A stretch of 53,566 nucleotides of DNA, filler included, from Jimgerdemannia flammicorona (taxonomy: Eukaryota), in the NCBI GenBank assembly GCA_003990765.1. It is 3 parts of 3 records of this genome, joined end to end, with 100 filler letters (N's around TTAATTAATTAA, not from the genome) between each part and the next. Parts side by side here need not be neighbours in the genome. Positions count along the whole stretch, not along the records: positions 17,896 to 35,681 come from RBNJ01002408.1; 2 more parts are not named here. One strand, 5' to 3'. The first letter of the stretch is position 1, and the number at the start of each line of letters is the position of its first letter. Shown piece by piece: positions 1 through 53,566 of the stretch. Position numbers and translations under genes: made by a program. Under the pieces are notes generated by a model, which was not told the DNA's origin, ran no database searches, and saw nothing but the letters and a program-made list of their open reading frames with translations.

Positions 1-498
1 TTTTTTTTTTTAACGGACTTTGTTTACTATATCTGTGGAAGCTATAAAAGACTTTCTTATCACTATTATCTCTATTAGATACAAATACTCATATATACTA
101 ACTATATTGATATTATTGATTTTTTCTATAGTTTCATTAGCTACATTTCATTACTGACTATATTACTGATCTTATCAATCTCATTAGCTATAAAAAGCCT
201 TTTTATAATTATCTCTACTATCTAGAAGGGCTTCTTTATCTCAACTATCTGAGAGAACTTCTTTATCTCAAATACTAGAGAAAACTTATTATAATTATCT
301 CAACTATTTGAGAGAACTTTATAATTATCTTAAATATCTAAATGAGTATCTTTATCATAATTATCTTCTACTATCAGAGAGAACTTAATTATTACTATTA
401 GTGGACTTTTTCACTATATCTGAGCTAATAATGAATATATTTATCTATAGATACTCATACTTAATATATTTATATACTTTGTAGTATAGTATATATAC

Positions 499-2040
499 TA
501 TCACATAGTGGTCACTGAGTCCTTCAAATATGCCAGATTCTCTTCAAGGTGTATCTCTTAGACTAACTCAAGTTTGTTATAAGCAAGTTCTTATTGGAGT
601 GCCTTCCCAAGGTCTTATAGTCCTCAAACTTCTTATCTTTAACTGTCTTGTTATCTCTTAGATGGCTTGCAAGGAAGTGTATATAAGTGAACTTGACTGA
701 CTTTATTTCAGAGGAAATAAGAGGAGTATTTATACAAAATATAATTCAATGGTTGCTAAGATATAAAGCTAAATATAAATTCCAATAACTAAAACTACTA
801 AGTTCCAGGGCTGGTACTGATGGTTGTACAGGTTCAGGATGCTGGCATTATTTAGTATTACATCAAAATGTTGGTGCTGGAACAATTTCGCATCACCTCA
901 GAATACCAGTGCTGGTATTATCTAGTATTATATGAGAATACTAGTGCTGGCATTATTCAGCATAACAAGGAACTTAGAGCAGAAAGTTCAGGACCATGGG
1001 GGCTTTATCCTTATCATCATCATCACTGAAGGAGATGAGATCTGCGAATTCGTTATGCAGGTCACGTGTTTCGCATACTTTGATATCGCATGGGATGATG
1101 TCATTGCCGATGATATCATCATGTTCAGCTGTAGCAGGGAAATTGAGAACAAGATCTGGAGCTCTCCAGTCTATGAGGTTCTCTTCCACAAAATAGGGAA
1201 CAAATGTGGGATCTTGGGGAGGTCTAACCTGGATGCTTGGGCCTTGGAATACTGAGATCAATCCTTGTAGGAATTGGTCTGGGTTGTCCTGAAGGATAGG
1301 ATGCCAGAAGTCTTCTACTTCTTCACTGTTGAGAGTGATAGTGGACTGGGCTTCTGTAGCTACCCTGGCTTCTAGTGCATTGATATGGCGAGATGACAGG
1401 TCTCTGAAGTCTGAGACTCTGACATACTCCAAGTTGGGGATCGACCATGGTGCATGCCTGGAGATCTAATGGATCTTCTTAGCTGTCCTCATTTCACGTA
1501 TGTCCATAGAAGTGGTATCTTGTAGCTCTTGGGTGCTGGCCTGTGGGAACTCCTGGCAGAGGAGGTTTCCTATTTCATACTCCTGCCACATTTGGAGGTA
1601 TTCGGTAGCAATAGTGATCCTTGTTTCCATTTCATGGTAGTAGAGAATGAAGTGATAAGGGTCTGCAATACCTAGGTGGATACTAGGAGTCCTTCTTGAG
1701 CAGGTTCCCATGGCTCTTCTGATGTCTTGGAATATTCTTTCTTCGACTAAGATATCTTGGTGATTCCTTGACCTTGAGGTTTGGCAGGCAGTAGGCATTT
1801 TATTTATAGTAAGTCTTTGAGCTATTTTGAGATTGGTGGTTCTTGTTGGTTGCTGCTACTGTAGTTCCTTGATCCTTCTTTTATATTCTTCAGGATGCTT
1901 GTACTGTGGTCACAATGACTCACAGTTGGTCATTATTGCTCATCTTGTATACTGTATGATCTTCTTGTGCTTTGATCTGGTGGCTTACAAGGAAAGGCTG
2001 TTTTCTGTGCTGATGTCATCATTCTGGAGTCACTGTTATA
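499..2040 (-). repeat. 3' LTR of element A (1542 bp)
   Basis: Colinear with 7735-9252. On the - strand it starts TATAACAGTG (decayed TGTAAC) right after the PPT and ends CTATGTGATA. Confidence 0.93.
974..1798 (-). pseudogene. LTR-encoded accessory ORF, ~274 aa, unknown function, one internal TAG
   Basis: ORFs 1466-1798 and 974-1432 share a frame and are separated by one TAG, where the sister LTR reads CAG (KKIHQIFRHAPW). A TATAAAAG box lies ~80 nt upstream. Confidence 0.85.
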
Positions 2041-2050
2041 TCTTCTTCCT
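2041..2050 (-). promoter_or_regulatory. polypurine tract of element A
   Basis: AGGAAGAAGA abutting the 3' LTR. Confidence 0.85.
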
Positions 2051-2353
2051 GAATAAGGATCTTCTCAAGCATCCTTATTCATTGGTCTAGTCCTGAAAAA
2101 TTTGCTGATCCCATAACCTCTAGCAAGGGATCAAAAAGTGGTGTTTATGGGCTAGCATCTTCTCTTTGTATTTTGGCATGATGGTGAAGGGTCACTTCCT
2201 TTATATAGAGCAAGGGCCTGATTCTGATCTTGACCAATCAGTTGATGGTTCAAACTCCTCTAACTTTGAAAGTCTCACAGATAAGTAGTTGCCAGTGCCG
2301 TATCCCTTAGAGAATGGTCCAGACAGATAGCCTACTGGTCACGGGATATGCTA

Positions 2354-5300
2354 TTATGATTTACAGACTAGAACCTCATGAGTGGTCATCATGTTTTACT
2401 TCTCTTGTATAGGTTCATGGTACTTCTTGAGTCTGTTTCTATGTACCATAGTAGACAGTATGGTCTCTGAGATTTTTCTAAGCCAGAAGGTAGTTCCCTT
2501 GATATCTTGCATATAGAAGGGTCCTTCCCATTTGGGCTCCAGTTTTCATGACCATGAGGCTTCTACCATATTTCAATACAGTAGAATCTTTTCTCTGATT
2601 TGGATGGGTTCTAGGATCTTGTGATTCTTTTCTGCATTCTTCCTTGTCAGCACTTGTAACTTAGTGATGTAATCTTCAGCCTTCTTCCTGATTTGGTGTA
2701 GTCTCCAGATTTCTGCATCAACTCATCTCCAAGTTAGATCTAGATTTGTGGCTGAGGTTCCATCAGAATCTTCTTCTTTGAAGAGCAGCTCTCTTGGGGT
2801 AAAATGCATGCTCTGTGACTGTATGTCTCATAGGACAGAGAGGGCAGTTGGGAGATAGTTATCCCAATTCTTATATGTCTCTGAGATCTTCACTAGGATG
2901 TTCTTGAGGGTCTTGTTGGTTCTCTCTGTCTGTCTATTTCCTTGAGAGTGGTACACAGTAGTCTTGATGTGCTGGATCTTGTATTTCTGATACATTATCT
3001 TATGGAATCCATTGACAAATTCCATTCTATGGTCTGTTGTGATTTGCTTTGGTATCTTGTAGTGGCAGATGATTTCTCAGTATAGGAAGTTGGCTATAGA
3101 GAGGGCATTGGCTTCTTGTAATGCTCCTGCCTCTATCTATTTGGTGAAGAGGTCTACAATAACTATAATATAGCGGTTTCCTGATAGTATTACTGGTAGT
3201 GGTTCAATGATATCTATTGCAATGTGGTGGAAGGGGATAGGCTCAATTCTTGATGATCTGGATGCCTGGTCTAGCTGATCTTGTTTCTGTTTTTGGCACT
3301 TATCACACCCTTTGACAAATTGGTACAGGTCTTCTTCTATCTTGGGCCACCACATGGTTCTTCTTACCTTGCCATATGTGTTGGTTCCTCCTAAGTATCC
3401 TTGCTCATATACTTCCTTCATTACTTGATATATACTTCTTATATTCATGTATTACTAGCTTTCCTCCTTTTCTGAGTATAGTGTTGTCTAATTCAAACTG
3501 TTTCCAAGTCCGGTTAATGATGGTGATTGTCCAGGGTTCAAGGTGGTTGGGCATCTTTCACTGTCCAAGATAGCTGATTAATCCATAGTATAGCTCCTTA
3601 TTCATGTTGAATAATCTTGATGGGGGTGTTTCGGGGTGTCCTTGAGAGTGTATCAGCATTGGTATTGGTCTTTCCTGAGTAGTGCTTAACAGTACAGTCA
3701 TACTCTTGCAGCCTGTAGATCCATCTGGCATATATTCCTTTGGGGTTCAGAGTGTGGAATAGCTAGGCAAGAGCAGAATGGTCTGTTTGAATGGTGAAGT
3801 GTTTCTCAGCTAGGTAGTAGTGGAACTTGTCTACTGCCTAGACTACTGCTAAGCATTTAAGCTTGCATGACTCATAGTTCTGTTCTGCTCTGTGGGTACC
3901 TCGGCTTATATAGGAGATGACATATTCATATCCATCTTTCTTCTGAGCTAGAACTGCTCCAAGTCCTATAGCACTCACATCTGTCTACAGGATGAATTCT
4001 AGATTCCAGTCTGGTCTTCTGAGGATAGGTGCTTGGGTCAATCTGGTCTTGAGTTCATTAAAGGTTTCTTGGCACTCCTTGGTCCATTTGAATTTGGTCT
4101 CCTTCTTCAGTAGCTCGTAGATAGGTGCTGCAATGTTAGAGTATCCTTTGATGAATCTTCTGTAGTAGCTGGCCAGTCCAAGGAAGGCGTGGACTTCTGT
4201 GGTTGTTCTGGGTCTTGAGTAGACTACAACAGCCTCAATCTTCATGGGGTCTGTGTGGATTCCAGTCTGGTTGATGAGGTGTCCTAGGTAGGCAATTTCT
4301 TGAGCTGTAAACTTGCATTTCTTGGGCTTGATGTAGAGGCCATGCTTCTTGAGCCTCTTGAGGGCTAGCTGTATATGATTAATATGTTTCTGTGTAGTAT
4401 TGCTGAAGATGATCACATCATCAATATAGACAAAGAGCCATTTTCCAATCTTATTGCTGAAGACTCTGTTCATCATTCACTGGAAACTTGCTAGGGCATT
4501 GCACATTCCAAATAGCATTCGCAGATAGATATAGGTGGCATCAGGTGTGATGAAGGCTGATTTCTCACTAACATCTTGAGTGAGACCAATCTGATAGAAG
4601 CCTGAGAACAGATCCAAGGTGGTGTAGTATTTGGCTTTGCTTCCAAGGGTGGTAAGGATTTCTTGAATATTCGGTAAGGGCTGCCTATCCTTCTTGGTGA
4701 TAGCATTGAGCTTCCTGTAGTTAATGCAGAGTCTTGGTGCAAACTCTCCAGGCTTGCTTCCTTTCTTTGGGGCTAGAACAATGGGTGAGGCCCAGGGGCT
4801 GATAGCTTGCTTGATGATTCTGGCTTCTTCCATTTCCTTGAGTTTGGCTCGTAGCCACTCTCTGTAGGCAGGTGGTATGGGTCTGGCTTTCTGGTAGATG
4901 GGCTTGGTATCACCAGTGTCAACTTCATAGTAGTACTTGGATTCTTGATTGTAGATATCTCTGAAGTCTGTAGCAAGTACTCCTTCATTCTGGTACAGGA
5001 TCTTGAGAAGTTGTTCCTCCAGGGAAAAGTTTTCTCCAATAGTATATGTGTGCTTGTTCTGGTCCTTATCTTTCTTGTGCTCAAGTTTGGTAATCTTGGT
5101 GGTGGCATAGGCTCCTCTTCCAGTAGATCCAAAGCCTTGTTCTCCTCTCTTGTTCTTGATGAGTTCGATGGCTTCTATGATCTTGGGCTTCTTGATTTCG
5201 TGGATCAGCATCTGGCCAATCCTGTCATGCTTCTTGACTTCGAAGGGGGTGGTGTGGTTGTGATTTCTGACTATGAGGAAGATCTTGCCAGTATAATCAG

Positions 5301-7613
5301 GGTCAATTACTCCTCCTTCAACTGAGATTTCGCTTTTGGCCAGACTGCTCCTGGTCTTGATAATTCTGGTATAGTTTTCTGGCAGCTTGACTCCAATTCC
5401 AGTGCCAAGTAGGGTAGTGGTCTGTGGTTTGAGAGTAGCATCTTGAATGCTGGCAAGGTCCATTCCTATGGCTCCTTCAGTCTTGTATTCTGGGATCTTG
5501 GCTTCAGATTGACCTTGAGGGTGATGTCTGATTCTTGTTCCTCCTCATTGTCACTGTCAGCTTGAAGCTCTGGGGACTGGTCATCTTCTTCAGCTTTCCT
5601 TTTTGCTTTGGCGGCTTCTTGCTCATGTTTCTGTTGGTGGATTTTCCTGACTTCACTGATACAGGACCAGCAGTTATTCAGGTGTTCGGAGCAGTACATC
5701 CTAGTACTATGGGGGCATCTTCCTTGAGGGGCATAGCCATCAATGATCTTGTTGTACCACTGCTCATCTGTGAGCTTAGGTGTCTTGCTCTTGTTCTTGT
5801 TCACCGAGTATATGAAGACCTCTGTGTCTTCTTCATCTCCTTCCTCCATGTCTAGTAGGACTCCTTTGTGGACATTGATAGAGACTCGTATCTTTCTTCC
5901 TCTGTAGTTGATCTGTATCTTCTGGGCATTGAGGTCAATAATGGCCTTGGCCTTGTGAAGCCATTGGTTGCCAATGAGGATGTCATAGTTGGTGGCGCTT
6001 ATAACAATTACATCTACTGGAATGGTAGCTCCTCCTATCTTGATGGGGACTTCTTGGATTTTGCCAAGGGGGGTAGCTCATGTACCATCTGCTGTAACAT
6101 AGACCATCTTGGTGGACTCTTCAATGTCCCAACCTAGGTGGTCAATTGTCTTCTTACTTATGAGGCATCCTCCAGCATCAGTATCAATGATAGCATTGAA
6201 GATACAGTCTTCGATCTGATATAGGGTATAGGCTGATGTCTTGTGCTGGTCTTCAGATTCTTCACCTGAGTTCTTAGATTCTTTCTGTGCATTGTGAGCT
6301 TCTACAATCTTGTACTCTTGATTCTTGGTAGTAGTTGCAAGTCCTACTCTCAACTGCTGTCTGAAGGCAGGGACTTCAGCTAGCTGTCCAAAAGTGGCAT
6401 TGACCTTCTGTTTCTTGAGATCCTTGTAGATGTCATACTGGTAGATCTTGGTCTTGCATAGCTTCTGTTCCTTCTTGCTTTCACTTTCTCCTGAGACTGG
6501 AGTAGTGTCTTCAATAATTTGATGGGCAGCTTCATCTAACTCCATGTCTTGATCAATCTCCTTGGGTTGGGTCTTGCTTTGAATAGTGACAGCTGGGGTC
6601 TTCTTTGGTCTTCCAACTGGCTTACTGTTGCTCTTCTTGTCATAGGGCTTGGACTGGGTTCTGGTACCTTTAGTAGCAGGGTAGAATTCAAGCTCCTTAT
6701 AGTATTCTTCATCATCAGTGTCATCAATCTCTTTAATGACTACTGCATTGGTTTGTTCTCTGGTTCTGCTAGCATTGCTTGGTTGGGCTTTGTGTCTTGT
6801 TTCAGTCATGCAACTCTTTGCATAGTGGCCTTCTTCCCCACATCTGAAGTATATAATATTGCATTCTTCTGTAGTAGCTGCAAATCTCTGTACTAGTCTC
6901 CTGTTAGTGCTTCAGACCTCTCTAATAACATCACTAAGATGTGCAGTTATCTTGGCAAACTGCTTGGTGAGTTCTTCCACTGGATCAGCTTTGGCTGTCT
7001 TGGGGGTAGGTGGGGTTAGTTGTCTGTTTACAACTATGGCAGGTAAGATACTAGTTGGCTTTGATGGCTCCATCTTGATGTTAGTTATTTTCTCCATTGA
7101 GTGTTCGGCAGGATGTCTGGCAGTCTAATATCTCTGTACAAAGACCACTTTCTGATCAAGGGTCAGTGCAGCTGGGGTAGACCAGATTGCTAGGGCAATT
7201 TCAGAGTGAACTCCTTTGAGAAAGGTTGAATCTGCTATTTGTTCCTTAAGGTGGTCATCATAGTCAGCCAAGACAATCTGGTGGCAAATTTGGATATAAA
7301 ATGAGTTGGGATCTTCACTATGTCCCTGGCAGATAGTATTGAGTTGATCCTTGAGAGCTTGCTTGATCTCTTCAGTATAATATATTGTTCTGAGGAAGAC
7401 CTTCATGTTGGCAAGTTTGGCTGTACCAGCATCAGCAATGGTGACTGTATTGAACTTGTCTCTGGTAGGTCCTCTAAGGCTGACTAGTAGAAGGGCCAAT
7501 TGAGCATCCATACTAAGGGCTCATATGGTGGTGAATTGTTCAAAGTCTTCAATGAAGGTCAGGATTGACTCTTCAGTAGTATATCCATAGAATGTAGGGA
7601 GATGTATTTCCAT
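2354..7613 (-). pseudogene. pol: gag-pol of element A: Gag, CCHC knuckle, aspartic protease, CPH module, dUTPase, RT, RNase H, integrase (no chromodomain)
   Basis: Motifs (C)FRCGEEGHYAKSC, IIDT(G)AGG, SPWASP, LCINYRKLN, VYIDDVII, FLGLASYYRRF, CDKCQ, IAIDII, QTERTN and KWEGPF. Many nonsense codons. Confidence 0.95.
5115..5520 (-). pseudogene. dut: dUTPase domain within pol of A, between PR and RT
   Basis: Trimeric dUTPase motifs AIGMDL, RSSLA, GGVIDPDYTG, DRIGQ and RGEQGFGSTG. Confidence 0.92.
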
Positions 7614-7713
7614 CTTATCTTGAATTCTTACAGGGGTGACTCTTGTAGTCAGGGTAGTTGTTGTGGGGGTTGTTTGTTTTTCAGCTTGAAAGTGAGGGAT
7701 TCATTCTTGAATC

Positions 7714-7731
7714 ACCAGTCAATGGGCACCA
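7714..7731 (-). promoter_or_regulatory. primer binding site of A
   Basis: TGGTGCCCATTG.. 3 nt (ACT) after the LTR end. The priming tRNA cannot be identified by eye. Confidence 0.8.
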
Positions 7732-7734
7732 AGT

Positions 7735-9252
7735 TGTCACATAGTGGTTGCTGAGTCCTTCAAACACACCAGATTCTCTTCAAGGTATATCTCTTAGACT
7801 AACTCAAGTTTGTTATAAGTAAGTTCTTATTGGAGTGCCTTCCCAAGATCTTATAGTCCTCAAACTTCTTATCTTTAACTGTCTTGTTATCTCTTAGATG
7901 GCTTGCAAGGAAGTGTGTGTAAGTAAACTTGACTGACTTTATTTCAGAGGAAATAAGAGGGATATTTATACAAAATATAATTCAATGATTGCTAAGATAT
8001 AAAGCTAAATATAAATTCCAATAACTAAAACTACTAAGTTCCAGGGCTGGCACTGATGGTTGTACAGGTTCAGGATGCTGACATTATTTAGTATCACATC
8101 AAAATGCTGGTGCTGGAACAATTTCATATCACCTCAAAATACCAGTGCTGGTATTATCCAGTATTACATGAGAATACCAGTGCTAGCATTATCCAGCATA
8201 ACAAGAAACTTAGAGCAGAAAGTTCAGGACCATGGGGGCTTCATCCTTGTCATCATCATCACTGAAGGAGATGAGATCTGCGAATTCGTCATACAGGTTG
8301 CACGTTTCATGTACTTTGATGTCATGCAGAATGACATCATCGCTGATGACGTCATCATGTTCGGCTGTGGTAGGGAAATCAGGAACAAGATCTGGAGCTC
8401 TCCAGTCTATGAGGTTCTCTTCCACAAAATAGGGAACAAATATGGGGTCTTAGGGAGGTCTAACCTGGATACTTGGGCCTTGGAATACTGAGATCAATTC
8501 TTGTAGGAATTGGTCTGGGTTGTCCTGAAGGATAGGATGCCAGAAGTCTTCTACTTCTTTGCTGTTGAGGGTGATAGTGGACTGGGCTTCTGTAGCCACC
8601 CTGACTTCTAGTGCATTGATATGGTGGGATGACAGATCTCTGAAGTCTAAGACTCTGACATACTCTAAGTTGGAGATCGACCATGGTGCATGTCTGAAGA
8701 TCTGATGGATCTTCTTAGCTGTCCTCATTTCATATATATCCATAGAAGTGGCATCTGGGAACTCCCAGCAGAGGAGGTTTCCTATTTTGTACTCCTACCA
8801 TATTTAGAGGCATTCAGTAGCAATGGTGATCCTTGTTTCCATTTCATAGCAGTAGAGAATAAAGTAATAAGGGTCTGTAGTACCCAGATAGACACTAGGA
8901 GTCCTTCTTGAGTGGGTTCCCATGGCTCTTCTGATGTTTTGGAATATCCTTTCCTTGACTGAGATATCTTGGTGATTCCTTGACCTTGAGGTTTGGCAGG
9001 CAGCAGGTATTTCATTTGTGGTAAGTCTTTGAGCTATTTTGGGATTGGTGGTTCTTGTTGGTTGCTGCTACTGTGGTTCCTTGATCCTTCTTTTATATTC
9101 TTCAGGATGCTTATACTGTGGTCACAATGACTCACAGTTGGTCATCATTGCTCATCTCATATACAGTATGATCTTCTTGTGCTCCGATCTGGTGGCTTGC
9201 AAGGAAAGACTGTCTCCTGTGCTGATGTCATCATTCTGGGGTCACCGTTACA
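7735..9252 (-). repeat. 5' LTR of element A (1518 bp)
   Basis: TGTAACGG...CTATGTGACA on the - strand, with a 24-nt deletion relative to the 3' LTR. Confidence 0.93.
8210..9010 (-). pseudogene. second copy of the LTR accessory ORF (ATG>ATA, stops, in-frame 24-nt deletion)
   Basis: Fragments 8450-8743 and 8210-8425 are in one frame and match 974-1798. Confidence 0.85.
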
Positions 9253-9927
9253 CTAGATAAGAGAGGTTGATATAGTTATTGATTTTTATTATTAGATAAG
9301 AGAGATTGGTATAGTTATCAATTTTCATCACTTGATTGACTCTTACTTATATTCTTATATTCTTTTAGACTTTCTTTAGTATTGCCAGAGTAAGTAAAGA
9401 GAGCTTCAGTTTTTGGAGTAGTCTGGAGAAAAGAGGTTGGTATAGTTATTAATTTTTGTTACTAGAGAAGAAAGGTTGACATAGTTATTAATTTTTGTCT
9501 CTAGAGAAGAAAGGTTGACATAGTTATCAATTTTTATCACTGAAAAAGGAAGATTAGTACAGTTATTAATTTTTGTCACTAGAGAAGGAAGATTGATATA
9601 GTTATTAATTTTTGTCACTGAAGAAGAGAGGTTGATATGGTTATTAATTTTCATCACTGAATTGACTCTCACTTACATTCTTATATTCCTTTAAACTTCC
9701 TCTAACATTGCTAAAGTAAGTAAAGAGAGCTTCAGTTTTTGGAGTAGTCTGAAGAAGGAAGGTTGTCATGGTTATTGATTTTCATCACTAGAGAAAAGAG
9801 GTTGATATAGTTATTGATTTTTGTCACGGGAGAAGGCAGTTATTAATTTTTATCATTGGATTGACTATCACTCACATTTTCTTATACTCACATTTCTCTA
9901 GCATTACTAGAGTAGACCTGATCTTAT
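9253..9927 (-). repeat. left arm of a modular inverted repeat (39-bp units plus longer spacer modules)
   Basis: Tandem units CTAGTGACAAAAATTAATAACTATACCAACCTCTCTTCT on the - strand, the mirror of 11954-13120. Confidence 0.85.
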
Positions 9928-10039
9928 TATACTTATACTCTTTTAGACTTTTCTAATACTTTAATTTATTTGAAATATTGTTATGTTAAATATAAAGTTA
10001 TTTAAACTGTAAATTATAATACTATTTATTTATTTTTCT

Positions 10040-11900
10040 TTCTTTTTTCATACTTCTTTTTTTCAAGTTTCTTTTTTCTATTATTCACTTTTTCTTTCTT
10101 CTTCTTCTTATTTTTTAAAAATTTCATATATTGCATCAGCTATTAATAAATAAGTATATATAAATTATTTATATCTTATTGATTTCTCATTATTCAATTA
10201 TAGTGGTTTAGATAGTTTTACTGGATATTTGAATATAGTTACTAATGATATTGTTTCAGAATACTTCAATCTTTGATTTTCTTCTTTAAGTAATATTAAT
10301 TTATTCTTCAGAGAGTTTATTTTTTATTTTAATAGTTTTATCTCATCTTTTGATGTTAAAAATTGAGAGAGTTGGAAATGAGATTGAGGTTGAGATTGAG
10401 ATTGAGATTGAGGTTGAGGTTGAGATTGAGATTGAGGTTGAGATTGAGGTTGAGATTGAGGTTAAGATTGAAATTGAAATTGAGATTGAGGTTGAGGTTG
10501 AGGTTGAGATTGAGATTGAGATTGAGATTGAGATTGAGGTTAAGGTTGAGATTGAGGTTGAGGTTAAAATTAAGATTGAGATTGAGATTGAGATTGAGGT
10601 TGAAGTTGAGATTGAGATTGAGGTTAAGATTGAGATTGAAGTTGAAATTGAGATTGAGGTTGAGAAGATTGAAGAAGTTGAGACTAAAAAGATTGAGATT
10701 GAAGAGATTGATATTGAGATTGAAGAGGTGTAAAATACTGAGTTGATAGAGATAGTACTAATCTATCAGCAGAGATAGTATTAGAATTAACTGACCAAGT
10801 ACTAGTATGTTTATATACTTTAATAATTCTTTCAGCTATATAGGTATTAAGTAAGCTTTACCAAATAGTCTTACAAAGGTATATTTAGTAACTATAGCTC
10901 TATTGTTTATATTATTATATTGATCATAAGTATGATCAAATCCAAACTTCATAGTTTTAAAAGAAAGCTCACAGAGCTGTAATAAATGTGTTATATTTAA
11001 AGATAATACTAATAGCAAAATATTATTAGCTCTGTAAGCTTTAATAGTTGAAAGATTGATATGACTTTTATATCTATTAAGTATAAGTAGAGTAAGTCTT
11101 GTTGATCCAGATCTTATTGGTGAAATTGATTGAATAAAATACTGAATATACTAATCAAAGAGATTTTTTACATATATCTCTTTTCAGTAAATCTCATAAC
11201 TGTTCCAGGAGGTACTCTATCTAATAGACCTTGAATTATTCTTTTTTCTTTATAGTAGTACTGTAGCACCAGTAGCTGAAATTGTTGTATAGATAGAAAT
11301 ATATTCTGTTATATTTATTATTACTAATTTAGATACTTGATGAGTACCTTTTTTAGATAAGATAGGCTGAAGCTCTTTTTTTATATTGAATCCAGTTTTA
11401 TCTATATTCTATATCTAATCAGCAGTAAGAGAATATTCATTAATCAACTTTTGAAGTTTATTAAAATGATTATAGATAATAATAGAATTACCTTTTTGAA
11501 CTCTTACTGCTCTAAGTATTTGAGGCTTTCTAAGTGATATATTTGGATAATTATTTAGAAATCTCTCCCACTAAGCTTGTCTAAGTCCTTTTTTAGAAAA
11601 AGGATATTACTTATTTTTAACTATCTCCAAGGCTGTATAATTGACTGAAGATTTTATCAAGCTAAATCTAAGTTATTATATATTTAAATAATATCTAATA
11701 AGTTATTCTTCCTCTTCAATAGTTAAAATAGTTTTAGGATCTGAATGATCAGAGACTCTATCTTTCAAAGCTTAATATAAAGCTATTTTCTGAATTCCAA
11801 ATCTTCTAGCAACTCCACAAATACTAAAAGAATCTGAAGAATTCTAATAATACTGTACTGCTTTTTCAATAGCTTTCTTTTAATCTAACAGAGTCTTATT
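10040..11900 (-). pseudogene. pogo/Fot1-like (Tc1/mariner superfamily) DDE transposase, decayed
   Basis: - strand reads SICGVARRFGI (HTH), KTILTIEEEE*LI (CENP-B-like HTH), NIDKTGF, LLILNRYKSH and LNITHLLQLCE (decayed DE/DG/QPLD motifs), then a charged C-terminus. Confidence 0.8.
10377..10730. repeat. hexamer microsatellite (GAGATT/GAGGTT)n
   Basis: About 55-60 imperfect units. The source of the EI/LR-repeat ORFs. Confidence 0.95.
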
Positions 11901-11953
11901 TTGATCAGACAGAGCCTTATTTCAACTTAGTGATTTTTTCTTACTTTAGAAAT

Positions 11954-13120
11954 ATAAGATCAGTCTTATTCTGGAGATACTAGAGAAAGTATAAATATAA
12001 AAGAGTATAAGTGAGAGTCAATCTCTAATAATATATTACCAATCTCTCTTCTTTAGTGATAAAAATTGATAACTGCACCAACCTCTCTTTTCCAGACTAC
12101 TCCAAAAACTGAAGCTCTCTCTACTTACTCTAGCAATGCTAGAGAAAGTCTAAAGAAATGTGAGTATAAGAGAATATGAGTGAGTGTCAATCCAGTGATG
12201 AAAATCAATAACCACACCAACCTTCCTTCTTCAGACTACTCCAAAAACTGAAGCTCTCTCTACTTACTCTGGTAATACTAGAGAAAGTCTAAAGGAATAT
12301 GAGAATGTAAGTGAGAGTCAATCTAGTGATGAAAATTGATAACTGTACCAATCTCTCTTCTCTAGTGACAAAAATTAATAACTATACCAACCTCTCTTCT
12401 CTAATGACAAAAATCAATAACTGTACCAACCTCCCTTCTCCAGTGACAAAAATCATTAACTATACCAACCTCTCTTCTCTAGTAATAAAAATTAATAACT
12501 ATGCCAACTTCTCTTCTCTAGTGACAAAAATCAATAACTATGCTAACCTTCTCTCTTCTCTAGACTACTTCAAAAACTGAAGCTCTCTCTACTTACTCTG
12601 GCAATGCTAGAGGAAGTCTAAAGGAATATGAGAATACAAGTGAGCTAATCCAGTAATGAAAATTGATAACTGTACTAACCTTCCTTCTTTAGACTACTCC
12701 AAAATCTAAAGCTCTTTCTACTTACTCTAGCAATACTAGAGGAAGTCTAAAGGAATATAAAAATATAAGTGAGAATCAATCCAGTGATAAAAATTGATAA
12801 CTATACTAACCTCTCTTCTCTAGTGACAAAAATTGATAATCTCACCAACCTCTCTTCTCTAGTGATGAAAATTAATAACTATGTCAACCTCTCTTCTTTA
12901 GTGACAAAAATTGAACCCCTCTTCTCCAGACTACTCCAAAATCTGATGCTTTCTCTACTTACTCTGGCAATGCTAGATGAAGTCTAAAGGACTATAAGTA
13001 TAAGAGAATACAAGTAAGAGTCAATCTAGTAATAAAGATCAATAACTATATCAACCTCTCTTCTCTAAACTACTCTAAAAACTAAAGCTCTCTCTACTTA
13101 CTCTAATGATACTAGAGGAG
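11954..13120 (+). repeat. right arm of the modular inverted repeat flanking the transposase
   Basis: Same 39-bp units and AGACTACTCCAAAAACTGAAGCTCTCTCTACTTACTC modules in opposite orientation. The inner ends match (AAGATCAG..). Confidence 0.85.
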
Positions 13121-14559
13121 TGAGAGCTAGTAATAAGAACAACAAATACTACTCTTCTATAATGACCACCTCATATTGATAAATAATATTATTTCTAATA
13201 ATTATTTCAAATAGTTATAATCAAAATTATTCTAAAAATAATTAAAATAGTTCTCCAGTCTATCCATTAGACCATTGAGTAAGAGTTATAAGACTCTGAC
13301 TATTCTAGTTTAAGGTCTGGTTTGAATCTTAAAGAGAATTAATTTTTTTTTTATTTTTTTTTTATTTTTATAATTATATCTTTATTTATTTTAAATATAT
13401 TTTATTATATTATTTGATTATTTTACAGATTTTTATTTATTGAAATATTGAGTTCAAGATCTATAAGACTAGATTATAGTCTTAAATTAGAGACTAGTAG
13501 TAGAGATTAGTTCTTAAATATTGAAATACTATATCTTATAGACTTAAATCAAAGGCTAATAGCAGAGGCTAGTTCTAATGACAGCCTTAAATATTGAAAT
13601 GCTATATCTTGTAGTCTTAAATCAGAGGCTAGTCACTATATTGGTCTTAAATTATAGGCCAAATATCTATTTCAACTATATAGTAATTATGTGACTATTT
13701 ATATGACTGATGTAACAGAATATCCATGATACCCATATCTCTATCTATATTATATTTTATCTCTTAAAATAGTTTGATTATGTGATCATATAAAGAATTC
13801 ATAAGCCACTCTAGAAAACTAATTATAAACTAAAAAATATATATATAATTATATATAATTATATACCACCAAAGTATCTGAAGAAAGAGACTAATGATTG
13901 ACTATATCTAATAAGGTAAATAATAGGTATTTTCTAAATTTATTTCACACTCCATTCTCAATTTCTCAAGATCTTATTCCATAAGTTAATAGAGTACTAT
14001 TCCCACTTCTTTTTACATCCCCTCATACTTGGAACTTAAAGTCTCAGAGATTCTTAATCTCCAACCATATCTCAGTAAGATATATATAACAATTTATTTA
14101 TATATTTCAAAAAATCATTCATTTACCAAACTCACAAGCCCAGCTATCATCTTATTTACTAAATCATTATCAGGATCTTCAATCAGTACTCTAAATGTAA
14201 TTTCATTTTCTATTGAACTGCAGATAAAGTACTCAGATATAATGACACTATATTTTACATCTGAGTTGACTGCAATCCTTTCTCTACTTTCTTTGATATT
14301 TTAGATTATTGAATGCCCTATTGCCTAGTTGATCCTTGAGCTTATTAATCTGTCTATATATTTTTTCAATATAGATATAGAAATCTACCGGAATGAAGGT
14401 ATCACTTTTGAGGAAAATTTGTACATATTCATTATTTACCTCATTAATCAGAAGGTAGGGAAGAAGATGTTCATTTATGATTGAAAAAAAAATTATCAAT
14501 TAACCATCAAATATTTGGATAAATAATAATAATATTATTATTACTTTATTATATTACTT

Positions 14560-15422
14560 ACCTTCCTTTATCAAACTACTTTTATTGGCTTTTCTAATTT
14601 TGACCAAAGAATCTTGGAGACAATTCTCACACAACCACTGGTCATACCAAGTCTCTGTAAAAAGATACTGCAATCTGGTTAGACTCAGATTATTGTAGCT
14701 CTTATAGTTATTGATCCTGCCTTTGTTACTTGAATTTTGCAGTCTATCTCCTAACTATGTAAATATATAATATTTATATGATTTACAGTAAGTAATAGAT
14801 GCAAGAACAAAATGAATATAAGCTACTCACCCTTTCATTAACTTCAAGATCAGAGATGTCTGGCTGTAATTTTTGCTTTCATCTAATTATCTTTTACATT
14901 TCATATACTTTGCAGGCCCAGAGCTTCATAATCTTCAAAAATTCTTTATAAAACATATTAATGTCAATACAGCAGCATGAGTTGGGTTCCAAACTAGAAA
15001 GCAGAAGGCTTTCCACCTCTGGGCTAAGCTGATGCTCTTATGGACTAGATGAGAAGATGGATTTGCAGTTCTCAAGATATTTGTTATACCAATCATCTTT
15101 ATTATATACCAGTTTCCACAGTGGTTTGCCCCTCAGTAAGGTGAAGAGCATATAGGATACTGACCAAATATTAGTGACAAATGAGTTATAATTATCTTTG
15201 AAAAAGCAGATTATGAGACTGAAAAACTTATTGATATATTATTGTTATCTTATTGAATTTGAAATTTGAATATATATAACTCTAATGAAATCAACTTTAT
15301 ACTTTAAAATATTCCCAAAAGCACTATATCCTGATAACAGCTCTCATCTTGATCTTTACTCCCTTAGTTTCTTGAAATATTAAGTGGGTGATTTTTATAA
15401 AATACAAATTTTTTCAATATAA

Positions 15423-15491
<69 letters not shown>

Positions 15492-15990
15492 GTCTCTTGG
15501 ACTCCTTTTCATTATTAATACTCCATCTATCTAAATAGAAATATATTGAGCTCACCCCTATCCAATCTCTCTAGAGAGTTCTTCTCTCTCCACTCTCTTA
15601 CAATGAAAGACCACTAGGTCATTAATTATTACAATCTGCCTACCACTCTGTCAATAAATTTCCCAACAACCCCTCCTATCTTAACAACTTCTCTTATAGA
15701 TTCATCTGTTGTCTCTCCTCAAAAATGAAGAGCCAATGTCCAGCCAGCCCTATCCAAATAGCTAAAACCCATTCTATAGTGAGCCATTCATTGCTCACCC
15801 CTCCCACTAACCTATTTCTCAAATCCTCCCATTGACCTCTCTTTCCATCTAATCTCCTCCTAACCCCCAACCTTTCATCTCAATATAATCTTTATCATTT
15901 TGATCTACCATTTTATCTTGCTTATGCAAAACTGCTTTTTGGTAAATCAAAGTTCTTGTTGCAAGTTCTGAATTCTTGACCAGACCTGTT
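14560..15990 (-). pseudogene. degenerate Ser/Thr protein-kinase-like gene relic, interrupted by a LINE fragment
   Basis: - strand GYSAFGNILKYK (Gly-rich loop-like) and NIWSVSYMLFTLLRGKPLW...LSPEVESLLLSSLEPN (subdomains IX-XI-like). A later WLCENC is followed by a GTAAGT donor. The central catalytic subdomains are not seen. Confidence 0.45.
15425..15879 (-). mobile_element. 5'-truncated non-LTR retrotransposon 3' end with poly(A) and TSD
   Basis: T64 tract at 15425-15488. TCAATATAATC is duplicated at 15414-15424 and 15880-15890. Confidence 0.85.
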
Positions 15991-16951
15991 ATGATGGGTC
16001 AGAGTAACTGATATATATAATGCTCTCTCTCTTACCTTTTTTTTTCTTTTTTGATAATCTAATGATAATCTATAATCTATATTAGGTTCTTGCTTATTGA
16101 TAGACTTAAAGCTATGATCTAATTGCCTTTGATCTACTGATCTCTTCTCAGGTATTGTGATGAGGTATTTGGATATATTAATGGATTCTCAAGTTTAATC
16201 CTAAATCTTTCAATTGGTGGAAACTAAGATAGTCAGTATGAAAACTGAAGACCAGAAATTCATCTAAGAAATTATAGTAATCAAGATTGAAGGTCAAGTG
16301 GTTTTAACAAAGAAAGATTAAATATCTATTTATTCTAGTTCAAGTTCTCTATAATATAACATAATGTAAATAAATAGTCTAAGGAAATAATTGCTCTAGG
16401 ACTGTATTTTTAAAATGATGTCATATATTTAGCGAGAGTTAGATGATATAACATCAGTGTATCTATAAATTAGGATTCAATTTAAATTGATTTAAATCAG
16501 ACTTAAATCAAACTGACTCATTCTGAGCACTATCTTTATATCTGATAGTCTCTTAGGCTCAAGAGAATAGGAGCATATGAACTATAATATATATATAATA
16601 AGATTACTAGTATACAAATGATAGTATATATTATATAAATAAATAAACTATTTATAAGCTATAGTAAGATCTTATAAAGACTTAAACTAAATTATATTTT
16701 TCACCTCAAGCTGTTGATATATTTATCAGTCCATATATCAAAACCTGATGATCTTTCTCTCTGTTCTTTACTAACTCTTTCTTAGTTCTGCATAGCCTAC
16801 ACACTACTTAATATCCTATACTACCTAGCAGACCAACTCTACCTACTATCTTCTGAATACTACCACTAGTATATTTGCATACTTTTTACCACTACTCTGC
16901 CAGATATCTCTCTGCTACAGCTATAGTCCATTGTATACATAATATATATAT

Positions 16952-17795
16952 TGTGACGGTACAGCCAGATTTGGAAGAAGGAAATAGGGAATAGACACTT
17001 GATCGCACCCATTCCCAAAGTAGTATAGCATCATAGTTAGCAGTCCCCGATTTCGACATTGTCTAATTTCTTAGACATTGTCTAAATTTTAGACATTATC
17101 CAAATCGAATACCCCAATTTAGTATAGCATTTAGACATCATCCAAATGTTTCGACAAAGTCCAAATAACTCATTTATTACTTAGCCACCCTCTCATAGCT
17201 AGCAAACTTGTATAAATAACCCAGTATCTTCAAGTGAATAAACCTCAGATCGAAATAGTTCAAAGCAAAGAGATAGCAAAGGAACTAGTAAGCCTGCGGG
17301 CAGATACACTTCGAACTCACCCACCCTCCCCTGCAACTTCAAGAGACTCTGCGAGAGTCAGAACAGTCAAGTTTTCAAGATACAGAAATCTGATGTACTT
17401 TCAAGAGTAAGCGTCCGCTACGTTACAACTTGGTGCCCATTGGCTGGTGATTCAAGACGAATCCCTCACTTTCAAGCTGAACAACGAACAACCGCCACTA
17501 CCCGAACAACCATACAAACCGAGCCCCAATACCCAGACAAGATAGATATGAGACTGCCAGTATTCCACAGATATACCTCAGATGAATCAATCATCACCTT
17601 CATTGATGATTTCGAGCAGTATGCCGCTGTAAGGACCCTGACAGCAGCACAGCAAGTAGCCCTCATGCCCTTCAGCCTACGAGGCCCTGCCAGAGCAGCA
17701 TTCACAGCCGCAACTCATGCAGGAAATGATGACAATGCCATACTGACAGCACAGAAGACCTGGCTCCGAAACACATATTACACAGACGAGATCAA
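16952..17795 (+). mobile_element. gag: 5' part of Ty3/gypsy element 'F' (476-bp LTR, PBS, start of gag), cut by contig end
   Basis: TGTGACG at 16952 to CGTTACA at 17427, with TATAAAT and AATAAA inside. PBS TGGTGCCCATTG at 17431. Gag LPVFH..ESIITFIDDFEQYA..SLRGPAR is homologous to A/B gag. Confidence 0.85.
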
Positions 17796-17895
17796 NNNNN
17801 NNNNNNNNNNNNNNNNNNNNNNNNNNNNNNNNNNNNNNNTTAATTAATTAANNNNNNNNNNNNNNNNNNNNNNNNNNNNNNNNNNNNNNNNNNNN
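17796..17895. other. assembly gap with artificial TTAATTAATTAA linker
   Basis: N44 + TTAATTAATTAA (17840-17851) + N44. Confidence 0.98.
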
Positions 17896-18320
17896 CAGTC
17901 ACATCTCCAACCCCTACTCCCCCTCCCCCCATACCGACTGAGGCTCCCATGGGGGATCCTCCCTGCCCTCCTTCTGAACCCGGCATCACCTTCCCCAGTC
18001 CCAACCAACCATCCAGCCCTGCGGCCATCTTCCCCATCCTGACCTTGTCGGCAAAGGTCGCCCTCCCCCCACCTCTCTGCCTCAGTCCACCTCTCCCTCC
18101 ACCTCCAGTGCCACCGCCCACCACCGACGGCCCTGGCATCCCCAGACCATCTCCTCGTTTCCTCCCAACCTGCTGCCAGGCGAAGGCACAGCTGCCCCCC
18201 TGGCCGACCTGCCCACCAGTTTGCTCGTTGCTCACCATGTTGATAGTAGCTTTTCACCAAAAACTTCGCAGAAAGTGTTGTCCAAATCTTGTGTCACCTG
18301 AATGTTACCGGTGAAAGGTG
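17896..18320 (-). mobile_element. 5' end (5' UTR and ORF1 start) of a non-LTR element abutting element E pol
   Basis: Starts CACCTTTC with an ATG at 18238. The UTR and GGSxAFxWQxV...DGLGM...FxDxxRxG match the element at 21600. Confidence 0.7.
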
Positions 18321-21300
18321 TCAGAATGTCACACTATCTGATTGAGTTCAAACAACAACACATAGATGAAATACTATAAAATAGAGTTATCAGACCCTCA
18401 TCAGGCCCCTGGGCTTCACAAGCATTATAATATCAAAGAAAGAAGGATGGAGACTAGTTGTAGACTTCAGAAAACTCAACAAGGTTACTATAGAAAATGT
18501 CTACCCACTACCCAGAATTGATGACCTCCTCAATACCCTAGAAAAAGGCAAGTACACGACCACTACTAATCAGTTTCAAGGATTCTAAGTAATACTTATT
18601 GCCAATAATGATATCTGCAAGATGGTCTTTATTATCAGATAAGGATAGTATGAATATCTCCAAATGCTATTTGGACTCTACAATGTGCCAGCCTCATTCC
18701 AGCAAATGATGAACTATATCTACTAGGACCTCATTGAGAGAAATATGCTAGTATATATAGATAATGTAATAATCTACTCTGAGACATTTGAATAATACTT
18801 GTAAGACCTCTATGAAGTATTTGACACTATCTGAAACTCAGAACTCAGACTTAATGCCAAGAAGTATTTCTTTGGAAAACACCAAGTTGAATATCTGAAA
18901 TATATAGTTTCAGCCCAGAGAACCTACACTGACCCATGTAAGGTGGAGAAAGTCAAGAATTATCCTACTCCTACCTTAGCAAAGGAAGCTCTAATCTTTC
19001 TCATATTGGTATCTTACTACCAGCAATTAATTTCAAGATTTTCAGACAAGACAGCTCTACTATACAATATTTCCAAGAAAGACAAACTATTTTACTGGAA
19101 GGAAGAACAACAGAAGTCCTTTGACCTATTCAAGAAGGCTCTCACTGAAGCCCCTGTCTTAGTGTGACCAGACTTTGACAAACTATTCATTCTGGTAACT
19201 AATTTCTCTGCTCTTGGACTTGAATTAATTCTATTCCAGTAAGATAACTAGAAGAAAGAACATGTCATTGAGTAAGCTAGCAAGGCTACTAACAAAACAC
19301 AAGCAAACTATGAAGCTATCAAGCTAGAATATCTTACAGTAGTATAGGCTATAGATCACTTCAGACACTATCTCTTGGGAAAGAGATTTGCTCTCATTAC
19401 TGACCATCAAGCTCTATAATAGTTGTTCAACAAACCAGAACCCTTAGGAATCTTTGCCAGATAGATCATGTCTCTGCAAGAATATCAGTTCACCATTGTC
19501 TACAAGAAAGGTATCAAGAATACCAACATTGATACTCTATTAAGAATCCTACAAACTTAAGAGAAGGAGCCCTCATGAGGGAAGGCTGCTTCCCACCTAT
19601 CTAAATGAACCAAGAACTGTGCCTTACTCTCATCTAAAGCCTATACCACAGCAGCTTCAAGAAAGAAATTCAGCCAGCTCACAAACAGTTCATTTAAAGG
19701 AATTTCAAGAAATTTCAAGAAGATGATGGTGAACTTTGGAGAGGAGAAGGAGATCAATATACCTAAGTTCTATAAGAGATGAAATACTAAAGATACTCAC
19801 AACCAACTATGATCAAAATGTACACTGAGAAATTGGAGTCACTATTACAAAAATTAATAAGAGATACTAGTAGCCAAAAATGAGAAAACAAATTTCAACT
19901 CACATTCAACAATGTGATATCTATTAAAGATACTGACAAAAGCCAATCAATAAAGCACTACTAATATCAATCACAGTATTAGCTGGAGCCTTTCAGAGAC
20001 TAGGAATAGACATTATATATCTTCTACCAATAATATATCAAGAAAGATACTATATTCTCACCATGGAAGATCACCTAACAAAATGGCCTGAAGTCTTTGC
20101 CATTGAGACTACTGATGCTCAGACAATCATTGGGATTTTATAAGATGAAATTTTCAGCTACCATGGGGTTTCCAAAGAAATCATCACAGACCAAGGCCAA
20201 GAATTTGTCAACAAAGCCATAAAGACCTTTGCAAGCAACTTCAAGATCAAACTGTACCCAACAATAGTCTACCACCTACAAGCCAATAGACTTACTGAAT
20301 AAATGAACCAGACCATCAAGTGAGGCTTCAGCAAAACTAGAGATTAGCTAAACTGAGACATATTCCTTCCAGCAATCCTATTCAGTATCTATACTTTAAA
20401 GATAACTACTACCCAACAAATACCTTTTTATTTGGTGTATAGCTAAGAAGCACAAGACTCTGCTGAACCAATCCAGTTGGATTTGACAAAATGAGACACT
20501 GAAGAGATCACTCAATTATACAAAGTATGCCAATAAGCATAAGGATTTATCACCAAAGCACAAGTATGGCAAAAGAAGTATTATGACCACAAAGCTGACC
20601 TAGAATCTCTACTTATTAGACAACAAGTCTTAGTATATCACATAATTGTAAAAGGAAACTAGAGCACCAAACTTGAACTGAAATGAAAAGAACCTTATCT
20701 TATACATCAAGTATTTATGAACCATACCTACCAACTCAAGACCTTAGATAGAGTTATACTCAAGAATAGAATACACCACAACCATATAAGATCTTACTAC
20801 TTAAAGAAAGCAAAACACATTTGAATAATTCCAATTACCTCATCTATATCATCTCTATTAAAGAATGATGGACACTTTATTTGGAACTCAAGAAAGTCAA
20901 CAATATCAAAACCAGTCTCAAGTCCATCTGCATGACAGATAATAAGCTACTAGAAATTGCCTCAGATTATAGGAAATACTATGTCTGAGAGGTTCAAACC
21001 CCCAGCCACAACAATGGGAGTCCTTGCCTTAGACCAGGATGGCCAGTCCTCACAAATGTACCAAAAGTACAAAAAAAAGAGAACTAAGACCTGCTATTTC
21101 TATATAACCACTACTATTAAGGACAGCTCTAATTTTGCAAGAAGCAGATGTGACAATATCTTTGAAATTGGTGACATCAGAATCTGAAGACTGCTTAGAC
21201 TTAGCAAGCCACTAGTTATAAGTTATGACTCAACTCTGACTCATCTTGATTGTAAGATGATCTGCAACTGATTCATGATGACTCATAATAACTTCAGCAG

Positions 21301-21599
21301 TACTACTCAAGTCAGATAACCCTATACTCTGGACCAAAAGAGCAGACCCTCAAGATATAAAGGAAGTATTAAGAGAAAGAGGACAAGGCATCAATTACAA
21401 AGTTCACTACAAAACAAAATACCTGACATCTGCCAAATAGTAAGGTCAAGGAGTCACCCAGATTCATCAGTCTAAGAATAAATATCTCTAATATCAAGAG
21501 GACAATGAGGCTGCATACAAGAAGGATCTCTAGTCTGAACATCTATATAAGAGACCCCTACCACTATACCCTCAACTACCAGAAAATGGAGATAAGAAT
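18321..21599 (+). mobile_element. pol: Ty3/gypsy element 'E': RT-RH-IN, post-IN module, start of probable 3' LTR
   Basis: SGPWAS, LVVDFRKLN, YPLPRIDD, VYIDNV, LITDHQAL, LTKWPE, TDQGQEF and YHLQAN motifs with many stops. Purine tract AAGAAGCAGA followed by TGTGAC at 21149. Confidence 0.88.
21419..21599 (+). pseudogene. N-terminal remnant of the accessory ORF in the probable LTR of E
   Basis: (M)PDICQIVRSRSH..IKRTMRLHTRRISSLNIYIRDPYHYTLNYQKMEIRI aligns to A (MPTACQTSRSRNH..IRRAMGTCSRRTPSIHLGIADPYHFILYYHEMETRI) with one frameshift. TATAAAG at ~21356. Truncated by a LINE. Confidence 0.8.
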
Positions 21600-23345
21600 C
21601 ACCTTTCTCTGCTACAATTCACGTTACACACACTTTTACAACACACTTTAAAGTCGTTTATTGGAGAAAGGTATTAAGGCAATGTCAACCAGCAAGCAAG
21701 TAGATGCACATACTAGGTCAGGTGGATCTGAGGCCTTCAACTGGCAATATGTCAGACAAAGAGATGGGCTTGGGATGGGGTCTTTTGGTGGTCTGAGTGG
21801 GTAAGGCAGCTCAGGCAGTGGAAGTGGTGCTGGTGGTGGAGCTGAAGAGCAGGCAGGGAGGAGCTTTACAGACACATTGAGGGATGGTAGTTGGCTGGTG
21901 GGACCTCAGGGTGGGCAGGCTGGAGGGAAGGAGAAGCAGAAGATTGGGGAAGCTGGAGGAGCTGGAGGAGCTGGAGGAGCTGGAGGAGCTGGACCTCAGC
22001 TGATGGGTTGTAGGACTGGTGGGATGACTGCTGGAAGTAGTGATGGGACTGCTGCTGGTGGCATGACTAAGAATCTGAAAAAAAATTCAGATGTAACTGT
22101 TGATGGTGGGGCTGGGCAGATGGGCCCAAAGTGGAAGGGGGACCTGGCTGATGGTGTGACAAGGCTAGCAGTGGCAATATTACTCAAGAAGTCGATTTTG
22201 GAGTTTGTGGCTACCTTGTGCTTCCAGGGCTTGGTAGTGACAGCAAGGATGGTCCTGGGGCTTATCTCACAGCAGATGGCTGGAGCAGCCTTGATGAAGT
22301 TTCTGAAGGGGCTGGAGGGAGTTGAGGTGAGCTTTGAGAAGGCAGGCCCACTAGATGAGGCTCTGAAGACTGGAGTGGTAGTCAGAGAAGTTGTGGTCCC
22401 TATGGTGTGCTGCCTTAGGTGAGACCCTAGGGTGGTACAGTTGCCAGTAAAGAGGGTACCTATGGTGACAAAGGCTGAGACTAGGAGGAGGGTGGAGGAG
22501 GTGATGGCAGAGTATAGCAATATGGTGGATATCGGCTTTTAGATGTAGGAGGAGACCACTGTTAGGAAGGTAATATTAATGTCAGGATTAGACTGGCTGG
22601 GAGAGAGGCCACAGAGAAGATGAGTGACTGGCCCTCAGTATTGATGTGGGGGGCATTTGTCTGTAAGGTGTTGAGGGTGAAGGGGAGTGAAGAGGAGGAG
22701 GACTTGTTGGAAGCACTGGAGGAGTTGAGTGATGTGGTCGAGCAGTGGGTGAAAGTCTGGAAGCTATATGAGAAGTTGATGTACCTGGAGATTATTGATG
22801 GGAAGTATATTTGTACTGACAAGAGGCAGTGGGAGAGGGCTCAAGGACGTAAGAGGCAGCAGAAGCTGCTGGCAAGCATGTAAGGTAGGGCAAAGATGAA
22901 GGCTGGGGGCACTGGGAAGTCTGAGGGTATAGAGGTGAGTATCTGGGCTAATGAGAGTGGAAGCAATGAGAAGGAGAAAATGAGAGGAGCTGAGAAGGTA
23001 CCACACAAGGACCCGTTCACTGATGGCACATTTGAAGTATGGGACCTGGTCATAGAGAACACTCCCCCTCTAATCAGGTCAGGTCCAGCAGCTAGGGGTC
23101 AGATAGAGGGGGATGTGTTGATGAAGAGTGCTCAGAGGGTTCACTTTGGGGTTTCTGATGTAACAAAAGGTAGTTGAGTGGTTGCAGTTGGTAAGGATGA
23201 GCTGGTGGATGTCCTGGAGGAGGGGTGGGATAAGACTGCCAGTGTAGGGGCAGACACTATAATGCTTGATACAGGGAGGCTGGGGATTCCAGGAGGGAAG
23301 GAGGTGGGGAACCTGCTATAGATGAGCAAGATGATGGATAACTTT
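21600..23345 (+). mobile_element. L1/Tx1-like non-LTR element: 5' UTR and degenerate ORF1, 3' part missing
   Basis: CACCTTTC 5' end and ATG at 21682. A Gly-rich N-terminus precedes an RRM-like VEVSFE..DEALKTGVVVREVVVPM..VQLPVKRVPM..EEVMAEY segment resembling L1/Tx1 ORF1. Confidence 0.6.
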
Positions 23346-26300
23346 ACAGCTCTCCCAGACAGACCATAGCAAGAAAGGGTTTGGATCAACCAACAAACCT
23401 CTCAGTCAAAAGGTCTCAACTATGAAGGAAGATGATGAAAACTAGTACAAGAGAATTGTAGATGATTATGTACTATGTGGATGATGCCCTTATTCTATCT
23501 GAATATACTGCATAGAATATATTGGTAAATGCCTTGCATGTCTCTCCAAAGTTTTCAAAATTCAATCTGAGAAGTGCTAAGTCCAATAGATGAGAAGCCC
23601 AAACAAGACCACCCTCCTTATGAAGGATGGGGAGAAACTGACTTTGAGGAGACTGACAGCAATTGGGACAATAATGAGGAGAAATTGCTTAACTCCATCA
23701 AGAAGGAGGACAGTTGCATCAAGTTTACAGGCCAAGTCCACAGACAGAATGTCAATATCTTACTGGATAGCAGTGCTACTGGAAACTATATCAGTACCAA
23801 GACTACCAAGAGAATTGGAGCCTGAAGCAGACCAGCCACTAAGAAAAGAAGTGTTACCTTTAGTAATGATAAGACTGTACCACTGACCAAGATCTGCAAA
23901 GATCTCTTGCTTAAGATTGGCAAATATCAAGAGAAGTTAGACTTCAGTATTATAGACCTTCTAGGATGAGACATTATCCTAGAAAAAGCCTAGCTGACCC
24001 AGCATAACCCAGACATTAACTAGAGGACTAATGAGGTTAATCTGACCCATGAAGGCAGAAAGATCACCCTGACACCCCAGAAATATACTAACTATTAAGG
24101 AATCGAAATCATCTCTGCCATCCAAAAGAAGAGACTCTCTTGAAAAAAAGGAAACACCTACTTCATCTGCACTATACAAGAAGTCACTGAAGCTACAAGT
24201 AGCTCAATTCCAACAGAAGCTCAAGAACTGTTTGAAGAATTTCAAGATGTATTTTAAGACCCTTAAGGACTTCCACCCAAGTGCCAAATCCAACATGGAA
24301 TTGATCTTATTCCAGAATCTGAACCCCCATTCAAGAGTATCTACCAACTGGCCCAATCTGAACTCAAGACCCTCAAGGATGAGTTGACCAAACTACTGGC
24401 CCAAGGATATATTGAACCCAGCTGCTCTCTATTTGGAGCCCCCATTCTGTTTGTCAAGAAGAAGGATGGCTCTCTGCAAATATATATTGACTACAGAGCT
24501 CTCAATAAGATCACCATCAAGAACTGGTATGCCTTGCCTAGGATTGATGAATTATTGCATCAAATCTTTAAGGCCAAGACCTTTTCTCTACTAGACTTGT
24601 GAAATGGCTACCACCAGATTCTCATTGATGAAAAGGACATTGAAAAGACAGCTTTCTGAATGTGGTTTAAATACTACCAGTTCCAAGTCATGCCTTTTGG
24701 TTTGACCAATGCACCAGCAATATTCCAGTATCTAATAAATGACATCTTTGGACCATTCCTCAATATCTGTGTCCTTGTGTACATTGATGATATACTAATC
24801 TACAGTGAAATAGTAGAGTTACACTACACCCATCTTAGATAGGTACTGACCCTTCTGTGGAAACACCAGCTCTATGCTAAGATGAGCAAGTGCAAGTTCT
24901 ACCAAGGCCAGATTGAGTATCTAAGACATATCATCTCTGCTGAAGGTATTAATGTAGACCCCTGAAAGATATCAGCTCTTAAGGATATTTCTATCCCCAT
25001 TACCCTCAAGCTACTCCAGTGCTTTCTGGGTATTGCTGGTTACTACTGAAGGTTTATCCAAGGATACTCTGCCATTGCAGTCCCACTGACCAGCCTGGCT
25101 TACAAAGAAGTAAATATCAAGACTGAATGAACCCCTGAATATATCCAGGCTATGGACTATCTCAAGAGACTCCTTACCAAAGCCCCAGTACTAATTGCAC
25201 CTGACTCTACTAGGCTATTCACTCTGACTACAGATGCCTCTGACATTGTCATTGAGATAGTGCTCAGTCAAGAAGATTGCCCAGTAGCCTACCTTTCCCA
25301 AAAGCTCAAGCCAGCTAAGACCCGGTATACCACCCATGAGAAGGAACTCCTGGCCATTGTTACTGCACTCCAGAAATAGCGCCATTTCTTCCTAAGACAA
25401 CCATTTGTGGCCTACACTGATCACTATACTCTGCGGTATATTTATATATAGTCCATGCTGACCTACAGACAAGTCTGTTGGATGGAAATCATTGCCAACT
25501 TTGATATAGAAATCAAGTATATCTCAGGCAAAACCAACCAAGTGGCTGATGGTTTCTCCAGATACATAGAAGATGAACTTGTCTTCATGGTCAAGATAAT
25601 TGGAGACCTTACCCAGATGATCAAGGATGGCTACTAGCAAGACAGCCCCCTGATGAATTTCCTTCAATTCTGTCAAGACCCAGAGGCTGAGGTCCCAGAA
25701 CTCATGAGGCAAATGTCCAAGAGATTCACTTACTATGATGGACTTATCTACAGGGACCATGACAGAATAGTTGTACCCAACAATGCTACTCTGTGGCTCA
25801 AGATCATGCAGGAACTCCATGATACTCCTGCAGCAGGACACTTTGGTTTCAAGAAGACCTACAATCTCCTCTCAAGAGAATTCTACTGGCCAAGATGACC
25901 AAGGATATCAAAGACTTTGTGGCCTCATATAAGATATACCAAAGGTTCAAAAGTGATAACAAGCTACCAGCAAGACTTCTGCAACCACTATCAATCCTAA
26001 GTCATAACTGGGATCAGATTGCAATATACTTTATTGTTCAGCTCCCCAAGACCAAGGCAGGATGGGATGCCATTGTGGTATTTGTGGACTGCCTAAGCAA
26101 ACAAACCCATTTTGCACCCACCAAGACCACTGCTACAGCACCAGAGATTGCTGAGATTTTCCTCAATCAAGTATTCAGACTACATGGCATGCCTATCACT
26201 ATTGTATCTGACTGAGATGCCAAGTTTACAAGCAACTTCTGAAAGACATTCTTCTCTCTCTATAGAACCAAGCTGAAGTTCTCTACTGCCTACCACCCCC

Positions 26301-26899
26301 AGACTGATGGTCAAACTGAGTGAACCAATAGGACCCTCAAGCAGATGCTTAGCATCTTCTGCTGTTACAAGCAGAATGATTGGGACAAGTACCTAGCCCA
26401 TGTTGAGTTTTTCTACAATAATAGCCAGCAAACCTCTATAAAGAAGACCCCATTCTTCCTGAACCATGGTCAACACCCAAGGACCCCAAGTACTACTGCG
26501 AAATCAGCAGTTCCAGTAGTCCAAGATCTAGCTGAGACCATTTCTGATCTGATCCAAATGACAAGAGATGCTCTCATAGAAGCACAGGACTACCGGACCA
26601 AGTATGCAAACTTGAAGTGAAGAGAAGTCTCCTACAACATTGGTGACATGGTCATGCTTAGGACAGACCACCTCCACCCAGACACCCTGGTAAAATAACT
26701 AGCCAAGAAACTCCATACTAGAAGAATTAGACTATACAAGATTGTGCAAAAAGTCAGAGAAGTCAACTATAAGTTGCAACTTCCCCACAATATCTTAGTA
26801 CACTCAGTATTCCATATCAGCCAATTGGTGGACTACAATGAGAACCCATTTCCCAAGTATACAGTTCCACCACTACCCTCAATTAGGATTAATGATCAT

Positions 26900-27065
26900 G
26901 AGGAATTCAAAATTGAGAAAGTACTTGACCACAAGATCTGAAAATACTCCAAAACAGTCAAGCAGTTTTTCCTCATCAAGTGGAAGAGTTACCCCACCCA
27001 TGATACTACCTGGGAAAAAGAAGAAGCTCTAGAGAATACATGCAAAGCCCTCCAGGACTATATGG
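26900..27065 (+). pseudogene. integrase C-terminal chromodomain
   Basis: EEFKIEKVLDHK...FLIKWKSYPTHDTTWEKEEALEN. Confidence 0.88.
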
Positions 27066-27748
27066 AAACACTTACCCCCCAGCAAAGGAAGGAGCTGCAG
27101 CTCTAAAAATTAGAGTACATAGAAAATAGGAGGATACTATATATTCTTATTTGAAATATATAATACTGAATATTGCAGAAAAAGAAACACTATAATTAAT
27201 TAATGAGAAGATACTCAGGCAAAGGACAATCTAGCATAGTATAGCAAAATACATTTGAATAACTCTATTTTATATCATCTGTGTTATCTCTACTGGATGA
27301 TGATGGATACTTCATATAGAACTTAGGAAACCCAATGATGTTGAAAACAATCTAAGCCCATCCAAATGACAGATATTATTACTAAGAATTGCCTTAGATT
27401 ACAAGAAATACTATTTCTGAGAGGGTCGAACCCCCAGCTGTGATAGTGGGAGCCCTTGCCCTAGATAAGGATGGCCAGTTCTCACAAATGTGCCAACTAG
27501 ACCAAAAAAAAAAGAACCAAGATCTGTCAAACCTGTGTAACCACAACTGCAAGTAGTGATATCTTTAAAATCAGGATTTTCACATATGACCAGAACATGC
27601 TCCACTTACAGCAACAGGTCATACATTCTGATAAAAAGCATAATCAAAAGAAGGTTATACCAGACAGGTGGATAAGTATAAATACCCAAGGCAAGAATAC
27701 CCCACAACTCTCATCCCTCTCTTCTCACAAAGAAAAGACAAGATAAGA

Positions 27749-28591
27749 ATGCCTACTACCTACTGCCAAACTACCTGCTATCAAACTGCCCACTGTAGCC
27801 AGCTCCTCCCAAGCCAGGTTGATCACCTATTTGGATATATCCAGGTTGCTATCCAAGGAAGGAACTGCTACTCTGAGGTCCTTAACCTCTCCAGCCTAGA
27901 TCTAGGACAATATGTCCTTGACCACTATGAACTCATCAAAAGAGCCTACCTTGCTACTAGCTGCCTAGAGATCTGGTATAAATATGAAATCAGCCATCAA
28001 CTCCTCTAATATACAAAGGACCTAACTACTGACCAGGTCTCAGACTGAACCCACCTGAACAGGCATAAGTAAAGACTTGCCAAGAAGGTCCATCAAATCA
28101 TGCACCATGCACCCTTTGCAATTCCCAACCTCAACTATATCCAACTGAAGGACTTCCAGAACCTCTCCTTCCCCAAGGTTGACAAGCTAGAAATCATGGT
28201 AGCCCAGGAAGCCAACTCCTGGATTACCCTCAAGTCTACTGACATCAAACTCCACTGGAGCCCCTTTCTGAATGACAATCTAGATCAATGGCTCCAAGGC
28301 CTCTCTGACCTCTTTGAAGGACTACCTATCCAAATGGATATCTCCAGGCATAAGGATCAAGAACCCTACTTGGATGGTCCCAACTGCATCAGGTGGAGAA
28401 CTCCTATACTGACACTCATACCAATGCTAGAACCATTTGCAGACCTCATTGATTTCTCTATCCTGGACAGTGAGTCATCAGCATCCACCCCCCCTGCTAC
28501 TGAAAAAGAAGGCAACAATACTGAGGAAGATTCTTCACCTTTCTCTCCCCTGGTTCTCAATTTCCAAATTAATGAGGATATTGATTTCTAA
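27749..28591 (+). pseudogene. accessory ORF (~280 aa), internal, between pol and PPT of element C
   Basis: One frame with three nonsense codons. YEISHQLL, AKKVHQIMHHAPFAIPNL, DQWLQGLSDLFEG, WRTP, FADLIDF and PLVLNF all match the LTR ORF of A/B. TATAAATA at ~27677. Confidence 0.85.
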
Positions 28592-28602
28592 GGAGGAAAG
28601 AA

Positions 28603-29308
28603 TGTAATAGAATAAATGAGTGAACAGATGAGATGTTACAAGTGATCACATGACCTGACAATGACATCATCATATGATCGAGTATGACATATGATATTAT
28701 AAACATGAATGATACAAACAATACAAATAAATGATATCCAGCTTATCCTCAGTTTTCAGTACTGCGGTATGACACTGCAGTAACCAGTACCACAGTATGG
28801 CACTGCAGCAACTAGTACCACAGTAATTGGCACCACAGTATGGCACTGTAGCAACTAGCATCACAGTAATTGGCACTACAGCAACCAGTGCCACAGCAAT
28901 GCTGATCATTGCCTAGCAATAGATATTGTGATCACAAACCTCACCATAGTTACCAAATATACTTAGTTAGAAATTGTGGACCAACTTGTATAAAGCCCCC
29001 AGTTTCCATCTGAAATAAAGCAGTTTTAGTTCAGTCCTTGATATAAGAATCAAGTCTCCTCCCACCTACACACATTCCCCTGAGTCTTAGTAATAACACC
29101 TAAGTGACTCTAGTGTTTCTGACTAAACTCCAGAAGCCTAACTAACTTCTGCCAGAACTGAGATTGATATATAAATTCCCAAAGACTTAAGTAAATCTAT
29201 TGAATCTGAATTTTAAGGCAAATTCAGTCTGTATATAGCAAAGGACAAGACCCTTGAAAGATAGGGCAAAAGAGAAAATCCTTTGAAAGATAAGACACTG
29301 CCACTACA
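28603..29308 (+). repeat. 3' LTR of element C (~706 bp, no ORF)
   Basis: Follows AGGAGGAAAGAA. Ends are TGTAATAG...CCACTACA, a decayed inverted repeat. TATAAA at ~28990, AATAAA at ~29014, and GGCAC/CAGTA tandem repeats at 28760-28900. Confidence 0.75.
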
Positions 29309-29718
29309 ACTACTTTTAAGTGAGCACTTCCTCAAACTGAAGGCTTCTTAGTATACATTGTATACTAAGTCTCTAAGTAATAGTCTTACTTCCCTAATTA
29401 TCCAAAGGATAAGAGAGGGGTAGAAGTGAGAGGTATTATACTCTACTTGCAGTAGTACTAAATCTACAAGTGTGTCTCCAATTACTACTTCATCTACACT
29501 CTCTTCCTCCTCACTCCACAGACCCCTCCACCTCTCCTTCAGTATTCCCAAGACCTGTTACATACCATGCACCATTTCTCCCTCTGCATCAAGGACTCCA
29601 TCCCATTGATATTGCACCCTCCTAGCCTGGAGGAGTCTTGACAAGTACCTAGTAGGCCTCTTCCCCTCCTCAAGCCCCTGTCACCTCAGTCTGGCTGCCA
29701 TTCCTTTCATATGTATCT

Positions 29719-31793
29719 TGTAAGCGCACAACCTCCAAGCCACCGAAATTACATGTCACCCTCTGAACAAGCCACTGAAATCACATGCGACCTCTGAACA
29801 AATCTGGAAATCATCTGCTTGATCACGAAGCTGAGTCAAACTGAAGTCACAGCACACAAAGCTGAGTCAATATGAAGTCACGGAACACAAGATCTACACA
29901 GACGGAACCTTACCAATCAGGACCAAATGCATATATACTGAGCACCGAGACGCGTCGAATCAGAGAATCAAAACAAACAACAACCACAACTTCCAAACAC
30001 ACAAACATGACCACTGAGATCTACAACTGCATCCGTGCTGACATTTGGAATGCCATTGTCAACTGAGCTACACCCCCTCTGCCCCTCATGAATATCCATA
30101 GCCTAGCACCCCTCTACTTCATGGAAGCCTGATGGAACACCCTGAATATGCTTAGCAAGGTCCACCGAATTGGACAAATCTCAAGCTACTACCAGATCGG
30201 CCATCTCCTAGAAGACATGGTTGAACACCACCATGATACAGACATGACCCAGATGTCTCAACACCAGAAGCTCATCACCCGCAAACATCAAGAACTCTTC
30301 TATGAGTACAACACCTTTATTTCCCGCCTCCAAGTCACTACCAGCGAAATGGTTGCTACCCTGTCCTATGGACAAATCGATGACATGATACAAGAAATCA
30401 ACCACAAGTATCTCGAGTATGTCGAAACCACAGACAGAACCTTCCCACACCCTGATGACCATATCCTGCAAATGCCTCAAGTTGGATATGCCATGAAGGA
30501 CGTCTACGATATAATCCACTTCGACAAAGATGAAGCAGAAGACAATGATCCTTCTGACGCCAACATGACCTCTAGCCAAGGATCTCTGCCAACCCTGATC
30601 ACTCCGCCAACCTTGCCGATGAACTTACAACAGATCATAACTGCATATGAGACTTATTGGGACAATGACCACTGGCACGAATACCAATCCGCATTCACCC
30701 CCGATTACTTCAATTATAATGAAGAGACTGGAGAACACAACCTGTACCTTCAGACAACCCTAGAGACTGAACCAACAATCCCACCACCTGAGTATGAGCG
30801 ACATGAACCACAGCCGCCAGCTTACTACAACCCTGCGACTCATAGTGCTGTAACCTATAGAAGGTACGCAGACAGCGAATCAGATGAAAGCGAAGACAGT
30901 ACACCCATCCTTCGCCCACCAACACCTTATCCAGCATACGAAACAGACGATACTATCCTGTGGGACGGAGATGAAGTCCCAATGTATTACTACCTTAGCC
31001 AATAAGGAGAAGTAATCCGCGAACCACTCTTCCTAGATGACTACTTCATCCGAGATGATGCAATCGATGGTGATGTCATCGAGGACTACCCTGACAGCGC
31101 CTAAACCTATAAATAGTCTAGCAGTCATAGTATAGATAGATTAGCCTTGTATGATGTGACTGTAAACTGACTCAGCAGTCAGACGATCTCTTGACATGTC
31201 AGATCACACTTGTACTACATGACTACATTCCGACTCAGCAAGGCACTTAGTGCTACATCCATATCTAGCATAGTCCAGTTAGCCCCTCACTAGTATAAAT
31301 ACTCCCTTCCCCAGACCTCAGAATCTCAGACTCAAACAGACTTGAACAATCCGAACACAACTCCTGAGCACTTCCCCACAATATCCCTTTACACAACTAC
31401 TCCTAGTATAGCAATATTATGAATAGCGAATAAACCTATTTAATAACCCACAAACTACTCTTAAGTAAATCCACTCCCTGTTAGGTCCTACTCCTAACCC
31501 CCGTCACGAAATTTCCTAATTGGGTATTGTCTGCAGCGATACACCAATTCAACTAAGCTGGTCTTAGTTTCTTGAACTTCCTGAAATATGGAAAATCCTG
31601 AACATCCAGAACTAGTCTGAAAAAGGACTTTGGTTGAGACGTCAACCCGATCTTGAAATCAATAAGCATAGAGGACGTACTCTATACGAAATTGATCTTG
31701 ACCATAAGAAAACGGTCTTCCAGAACATCCAGAATATCCAGAAAACCCTTCCAGAACTAATTAACGGTCACCCAAAAAAGTAACCCTCTTACA
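29719..31793 (+). repeat. putative 5' LTR of D (~2075 bp), containing an ORF
   Basis: TGTAAG...CTTACA perfect 6-bp terminal inverted repeat. CpG content rises at 29719 and the PBS follows. The second LTR is not in the window, so the left boundary is inferred. Confidence 0.7.
30007..31104 (+). pseudogene. divergent homologue of the LTR accessory ORF (~365 codons, three nonsense codons)
   Basis: One frame from ATG 30007, through TGA 30064, TGA 30130 and TAA 31003, to TAA 31104. YYQIGHLL...KLITRKHQELF..FISRL..LSYGQID parallels YEIGNLL...MRTAKKIHQIF..SIPNL..LSSRHIN. Confidence 0.7.
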
Positions 31794-31795
31794 AC

Positions 31796-34700
31796 TTGGT
31801 AGCAGTGGTTTACAATCCAATTCCGCTTCAAGACGCTTCCTCACCCCACTACAAACCCTTCTGCAAATTCCTACAAGTTGATATAAAGCCCAACCTCTGA
31901 ACTGGAATTTATCCTGAACCATCTGACAATCTGGAGAGAATTGAACCTGACATACAAGGACAATTTGACCTCCACACCTGCAACAAGTGGGATAAACTTC
32001 ATTCAAAGAAAGAAGTACTCAAGTTAAACCAGCAAATAGGTGAAACCCTATTCACCGAACTCCTTGCACTACACCCAGCAAGTCAAGACAAAGAAGGTCT
32101 TATCGAAGCCTTCTTTACTCTTCTCAACAAGAGTTTTGTCAGCTCTACAAATCCGAGCGACCTAGGACAACCAGCAGCAGTCTTTCTAGCCTTAGTTCCT
32201 CACAAAGCCCAAGCCTCTGTAGCCAAGTGGCTCAACTCTACCGACTATCACCGTACCAGGACCAAGACCGCCTTATACTACCGATTCCAGAATGGCAAGG
32301 CCCGCCATATTCTTAAAGAAGAAGCAAGAGAAACCCTTCATCAACTACCTGACCCTGAACCTGAAGCAGGCCCTGCTACAGCCCTACCTGAATCTGAAAC
32401 CAATATCGAACCTGAACTTGACTTTGAATTAAGTCCATCTGAAATCAGATATACAACTGATTCTGTCTACTTTGACACCGAGCAAACCCAATTACACGGG
32501 GACCAAACCGAAGAAGAGGAGGAGTATCTCACTGAATTCGATCCCGGATACACCACTGAAGGAGACACACATCCATCAGGACAGAATACACCTACACAGC
32601 AACAAACAGCTATCTATCAAGCCCTCACTCCAGATCCACAACTACTACTCCAGCAACTTACACAGACCCAAAGAACCCCATCACACTCTGCACCAGTACC
32701 TCAAGTAGTACCAGTAACACCACTACCAGCAGTCTAACCGCCTCTAGTAAACAATATGGCGAACCAACAGATTCTAGACCTTACAGCCCAAGTAGCTATA
32801 ATGGCAGCAACCATTACTGCCTTAGCCAAACAGACCCAACCTACCAAAAATCTGAGCCTACCTACCTTCAATGGTACTACACAAGAAGTCCAAAGCTTCA
32901 TTAGTGTAGTTGACACCAACTTTGAAGCCAATCAATGGACCAATGAATGAGTGGCTGACCATGTTCTGACAAATAATCAAGACCACACCCTGGAACAACT
33001 CTTTGCTACTACTACAGCCTATGTCCGCTGAGTTGTTACATTCTTCTGAGGACCTGCCGAAGAATGGTGGCGAACCCTTCCTGAAAAACCCCTCACATGG
33101 GAAACCCGACCTGCAGTAGTTGCTCAGAATGCAGCAAACAATGCCCCAGGATATGGAGCCCATCCTACAGCCCCTAGACTCAAACAACTCATGATTGCTC
33201 AATATCGCAGTGAAACAATGATTGCCGAATCCCGTGAAAAACTCCGCAACCTCAAATTTGATGTACATGGCAAAGAAGAATTCGAAACCTTCTGTACAAA
33301 ACTCGAGTCACTCCTGAACACTGTTGGCCTAGGATATATTGCCAATGATGAAGCACAAAATGGTACAAGAGCAGACCAATTATTCGATGCACTGCCTGAA
33401 TGGCTTACTAGAAAAATCTGAGAACAAGGCCGCCCAGTTGGTTGCAACCACCAACAATGGTGCCTGGCAAGAATCAAGACCATGGTCAAGCGAATCCTAA
33501 CAGCTGGACCAATTCTGCCCTGAAGACAATTCAACAATAAGGAAAAGACTTGGACCAAGAAAGAAGAACCCAAGCATGAAGCATCTCGAGCTCCCTCCAC
33601 ATCCACCTCTTGGACACCCAGAAATCATGAACCCACCCAGCCAAGTACCTTCAAGAAACTTACTGAAGGTGAAAGAAATGAACTTCGAAGAAGCGGAGCA
33701 TGCTTCTACTGCCAAAAGACAGGACATATGGCCAGTGCCTGCCCCAACCGAAAACCCCGAACAGCAACACAAGCAACTGTTACCACTCTGCACCATCTCA
33801 ACAACCTGACCACCAGAACACTAGACTTTGTCAAGTTAAGACAAACTGCTAAGGCCCCAACCAAAGGAAGTCAAAAAGCAGCCGGATATGACCTGAATGC
33901 AGCCGAAGAAGCTACAGTTTCCAACCGAGAAGTCAAACAAGTCTATACAGGAATTAGTATCCAAATCCCTGAAGAACATGTTGGAAGAATATGCTGTCAC
34001 AGCAGCCTAGCGCTGAAAGGACTCTTAGTAGAAGGAGGAGTCATTGACGAAGATTATACAGGCGAAATCATTGTCCTCATCCGAAACCACAGTTGGACAC
34101 CCTTCAAGATCCCTATTGGCTTCTGCATTGCCCAGATCCTGTTTGAAAAAATCGAGTCAACCTTGACAGTCAAGGAAGTCCCTGAACTACTACCCACCAT
34201 CTGAGGATCCAAAAGATTTGGCTCATCGAACAAAGCCCCAGCCCAACCCACTGTGAGCAAAGAAGAACAATTCTATAAGAAGATAGAAGATGGATATGTA
34301 CCAAGTGGCCGATGCCCTCATGGTATTGGAATGTACTCTTCCTGAATGATTGATGATTGCTTCTCTTGTATCAACAAACTGGCTCAAAGAAGAACCAACA
34401 GAAGAAAGACTCCTACAACTGAAATCACCACCATTGGATCGGACAAACTGCTCACCCTTAAGGCTTTTGTCAATGGAGCACCTGTCAAGATTATGATAGA
34501 CAGTGGTACCTCAGGCAATTTCATCAATGAGGAGACAGCCAACAGACTCAAGGTCTTCACCTCCCCAGTACAGCAAACTCAAGCAGTTGCTACAGCTGAT
34601 GGAACCTCACATGTTATTAGAAAGGAAGTCCGCAATCTACCCTTCCGAATTGGCGACTACTGAGTACATGTTACTCTCCAAATTGTACCACTTCCTGATA

Positions 34701-35681
34701 ATGAAATCATCCTTGGGACTCCATGGTTAAAACAAGAGAACCCCCTGATCGATTGGGTAAACCATTCTCTGACCATCAAGAAAGGATGCCACAACTTCAA
34801 ACTGCAAGGTGAAAAGGACCCACTCAACTCTAGTAACCCTGGACCAAAGATCACCCACATCAATAAGCTACAACTCAAGAAATTGGCCAAGAAATGTCCT
34901 CTCTTCGCTATCTCCATCCGACCATCCAAAGGAGAACCTGAGAACTCTGAAGAAGATTTTTCCAAAGTTGACAGCCATGTCAGACCACTACTCTAGAAAT
35001 TCCGAGACATATTTCCAAAGAAGCTTCCGAAAGGCCTACCACTCAAACGAGCAGTAGATCATGCCATCAAAACTATCCCAGATGCCAAACCAGCCTTCAA
35101 GTCAATCTACCACATGTCTCCAAGAGAAATTGATGCACTCAAGAAGGAAATCGACGAACTCCTCGAACAAGGATTCATCAGACCTAGCATATCACCCTAT
35201 GGTGCACCAGTCCTCTTTGTTGTCAAGAAAGGAGGAGACCTACGAATGTGCATTGACTACCACGATCTCAATGAACAGACCATCAAGAACTGTTGCCCAC
35301 TACCGAGGATTGATGAAATATTTGATAGGCTCACCAACCCACAATTCATGAGCTCTTTTAATCTGCGAAATGGTTACTGGCAAATTGCCATGAAAGAAGA
35401 AGACATCTACAAGACAGCTTTCCGAACTCGCTATAGACACTTCGAGTTTCTGGTTATGCCCTTTGGCTTAACTAATGCCCCAGCAACCTTCCAGACACTG
35501 ATGAATACCATTCTGCATCCATACCTGGACAAATTCGTTGTTGTCTACATTGACGACATCCTAGTCTTCAGCAAAACCCTGGAGGAACATCTTGAACACC
35601 TTGAACTAGTACTACTGAAACTCCGAGAAAACAGACTCTTTGCAAAACTCAGCAAGTGCGAATTTCTTCTGAAAGAAATTC
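31796..35681 (+). pseudogene. pol: gag-pol of D in a single frame: N-terminal extension, Gag, CCHC, dUTPase, CPH module, PR, RT
   Basis: LPTFNG, CFYCQKTGHMASAC, AAGYDL/GGVIDEDYTG/FGSS, IDSGTSGNF, SPYGAP and VYIDDILV. All fragments share one frame, and stops are mostly TGA. Confidence 0.92.
31797..31808 (+). promoter_or_regulatory. primer binding site of D, initiator-tRNA-Met-like
   Basis: TGGTAGCAG.. 3 nt after the LTR end, matching a ...CUGCUACCA tRNA-iMet-type 3' end. Confidence 0.75.
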
Positions 35682-35781
35682 NNNNNNNNNNNNNNNNNNN
35701 NNNNNNNNNNNNNNNNNNNNNNNNNTTAATTAATTAANNNNNNNNNNNNNNNNNNNNNNNNNNNNNNNNNNNNNNNNNNNN
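35682..35781. other. assembly gap with artificial TTAATTAATTAA linker
   Basis: N run with linker at 35726-35737. Confidence 0.98.
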
Positions 35782-35889
35782 TTTTCTCGTGGTCGAAATA
35801 CTTCGCGGTGATTTACTGGAGGTAAAATGGTAATAATGACGGGATAACGCTAATATTCGTTGACTAATCTACAATGCTTTCCACCATAG

Positions 35890-36588
35890 GCGTCCGGATA
35901 CGCCATGTTTGGTACTACCACTTTGCAAGAGGTGTGTTTGGCATCTCGCATCATCGAAAAAACAATATACACCCAAATCACAATTCTCACACCTTTTCCC
36001 ATCGGACTATCGCACCTCCGCATCACTGTACCAGATCACGCAAAACCTCGCCCACACCCCTGGTTTCGACCCCATCCTGAACAAGCTCGTCGTCTGGCTC
36101 ATCGCCGTCAACCCCATCGCCAAATATGCTCTCACACTCAACCCAATCAACCTTACCTGGGAGATTGACTTGCTCAGCTGGGACAGCCTCGAGGACTGGT
36201 GCAACTGCGGCCGCGGAAGGCGCACTGCGGTACGCGTCTTGGGCAGGTGCGCCATCAGCGCGCTTGTCGTCACCATTGCGACTATATTCCCCGGCTTCGA
36301 TAGGGTTATGGTGAGTTTGATCGCTGTTCAGGGTTTGGTAGTGGTTGGTCATTGTTGGAGAATTAAAACATGTCATGTCATTGTTCCCATACACAGTCCC
36401 TCCTTGGCGCATTCTACTCCTTCCTTTTCTCGGCCATCTTCCCGCTCGCTTGCCACCTACGCCTATTCGGCCACTCTATTCCTGCCACTCAGCGACTATT
36501 TGAATGGACCTTGATCATTGTCTCGTGCATAATGGCGCTGGGTGGTACTGTGTGGAGCTTCCTCCCACATAGCATTGTGACGAATTGA
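35890..36588 (+). CDS. AVT1: 3' exons of an Aa_trans-family (vacuolar AVT1-like) amino-acid transporter; exons 35890-35931, 36035-36310, 36397-36588
   Basis: GT-AG introns join GYAMFGTTTLQE / ITQNL..WLIAVNPIAKYAL..FPGFDRVM / SLLGAFYSFLFSAIFP..GTVWSFLP*. Confidence 0.85.
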
Positions 36589-36856
36589 GCAATACTTGTA
36601 GCCCATTGAACCTTTTATAGAATGTGTCCAGATCAAGTGGAGTCGGAAACGAAACAAAATTGCGGTGGATCTGTTCAAATCGCTTCGCCCTCTCTTGCCT
36701 GGAATTATACTACTTCGGGGACAATAGTTAGATAAACTCCCCAAATTTGCCGGCCTTTTTCTTGGATATATAAAAATTTCCATCACTCTGTTTTGGTGAT
36801 AACCCCAAGCGTGTACCTACTGAATAGTGATGTTGTAATTAAATATATTGGATCAC

Positions 36857-37208
36857 CTTCGAAATCAGCCATATAAGTGGCGGCACCGCAGTTCAAAGCA
36901 TTGATGACCATCTTCCTATCGACGGGACCCGTGAACTCGACGCGCCTATCTTGAAGGCCGGGCGCGGGTTTGGCGGCCTTCCAGACGTCGTCGTTGCGGA
37001 TGAAGGCGGTTTCGGGCAAAAAGTCGGGGAGCTGGCCGCGGTCGAGCTCCTGCTGTCTGAGGACGCGGCGCTGGAGAAGAGCCTTGCGGGTCGGATTGAA
37101 GGCGCGCTGGAGAGTGGCGAGGAAGTGGAGGGTTTCTTTGGATAGGATCTCGTTCTGAGCGCCCTTGAGGGGGCCGAGGATGGTGACGCCAGGAATGGGA
37201 GACGACAT
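36857..37208 (-). CDS. MLS1: malate synthase, first exon only (~117 aa)
   Basis: [13 protein letters not shown](F)[20 protein letters not shown], followed by a GT donor at 36856. No further exons found before the convergent gene. Confidence 0.88.
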
Positions 37209-38129
37209 GTTTCTTTTTGTATGTGGGGTTAGGAGGGCGGAAAAAGTATTTCGGGTTAATTCAATGGACGAAGGGGATGGAGGTCAAGGAGGAAATGTCG
37301 GATGCATGCGACAAGGGCGCCTTTTCTATGATTAAATTTTTGGCTTCTCTCATAAAAAAAAAAAAAAAAAAAAAAAAAAATTAAAAATATTGGATTGGAC
37401 GGATTTTTCCCAAGCAGGAAATTTAAAAATAAAACCAAAAAGTAAGAGCATTAACGTTTAACATGATATTGGAATTAATACCAAAATAAGTATTACAGTA
37501 TCAACTAATATTTATTATTATAAGTAATTTACATTCTATCTAATTATATTTACATATAAATATAAAAATATATTATACAATAATATTTTCAAATATAGCT
37601 ATAAAAGAAACACATTATATTTAATAAATAATAACAATTTCTATAATTAAAAATACTGTTCTATTTTAATATGAATATATTTAAATATTATTTATAAATA
37701 TTATTTTTAACATATTGGTATTGTGAATAAGTAGAAAAGTATGAAGAAGAGCACTGTTTATTACTCCAGATAGGTTACATATATATTGAAATCAGTGATA
37801 TAATTAAGAGTGATATAGTCATATATAAGCTACATAAGTTACAAATTATCAAGATATAAATAATAAGAATTTCAATAAGATGATATATATATATAAATGT
37901 AAGAATATAATAAACTACAATAAACTAAGCAATAACTACTAATTGACTATAAAAGAACTAAAATAATACTATCTATATACTTAAAATATAAGAAAACATA
38001 GTAAATATATAAGATGTAAATAGTCTCATTGGTGAAAAAACTCATATGTAGAGAAAATAAAATAGACTAGTAAATAACTGTAATATTTGAAGATTGCCTT
38101 GCTGGATATTAGAGTATAGGTAGAAATGC

Positions 38130-40077
38130 TCATTTCTTGAGTATATTGCTTAAATTTAGATTCTTAAAGAGCTTTAGTGAGTAAATCTGTAATTATATAC
38201 TTTATAAAAATATATTTTAAGTATATAGTCTTGTTCACTATATAATCTCTTATATAATGATACTGTACATCAATATATTTATTTTGGAATAATATACTGA
38301 GTTCTTTGCCATAGTAATTATAGATTAGTTGTTCTGATAAATAAGTATAGATATTTCTGAGAGAAACTGAGCTTCTTTAATAGTTAGTACAGTTAAATAG
38401 CTTTCTTTATTATAGTAAATAAAGCCTGATATTTATCCTGAGTAGAAGAGGTTACTATAGAAGACTGCTTATATATTTGCTATAAGATAGTAGATCTTTT
38501 GTCAATGTGAAAAAGGTATTTAGTTATAGATTAGTAATTATCTAAGTCTCTAGCATAATCAGTATTATATATATTAAATAGCTATATATTATTCTTGTTA
38601 TTACTTTTGCTCAATCTGTTAAGAATAAGTTTATAATATACTATTCTTTTAATATATCTAAAAATCCTCTTATATAAAAGCACTTTAATATAAATTATTA
38701 TGATAAGAAAAGTATTACACTATCTTATTTATAGTATATAATATATTAGGTCTCATTTTAAGTATTAAATATATAATAAAACTGATTATTTATCAATGGG
38801 GAATATTAGAGTAATTTAATTAGTCTCAGACTTTCTTAACTTTATAGATATATTTATATAATTACTAATAAGCTTATATTCACTTACACAAAAATTATCT
38901 AAATATATATTACTTATAAGAGACTTATGATATATATGCTTCTATTATATATAATTAATATCTTTAATAGGAAGAATACATCATCTATATCTGTTATCTT
39001 AAACTTTAGATATAAGACTTATTTAACTCTATTAAGTCTGTTCTTACTAATAATTATAATTATGTTATTTATTTATATATTTATAAATACTATATCACTA
39101 TTATTATAATGTTAGATATATATATATATATATAATTATCAGTTCTGCAATATGAAAATCTACTATCAAAAAGATATTTATTATTTCTTTTATTTCAATC
39201 ATACTACTTATTAAATACTATATTATTTCTTATATAATCTATTTGATAGATTTCTAGATTATATAATATACTAATTACAAGAAGTATTCTTAATGAAGTA
39301 AATTTAAATATTAGATAAAAGATCTTATTATGGTTTATACTATAATCTTATAAGTATTTCTTAGTAATAAAATGAGCTTTATAGTATTTAACACTTTTAT
39401 TACTCTTATACTTAATTTAATAGACCCAACAGAATCTGATTGCTTGGTAATATACTATTTTCTATAAGTAAGTCATATTTTTCATAGCTTACTTTTATTT
39501 CTTACTATAAGAACTAGTTATAGCTTTATTATATATATATAGCTCACTAAAAGATATAATATATATATATTTATAAACTTTAGTATAGCTTATATAGTTC
39601 TTACTATATTATCTAAAAAGTCTTTAGTATATCCCAATAACTCCCTAATTCAGAATAAGTTTCTTGACTAATGTTAGAGTACTTTACTTTTATTTATCCT
39701 TTATAGATCTCTTATTATTAGAAACTTCATTATTATTATCTTTTATCACCATTATTCTTGGCTCAGATAACTCTGACTCAGATATATATAGTATTGAAAA
39801 TAATTTTAATTCACTACTGAAGAAGTGAATTATAGTTATATTTACTGAAATATAGAGAGTGGTTTGATTAATATTTCTATACAGATCTCATTATTCTCAC
39901 TTTTTCTCTAAACTTTATATTATATAAAATAACTATATACTATTTATATAAATTTTAGAGCCTATATACTTTGTTGAAATATTTAAGAAATATATACTTG
40001 CTAGCTTTTAACTTGAACTTATGTTAATGAGTATTACTTTTATCAAAGATATATATATTGTACTCAAATATATATAG
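38130..40077 (-). mobile_element. very decayed Ty1/copia pol (IN C-terminus, RT, RNase H)
   Basis: - strand AIRFCWVY*IK..VKYYKAHFITK..FTSLRILL..LEIYQID (copia RT), KFKITDIDD, KQSSIVTSST..YQAL and MAKNSVYYSK..IDVQYH (RNase H). Confidence 0.8.
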
Positions 40078-41623
40078 TGTAACAGTGACCTCAGAATGAT
40101 GTTATCAGCACAAGAGACAGCCTTTCCTTGCAAGCCACTATATCAGAGTATAAGAAGATCATATGGCATAACTCACCTAGGCTACATGATAAGCAATGAT
40201 GACCAACTGTGAGTCATTGGGACCACAATATAAACATCTTGAGGAATATAAAAGAAAGATCAAAGAACCACAATAGCAGCAACTCAACAAGACCCATTAA
40301 TCCCAAAATAGCTCAAAGACTTATCATAAATAAAATATCTGCTGCTTGCTAAACCTCAAGATCAAGAAACCACCAAGGCCTCTCAGTCCAGGAAAGGATG
40401 TTCCAAGACATCTAAAGAGTTATAAGAACCTACATTACAAAGACTCCTAGTATTAACCTGGGTACTGGTGACCCTTATCATTATATTCTCTATTACTGCA
40501 AAATGGAAACAAGAATCATCATTACTATCAAATGCCTTCAGATGTGGCAAGAATACGAAATAGGAAATCTCCTCTGCCAGGAATTCCCTCAAGCTAGTCC
40601 TCAAGAGCTACAAGATGCCACTCCCATAGATATATATGAAATAAGGATAGCCAAGAAGATTTATCAGATCTTCAGGTATGTACCATAGGAGTATCAGACT
40701 TTAGGGATCTGCTAGCCCATTGTATCAATGCACTAGAAGCCATGATAGCTACAGAGGACTAGTTCACTATTACCCTCAATAGTGATGAGATAGAAGAGTT
40801 CTGGTATCCCATCCTTCAGAACAACTCAGATCAGTTTCTGTAAGGATTAATCTCAGCATTCCAAGGCCCCAGCATACAGATTAGACCTCCTCAAGACCCC
40901 ACATTTGTTCCTTATTTTGTGGAAGATAATATCATAGATTAGAGAGCCCCTGCTGACTGAATATAATGATGTCATTGGTAATGACATCATCCTGCATGAT
41001 ATATACAAAATGTGCAACCTATACAACAAGATAGATGAAATATTTGTAGATCTCATCTCCTTTAGCAATGATGAGGATGAAGCCCCCATGGTTCTGAACA
41101 TCCTACTTTAAAGTTCTTAGTAACACTGAATTCTGCTAGCATTCTTTTCCCATGTAATAGCTAATCCTTTCACTGGCATTCTGATCTTGTATGACTCAGA
41201 ATTCTTCCAGCATCCTTTTCCTATATCACTGAATTCTACCAGTACTCTGAACTTGTATAACTATCTATACCAATACTGGAATCTGTACTGACAACTGTAG
41301 TTTTCTATGTTCCAGTATTTTATTTAGTTATTGAAATTTATATTTAGCTTTATATCTTAGCAACCATCAAATTATATTTTATATAAATACCCCTCTTATT
41401 TCCTTCAAAATAAAGTCAGTTCCTCTCAGTGCAATATATACAATTCTTTGCAAGTAATCTAAAGAGATAACAAGACAGTTTAAAGATAAGAAGTTTGAGA
41501 ACTATAAGACCTTGAGAAGGCACTCTAATAAGAACTTACTTATAACAAACTTGAGTTAGTCTAAGAGATATATCTTGAAGAGAATCTGATATATTTGAAG
41601 GACTCAGCAATCACTATGTGACA
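40078..41623 (+). repeat. 5' LTR of B with degenerate accessory ORF (40335-41111)
   Basis: TGTAACAG...TATGTGACA, containing METRIIITIKCLQMWQEYEIGNLL. Confidence 0.92.
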
Positions 41624-41743
41624 ACTTGGTACTTATTGGCTGGTGATTCAAGATGAATCCCTCACTTTTAAGCTGAAAAACAAACAATCATCATAACAAC
41701 TACCCTGACTACAAGAGTCACCTCTGCAAAAATTCAAGATAAG

Positions 41744-44700
41744 ATGGAAATATATCTCCCCACATTCTATAAATATACTACTGAAGAGTTAATCCTGATC
41801 TTCATTGAAGACTTTGAACAATTTGCTGCTATATGAGCTCTTAACATAGATGCCCAATTAGTCCTTCTACCAGTTAATCTCAGAGGATCTGCCAGAGATA
41901 AGTTCAATGTAGTCACTATTGCTGATACTGGTGCAGCCAGACTTGCCAACATGAAGACCTTCCTCAGAACTACATACTATACTGAAGAGATCAAGCAAGC
42001 TCTCAAGGATCAACTCAACATTATCTGCCAGAGACTCAGTGAAGATCCCAACTCATTCTATACCTGAATCTGCTATCAGATTGTCTTGGCTGGCTATAAT
42101 GACCACCTTAAGGAACAAATAGTAGATTCAACCTTCCTCAAAAGAGTTCACCCTGAAATTGCCCTAGCAATCCAGTCTACCCCAGCTACACTGACCCTTG
42201 ATCAGAAAGTGATCTTTGTACAGAGATATTGAACTGCCAGACACCCAACTGAACACTTGATGGAGAAAATAACTGGCATCAAAATAGAGATACCCACCAC
42301 AGTTGTAAACAGACAACTATCCCCACCTACCCCCAAGGCAGCCAAAGCTGACCTAGTGGAGGAACTTACCAAGCAGTTTGCTGAGATGACTGCACACCTT
42401 GGTGATATTGTTAGAGAAGTCTGAAGTACTAACAGGAGACCAGTACAGAGATTTGCAGCTGCTACAGAAGAATACAATATCATATACTTCAGATGTTGAG
42501 AAGAAGGCCACTATGCAAAGAGTTATATGACTGAAATAAGACACAAAGCCCAACCAAGTAATGCTACCAGAATCAGAGAACAAACCAATGCCATAGTCAT
42601 TGAGGAGATTGGTGACACTGATGATAAAGAATACTTCAAGGAGTCTGAATTCTACCCTGTTACTAAAGGTACCAGAACCCCATCCAAGCCCTATAACAAG
42701 AAGCCAACAGCAAGCCAGTTGGAAGACTGAAGAAGACTCCAGCTATCACTATTCAAAGCAAGACCCAACCCAAGGAGATTGATCAAGATATGGAGTTAGA
42801 TGAAGCTGCCTGCCAAATCATTGAAGGCACTACTCCAGTCTCAGGAGAAAGTGAAAGCAAGAAAGAACAGAAGCTGTACAAGACCAAGATCCACTAGTAT
42901 GATATCTACAAGGACCTCAAGGAACAGAATATCAATACTACTTTTGGACAACTAGCTGAAGTCCCTGCCTTCAGACAGTAGTTGAGAGTAAGACTTGTAA
43001 CTACTGTCAAGAACCAAGAATACAAGATTATAGAAGCTCACAATATACAAGAAGATTATCAAGAAGACTCAGGCAAAGAATCTGAAGATCAGCACAAAAC
43101 ATCAGCCTATACCCTATATCAGATTGAAGATTATATCTTTCATACCATCATTGATACTGGTGCTGGAGGATGCCTCATGAGCAAGAAGACAATTGACTGC
43201 CTAGGCTGGGATATTGAAGAGTCTATCAAGATGGTCTATATTACAACAGATAGTATACAAGCTACCCTCCTTAGCAAAATCTAAGAAGTCCCCATAAAGA
43301 TAAGAGGAGCTACTATTCCAGTAGATGTGATTGTTACAAGTACTACCAACTATGACATCCTCATTAGCAACCAATGGTTTTACAAGGCCAAGGCCATCAT
43401 TGACCTCAATGCCCAGAAGATACAGATCAATTATAGAGGAAGAAGATGAAGAGAATACCGAAGTCTTCATGCACTCAGTGAGAACAAGACATCCAAGCTC
43501 ATAGATGAGCAGTAATATAACAAGATTATTGATGGCTATGTCCCTCAAGGAAGATGCCCCCATGGTACTAAGATGTACTACTCTGAACATCTGAATAACT
43601 GCTGGTCCTATATCAGTGAAGTTAGGAAAATCTGCCAACAGAAGCATGAGCAAGAAGTTGCTGAAGTAAAAAGGAAAGCCAAAGAAGATGACCAGCCCCC
43701 AGAGCTTCAAGCTGACAGTGATGATGAGGAGGAACAAGAATCAGACATCATCCTCAAGGTCAAGAAGTTTTACCCTGAAGCCAAGATCTCAGAATACAAG
43801 ACTGAAGGAGCCATAGGAACAGACCTTGCCAGCATTCAAGATGCTACCCTCAAACTACAGACCACAACTCTACTTGGCATCAGAATTGGAGTCAAGTTGC
43901 TGGAGAACTATGTCAGAATTATCAAGACCAGGAGCAGTCTAGCCAAAAGCAAAATCTCAGTTAAAGGAGGAGTAATTGACCCTGATTATACTGGTGAGAT
44001 CTTCCTCATAGTTAGGAATCACAACCCCACCACCCCATTTGAAGTCAAGAAGCATGACAGGATTGGCCAGATGCTAATCCATGAAATCAAGAAGCCCCAG
44101 ATCACTGAAGCCATTGAACTCATCCAGACCAAGAGAGGAGAATAAGTCTTTGGACCTACTGGAAGAGGAGCCTATACTGCTACTAAGATTACTGAACTTG
44201 AGTATAAGAAAGACAAAGACCAGAACAAGTACACATATATCATTGGAGAAAACATTTCTCTAGATTAGGATCCTGCATCAGAACAAAGAAATACTTGTTA
44301 CAGACTTTAGAGATATCCACAATCAAGAACCCAAGTACTACTATAATGTTGATACCAGTGATATCAAGCCCATCTACCAGAATGCCAGATCTATACCACC
44401 TGTCTACAGAGAATGGCTGCAAGCAGAACTCAAGAAAATAGAAGAAGCTGGAATCATCAAGCAAGCTATCAGTCCCTGGGTGTCACTTATTGTCCTTGCC
44501 CTAAAGAAAGGAAGCAAGCCTGGAGAGTTTGCCTCAAGACTCTGCATTGACTACAGGAAGCTCAATGCAATTACAAAGAAGAATAGGCAGCCCTTGCCAA
44601 ATATTCAAGAAATTCTTACCCCTCTTGAAAGTGAAGCCAAATCCTACACCACCTTGGATCTGTTCTCAGGTTTCTATCAGATTAGTCTCACTCAAGATGC

Positions 44701-46896
44701 CAGTGAGAAATTAGTCTTCATTATACCTGATGCTGCCTAATCTACCTGCGAATACTATTTGGAATATACAATACTCCAGCAAGTTTTCAGTGAATGATGA
44801 ACAGAGTATTCAGCAATGAGATTGGAAAATGACTCTTTGTCTATATTGATGATGTGATAATCTTCAGCAATACTGTATAGAAATATGTCAACCATATACA
44901 GCTAGCCCTCAAGAAGCTCAAGAAGCATGGCCTCTACATCAAGCCCAAGAAGTACAAGTTTACAGCTCAGGAAATCGTCTACCTAGGACACCTCATCAAT
45001 CAGACCAGAATCCACTCAGACCCTATGAAGATTGAGGCTGTTGCAGCCTACCCAAGACCTAGAACAACTACAGAAGTCTAAGCCTTCCTTGGACTGGCCT
45101 CCTACTACAGAAGATTCATCAAAGGATACTCCAACATTGCAGCACTTATCTATGAGCTACTGAAGAAGGAGACCAAATTTGAATAGACCAAGAAATGCCA
45201 AGAAATCTTCAATAAACTCAAGACCAGGTTGACCCAAGCACCCATTCTCAGAAGATCAGATTAGAACCTAGAGTTCATCCTGCAGAGAGATATAAGTGCT
45301 ATAGAACTTAGAGCAGTCCTAGCTCAGAAGAAAGATGGACATGAATATGTCATCTTCTATATAAGTCAAGGTACCTATAGAGCAGAACAGAACTATGAGT
45401 CATACAAGCTTGAATACTTAGCAGTAGTTTGGACAGTAGACAAGTTTCACTACTACCTAGTCAGGAAACACTTCACTATTCAAACAGATCATTCTGCTCT
45501 TACCTGGCTATTCCATACTCTGAACCTCAAAGGAATATATACCAGATAGATCTACAGGCTGCAAGAGTATGACTGTACTATCAAGTACTACTCAGGAAGT
45601 ACTAATGCCAATACTGACACACTCTTAAGGATACTCCAAAACACCCCCATCAAGACTATTCAATATGAATAAAGAGTTATACTATGGATTAATCAGCTAC
45701 CTCAGGCAGTGGAAGATATCCAATCATCTTGAACTCTGGACAATCACTATTATCAATATAGTTTGAACAACACCATACTCAGAAAAAGAGGAAAGCTTAT
45801 AATACCAGAACATAAGAAGTATCAAGTAATGAAGAAAGTATATGAACAAGGATACCTAGGAGGAATCAATACATATGATAAGGTAAGAAGAACTATGTAG
45901 TGGTCCAAGATGGAAGAAGACTTGCACCAATTTGTCAAAGAGTATGATAAGTACCAAAAACAGAAACAAGATCAGCAAGACCAGGTACTTGGGTCATCAA
46001 GAATTGAGCCTATCCTCTTCCACCACATTGCAATGGATATCATTGGGCCACTACCAGTAATACTATCAGGAAACCACTATATTAGAGTTATTATAGTCCT
46101 CTTTACTAAATGAATAGAAGCAGGAGCATTACAAGAAGCCAATGCCCTCTCTATAGCTGACTTCCTGTATCAAGAAATCATCTGCCACTATAAGACACCA
46201 AAGAAAATCACTACAGACTGCAGTACGGAATCTGTCAATAGATTCTATGAGATAATATATTAGAAATACAAGATTTAGCATATCATGACCACTGCATACC
46301 ATCCTCAAGGAAATGGATAGATAGAGAGAACTAACAAGACCCTCAAGAACATCCTGGTGAGGATCTCAGACACATATGAGAATTGAGATAACTACCTCCC
46401 AACTGCCCTCTCTGCCCTATGAGATATATGGTTACAGAGTACATACTTTATCCTAAGAGAACTACTCTTTGGAGAAGAAGATTCCAATAGAACCTTAGTC
46501 ATAAATCTAGACCCAACTTGGAGACAGGTTGATTCAGAAATCTGAAGACTACACCAAATCAGGAAGAAGGCTGAAGATTACATCATCAAGTCATAAGTGC
46601 TGATAAGAAAGAATACAAAAAAGAACTACAAGACCCTAGAACCTATCCAAATTGGAGAAAAGGTCCTACTATATCAAAATATAGTAGAAGTCTCATAGTC
46701 ATAAAAACTGGAGCTCAAATAGGAAGGACCCTTCTATATACAAGATATCAAGGGAACTACCTTCTAGCTTAGAAAACTCGCAGAGACCATACTGCCTACC
46801 ATGGTATATAGGAACAGACTCAAGAAGTACTATGAACCTATATAAGAGAAGCAAAATGTGATAACTGCCCATGAGGTTCTAGTTTATGAATCATAA
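41744..46896 (+). pseudogene. pol: gag-pol of B (Gag, ZnK, PR, CPH module, dUTPase, RT, RH, IN)
   Basis: Colinear with A. IIDTGAGG, GGVIDPDYTG, LCIDYRKLN and YIDDV. ORF 43573-44145 links the CPH module and dUTPase in frame. Confidence 0.93.
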
Positions 46897-47208
46897 CAGC
46901 ATGTTCAATAACCAGTAGGCAAATCTGTCCACCATTCTCTAAGGGATATGGCACTAGCAACTACTTATCTGTGAGACTTTCAAAGCCAGAGGAGTTCAAA
47001 CTGTCAACTGATTGATCAAGATCAGAATCAGGCCCTTGCTCTATATAAAGGGAGCAACCCTTCACCATCGTACCAAAATATATAGAGAAGATACCAGTCC
47101 ATAAACACTACTTTTCAACCCCCTGCCAGAGTTTATGGGATCAGTAAATTTTTCAGAACTAGACTAATGAATAAGGATATTTAAGAGGATCTTTATTCAG
47201 GAGAAAGA

Positions 47209-49019
47209 TGTAACAGTGATCTCAGAATAATGATATCAGTATAAGAGACAGCCTTTCCTTATAAGCTACCAGATTAGAGTATAAGAAGATCATACAGTAT
47301 GACTCACCCAGGCTATAAGATGAGTAATGATGATCAACTGTGAGTCATTAGGACCACAATACAAATATCTTGAGAAATATAAAAGAAGGATCAAAGAACT
47401 GCAGTAGCAACAACTCAATAAGACTCATTAATCCTGAAATAGCTCAAAGACTTATCACAAACATAATTATCACAAACATAATGTCTGCTGCTCACCAAAC
47501 CTCAAGATCAAGAAACCACCAAGGCCCCTCAGTCCAGAAAAGGATGTTTCAAGACATCCAAAGAGCCATAAGGACCTATACTACAAGAACTCCTAGTGTC
47601 AATCTGAATACTGGTGATCCTTATCATTATATTCTCTATCACCATGAAATAGAAACAAGAATCACTATTGCTACCAAATATCTTCAGATGTGGTAAGAAT
47701 ATAAAATAGGAAACCTCCTCTACTAGAAATTCCCTCAAACCAGCCCTCAAGAGCTATAAGATGTCACTCCCATGGATATATGTGAAATAAGGACAGCTAA
47801 GAAGATTCATCAGACTTCAGGTATGTATTATGATTGATGCCCAACTTGGCAGCTCCTTTCTCCACTACCTTACTGGTCACAGGGTTTGGTAGGTGACCTT
47901 CCAAGTCCCCTTTCCCCTATTATTACCCTCTCTACCTCAGGTTGGTTTGCTGTGCCTGCAGGGGCATGGTGGGAGGAGGGCAATAGTGATGAGTTGCCCC
48001 TTTATTGGTGTCAGATCGGTGCTTCCTCCACTTTTTTGTGGATTCTGGTGCCTTTAGCTGTATCTGGGATATACCTGTTTTGGTGTGGCACCTTCTTCCT
48101 TTTGCTGTCACCAACAAGGAGTTGTCTTGGTGTGTCTCGGGCTATGTAGGGAGTCGGCCAATCTTGGGCATCAAGTGCTCAGTATAGGTTACCTGCAGGT
48201 TCTCAGTGCCTGTGGTGGGGCCCTCTAGCTTTGGTGAGCTTTCCGGCAAGCATGGTTCTGGTGTAGGTGACTGTTTTTCGGGTGTTGTTGGGATGGGAGG
48301 GGAGATGGCCATCACAGATAGGAGGAAGAGTGATAATGGTAAACCAGTAGGGTGCCAGGCTGGGGGTGGTCATCAGGGCTGAGGCAGGTGCTGCTTCAGT
48401 GGGGCCTTTTGATTAGTGTGGTATAGTTAGGTGGTAGGTGTCACTCTCAGCTTCTTTTGGCAGTTAGCGGGGTTGGGCTCCAGTCATTAGAGAGGGTTGG
48501 GGGGCCCAAGGCTATCCATTTCAGATGTCTTGGCTGCACTTAACTGAAACCAGAAGCTGATATGGCAACATGATCGAGGCCTGCAGGTGTGAGTAGTGGG
48601 GTATTGGGGGTTTCCTCCTGCCTTATGTGTAAGTCCTTTACTCACCTCGACTGGAAGAACCAGGCCCTACCCACCATATTGTACTTTGATGAGGGTTTTT
48701 CTTTGCCTGTCATTCTCTTTGGGGTGGCAGGGGCTATTCTATTCGGCTCGGGCATGGCCTTGTACATACGTTGGGTTCTCAGGCATGTGCTTTCGGTCGT
48801 TGGCATATGGTTGGGTTTCCCCTGGTAGTAGGGAGAGCATGGTGTGCAGAATGAGGTGTGGGCCAATATCAGCCCTGCTGCACCTGGCATAGTCAAGCTG
48901 CTGGACAATACATAGCTAGCCTAGATTAATGGGGGGACAGTGCTTGGTGAGTAGTGGGGGAGGGTTTTGGCCTATATAGTCTAGGTTCCCTTCCAATAAA
49001 AATCCGCGGGATATGAGTC

Positions 49020-49086
<67 letters not shown>

Positions 49087-50041
49087 TGCCCAACTTGGAG
49101 TATATCAGAGTCCCAGACTCAGGAATCTGTCAGCCTGTCATATCAATGCACTAGAAGCCATGGTAGCTACAGAGGTCCAGTTCACTATCACCCTCAATAG
49201 TGATGAGATAGAAGAGTTCTGGTATCCCATCCTTCAGAACAACTCAGATCAGTTTCTATAAGGATTGATCTCAGTATTCCAAGGCCCCAGCATCTAGGTT
49301 AGATCTCCCCAAGACTCCACATTTGTTTCTTATTTTGTAGAAGAGAATGTTATAGATTGGGGAGCCCCTATCACCACCAAACATGATGATATTATCAGTG
49401 ATGATATCATCATATAATATATGCAAAATGCATGACCTATATGATGAGATAGACAAAATGTTCACAGATCTCATCTCCTTCAGCAATGATGAGATTGAAG
49501 CCTCCATGGTTCTGAATATTCTGCTTTAAAGTTCTTAGTGAAACCAAATTCTGCCAGCATTCTCTTTCTATATAACAGCTAATTCTTCCACTGGTATTCT
49601 GATCTTATGTAACTCAGAATTCTTCCAGCATCCTTTTCCTGTACTATCAAATTCTACCAGTACTCTGAACTTATACAACTATCTATATCAACACTGGAAT
49701 CTATACTGACAACTATAGTTTTCTGTGTTTCAGTATTTTATTTGATTATTGGAATTTATATTTAGTATTATATCTTAGCAACTATCAAATTATATTTTGT
49801 ATAAATACCTCTCTTATTTCCTTCAAAATAAAGTCAGTTTCTCTTAGTGCAATATATACAATTCCTTGCAAGCAATCTAAAAAGATAACAAGACAGTTTA
49901 AAAATAAATAGTTTGAGGACTATAAGATCTTGGGAAGGCACTCTAATAAGAACTTACTTATAACAAACTTAAGTTAATCTAAGAGATACACCTTGAAGAG
50001 AATCTGATATATTTGAAGGACTTAGTAACTACTATATGATA
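47209..50041 (+). repeat. 3' LTR of B with accessory ORF (47481-49529) interrupted by a LINE fragment
   Basis: Matches 40078-41623 on both sides of the insertion. Confidence 0.92.
47850..49084 (+). mobile_element. 5'-truncated non-LTR retrotransposon with poly(A) and 14-bp TSD
   Basis: GATGCCCAACTTGG at 47836-47849 and 49085-49098. AATAAA at 48995 and A61 tail at 49024-49084. Confidence 0.92.
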
Positions 50042-50045
50042 ATAG

Positions 50046-51050
50046 ATGAAATATGTTCAGCTTAGTTCTACTCTATAATTTCTCAGAGATGAGATTATTG
50101 TAATTTTTAGATTATTGATTGTAACCAGATTTCTTACTTAAAACTCAAGAAATATATTGATTATAGATATATATTACTATATTAATAGCTTAAACTCAAT
50201 AAGAATATATATTAATATTAGAAATTATTAGTAAAGAGATTTCTACAAATATATCTTTCTATATAGTATATATTTATAACTTTAAAATAGAATTTAAGTT
50301 CTTTTACTTCAGTTTACTGTTAAATATTTATCTATTTCCAAGTTAAGTAAAGCTAGAGCTTCTTAATAAAGAAAATACTATACTTTAAAATTTAGTAGTT
50401 TATAATTATTTTTAAATATATGTAATATTATTCTTCAATCTTTAATCAATCTACCATATATCTTAATACTTTATAAATATATAACTATTTAAACTAAACT
50501 AATAAACTATATATATACTATTAACTATAGTATTAATTCTTAATTTAACTAAAATGACTATTCTTTTATTTTTTAAGTATATTTAATATAAATTCTTTAT
50601 TTAGTTTATATATTTTATACTATTTTAACTTATAAATACTTTAGATTTATCTCTACTTTTGAATAAAAGTAATATTTTTACCTTTTTGAGAAGTATAGAA
50701 GAGTTTGAGTTAATAGTATAATTTTTTTTCTTTTAATTAATAGAGTATTATTAGTTTAATATATTTCAAATATTATTTTTATTGTCTCTTTAATTCAATT
50801 TTCTTAATTTTTCAATATAGTAATATCTATTATATATTTTAACCTATTGAGTAAAAAAAGTAATTTCTATTATATTTAATTCAATTTTTGTATATTTGAA
50901 TAGAAAAGTATACTTTTCTACTATTTAATATTTCTTCTTTAATATTATTTAAAAACTATACTTTTGTGTTAAAAAAGTTATTATTACTTTACTTTATTAC
51001 TAACTGAGCTACTTTCAAATTGAGTAAACTATTGTTATTTACTTATATAT
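50046..51050 (-). mobile_element. upstream part of the decayed copia element split by B
   Basis: Removing B and one ATAG restores in-frame KLNIFHLYIFEYNIY..HKFKLKASKYIFL, a decayed copia KPxxSHLRxFGC/SH3-like motif. The far boundary is uncertain. Confidence 0.6.
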
Positions 51051-51181
51051 ATATATATATATATATAATTTCTAATATATATTATAATTAGTACTATTAA
51101 TAAATTAAATAATATTAAATTTATCTCAAATTTAATTTAATTAAATTATATAAATCAAAGACTAATTTAATTCAAAATTCA

Positions 51182-51350
51182 ATTCAAAATTTATTTTTCA
51201 AAATGTAATAACTTGACAAATATATGTCTAAATTTAACAGTCTTTAGCTTATTAGATTTCTTTATATAAAATAAATCTAACAAGCTAAAGATTATTAAAT
51301 TTAGATGTATTTTCATCAAGTTATTATATTTCTAAAAATAGAGTTTGAAT
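51182..51350. repeat. ~170-bp imperfect palindrome within AATTC/AATTT pentamer repeats (MITE-like, ~51120-51455)
   Basis: Arms of ~83 bp are reverse complements around ~51266, differing mainly by transitions. Confidence 0.8.
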
Positions 51351-52301
51351 CAGACCCTCAATTCAATTCAAATTGAAAAATCTCCAATTCAATTTAATTT
51401 GAATAATCCTCAATTTGATTTGATTTGAATTAGTTTGATTTATTTGAGAGTACCAGTTATACATAATATCTACTATATAGCCTATATTTGTGCAGAAGAG
51501 CAATTTCTATTATACAGTTCAGATTTTGGTATCAACTGTATTAATCCCAGTAGAGCTAGACCAAAAAAAAAATAAAAAAAAAAAAATCCCAATAAGCTGC
51601 TTTCAAGCTAACATACTATTACCCAGCCTTTGTGCTGAGTCATTTGAGTTCCCTGTATTTGAGCAGAAGAGCTCAGATTTGCCCTTTTTCCTGCAGTTTT
51701 TCTGTGGAGCCATTGGCTGTTGTTGTATCCCTTTATCGTATTTGTTTCACCCCGAACACTAAAATACGATTGCCAGACATAATTACGATTTGTAACAGAG
51801 CACCTGACACGTCACCTGAAATACGTCACCTGAACGCGTCATCCTGCCACAAGTCGTTGCGTCACTCAAAACAGAAAACGCGGAAAACGTCATCCCGAGA
51901 AACATTCACCGATGCATCATCTCACAGATCGTGTTGATATTGTTGTTACGCCACTCACTTGTGGTTGCAAAGTCCTCACATGCACACACCCTTTTTCACA
52001 AGTGCCGGCGCACTTTATTATCTATCCTAGTCTATATACAAGAAAATGTCCTCATGCTACAGCAGCAGCTGGCAGCAGGTCCAGGGAGTCCTGGGACCTC
52101 CAACCCGCTCCCCCCTGTCGCCTCATCCCTTTGCTGCCCAGACAACCTACCCTACCACCCATACGCTTTTCCATTACCCGTTTTCTCTCCCGAAAACCTT
52201 CAAATACCCTGTGGTCCCTCGTCGACTACATCCTCCAATATACCCCCTACGTCCACCTGACGCCGTCTAACATTCAGCCACACGTGTCCCTTTCCTTCCA
52301 G

Positions 52302-53566
52302 AGGGAAAAATCACTGTCGGGAGCACGGGGCTGGGGAGGGCACTCGCCATCGAACTGGTGAAGCGCAGAGCACTTGTCGCAAGGAGGAAGACCGAGTTGA
52401 AGCCGGCAGCGGCGGACTTTAGGGTACGTGTCTTTGTCCATTTTCACGTGGAAGAGAATCCGTTACGGTGAAACGACAATTTTGTTGAAACTCCTGGAAT
52501 CTGGTTGTAGGCCAAACAAACATCAGGTCTTTGTCATCGCTGATGTCACCTCCAAGGTGGACACCGTCCGTGCCATAGACGAGGCCGCCAAGGCTATTTT
52601 CACCTGTGCCGGTATGTCATTCTGTGCCCTTCACATCATGAGCACGCCTCCATCTCCCTCACACGACCATCCCTTTCCACAGGCACTTCCTTACCCAAGC
52701 TCTTCCTCAACAAAACCCTCGACGATTTCGAGAACAGTAAGCTCAACTACCTCGGCCTGCTCTACACTGCCCAAGAACGTTCATACCTCATATCAACTAC
52801 ATTGTACCCTTTAGTGTGTGTTCACTCATTCCTTCCTCGCGCGCCCCCTTTCCCCAACAGGAATCCACCCGCAGTATAGCCGCCGATGGCATCCAAGGCA
52901 AAATTGTCTTCGTGTCCTTCGTGCTAGGTCTCATGAACTTCATCGGGTACAGTGATTATGCGTCGGCCAAGCGCGTGGTCCGTGGTAGGTTTTTGTGGTC
53001 CCCGGGAGAAGGGTGTTGGATTTGGTTGTAAAGGTGGCGATTTCAAGCGCGGAGGTCCACACACCGCGATATACACATTCACTCACTCTCATTGTAGTCA
53101 TTGTCGTTATTCTGTCTCACTTCACAAAAAATTCTCTCCACTACCCCAAGGTCTCGCGGATAGCCTCCGCAACAAACTCCTCCTTTACGGCATCAACGTC
53201 CACGTCTACTTCCCTGGCGGCATTCTCTCCCCCGGTTAGGAGACCAAGGTGAGCTTCCCAACCTCACTTGTTGATTCCCCCTCATAAATGTGACCCAGTC
53301 TTCGTTCTTAAATTGTATCTCCGCGTCTTTTGCCCGCAGAACAAGGCGGAGCCCAAGTTCACGGCGGAGATCGAGGGTGTCAGCACGTCACAGGCGGCTG
53401 AGGAATGCGCTAGGACGCTGATGAAAGGGGGATACGGGAGAGATTTGAAGCATTCGCCGTGTGGGATTGGACTCGGGATGCGGTGTCTGATGCGGATGCG
53501 TGCCTGTTTTTGAGCATGTCCGGTTTATAATTGCAGGTCTCCAGGACGGATGTTATTTCGTCGGGA
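52302..53566 (+). pseudogene. TSC10: 3-ketodihydrosphingosine reductase (TSC10/KDSR)-like SDR, multi-exon, apparently degenerate, runs off the window
   Basis: IT(V)GSTGLGRALAIEL..VARR, IFTCAG, LNYLG, GKIVFVS..GYSDYASAK, GLADSLRN.L..VHVYFPGGILSPG. The GG is altered, there are short deletions, and a TAG follows SPG. Confidence 0.75.

Follow-up and report, generated by a model that had tools for sequence, protein, structure and literature searches.

Results

LTR gene in two Ty3/gypsy elements

The LTRs of two Ty3/gypsy elements, A and B, in a 53,566-nucleotide stretch of DNA (the window) from Jimgerdemannia flammicorona (Endogonales, Mucoromycota; assembly GCA_003990765.1) contain the same sense-strand reading frame of ~274 codons in four of four cases (each LTR ~1.5 kb), and judged by its pattern of sequence change this frame is a real protein-coding gene that purifying selection has maintained in lineages as far apart as ~30% protein identity. 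It is probably an accessory gene carried in the LTR of a dUTPase-bearing Ty3/gypsy clade, with a putative promoter of its own, a presumptive place in U3 and a possible role in trans. The hosts of the clade are the Endogonales fungus J. flammicorona and related soil organisms.

The LTR ends of both elements were defined by a four-way alignment with TG..CA termini together with BLAST. Element A lies on the minus strand with its 3' LTR at 499-2040 (1542 bp, starting with TATAAC, a mutated TGTAAC, and ending with GTGATA) and its 5' LTR at 7735-9252 (1518 bp), the two being 90% identical. Element B lies on the plus strand with its 5' LTR at 40078-41623 (1546 bp) and its 3' LTR at 47209-50041, the latter made up of 1584 bp plus a polyadenylated 1235-bp insertion (47850-49084) that splits it and is accompanied by a 14-bp duplication, GATGCCCAACTTGG. 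The LTR termini of A and B are TGTAAC..GTGACA, the 3' LTRs are directly adjoined by the polypurine tracts AGGAAGAAGA (A) and AGGAGAAAGA (B), and TGG-initiated sequences resembling primer-binding sites begin 3 nt past the 5' LTRs, a tRNA scan for the matching primer returning no genes. Domains of pol sit between the LTR pair of each element. The internal region of A (2041-7734, minus strand) runs from the polypurine tract (2041-2050) to the primer-binding-site-like TGGTGCCCATTGACT (7717-7731) and encodes a gag with a CCHC knuckle, protease, dUTPase, reverse transcriptase, RNase H and integrase, broken by stops. The tetranucleotide ATAG is present on both flanks of B (40074-40077 and 50042-50045), and no target-site duplication is recognisable around A.

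The gene copy in the 3' LTR of A, termed A3, occupies 974-1798 (minus strand) with 274 codons followed by TAA, and its only lesion is an in-frame TAG at 1466-1468, a codon that is CAG in all three other copies. Copy A5 in the 5' LTR (8210-9010, minus strand) has ATA in place of its ATG, a 24-nt in-frame deletion and three transition stops, all from CAA or CAG. In element B, copy B5 (40335-41111, plus strand) has six stops, a lost ATG and frameshifting deletions, and copy B3 (47481-47849 and 49085-49529, plus strand) is interrupted by the insertion and has six stops and two 1-nt deletions. The B stops derive from CAA, CAG or TGG, and at the site of one B5 stop the A copies have AGA and B3 has CAA. 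As the gene is inside both LTRs, each element has two copies of it. An earlier note, made from the DNA alone, had described the frame within both LTRs of A and B, bounded by polypurine tracts and primer-binding sites, a target-site duplication of B, and lesions in A confined to transition-type stops, a lost ATG and a frame-preserving deletion, and this description is upheld.

A third type of gene copy, C, lies at 27749-28591 (plus strand; 280 codons in one frame with three stops) and is 33% identical to A3 and 56% identical to P0017. Its position is LTR-like, past a pol end and ahead of the coding region of the next element, with the first T of TATAAATA 72 nt before the ATG and TATAAAG and AATAAA at about 28988-29020. 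The LTR-like repeat that precedes it, in which 20809-21115 matches 27243-27548, contains a fragment of a further copy (21419-21648, plus strand) corresponding to an N-terminal part. None of the six copies in the window is intact, and they are dead through C-to-T and G-to-A transitions that followed insertion. An origin of the gene as a copy of gag or pol was considered and rejected, the family profile matching the LTR copies alone when run against the window cut into 1219 six-frame pieces. An ORF at 30133-31002 was likewise rejected as a paralogue (hmmsearch E 0.023, but hhalign probability 6%). A candidate chromodomain-like pol end was picked out by eye at 26900-27105.

Coding capacity and selection

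The longest frame with one stop has 293 codons, and the maximum among 2000 dinucleotide-preserving shuffles is 207, with none of the 2000 reaching 293. Differences between A and B that are common to both LTRs of each pair, termed fixed, number 17, 9 and 40 at codon positions 1, 2 and 3, a distribution that departs from uniformity (p = 8e-6) and from the post-insertion differences (76, 42 and 74; p = 0.008). The codon-position bias of substitutions that had been set beforehand as a test of the gene is thus present. The dN/dS of the fixed differences is 0.20 in frame compared with 1.04 and 1.34 in the shifted frames, and the four indels common to both B copies (-21, -6, +12 and -6) are all in frame. 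A McDonald-Kreitman-like contrast is modest, with 32 synonymous and 28 nonsynonymous fixed differences against 70 and 116 post-insertion (p = 0.036); a transition-rich mutation spectrum already brings the dN/dS of the post-insertion differences alone to ~0.4. Three pairs compared across the family have identities at codon positions 1/2/3 of.65/.75/.50,.53/.63/.41 and.56/.66/.40, so that the order is position 2 > 1 > 3 in each, with pS of 0.69-0.75 and pN of 0.28-0.41. The sense strand of the gene is A-rich, which resembles gag-pol and is unlike a host exon. Together with the intact relatives described below, the dN/dS, the codon-position pattern and the in-frame common indels bear out the earlier proposal of a true coding gene.

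Relatives outside the window

The family profile identifies 12 proteins related to the LTR gene in public metagenome data, where a first word-index search had found six, and five representative clusters among 1.84 billion proteins are related to it. Intact full-length relatives have 271, 323, 342 and 325 aa, and the identity of intact relatives falls from 70% down to 29%; relative P0019 is encoded on a 4,848-nt contig. Two contigs from a metagenome scan (two loci), L001 and L002, contain intact ORFs of 323 and 291 aa and, by their shared layout, are probably LTRs. None of the 12 relatives has an NCBI source or name, the NCBI proteomes covered including that of the host, and no homologue of the LTR gene is therefore found among these annotated genes. 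A scan of IMG/VR with alignment A1 gave 65 pattern matches, none of them a relative. No sequencing run catalogued as RNA contains the stretch. Two small runs whose type is a guess contain 0.13 and 0.09 of the words sampled, and the Logan contigs of diverged relatives that they yield cover bins 441-2050, leave 2051-2190 uncovered and have a depth of 1-2 at 2191-2400; such contigs show neither strand, starts, ends nor RNA origin and thus allow no conclusion on expression.

The protein family

At its N-terminus the family protein is mildly basic, its core, at about residues 15-160, is helical, and its tail is acidic. The tail contains a conserved F-x-D-L-I motif (Phi-x-x-Phi-Phi), and a P-x-V-L-N-F motif is found at the C-terminus. 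Pfam gives no family for two window pieces of the gene, and for 11 family members at E <= 1 it returns ATG5_HBR (two members, E 0.088) and GAE_BBS1 (one member, E 0.23), both regarded as chance. A PDB profile search with the family has no match at E <= 1, the best E in BFVD is 0.28, and the ESM Atlas yields a best feature score of 0.83 and a best TM score of 0.33 (Atlas model pLDDT 0.35). The mean pLDDT of AlphaFold2 models is 45 with 11 sequences and 55 with 15 sequences. The best Z score from a VIA-align comparison of the latter, weak model with 48,161 chains is 4.2. A MarR-type fold, represented there by several rows with Z 2.6-3.5 and rmsd 7-10, was set aside as within the noise range for helical models. 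The earlier note had recognised no known domain and had named a match to a described retroelement ORF as refuting; no relative emerges from Pfam, PDB, the ESM Atlas or the fold searches, and no such match from Pfam, PDB, BFVD or the fold searches. The composition alone, with its basic N-terminus and acidic F-x-D-L-I tail, would fit the suggested role as a transactivator or anti-silencing factor. That the product acts in trans on expression of the element, as a Tas-type activator or another adaptor, is put forward tentatively.

Promoter-like signals and the predicted transcript

In the 3' LTR of A, the upstream TATA box TATAAAAG (1878-1885, minus strand) has its first T 87 nt ahead of the A3 ATG with no ATG between, close to the ~80 nt first proposed. 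The second TATA box TATAAATA (734-727) is followed 27 nt downstream by AATAAA (707-702) and then by the initiator-like GTCAGTC, which places the second pair of signals near the LTR end, also as proposed. The distance from the upstream TATA box to the ATG is 87 nt in A, about 88 in B, 72 in C, 65 in L001 and 80 in L002, and six of seven copies have no ATG in this interval; the exception, A5, has acquired transition mutations in that stretch. The motif AGACTYACYACAAAYAAA is kept just ahead of the ATG in A/B, L001 and L002, and a second module consisting of TGTATAAA, a spacing of 26-28 nt, AATAAA and (T)CAGT is kept in A, B, C and L001.

This layout makes it somewhat probable that the upstream TATA box, 65 to ~88 nt before the ATG, is a promoter belonging to the LTR gene itself. 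On RNA started there the first AUG would be that of the LTR gene. With its 3' end set by the AATAAA of that LTR, this mRNA would be ~1.2 kb long and would lie within one LTR. The genomic RNA would in turn start from the downstream TATA box, which precedes the AATAAA by 26-28 nt, and the TCAGT initiator at the AATAAA. A genomic start at the downstream box would place the gene in U3, and the ORF lies wholly in U3 only if this box, and not the upstream one, initiates the genomic RNA. The earlier claim of separate transcription is in this way strengthened in part: the conserved spacing of TATA box and ATG and the absence of an upstream AUG in five lineages, with the second module in four, are consistent with it, and the transcript itself is still a prediction.

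The most serious alternative, to which we give perhaps one chance in a handful or slightly better, accepts the gene as real and places it in a very long R rather than in U3. The upstream TATA box would then start the packaged genomic RNA, and the ORF would open the full-length RNA as its first cistron, and likewise short transcripts that end in the 5' LTR. The signals near the LTR end, TGTATAAATA and AATAAA, would be a poly(A) signal or would include a downstream TATA box from which, in the manner of BARE, a second pool of RNA for translating gag-pol is made; read as a bipartite fungal poly(A) signal and not a promoter, they would put the gene in R. The conserved upstream TATA box without an upstream AUG agrees with this arrangement, as does a UGUA/UAUA-like element with AATAAA, the usual fungal poly(A) layout. 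Precedents are the two TATA boxes of the BARE LTR (PMC3735527) and the ~2 kb R annotated in Retrosat2 (PMC3485330). Against it, an 825-nt first cistron would hinder translation of gag from the same RNA, transcription would need to read past the poly(A) signal of the 5' LTR, 1.2 kb from the cap, and the conserved TCAGT initiator-like motif is at the spacing expected from the second TATA box and fits a promoter.

Expression like that of MMTV sag or HIV nef, from a spliced subgenomic mRNA of the 3' U3 copy with no promoter of its own, is improbable. The 3' U3 copy is necessarily within the genomic RNA, retroviruses offer a precedent, and the conserved stretch directly before the ATG could contain an acceptor; however, no conserved pyrimidine tract or YAG acceptor is present before the ATG, and the TATA box is conserved at a fixed distance in five lineages. 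At least as improbable is a captured host gene or fragment riding as a passenger in the LTR, or a gene decaying across the whole family, with no role in the element. Every window copy is broken and LTR retrotransposons are known to acquire foreign ORFs, those of bdelloids reportedly having picked some up. The breaks, however, match in kind the post-insertion transitions seen in gag-pol, several diverged relatives have intact ORFs, selection signatures extend across at least three element lineages, and annotated genomes, the host proteome included, contribute none of the 12 relatives. That the frame is open by chance in an A-rich LTR, as the want of a known domain might suggest, is refuted by the codon-position pattern and by homologues that have diverged and yet stay intact. 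The shuffles, the dN/dS of 0.20, the in-frame common indels and the 12 relatives also speak against it.

Discussion

Retrotransposon LTRs are usually treated as non-coding control regions and masked by annotation pipelines, and other examples of genes inside LTRs come, to our knowledge, mostly from a small number of complex retroviruses. The term "LTR ORF" is used for MMTV, whose sag gene likewise has ~300 codons inside the LTR in the sense orientation and occurs twice per provirus. It differs in belonging to a mammalian retrovirus, in encoding a membrane glycoprotein and in its spliced or env-promoter RNAs, whereas the LTR gene has a TATA box dedicated to it ahead of the ORF and no relation to sag detected by Pfam. 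Foamy-virus Tas/Bel1, with which HTLV Tax and HIV Nef, overlapping U3, are grouped for comparison, is similarly an accessory protein of ~300 aa made from a second, internal promoter, a promoter that is putative in the case of the LTR gene. The acidic C-terminal activation part of Tas has a possible parallel in the acidic F-x-D-L-I tail; unlike the LTR gene, tas is positioned between env and LTR and no more than overlaps U3. In Pfam, PDB and BFVD, and with the model of pLDDT 55, the LTR gene has no match in sequence or fold to Tas, Sag or Nef.

A conserved gene in the LTR would widen the Ty3/gypsy coding repertoire beyond gag-pol(-env), would allow solo LTRs to stay gene-bearing after loss of the element, and would mean that accessory-gene strategies of the complex-retrovirus type also evolved in fungal retrotransposons. 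An extended reading, which we hold to be possible though doubtful, is that these are "complex retrotransposons" in which every LTR, solo LTRs included, is a cassette of promoter, ORF and poly(A) signal with a trans-acting product. Such a product would, as regulator or adaptor, raise transcription of the family or blunt host silencing. If true, this would be an independently arisen fungal counterpart of the retroviral Tas/Tax/Rev-type genes, and thousands of LTRs could then be sources of the factor. The family is in any case a concrete one of at least 12 members with no known fold, and the mycorrhizal Mucoromycota, with their repeat-rich genomes, offer a setting in which roles in transcription, RNA handling and evasion of silencing can be tested.

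No description of a gene inside an LTR-retrotransposon LTR was found in the literature covered, which takes in few subscription journals and leaves absence unproven; the "LTR ORFs" of PMC12037069 are pol ORFs, and PMC6875170 and PMC3601003 hold nothing on LTR-borne genes. Several known systems share single features with the elements here. Barley BARE1/BARE2 have a long LTR of ~1.8 kb with two TATA boxes and separate RNA pools, the upstream box giving the replicated and the downstream box the translated RNA; they are plant Copia elements, and no ORF is described between the two boxes (PMC3735527). The ORF0 of Retrosat2/RIRE3/RIRE8 and the env-like ORF of Athila are lineage-restricted, have no assigned function, accompany long LTRs and, like the LTR gene, are under weaker constraint than pol (PMC3485330, PMC2864245). 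These plant ORFs are internal, upstream of gag-pol or after pol, whereas the LTR gene is inside each LTR. The dUTPase chromoviruses of the fungi Postia, Phanerochaete and Tuber are Dikarya elements for which the portion of PMC2864245 consulted describes no LTR-borne ORF; their dUTPase lies between protease and reverse transcriptase, and the same order is found here in a Mucoromycota host.

Organization of Elements A and B

A BLAST comparison of the region 300-2200 with the window detects a second copy at 7737-9250 (90% identity) and two more in reverse orientation, at 40080-41621 and 47049-50047 (75-77% identity). Four-way alignment defines these repeats as the LTRs of two Ty3/gypsy elements, A on the minus strand (3' LTR 499-2040, 5' LTR 7735-9252) and B on the plus strand (5' LTR 40078-41623, 3' LTR 47209-50041), with TGTAAC at the start and GTGACA at the end. 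The 3' LTRs are directly adjoined by the polypurine tracts AGGAAGAAGA and AGGAGAAAGA, PBS-like sequences beginning TGG lie 3 nt beyond the 5' LTRs, and ATAG is present on either side of B; no target-site duplication was seen at the flanks of A. The two comparisons bear out the four LTR copies bounded by polypurine tract, PBS, and B's target-site duplication in an earlier note, whose description of the sequence was correct at every point checked. Between the LTRs are gag with a CCHC knuckle, protease, dUTPase, RT, RNase H, and integrase, interrupted by stops. The dUTPase domain of A is placed in pol between protease and RT (4477-5544, minus; Pfam E 1e-26); in fungi, Ty3/gypsy elements with a dUTPase have been described in Dikarya (PMC2864245).

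The 53.6-kb window consists of three contigs with N44-TTAATTAATTAA-N44 spacers between them at 17796-17895 and 35682-35781; A, the third-lineage (C-type) elements, and B are on separate contigs, and adjacency across the spacers is meaningless. AT-rich DNA just outside the 5' LTR of A contains short tandem-like repeat blocks at 9251-9914 and 11965-13119, which are 70-88% alike and mutually inverted. Host gene remnants at 35864-37283 adjoin the start of the third contig, comprising a weak amino-acid-transporter-like frame (35864-36514, plus; E 2e-4) and an exon for the N-terminal part of malate synthase (36783-37283, minus) with 99% identity to a J. flammicorona protein and 60-80% to those of other Mucoromycota. 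This match identifies the host as a fungus of the Endogonales rather than an animal, a plant, or a pathogen.

A Coding Gene within the LTR

The LTR-gene frame at 1798..974 (minus) comprises 274 codons and a TAA. The copy in the 3' LTR of A (A3) has a single in-frame TAG, which is CAG in the other three copies, and its other two sense frames are stop-filled. In the 5' copy (A5) the ATG has become ATA, three CAA or CAG codons have turned into stops, and one in-frame deletion removes 24 nt. B5 and B3, the copies in B, each contain six stops in addition to frameshifts. Frame reading and alignment thus confirm both the shared ORF of ~274 codons and the lesions that had been listed for A. The one-stop frame spans 293 codons compared with a maximum of 207 in 2000 dinucleotide-preserving shuffles of the LTR.

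B3 is additionally interrupted by a G/T-rich polyadenylated insertion of 1235 bp (47850-49084, plus), in which an AATAAA precedes the terminal poly(A) run of 61 nt by 25 nt; a 14-bp duplication, GATGCCCAACTTGG, borders it on both sides. The insertion contains no long ORF, has fewer transitions than the surrounding LTR, and resembles either a LINE-mediated retrocopy or a non-LTR element that is non-autonomous.

Three independent lines of evidence (relatives, substitution pattern, and deep comparisons) make it highly probable that the LTR contains a coding gene. With the window protein, carrying X at the stop, as query, 6 related proteins were returned from a set of 5.8 billion; a set of 1.84 billion proteins, read with no limit on length, gave 5 representative clusters, and a profile search returned 12 proteins. 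Intact full-length relatives have 271 (70% identity), 323 (~53%), 342 (35-37%), and 325 amino acids (29%), and two metagenome contigs, L001 and L002, contain unbroken ORFs with 323 and 291 codons. All relatives come from JGI or ENA environmental data, and none of the 12 is from an annotated genome, though the searched collection includes the host proteome.

Where the two LTRs of each element match but A and B are different, the substitution is expected to be older than insertion in most cases. These differences fall 17/9/40 on codon positions 1/2/3 (p = 8e-6 against uniform), compared with 76/42/74 for post-insertion differences (p = 0.008). With parsimony pre-insertion states the Nei-Gojobori dN/dS between A and B is 0.20 for the coding frame and 1.04 and 1.34 for the two shifted ones; the ratio of 0.37-0.41 for LTR-pair (post-insertion) differences indicates that transition-rich mutation alone lowers it. 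Synonymous/nonsynonymous counts of 32/28 for fixed and 70/116 for post-insertion changes give a modest contrast (p = 0.036). Compared with A, the two B copies have four indels in common (-21, -6, +12, -6), every one a multiple of three. Nucleotide identity at positions 1/2/3 is.65/.75/.50 for A3-L001,.53/.63/.41 for A3-L002, and.56/.66/.40 for L001-L002, with synonymous sites saturated in these deep pairs (pS 0.69-0.75) and pN of 0.28-0.41. The protein-coding gene claimed earlier is therefore upheld by in-frame dN/dS and by a codon-position bias that appears among pre-insertion sites and, in the order 2 > 1 > 3 of identity, in the deep pairs. The sense strand of the ORF is A-rich, as in gag-pol and unlike the host exon.

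Post-insertion changes in the A and B LTRs are mainly C>T (99) and G>A (73), with CpA (47/251) and CpC (37/189) hit about 5 times as often as CpT (7/207), and CpG was already nearly absent before insertion (8 sites). This transition pattern resembles that of RIP or deaminase activity, here in the genome of a member of Mucoromycota.

The Third Lineage

A diverged C-type copy at 27749-28591 (plus) has 33% identity to A3 and 56% to one related protein, P0017, and forms a single 280-codon frame with three stops. It sits between a pol end (integrase at 26189-26395, with a chromodomain-like end judged by eye) and the coding region of the following element. An N-terminal fragment of the gene, identified by family match, lies in the preceding repeat (21419-21648, plus). 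Among 1219 six-frame pieces of the window the family profile matches only at LTR positions, which rules out the LTR gene as a copy of gag or pol.

Contig 2 shows a head-to-tail pol-LTR-pol-LTR-pol array (18418-35680, plus) of RT/IN (18418-20380), an LTR-like repeat from 20809, PR/RT/IN (23410-26395), the LTR with the C-type gene (about 27243-29309), and dUTPase/RT (33848-35680), and neighboring elements seem to have LTRs in common. The dUTPase of the third element (33524-34204, plus; Pfam E 4e-30) lies just before the protease match. In the 4.5 kb separating the C-type LTR from this dUTPase, two open plus-strand frames of 290 (30133-31005) and 278 codons (31901-32737), with acidic, Pro/Thr-rich tails and no Pfam match, could be diverged gag or further extra ORFs; a weak match to the profile of the LTR gene family was discounted.

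Features of the LTR Protein

The LTR protein matched nothing among protein families, solved structures, or predicted viral structures, in keeping with the earlier report of no recognizable domain. In the best model (mean pLDDT 55, pTM 0.48) the tail is disordered, and helices at about residues 15-31 and 100-160 form a confidently predicted core. The first 60 residues are mildly basic and include an R-rich stretch, and the C-terminal third is strongly acidic. In acidic surroundings the tail carries the motif F-x-D-L-I (FADLI, FEDLI) in several lineages and F-N-N-L-L in one, and its end motif P-x-V/T-L-N-F is kept. Foamy-virus Tas is an acidic activator, and the LTR protein resembles it in acidic-activator-type composition, which fits other adaptor roles too. 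Composition tentatively suggests that the protein's most likely role may be to act in trans on expression of the element itself, as a regulator or adaptor.

LTR Signals and Proposed Expression

The TATA box TATAAAAG (1885-1878, minus) has its first T 87 nt 5' of the ATG, and a second, TATAAATA (734-727, minus), lies with AATAAA (707-702, minus) about 200 nt from the LTR end, agreeing with the arrangement first described. The TATA-to-ATG distance is 87 nt in A, about 88 in B, 72 in C, 65 in L001, and 80 in L002, and the interval is free of ATG in six of seven copies, the exception being A5, which has transitions there. Directly 5' of the ATG, AGACTYACYACAAAYAAA is common to A/B, L001, and L002, whose proteins are 42-54% identical. 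A module of TGTATAAA, 26-28 nt, AATAAA, and (T)CAGT recurs in A, B, C, and L001 about 240-400 nt past the stop; the L002 contig ends before that point.

The selected gene is present in both LTRs. Its position in U3 under its own upstream promoter is plausible from these signals, and the reading we somewhat favor adds that the second TATA box starts the genomic RNA. RNA polymerase II would start ~30 nt beyond the upstream TATA box, the AUG of the ORF would be the first in the transcript, and termination at the AATAAA of the same LTR would give an mRNA of ~1.2 kb that any LTR could produce. The second TATA box with the initiator-like TCAGT would place the genomic RNA start at or just past AATAAA, so that the poly(A) signal would be absent at the 5' end and present, with the ORF, at the 3' end. 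The main alternative, possible but doubtful, is that the upstream TATA box starts the genomic or replicated RNA, placing the ORF within a long R; the downstream module would then act as a poly(A) signal or, as in BARE, be a second promoter from which gag-pol mRNA is made. Precedents are the second promoter of BARE (PMC3735527) and the long R annotated in Retrosat2 (PMC3485330). Expression from a spliced sag/nef-like mRNA is improbable.

Complex retroviruses have genes inside or overlapping their LTRs (MMTV sag, nef, tas), and the term "LTR ORF" is in use for MMTV. Extra ORFs of plant Ty3/gypsy elements are in the internal region (PMC2864245, PMC3485330) rather than inside the LTR as here, and the BARE LTR likewise has two TATA boxes but with no ORF between them (PMC3735527). 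No description of an LTR-borne gene in an LTR retrotransposon was found in the literature searched, whose incomplete coverage means this is not proof. What appears new is the placement of an accessory gene inside the LTR of an LTR retroelement from an early-diverging fungus, the gene being apparently under its own promoter and encoding a protein family without known relatives.

Inter-lineage BLASTN alignment covers the ORF and a short leader only, making the ORF the most conserved part of the LTR. Apart from the ORF, 40 nt preceding the first TATA box (L002:10-49 against window 27452-27490) are 85% conserved between L002 and the C-type LTR and may be a U3 control element.

Follow-up and report, generated by a model that had tools for sequence, protein, structure and literature searches.

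A selected accessory protein family at the 3' end of divergent Ty3/Gypsy retrotransposons of Jimgerdemannia flammicorona

Accessory genes distinguish complex retroviruses from simple retrotransposons. To our knowledge, such genes are hardly known in fungi. The window analyzed here, a stretch of 53,566 nucleotides joined from three parts of the Jimgerdemannia flammicorona genome (GCA_003990765.1), contains five retroelements, A to E, and an original prediction made from the sequence held that four divergent Gypsy lineages among them share one accessory gene, an exchangeable module retained by selection. The locus therefore asks whether these open reading frames (ORFs) form a single gene family, where the gene lies relative to the LTR, whether it has passed between lineages, and what its product might do.

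Carrier elements and the place of the gene

The elements belong to Ty3/Gypsy by their domain order of protease, RT, RNase H and integrase (Pfam, A to D) and by LTR termini in A and B. Their RT cores are 34.7% (A-C), 35.7% (A-D), 38.2% (A-E), 36.7% (C-E), 37.3% (D-E) and 50.7% (C-D) identical, and Pfam layouts are distinct: A and B show protease-dUTPase-RT and D shows dUTPase-protease-RT, whereas C has a chromodomain and lacks a dUTPase. Element C is a chromovirus (PF00385 at E 2.5e-12, 26699-27106), and the pol ends of A, B and E, translated with read-through in nine frames, gave no chromodomain; C is the one element in which it was found. The predicted strong difference between pol regions was confirmed.

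A, B, E and C are carriers of one protein family. With the A protein as tblastn query, C was matched in one collinear stretch at a window-wide E of 2e-37 (33% identity, 93/286 aa) and the E fragment (21413-21603) at E 5e-8; 28 of 39 residues of the latter are identical to the intact metagenome copy L001. The two copies of A are 81% identical in amino acid sequence, and the A 3'-LTR copy is 50-76% identical to both B copies over aligned pieces, identities that are distorted because the window copies are broken and differ almost entirely by transitions. Intact copies with frames of 271 to 342 codons were found in public data (P0004, P0011, P0012, L001 and L002). The family is scarce there: a search of 1.84 billion representatives returned seven proteins with E<=1e-3. 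A metagenome scan with alignment A1 yielded 210 pattern matches that led to two loci. The same scan with the D alignment yielded 339 pattern matches, none of them confirmed. Each predicted copy, in A/B, E, C and D, was located where expected by tblastn or profile comparison, and a gene common to four lineages is borne out, D belonging through its N-terminal domain only. Collectively, this is one real protein family, hitherto unnamed, of about 270-365 codons, encoded in at least four Ty3/Gypsy lineages, in each case toward the 3' end of the element.

Element A lies on the minus strand. Its 3' LTR (501-2038, 1538 nt) starts with TATAAC after the purine run AGGAAGAAGA, its 5' LTR (7737-9250) starts with TGTAAC, and the pair is 90.3% identical over 1540 nt. 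The family ORF of the 3' LTR occupies 977-1798 (match 977-1855), with an ATG at 1798, 273 codons, one TAG, and a TATA motif 87 nt upstream of the ATG. The copy in the 5' LTR (8213-9067) has three stops and an 8-codon deletion and has lost its start codon. Element B lies on the plus strand, with an ORF interrupted by stops and two frameshifts in the 5' LTR (ORF 40287-41108, LTR 40078-41624) and ORF pieces at 47421-47819 and 49118-49526 in the 3' LTR (47209-50042), where a 1.28-kb insertion (47828-49107) is found; frameshifts and stops mark the B copies generally. Both elements have LTR pairs with a polypurine tract, a primer-binding site and TG..CA ends. Since the polypurine tract precedes the gene, the gene as a whole falls within U3 and is present in each LTR, an arrangement that is shown for A and B. 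An LTR that bears a whole gene means that solo LTRs need not be inert.

Element C (plus strand) has a different arrangement. Its pol (23571-27106) encodes protease, RT, RNase H, integrase, an SH3-like domain and a chromodomain (26942-27103), and is followed by a 3'UTR block (27243-27548) that is 77% identical to a block in E (20809-21115). The family ORF (27749-28591) has three in-frame stops and a TATA motif 72 nt upstream. A polypurine tract and putative 3' LTR together span 28590-29308: the tract AAGGAGGAAAGAA at 28590-28602 overlaps the ORF stop codon, and the LTR (28603-29308, TGTAAT...ACTACA) contains tandem repeats, a TATA motif at ~28990 and AATAAA at ~29014. This tract is the best purine run from the pol stop to the TATA motif and is conserved in the metagenome relative L002. 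Because the tract comes after the stop codon, the gene would lie outside the LTR in C and L002, internally between pol and LTR; the LTR boundary of C is itself a predicted one, as a single LTR copy is present. If the tract at 28590-28602 marks the LTR start, C and L002 fit the sense position from pol to 3' LTR (the env-like or aORF-3S class), whereas the A/B ORF is inside both LTRs. A start of the C LTR at ~27556 was rejected: at 28603 the purine run is perfect, the terminal inverted repeats are better and the site is conserved in L002.

Element E (plus strand) is represented by one truncated and degenerate copy. Its pol (18383-20800), seen solely as degenerate tblastn matches, comprises RT, RNase H and integrase, with no chromodomain found. 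The conserved 3'UTR block (20809-21115) is followed at 21149-21650 by an A-like LTR start (TGTGAC after GCAAGAAGCAGA), with a TATA motif at ~21356, the ORF fragment at 21413-21603, and an LTR cut off near 21650. The gene thus appears to lie inside the LTR of E, at a boundary predicted from one LTR copy. The two blocks, 20809-21115 and 27243-27548, were also considered as an LTR pair of C. This reading was ruled out because the A/B LTR start has its counterpart in E at 21149 and because the stretch common to E and C belongs to the 3'UTR, ahead of the polypurine tract. The block holds a T-arm-like motif. ARAGORN found no tRNA, and an Rfam search of 17896-35681 returned nothing at E<=1.

In element D (plus strand), a predicted 5' LTR of 2075 nt (29719-31793, TGTAAG...CTTACA) is followed by ACT and the primer-binding-like sequence TGGTAGCAGTGG. 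It has a TATA motif at ~31293 and AATAAA at ~31430. With a single LTR copy at hand, the LTR start is a predicted one; TGTAAG occurs once in 29200-31300. A purine run at 29403-29432 was rejected as D polypurine tract and LTR start, since the LTR end CTTACA has its inverted counterpart in TGTAAG at 29719. The D ORF (30007-31104, 365 codons) has two TGA and one TAA in frame and a ATATATAC motif 76 nt upstream, and would thus lie inside the LTR. The internal part (31901-35681) carries gag-like ORFs, a zinc knuckle and dUTPase (33524-34201), protease (34346-34660) and RT (34997-35680), and is cut by the end of the piece.

Across these elements the gene has a common setting. A TATA-like motif precedes it in 9 of 9 copies examined, 63-112 nt before the start, and in every copy the gene is upstream of the element's main TATA motif and poly(A) signal. 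A MAFFT alignment of complete LTR tails from A to D was poor, the core promoter being the one part that aligns. The result is one selected gene with its own putative promoter, common to Gypsy lineages down to 35% RT identity; its location inside the LTR in some lineages and probably just outside in another provides a natural series for LTR growth, gene gain and trade.

Exchange between lineages and vertical descent

Two kinds of evidence bear on exchange. The first is the make-up of copy E. In the tail of the 3'UTR block, C is closer to E (81/106 identical) than to L002 (62/105). In the first 200 nt of the ORF the order is reversed, C-L002 giving z 21.7, C-E z 3.5 and E-L001 z 22.3. On these alignments, copy E has a mosaic make-up, with a 3'UTR block of C type next to an ORF of L001/A type, for which chimeric assembly or nested insertion may be the source. 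The second is the ratio of ORF to RT path length, which is ~1.0 for A-C, 0.6 for A-E, 2.2 for A-B and ~6 for C-D, a spread of about tenfold.

Tree comparison showed no conflict. Groupings congruent with RT were not rejected on the ORF tree by the AU test (D with C-type, p-AU 0.42; A-type with E-type, p-AU 0.20), and unrooted ORF and RT topologies of the five carriers agree, in a comparison of few taxa. The incongruence that module exchange had been expected to produce was not seen with these taxa, and the case for exchange rests on branch lengths and one mosaic copy. The gene seems to have been swapped at least once between element lineages. The proposed exchangeable module thus has partial and indirect support, from the mosaic copy and the uneven ratios and not from a departure of the ORF tree from the RT topology.

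The agreement of topologies is equally what vertical inheritance predicts, and this is the strongest competing account. An ancestral Gypsy element would have had the gene at its 3' end, D would have evolved fast and A and E slowly, and copy E would be an assembly chimera or nested insertion. In the passages of the rice Retrosat2 study cited here, the accessory ORF0 evolves much faster than pol under co-descent (PMC3485330), which fits the C-D pair. LTR ends, the ACA|ACTTGGT junction (A, B and D) and the GTATAAAYACYCC core promoter are held in common, and the whole 3' end may co-descend. However, E lies nearer to C than L002 does in the block, yet in the ORF, 300 nt away, it is much more remote from C than L002 is, a reversal that rate differences on the C branch cannot yield and that counts against vertical descent alone. 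This account also needs an ORF that is as conserved as the RT core for A-C and far less conserved than RT for C-D. Moreover, about 17 family members are present in public protein sets, whereas 35% RT divergence suggests old lineages. Purely vertical descent thus appears rather unlikely, though it is to be taken seriously.

Under exchange, the gene and its flanks would pass between lineages by recombination, the simplest route being a switch of template during reverse transcription when two RNAs are packaged together. Crossovers could fall in the conserved regions to either side of the gene, namely the 3'UTR block and the core promoter/R region, and a shift of the polypurine tract could bring a formerly internal gene into the LTR. 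A precedent exists in the Podospora chromovirus crapaud, where U3, the 5' half of the LTR, has a history differing from that of the internal region and recombination of co-packaged RNAs is discussed in the part of the source cited (PMC10787394). Unlike the case here, where the shared U3 bears a gene and spans deep RT lineages, the variable U3 described in that part is non-coding and varies within one family (PMC10787394). On balance, we favor the full explanation, in which the family occurs in at least four lineages, is under selection, has spread by recombination and encodes a nuclear regulator.

Predicted protein and related systems

The predicted protein begins with a neutral to basic head (net charge of residues 1-60, 0 to +8) and ends in an acidic tail (-15 to -30) that is fast-evolving and lineage-specific. 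In five proteins the maximal 19-residue Kyte-Doolittle mean was 0.47-0.83; with no 19-residue window above 0.83, no membrane segment of the env-like aORF or Sag type was found. The core is predicted to be helical, and an AlphaFold2 model from 13 rows was poor (mean pLDDT 54). Database comparisons gave no relatives: Pfam-A returned no family for the A and C proteins and two hits far below cut-off for D (E 0.22 and 0.34), the ESM Atlas no match (top feature score 0.83; pLDDT 0.35 for the model in the Atlas itself), Foldseek against PDB nothing at E<=1e-3 (best E 0.6), and a wide VIA-align search no match (best Z 3.8). None of these comparisons points to DNA binding or activation.

The gene's own TATA motif, the basic head, the acidic tail and the lack of a membrane segment suggest a putative regulator, which is the weakest step of the argument. 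With its basic head, helical core and acidic-hydrophobic tail, the protein could act in the nucleus on the promoters of its own element, much like a retroviral transactivator, and as such be a candidate retrotransposon-encoded regulator in an early-diverging fungus, open to concrete testing. A putative role against the host, as also raised by the original prediction, for example against repeat silencing, or in particle assembly or nuclear entry, is also conceivable, though we think it doubtful. Selection has kept the gene in several lineages of one host, fast and lineage-specific tails are expected of host-interaction surfaces, and neither Foldseek nor VIA-align found a DNA-binding fold. Against this, the protein resembles no known suppressor, Gag or envelope protein and lacks a membrane segment. 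As a bolder form of the regulator proposal, the block, the gene's own promoter and a transactivator gene might constitute a mobile 3' cassette, swapped by template switching among Gypsy lineages of deep divergence and moved into the LTR by a polypurine tract shift. We regard this form as unlikely; if true, every LTR, solo LTRs included, would be a self-contained gene with promoter and terminator, and a circuit like those of complex retroviruses would have evolved in a fungal retrotransposon.

Among known systems, the excerpts cited for foamy-virus Tas/Bel1 describe a small protein whose gene is at the 3' end and has a promoter of its own, a layout that is predicted from sequence in the fungal elements (PMC517496, PMC8670036). 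The acidic tail would be compatible with a Tas/Bel1-like role at the LTR promoter, a likeness in layout and composition alone, with no sequence similarity. The MMTV sag gene, the 3' LTR ORF of a betaretrovirus, offers a parallel in location: as the cited portions report, it is a protein gene inside the LTR and hence in both LTRs (PMC2191119, PMC2191060). Here, the ORF is wholly inside U3 in A (977-1798 within 501-2038) and B and, by prediction, in D and E. MMTV Sag, as those portions describe it, comes from an animal retrovirus and is a type II membrane glycoprotein and superantigen (PMC2191119, PMC2191060), unlike the fungal protein, which has no hydrophobic segment and no sequence or fold similarity to known proteins.

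Sharing of an accessory gene has a precedent in bdelloid rotifers, where the cited sections report ORF3 types that recur in Athena elements and in LTR retrotransposons of unrelated lineages (Rodriguez, Kenefick and Arkhipova 2017, PMC5408684), a distribution interpreted there as modular structure and gene sharing (PMC5408684). Both cases involve one type of accessory ORF in divergent retroelement lineages of one host, dUTPase-bearing lineages among them (PMC5408684). Rotifer ORF3s, in those sections, are recognizable enzymes or env-like proteins in the pol-LTR interval (PMC5408684), whereas the fungal family matches no known family and is mostly inside the LTR with its own TATA motif. As with plant aORFs and Retrosat2 ORF0 in the extracts cited, the extra gene is lineage-restricted, conserved in most copies and faster than pol (PMC7264820, PMC3485330), and the C-type copy is in the classical sense aORF position, from pol to 3' LTR (PMC7264820). 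However, plant aORFs are internal and the cited review passages place no ORFs in the LTR (PMC7264820), Retrosat2 ORF0 is upstream of gag in the part cited (PMC3485330), and the extracts from neither plant source report sharing among RT lineages only 35% identical (PMC7264820, PMC3485330).

Membership of D and coding status of the frame

D is the most distant carrier. Its ORF had no BLAST match, and a first HMM built from window copies only gave a marginal 8.2 bits. An HMM of 19 family rows recovered D significantly at 15.7 bits (HMM positions 22-145, D residues 9-130), with an E-value of 2.2e-4 to 3.3e-4 over 864 six-frame windows, in which the best unrelated window reached <=1.7 bits. Shuffles of D scored 7.1-8.2 bits at best, and 0 of 2000 reached the real sequence. 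D was still recovered with P0014-P0016 left out and retained 13.0-14.2 bits without weak members. By hhalign, D against the family gave P 3.2e-4 and a score of 35.5, while none of 200 column shuffles exceeded 21.1, and D was the top non-family ORF among 69 of at least 100 aa. The rest of D matches its own relative P0009 only, which also confirms the D tail past the TAA. By profile comparison, D is thus related via its N-terminal ~125 residues only, and the predicted distant homology stands for the N-terminal third and fails for the remainder, which has no family counterpart.

An unrelated orphan gene in the same place of a long LTR, matched by chance or through common helical composition, would agree with the missing BLAST match, with a first hhalign run at P 0.02, with an identity to the family of merely 14-22% over one third of the protein, and with the two thirds that lack a counterpart. 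We consider it quite improbable, because D is the sole non-family match in the window and no shuffle equals it, because reversed D scores 11.2 against 35.9 for the real sequence, because the match rises from 27.0 to 35.9 when the frame is extended upstream through two TGA codons, and because position, spacing of the upstream TATA motif and acidic tail are as in the family.

Retention by selection, also predicted, is upheld. Values of dN/dS range from 0.17 to 0.29 (C-L002 0.17, A-L001 0.18, L001-L002 0.25), and A and B differ at 35, 30 and 71 first, second and third codon positions, an excess at the third. That the frame is no gene, being conserved LTR regulatory DNA that stays open by chance, is scarcely credible: stops or frameshifts in 7 of 7 window copies would suit it, but it is contradicted by these substitution patterns, by frames of 271-342 codons that are open although copies are 44% identical in protein, and by an A-C match that stays collinear through 286 aa and contains a total of 10 gap positions. 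The family gene is under purifying selection.

The gene family and its carriers

Five Gypsy-type elements lie in the window, which is assembled from three pieces by N-TTAATTAATTAA-N linkers at 17796–17895 and 35682–35781; two of them, E and D, are cut off at piece ends. Element A (minus strand; LTRs at 501–2038 and 7737–9250, 90.3% identical over 1540 nt) and element B (plus strand; LTRs at 40078–41624 and 47209–50042, the second split by a 1.28-kb insertion) share 82% identity across 8 kb, and their LTRs start with TGTAAC immediately 3′ of a purine run and end in ...TGTGACA, adjoining ACTTGGT.... The middle piece carries the degenerate 3′ part of E (RT, RNase H and integrase, 18383–20380), chromovirus C (23571–27106), for which gag and a 5′ LTR were not recognizable, and the 5′ part of D (LTR, gag, dUTPase, protease and RT as far as the piece end).

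An accessory gene in these elements is real and under selection. The frame in the 3′ LTR of A (977–1855, one TAG) matches the copy in A's 5′ LTR and both B copies. It aligns with C in one collinear alignment (93/286 identical, E 2e-37) and with E at 21413–21603 (E 5e-8), bearing out the predicted homologues in A/B, C and E, and both the start (MPT..CQT) and the end (P.VLNF) are conserved between the A and C proteins. Relatives in public protein sets are few: the A protein as query found 6 matches, a profile search of 1.84 billion representatives gave 7 at E ≤ 1e-3, and a wider profile gave 8, with P0017 the sole new one. Pfam gave no match to the family. All seven copies within the window are broken. 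Intact public proteins include P0004 (271 aa, A-type) and the C-type P0011 (214 aa) and P0012 (342 aa), and intact genes occur on metagenome contigs L001 (323 codons, E/P0007-type) and L002 (291 codons, C-type). Values of dN/dS were 0.17 (C–L002), 0.18 (A–L001), 0.25 (L001–L002) and 0.29 (A–C), computed with dS near saturation. Differences between the A and B ORFs by codon position number 35/30/71, similar to those of RT (16/16/36); the copies in A's two LTRs, whose divergence postdates insertion, differ at 33/19/34. The dN/dS values and the third-position excess between A and B therefore argue that the gene is real and, as originally predicted, retained by selection.

Differences within the A LTR pair comprise 126 transitions and 1 transversion, and those within the B pair 203 and 12. 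They show a CpA/TpG bias, with A following 35 of 70 C/T sites. The signature is that of a RIP-like process or of deamination, so that LTR divergence cannot serve as a clock. The insertion in B (47828–49107) has higher G+C and lies inside the ORF of the 3′ LTR; its ORFs gave no Pfam match.

Membership of element D

Homology of D to the family had been proposed from an alignment by eye. BLAST found nothing between the two, and an eight-row hhalign comparison yielded P 0.02. A profile HMM built from window copies alone scored D at just 8.2 bits, whereas an enlarged HMM of 19 rows, with relatives from databases and both metagenome genes added, recovered D residues 9–130 in HMMER at 15.7 bits (E 2.2e-4 to 3.3e-4 among the window's 864 six-frame windows; unrelated windows, at most 1.7 bits). 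The best score of shuffled D (n = 2000) was 7.1–8.2 bits, and D still scored 13.0–14.2 bits without P0014–P0016. By hhalign, D reached P 3.2e-4 and scored 35.5, versus a maximum of 21.1 over 200 column shuffles, and it ranked first of the non-family ORFs in a set of 69 ORFs of at least 100 aa; reversed D scored 11.2. The D score rose from 27.0 to 35.9 once the frame was extended upstream across two TGA codons. These profile comparisons suggest that the N-terminal domain of D is very probably homologous to the family. The claim does not extend to the other two thirds of D, where P0009 is the only match; this protein confirms that the D frame runs past a TAA to 31104.

Exchange versus descent

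The carriers differ strongly in pol, as predicted. Pfam order is PR–dUTPase–RT in A/B (dUTPase at 4480–5544 and 43516–44142, respectively, between protease and RT) and zinc knuckle–dUTPase–PR–RT in D (dUTPase at 33524–34201, between zinc knuckle and protease), while C has a chromodomain (Pfam, E 2.5e-12) and lacks a dUTPase. No chromodomain was found in nine read-through frames of the A, B and E pol ends. RT-core identity is 81.5% for A–B, 50.7% for C–D and 34.7–38.2% for every other pair, and the RT tree separates (C,D) from (E,(A,B)) with support of 93/92.

Exchange of the gene between element lineages is somewhat favored over shared descent. One line of evidence comes from E, a single degenerate copy in an assembly that may be short-read. 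Between pol and the polypurine tract, E (20809–21115) and C (27243–27548) share a 307-nt non-coding block at 77% identity (z 35), which the E–A comparison scarcely detects (z 2.9); it is also present in L002 (1–105) and, more weakly, in A (2075–2390) and B (46870–47170). The pattern is opposite over the first 190 nt of the ORF (E–A z 18, E–C z 3.4). With L002 as fourth taxon, identity in the block tail is 81/106 for C–E versus 62/105 for C–L002, and the ORF start gives z 21.7 for C–L002, 3.5 for C–E and 22.3 for E–L001. Thus, relative to C, E is nearer in the block and farther in the gene 300 nt away, a contrast that one recombination event would be expected to produce. The block, in which ARAGORN and Rfam found nothing, holds a tRNA T-arm-like motif (GGTTCAAACCCCCAGC) and could act in cis as an RNA element or serve as a recombination site. 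ORF/RT path-length ratios from two trees are also uneven (A–C ~1.0, A–E 0.6, A–B 2.2, C–D ~6). That LTRs may recombine through co-packaged RNAs has already been discussed for crapaud (PMC10787394), and a rotifer study offers precedent for accessory ORFs common to several retroelement lineages (PMC5408684). The tree comparisons proposed as a test of incongruence, however, speak against exchange: ORF and RT topologies are without conflict, and AU tests did not reject D with C-type (p 0.42) or A-type with E-type (p 0.20). Fast-evolving accessory ORFs under co-descent are moreover documented for Retrosat2 (PMC3485330). The proposal of an exchangeable module accordingly draws on the E mosaic and the uneven ratios, and topology counts against it.

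Gene position, promoter signals and possible role

The gene lies inside both LTRs in A/B. Boundaries in C, D and E are deduced from one LTR copy each. E aligns to the A/B LTR right from the LTR's start, with TGTGAC at 21149 preceded by GCAAGAAGCAGA. Apart from a poly-A, C has a single perfect purine run from its pol stop to its main TATA, AAGGAGGAAAGAA. This run overlaps the ORF stop codon and precedes TGTAATAG; L002 keeps both features, and TGTAAT is mirrored by the end ACTACA at 29308. This arrangement indicates that the C-type gene most likely lies in the internal region, immediately 5′ of a 706-nt LTR. The sole TGTAAG in 29200–31300, at 29719, mirrors the D LTR end CTTACA (31793); an LTR with these ends would measure 2075 nt and have the gene ATG 288 nt inside, compared with 240 nt (A) and 270 nt (E). 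Between the C LTR end and the putative D LTR start, a 30-nt almost pure purine run (29403–29432) might be what is left of another element's polypurine tract. Literature searches on ORFs inside retrotransposon LTRs turned up no account of the family, nor of any fungal retrotransposon with a gene in its LTR, and a plant aORF review (PMC7264820) does not mention ORFs in the LTR.

A TATA-like motif precedes the start by 63–112 nt in 9/9 copies examined. Tandem repeats follow the gene, then a core promoter (GTATAAAYACYCC) common to A, B, C, D and L001, with AATAAA 20–25 nt beyond it in A, B, C and L001. The ~35-nt repeats between the ORF and main TATA (840–970, 8076–8206 and 28750–28900; L002 1400–1470) are candidates for enhancers or binding sites; they are of CCAGCAC type in A and of CCACAGTA/GGCACTGCAGCA type in both C and L002. 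Family proteins are acidic (pI 4.3–4.9), with a net charge of 0 to +8 in residues 1–60 and -15 to -30 in the tail, and have no membrane segment. Core residues 47–150 are predicted to be helical (pLDDT 63–80); Foldseek, VIA-align and ESM Atlas returned no relative. From composition and gene layout, our preferred guess, a tentative one, is that the protein might regulate the element's promoters. The layout is comparable to that of foamy-virus Tas (PMC517496).

Between the truncated E LTR and the C protease, a G-rich stretch (21650–23400; GC skew +0.5, GC 0.51) holds long ORFs on both strands; it neither matched Pfam nor resembled the C LTR. AT-rich satellite-like arrays flank element A (9251–9914, 11965–13119 and 10318–10749); one family is inverted between 9251–9914 and 11965–13119, and a second, which is G-skewed, repeats with a 12/18-nt period. 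Host gene fragments comprise a weak amino-acid transporter match at 35864–36511 (+) and a malate synthase N-terminal domain at 36786–37283 (-; E 2.4e-21).
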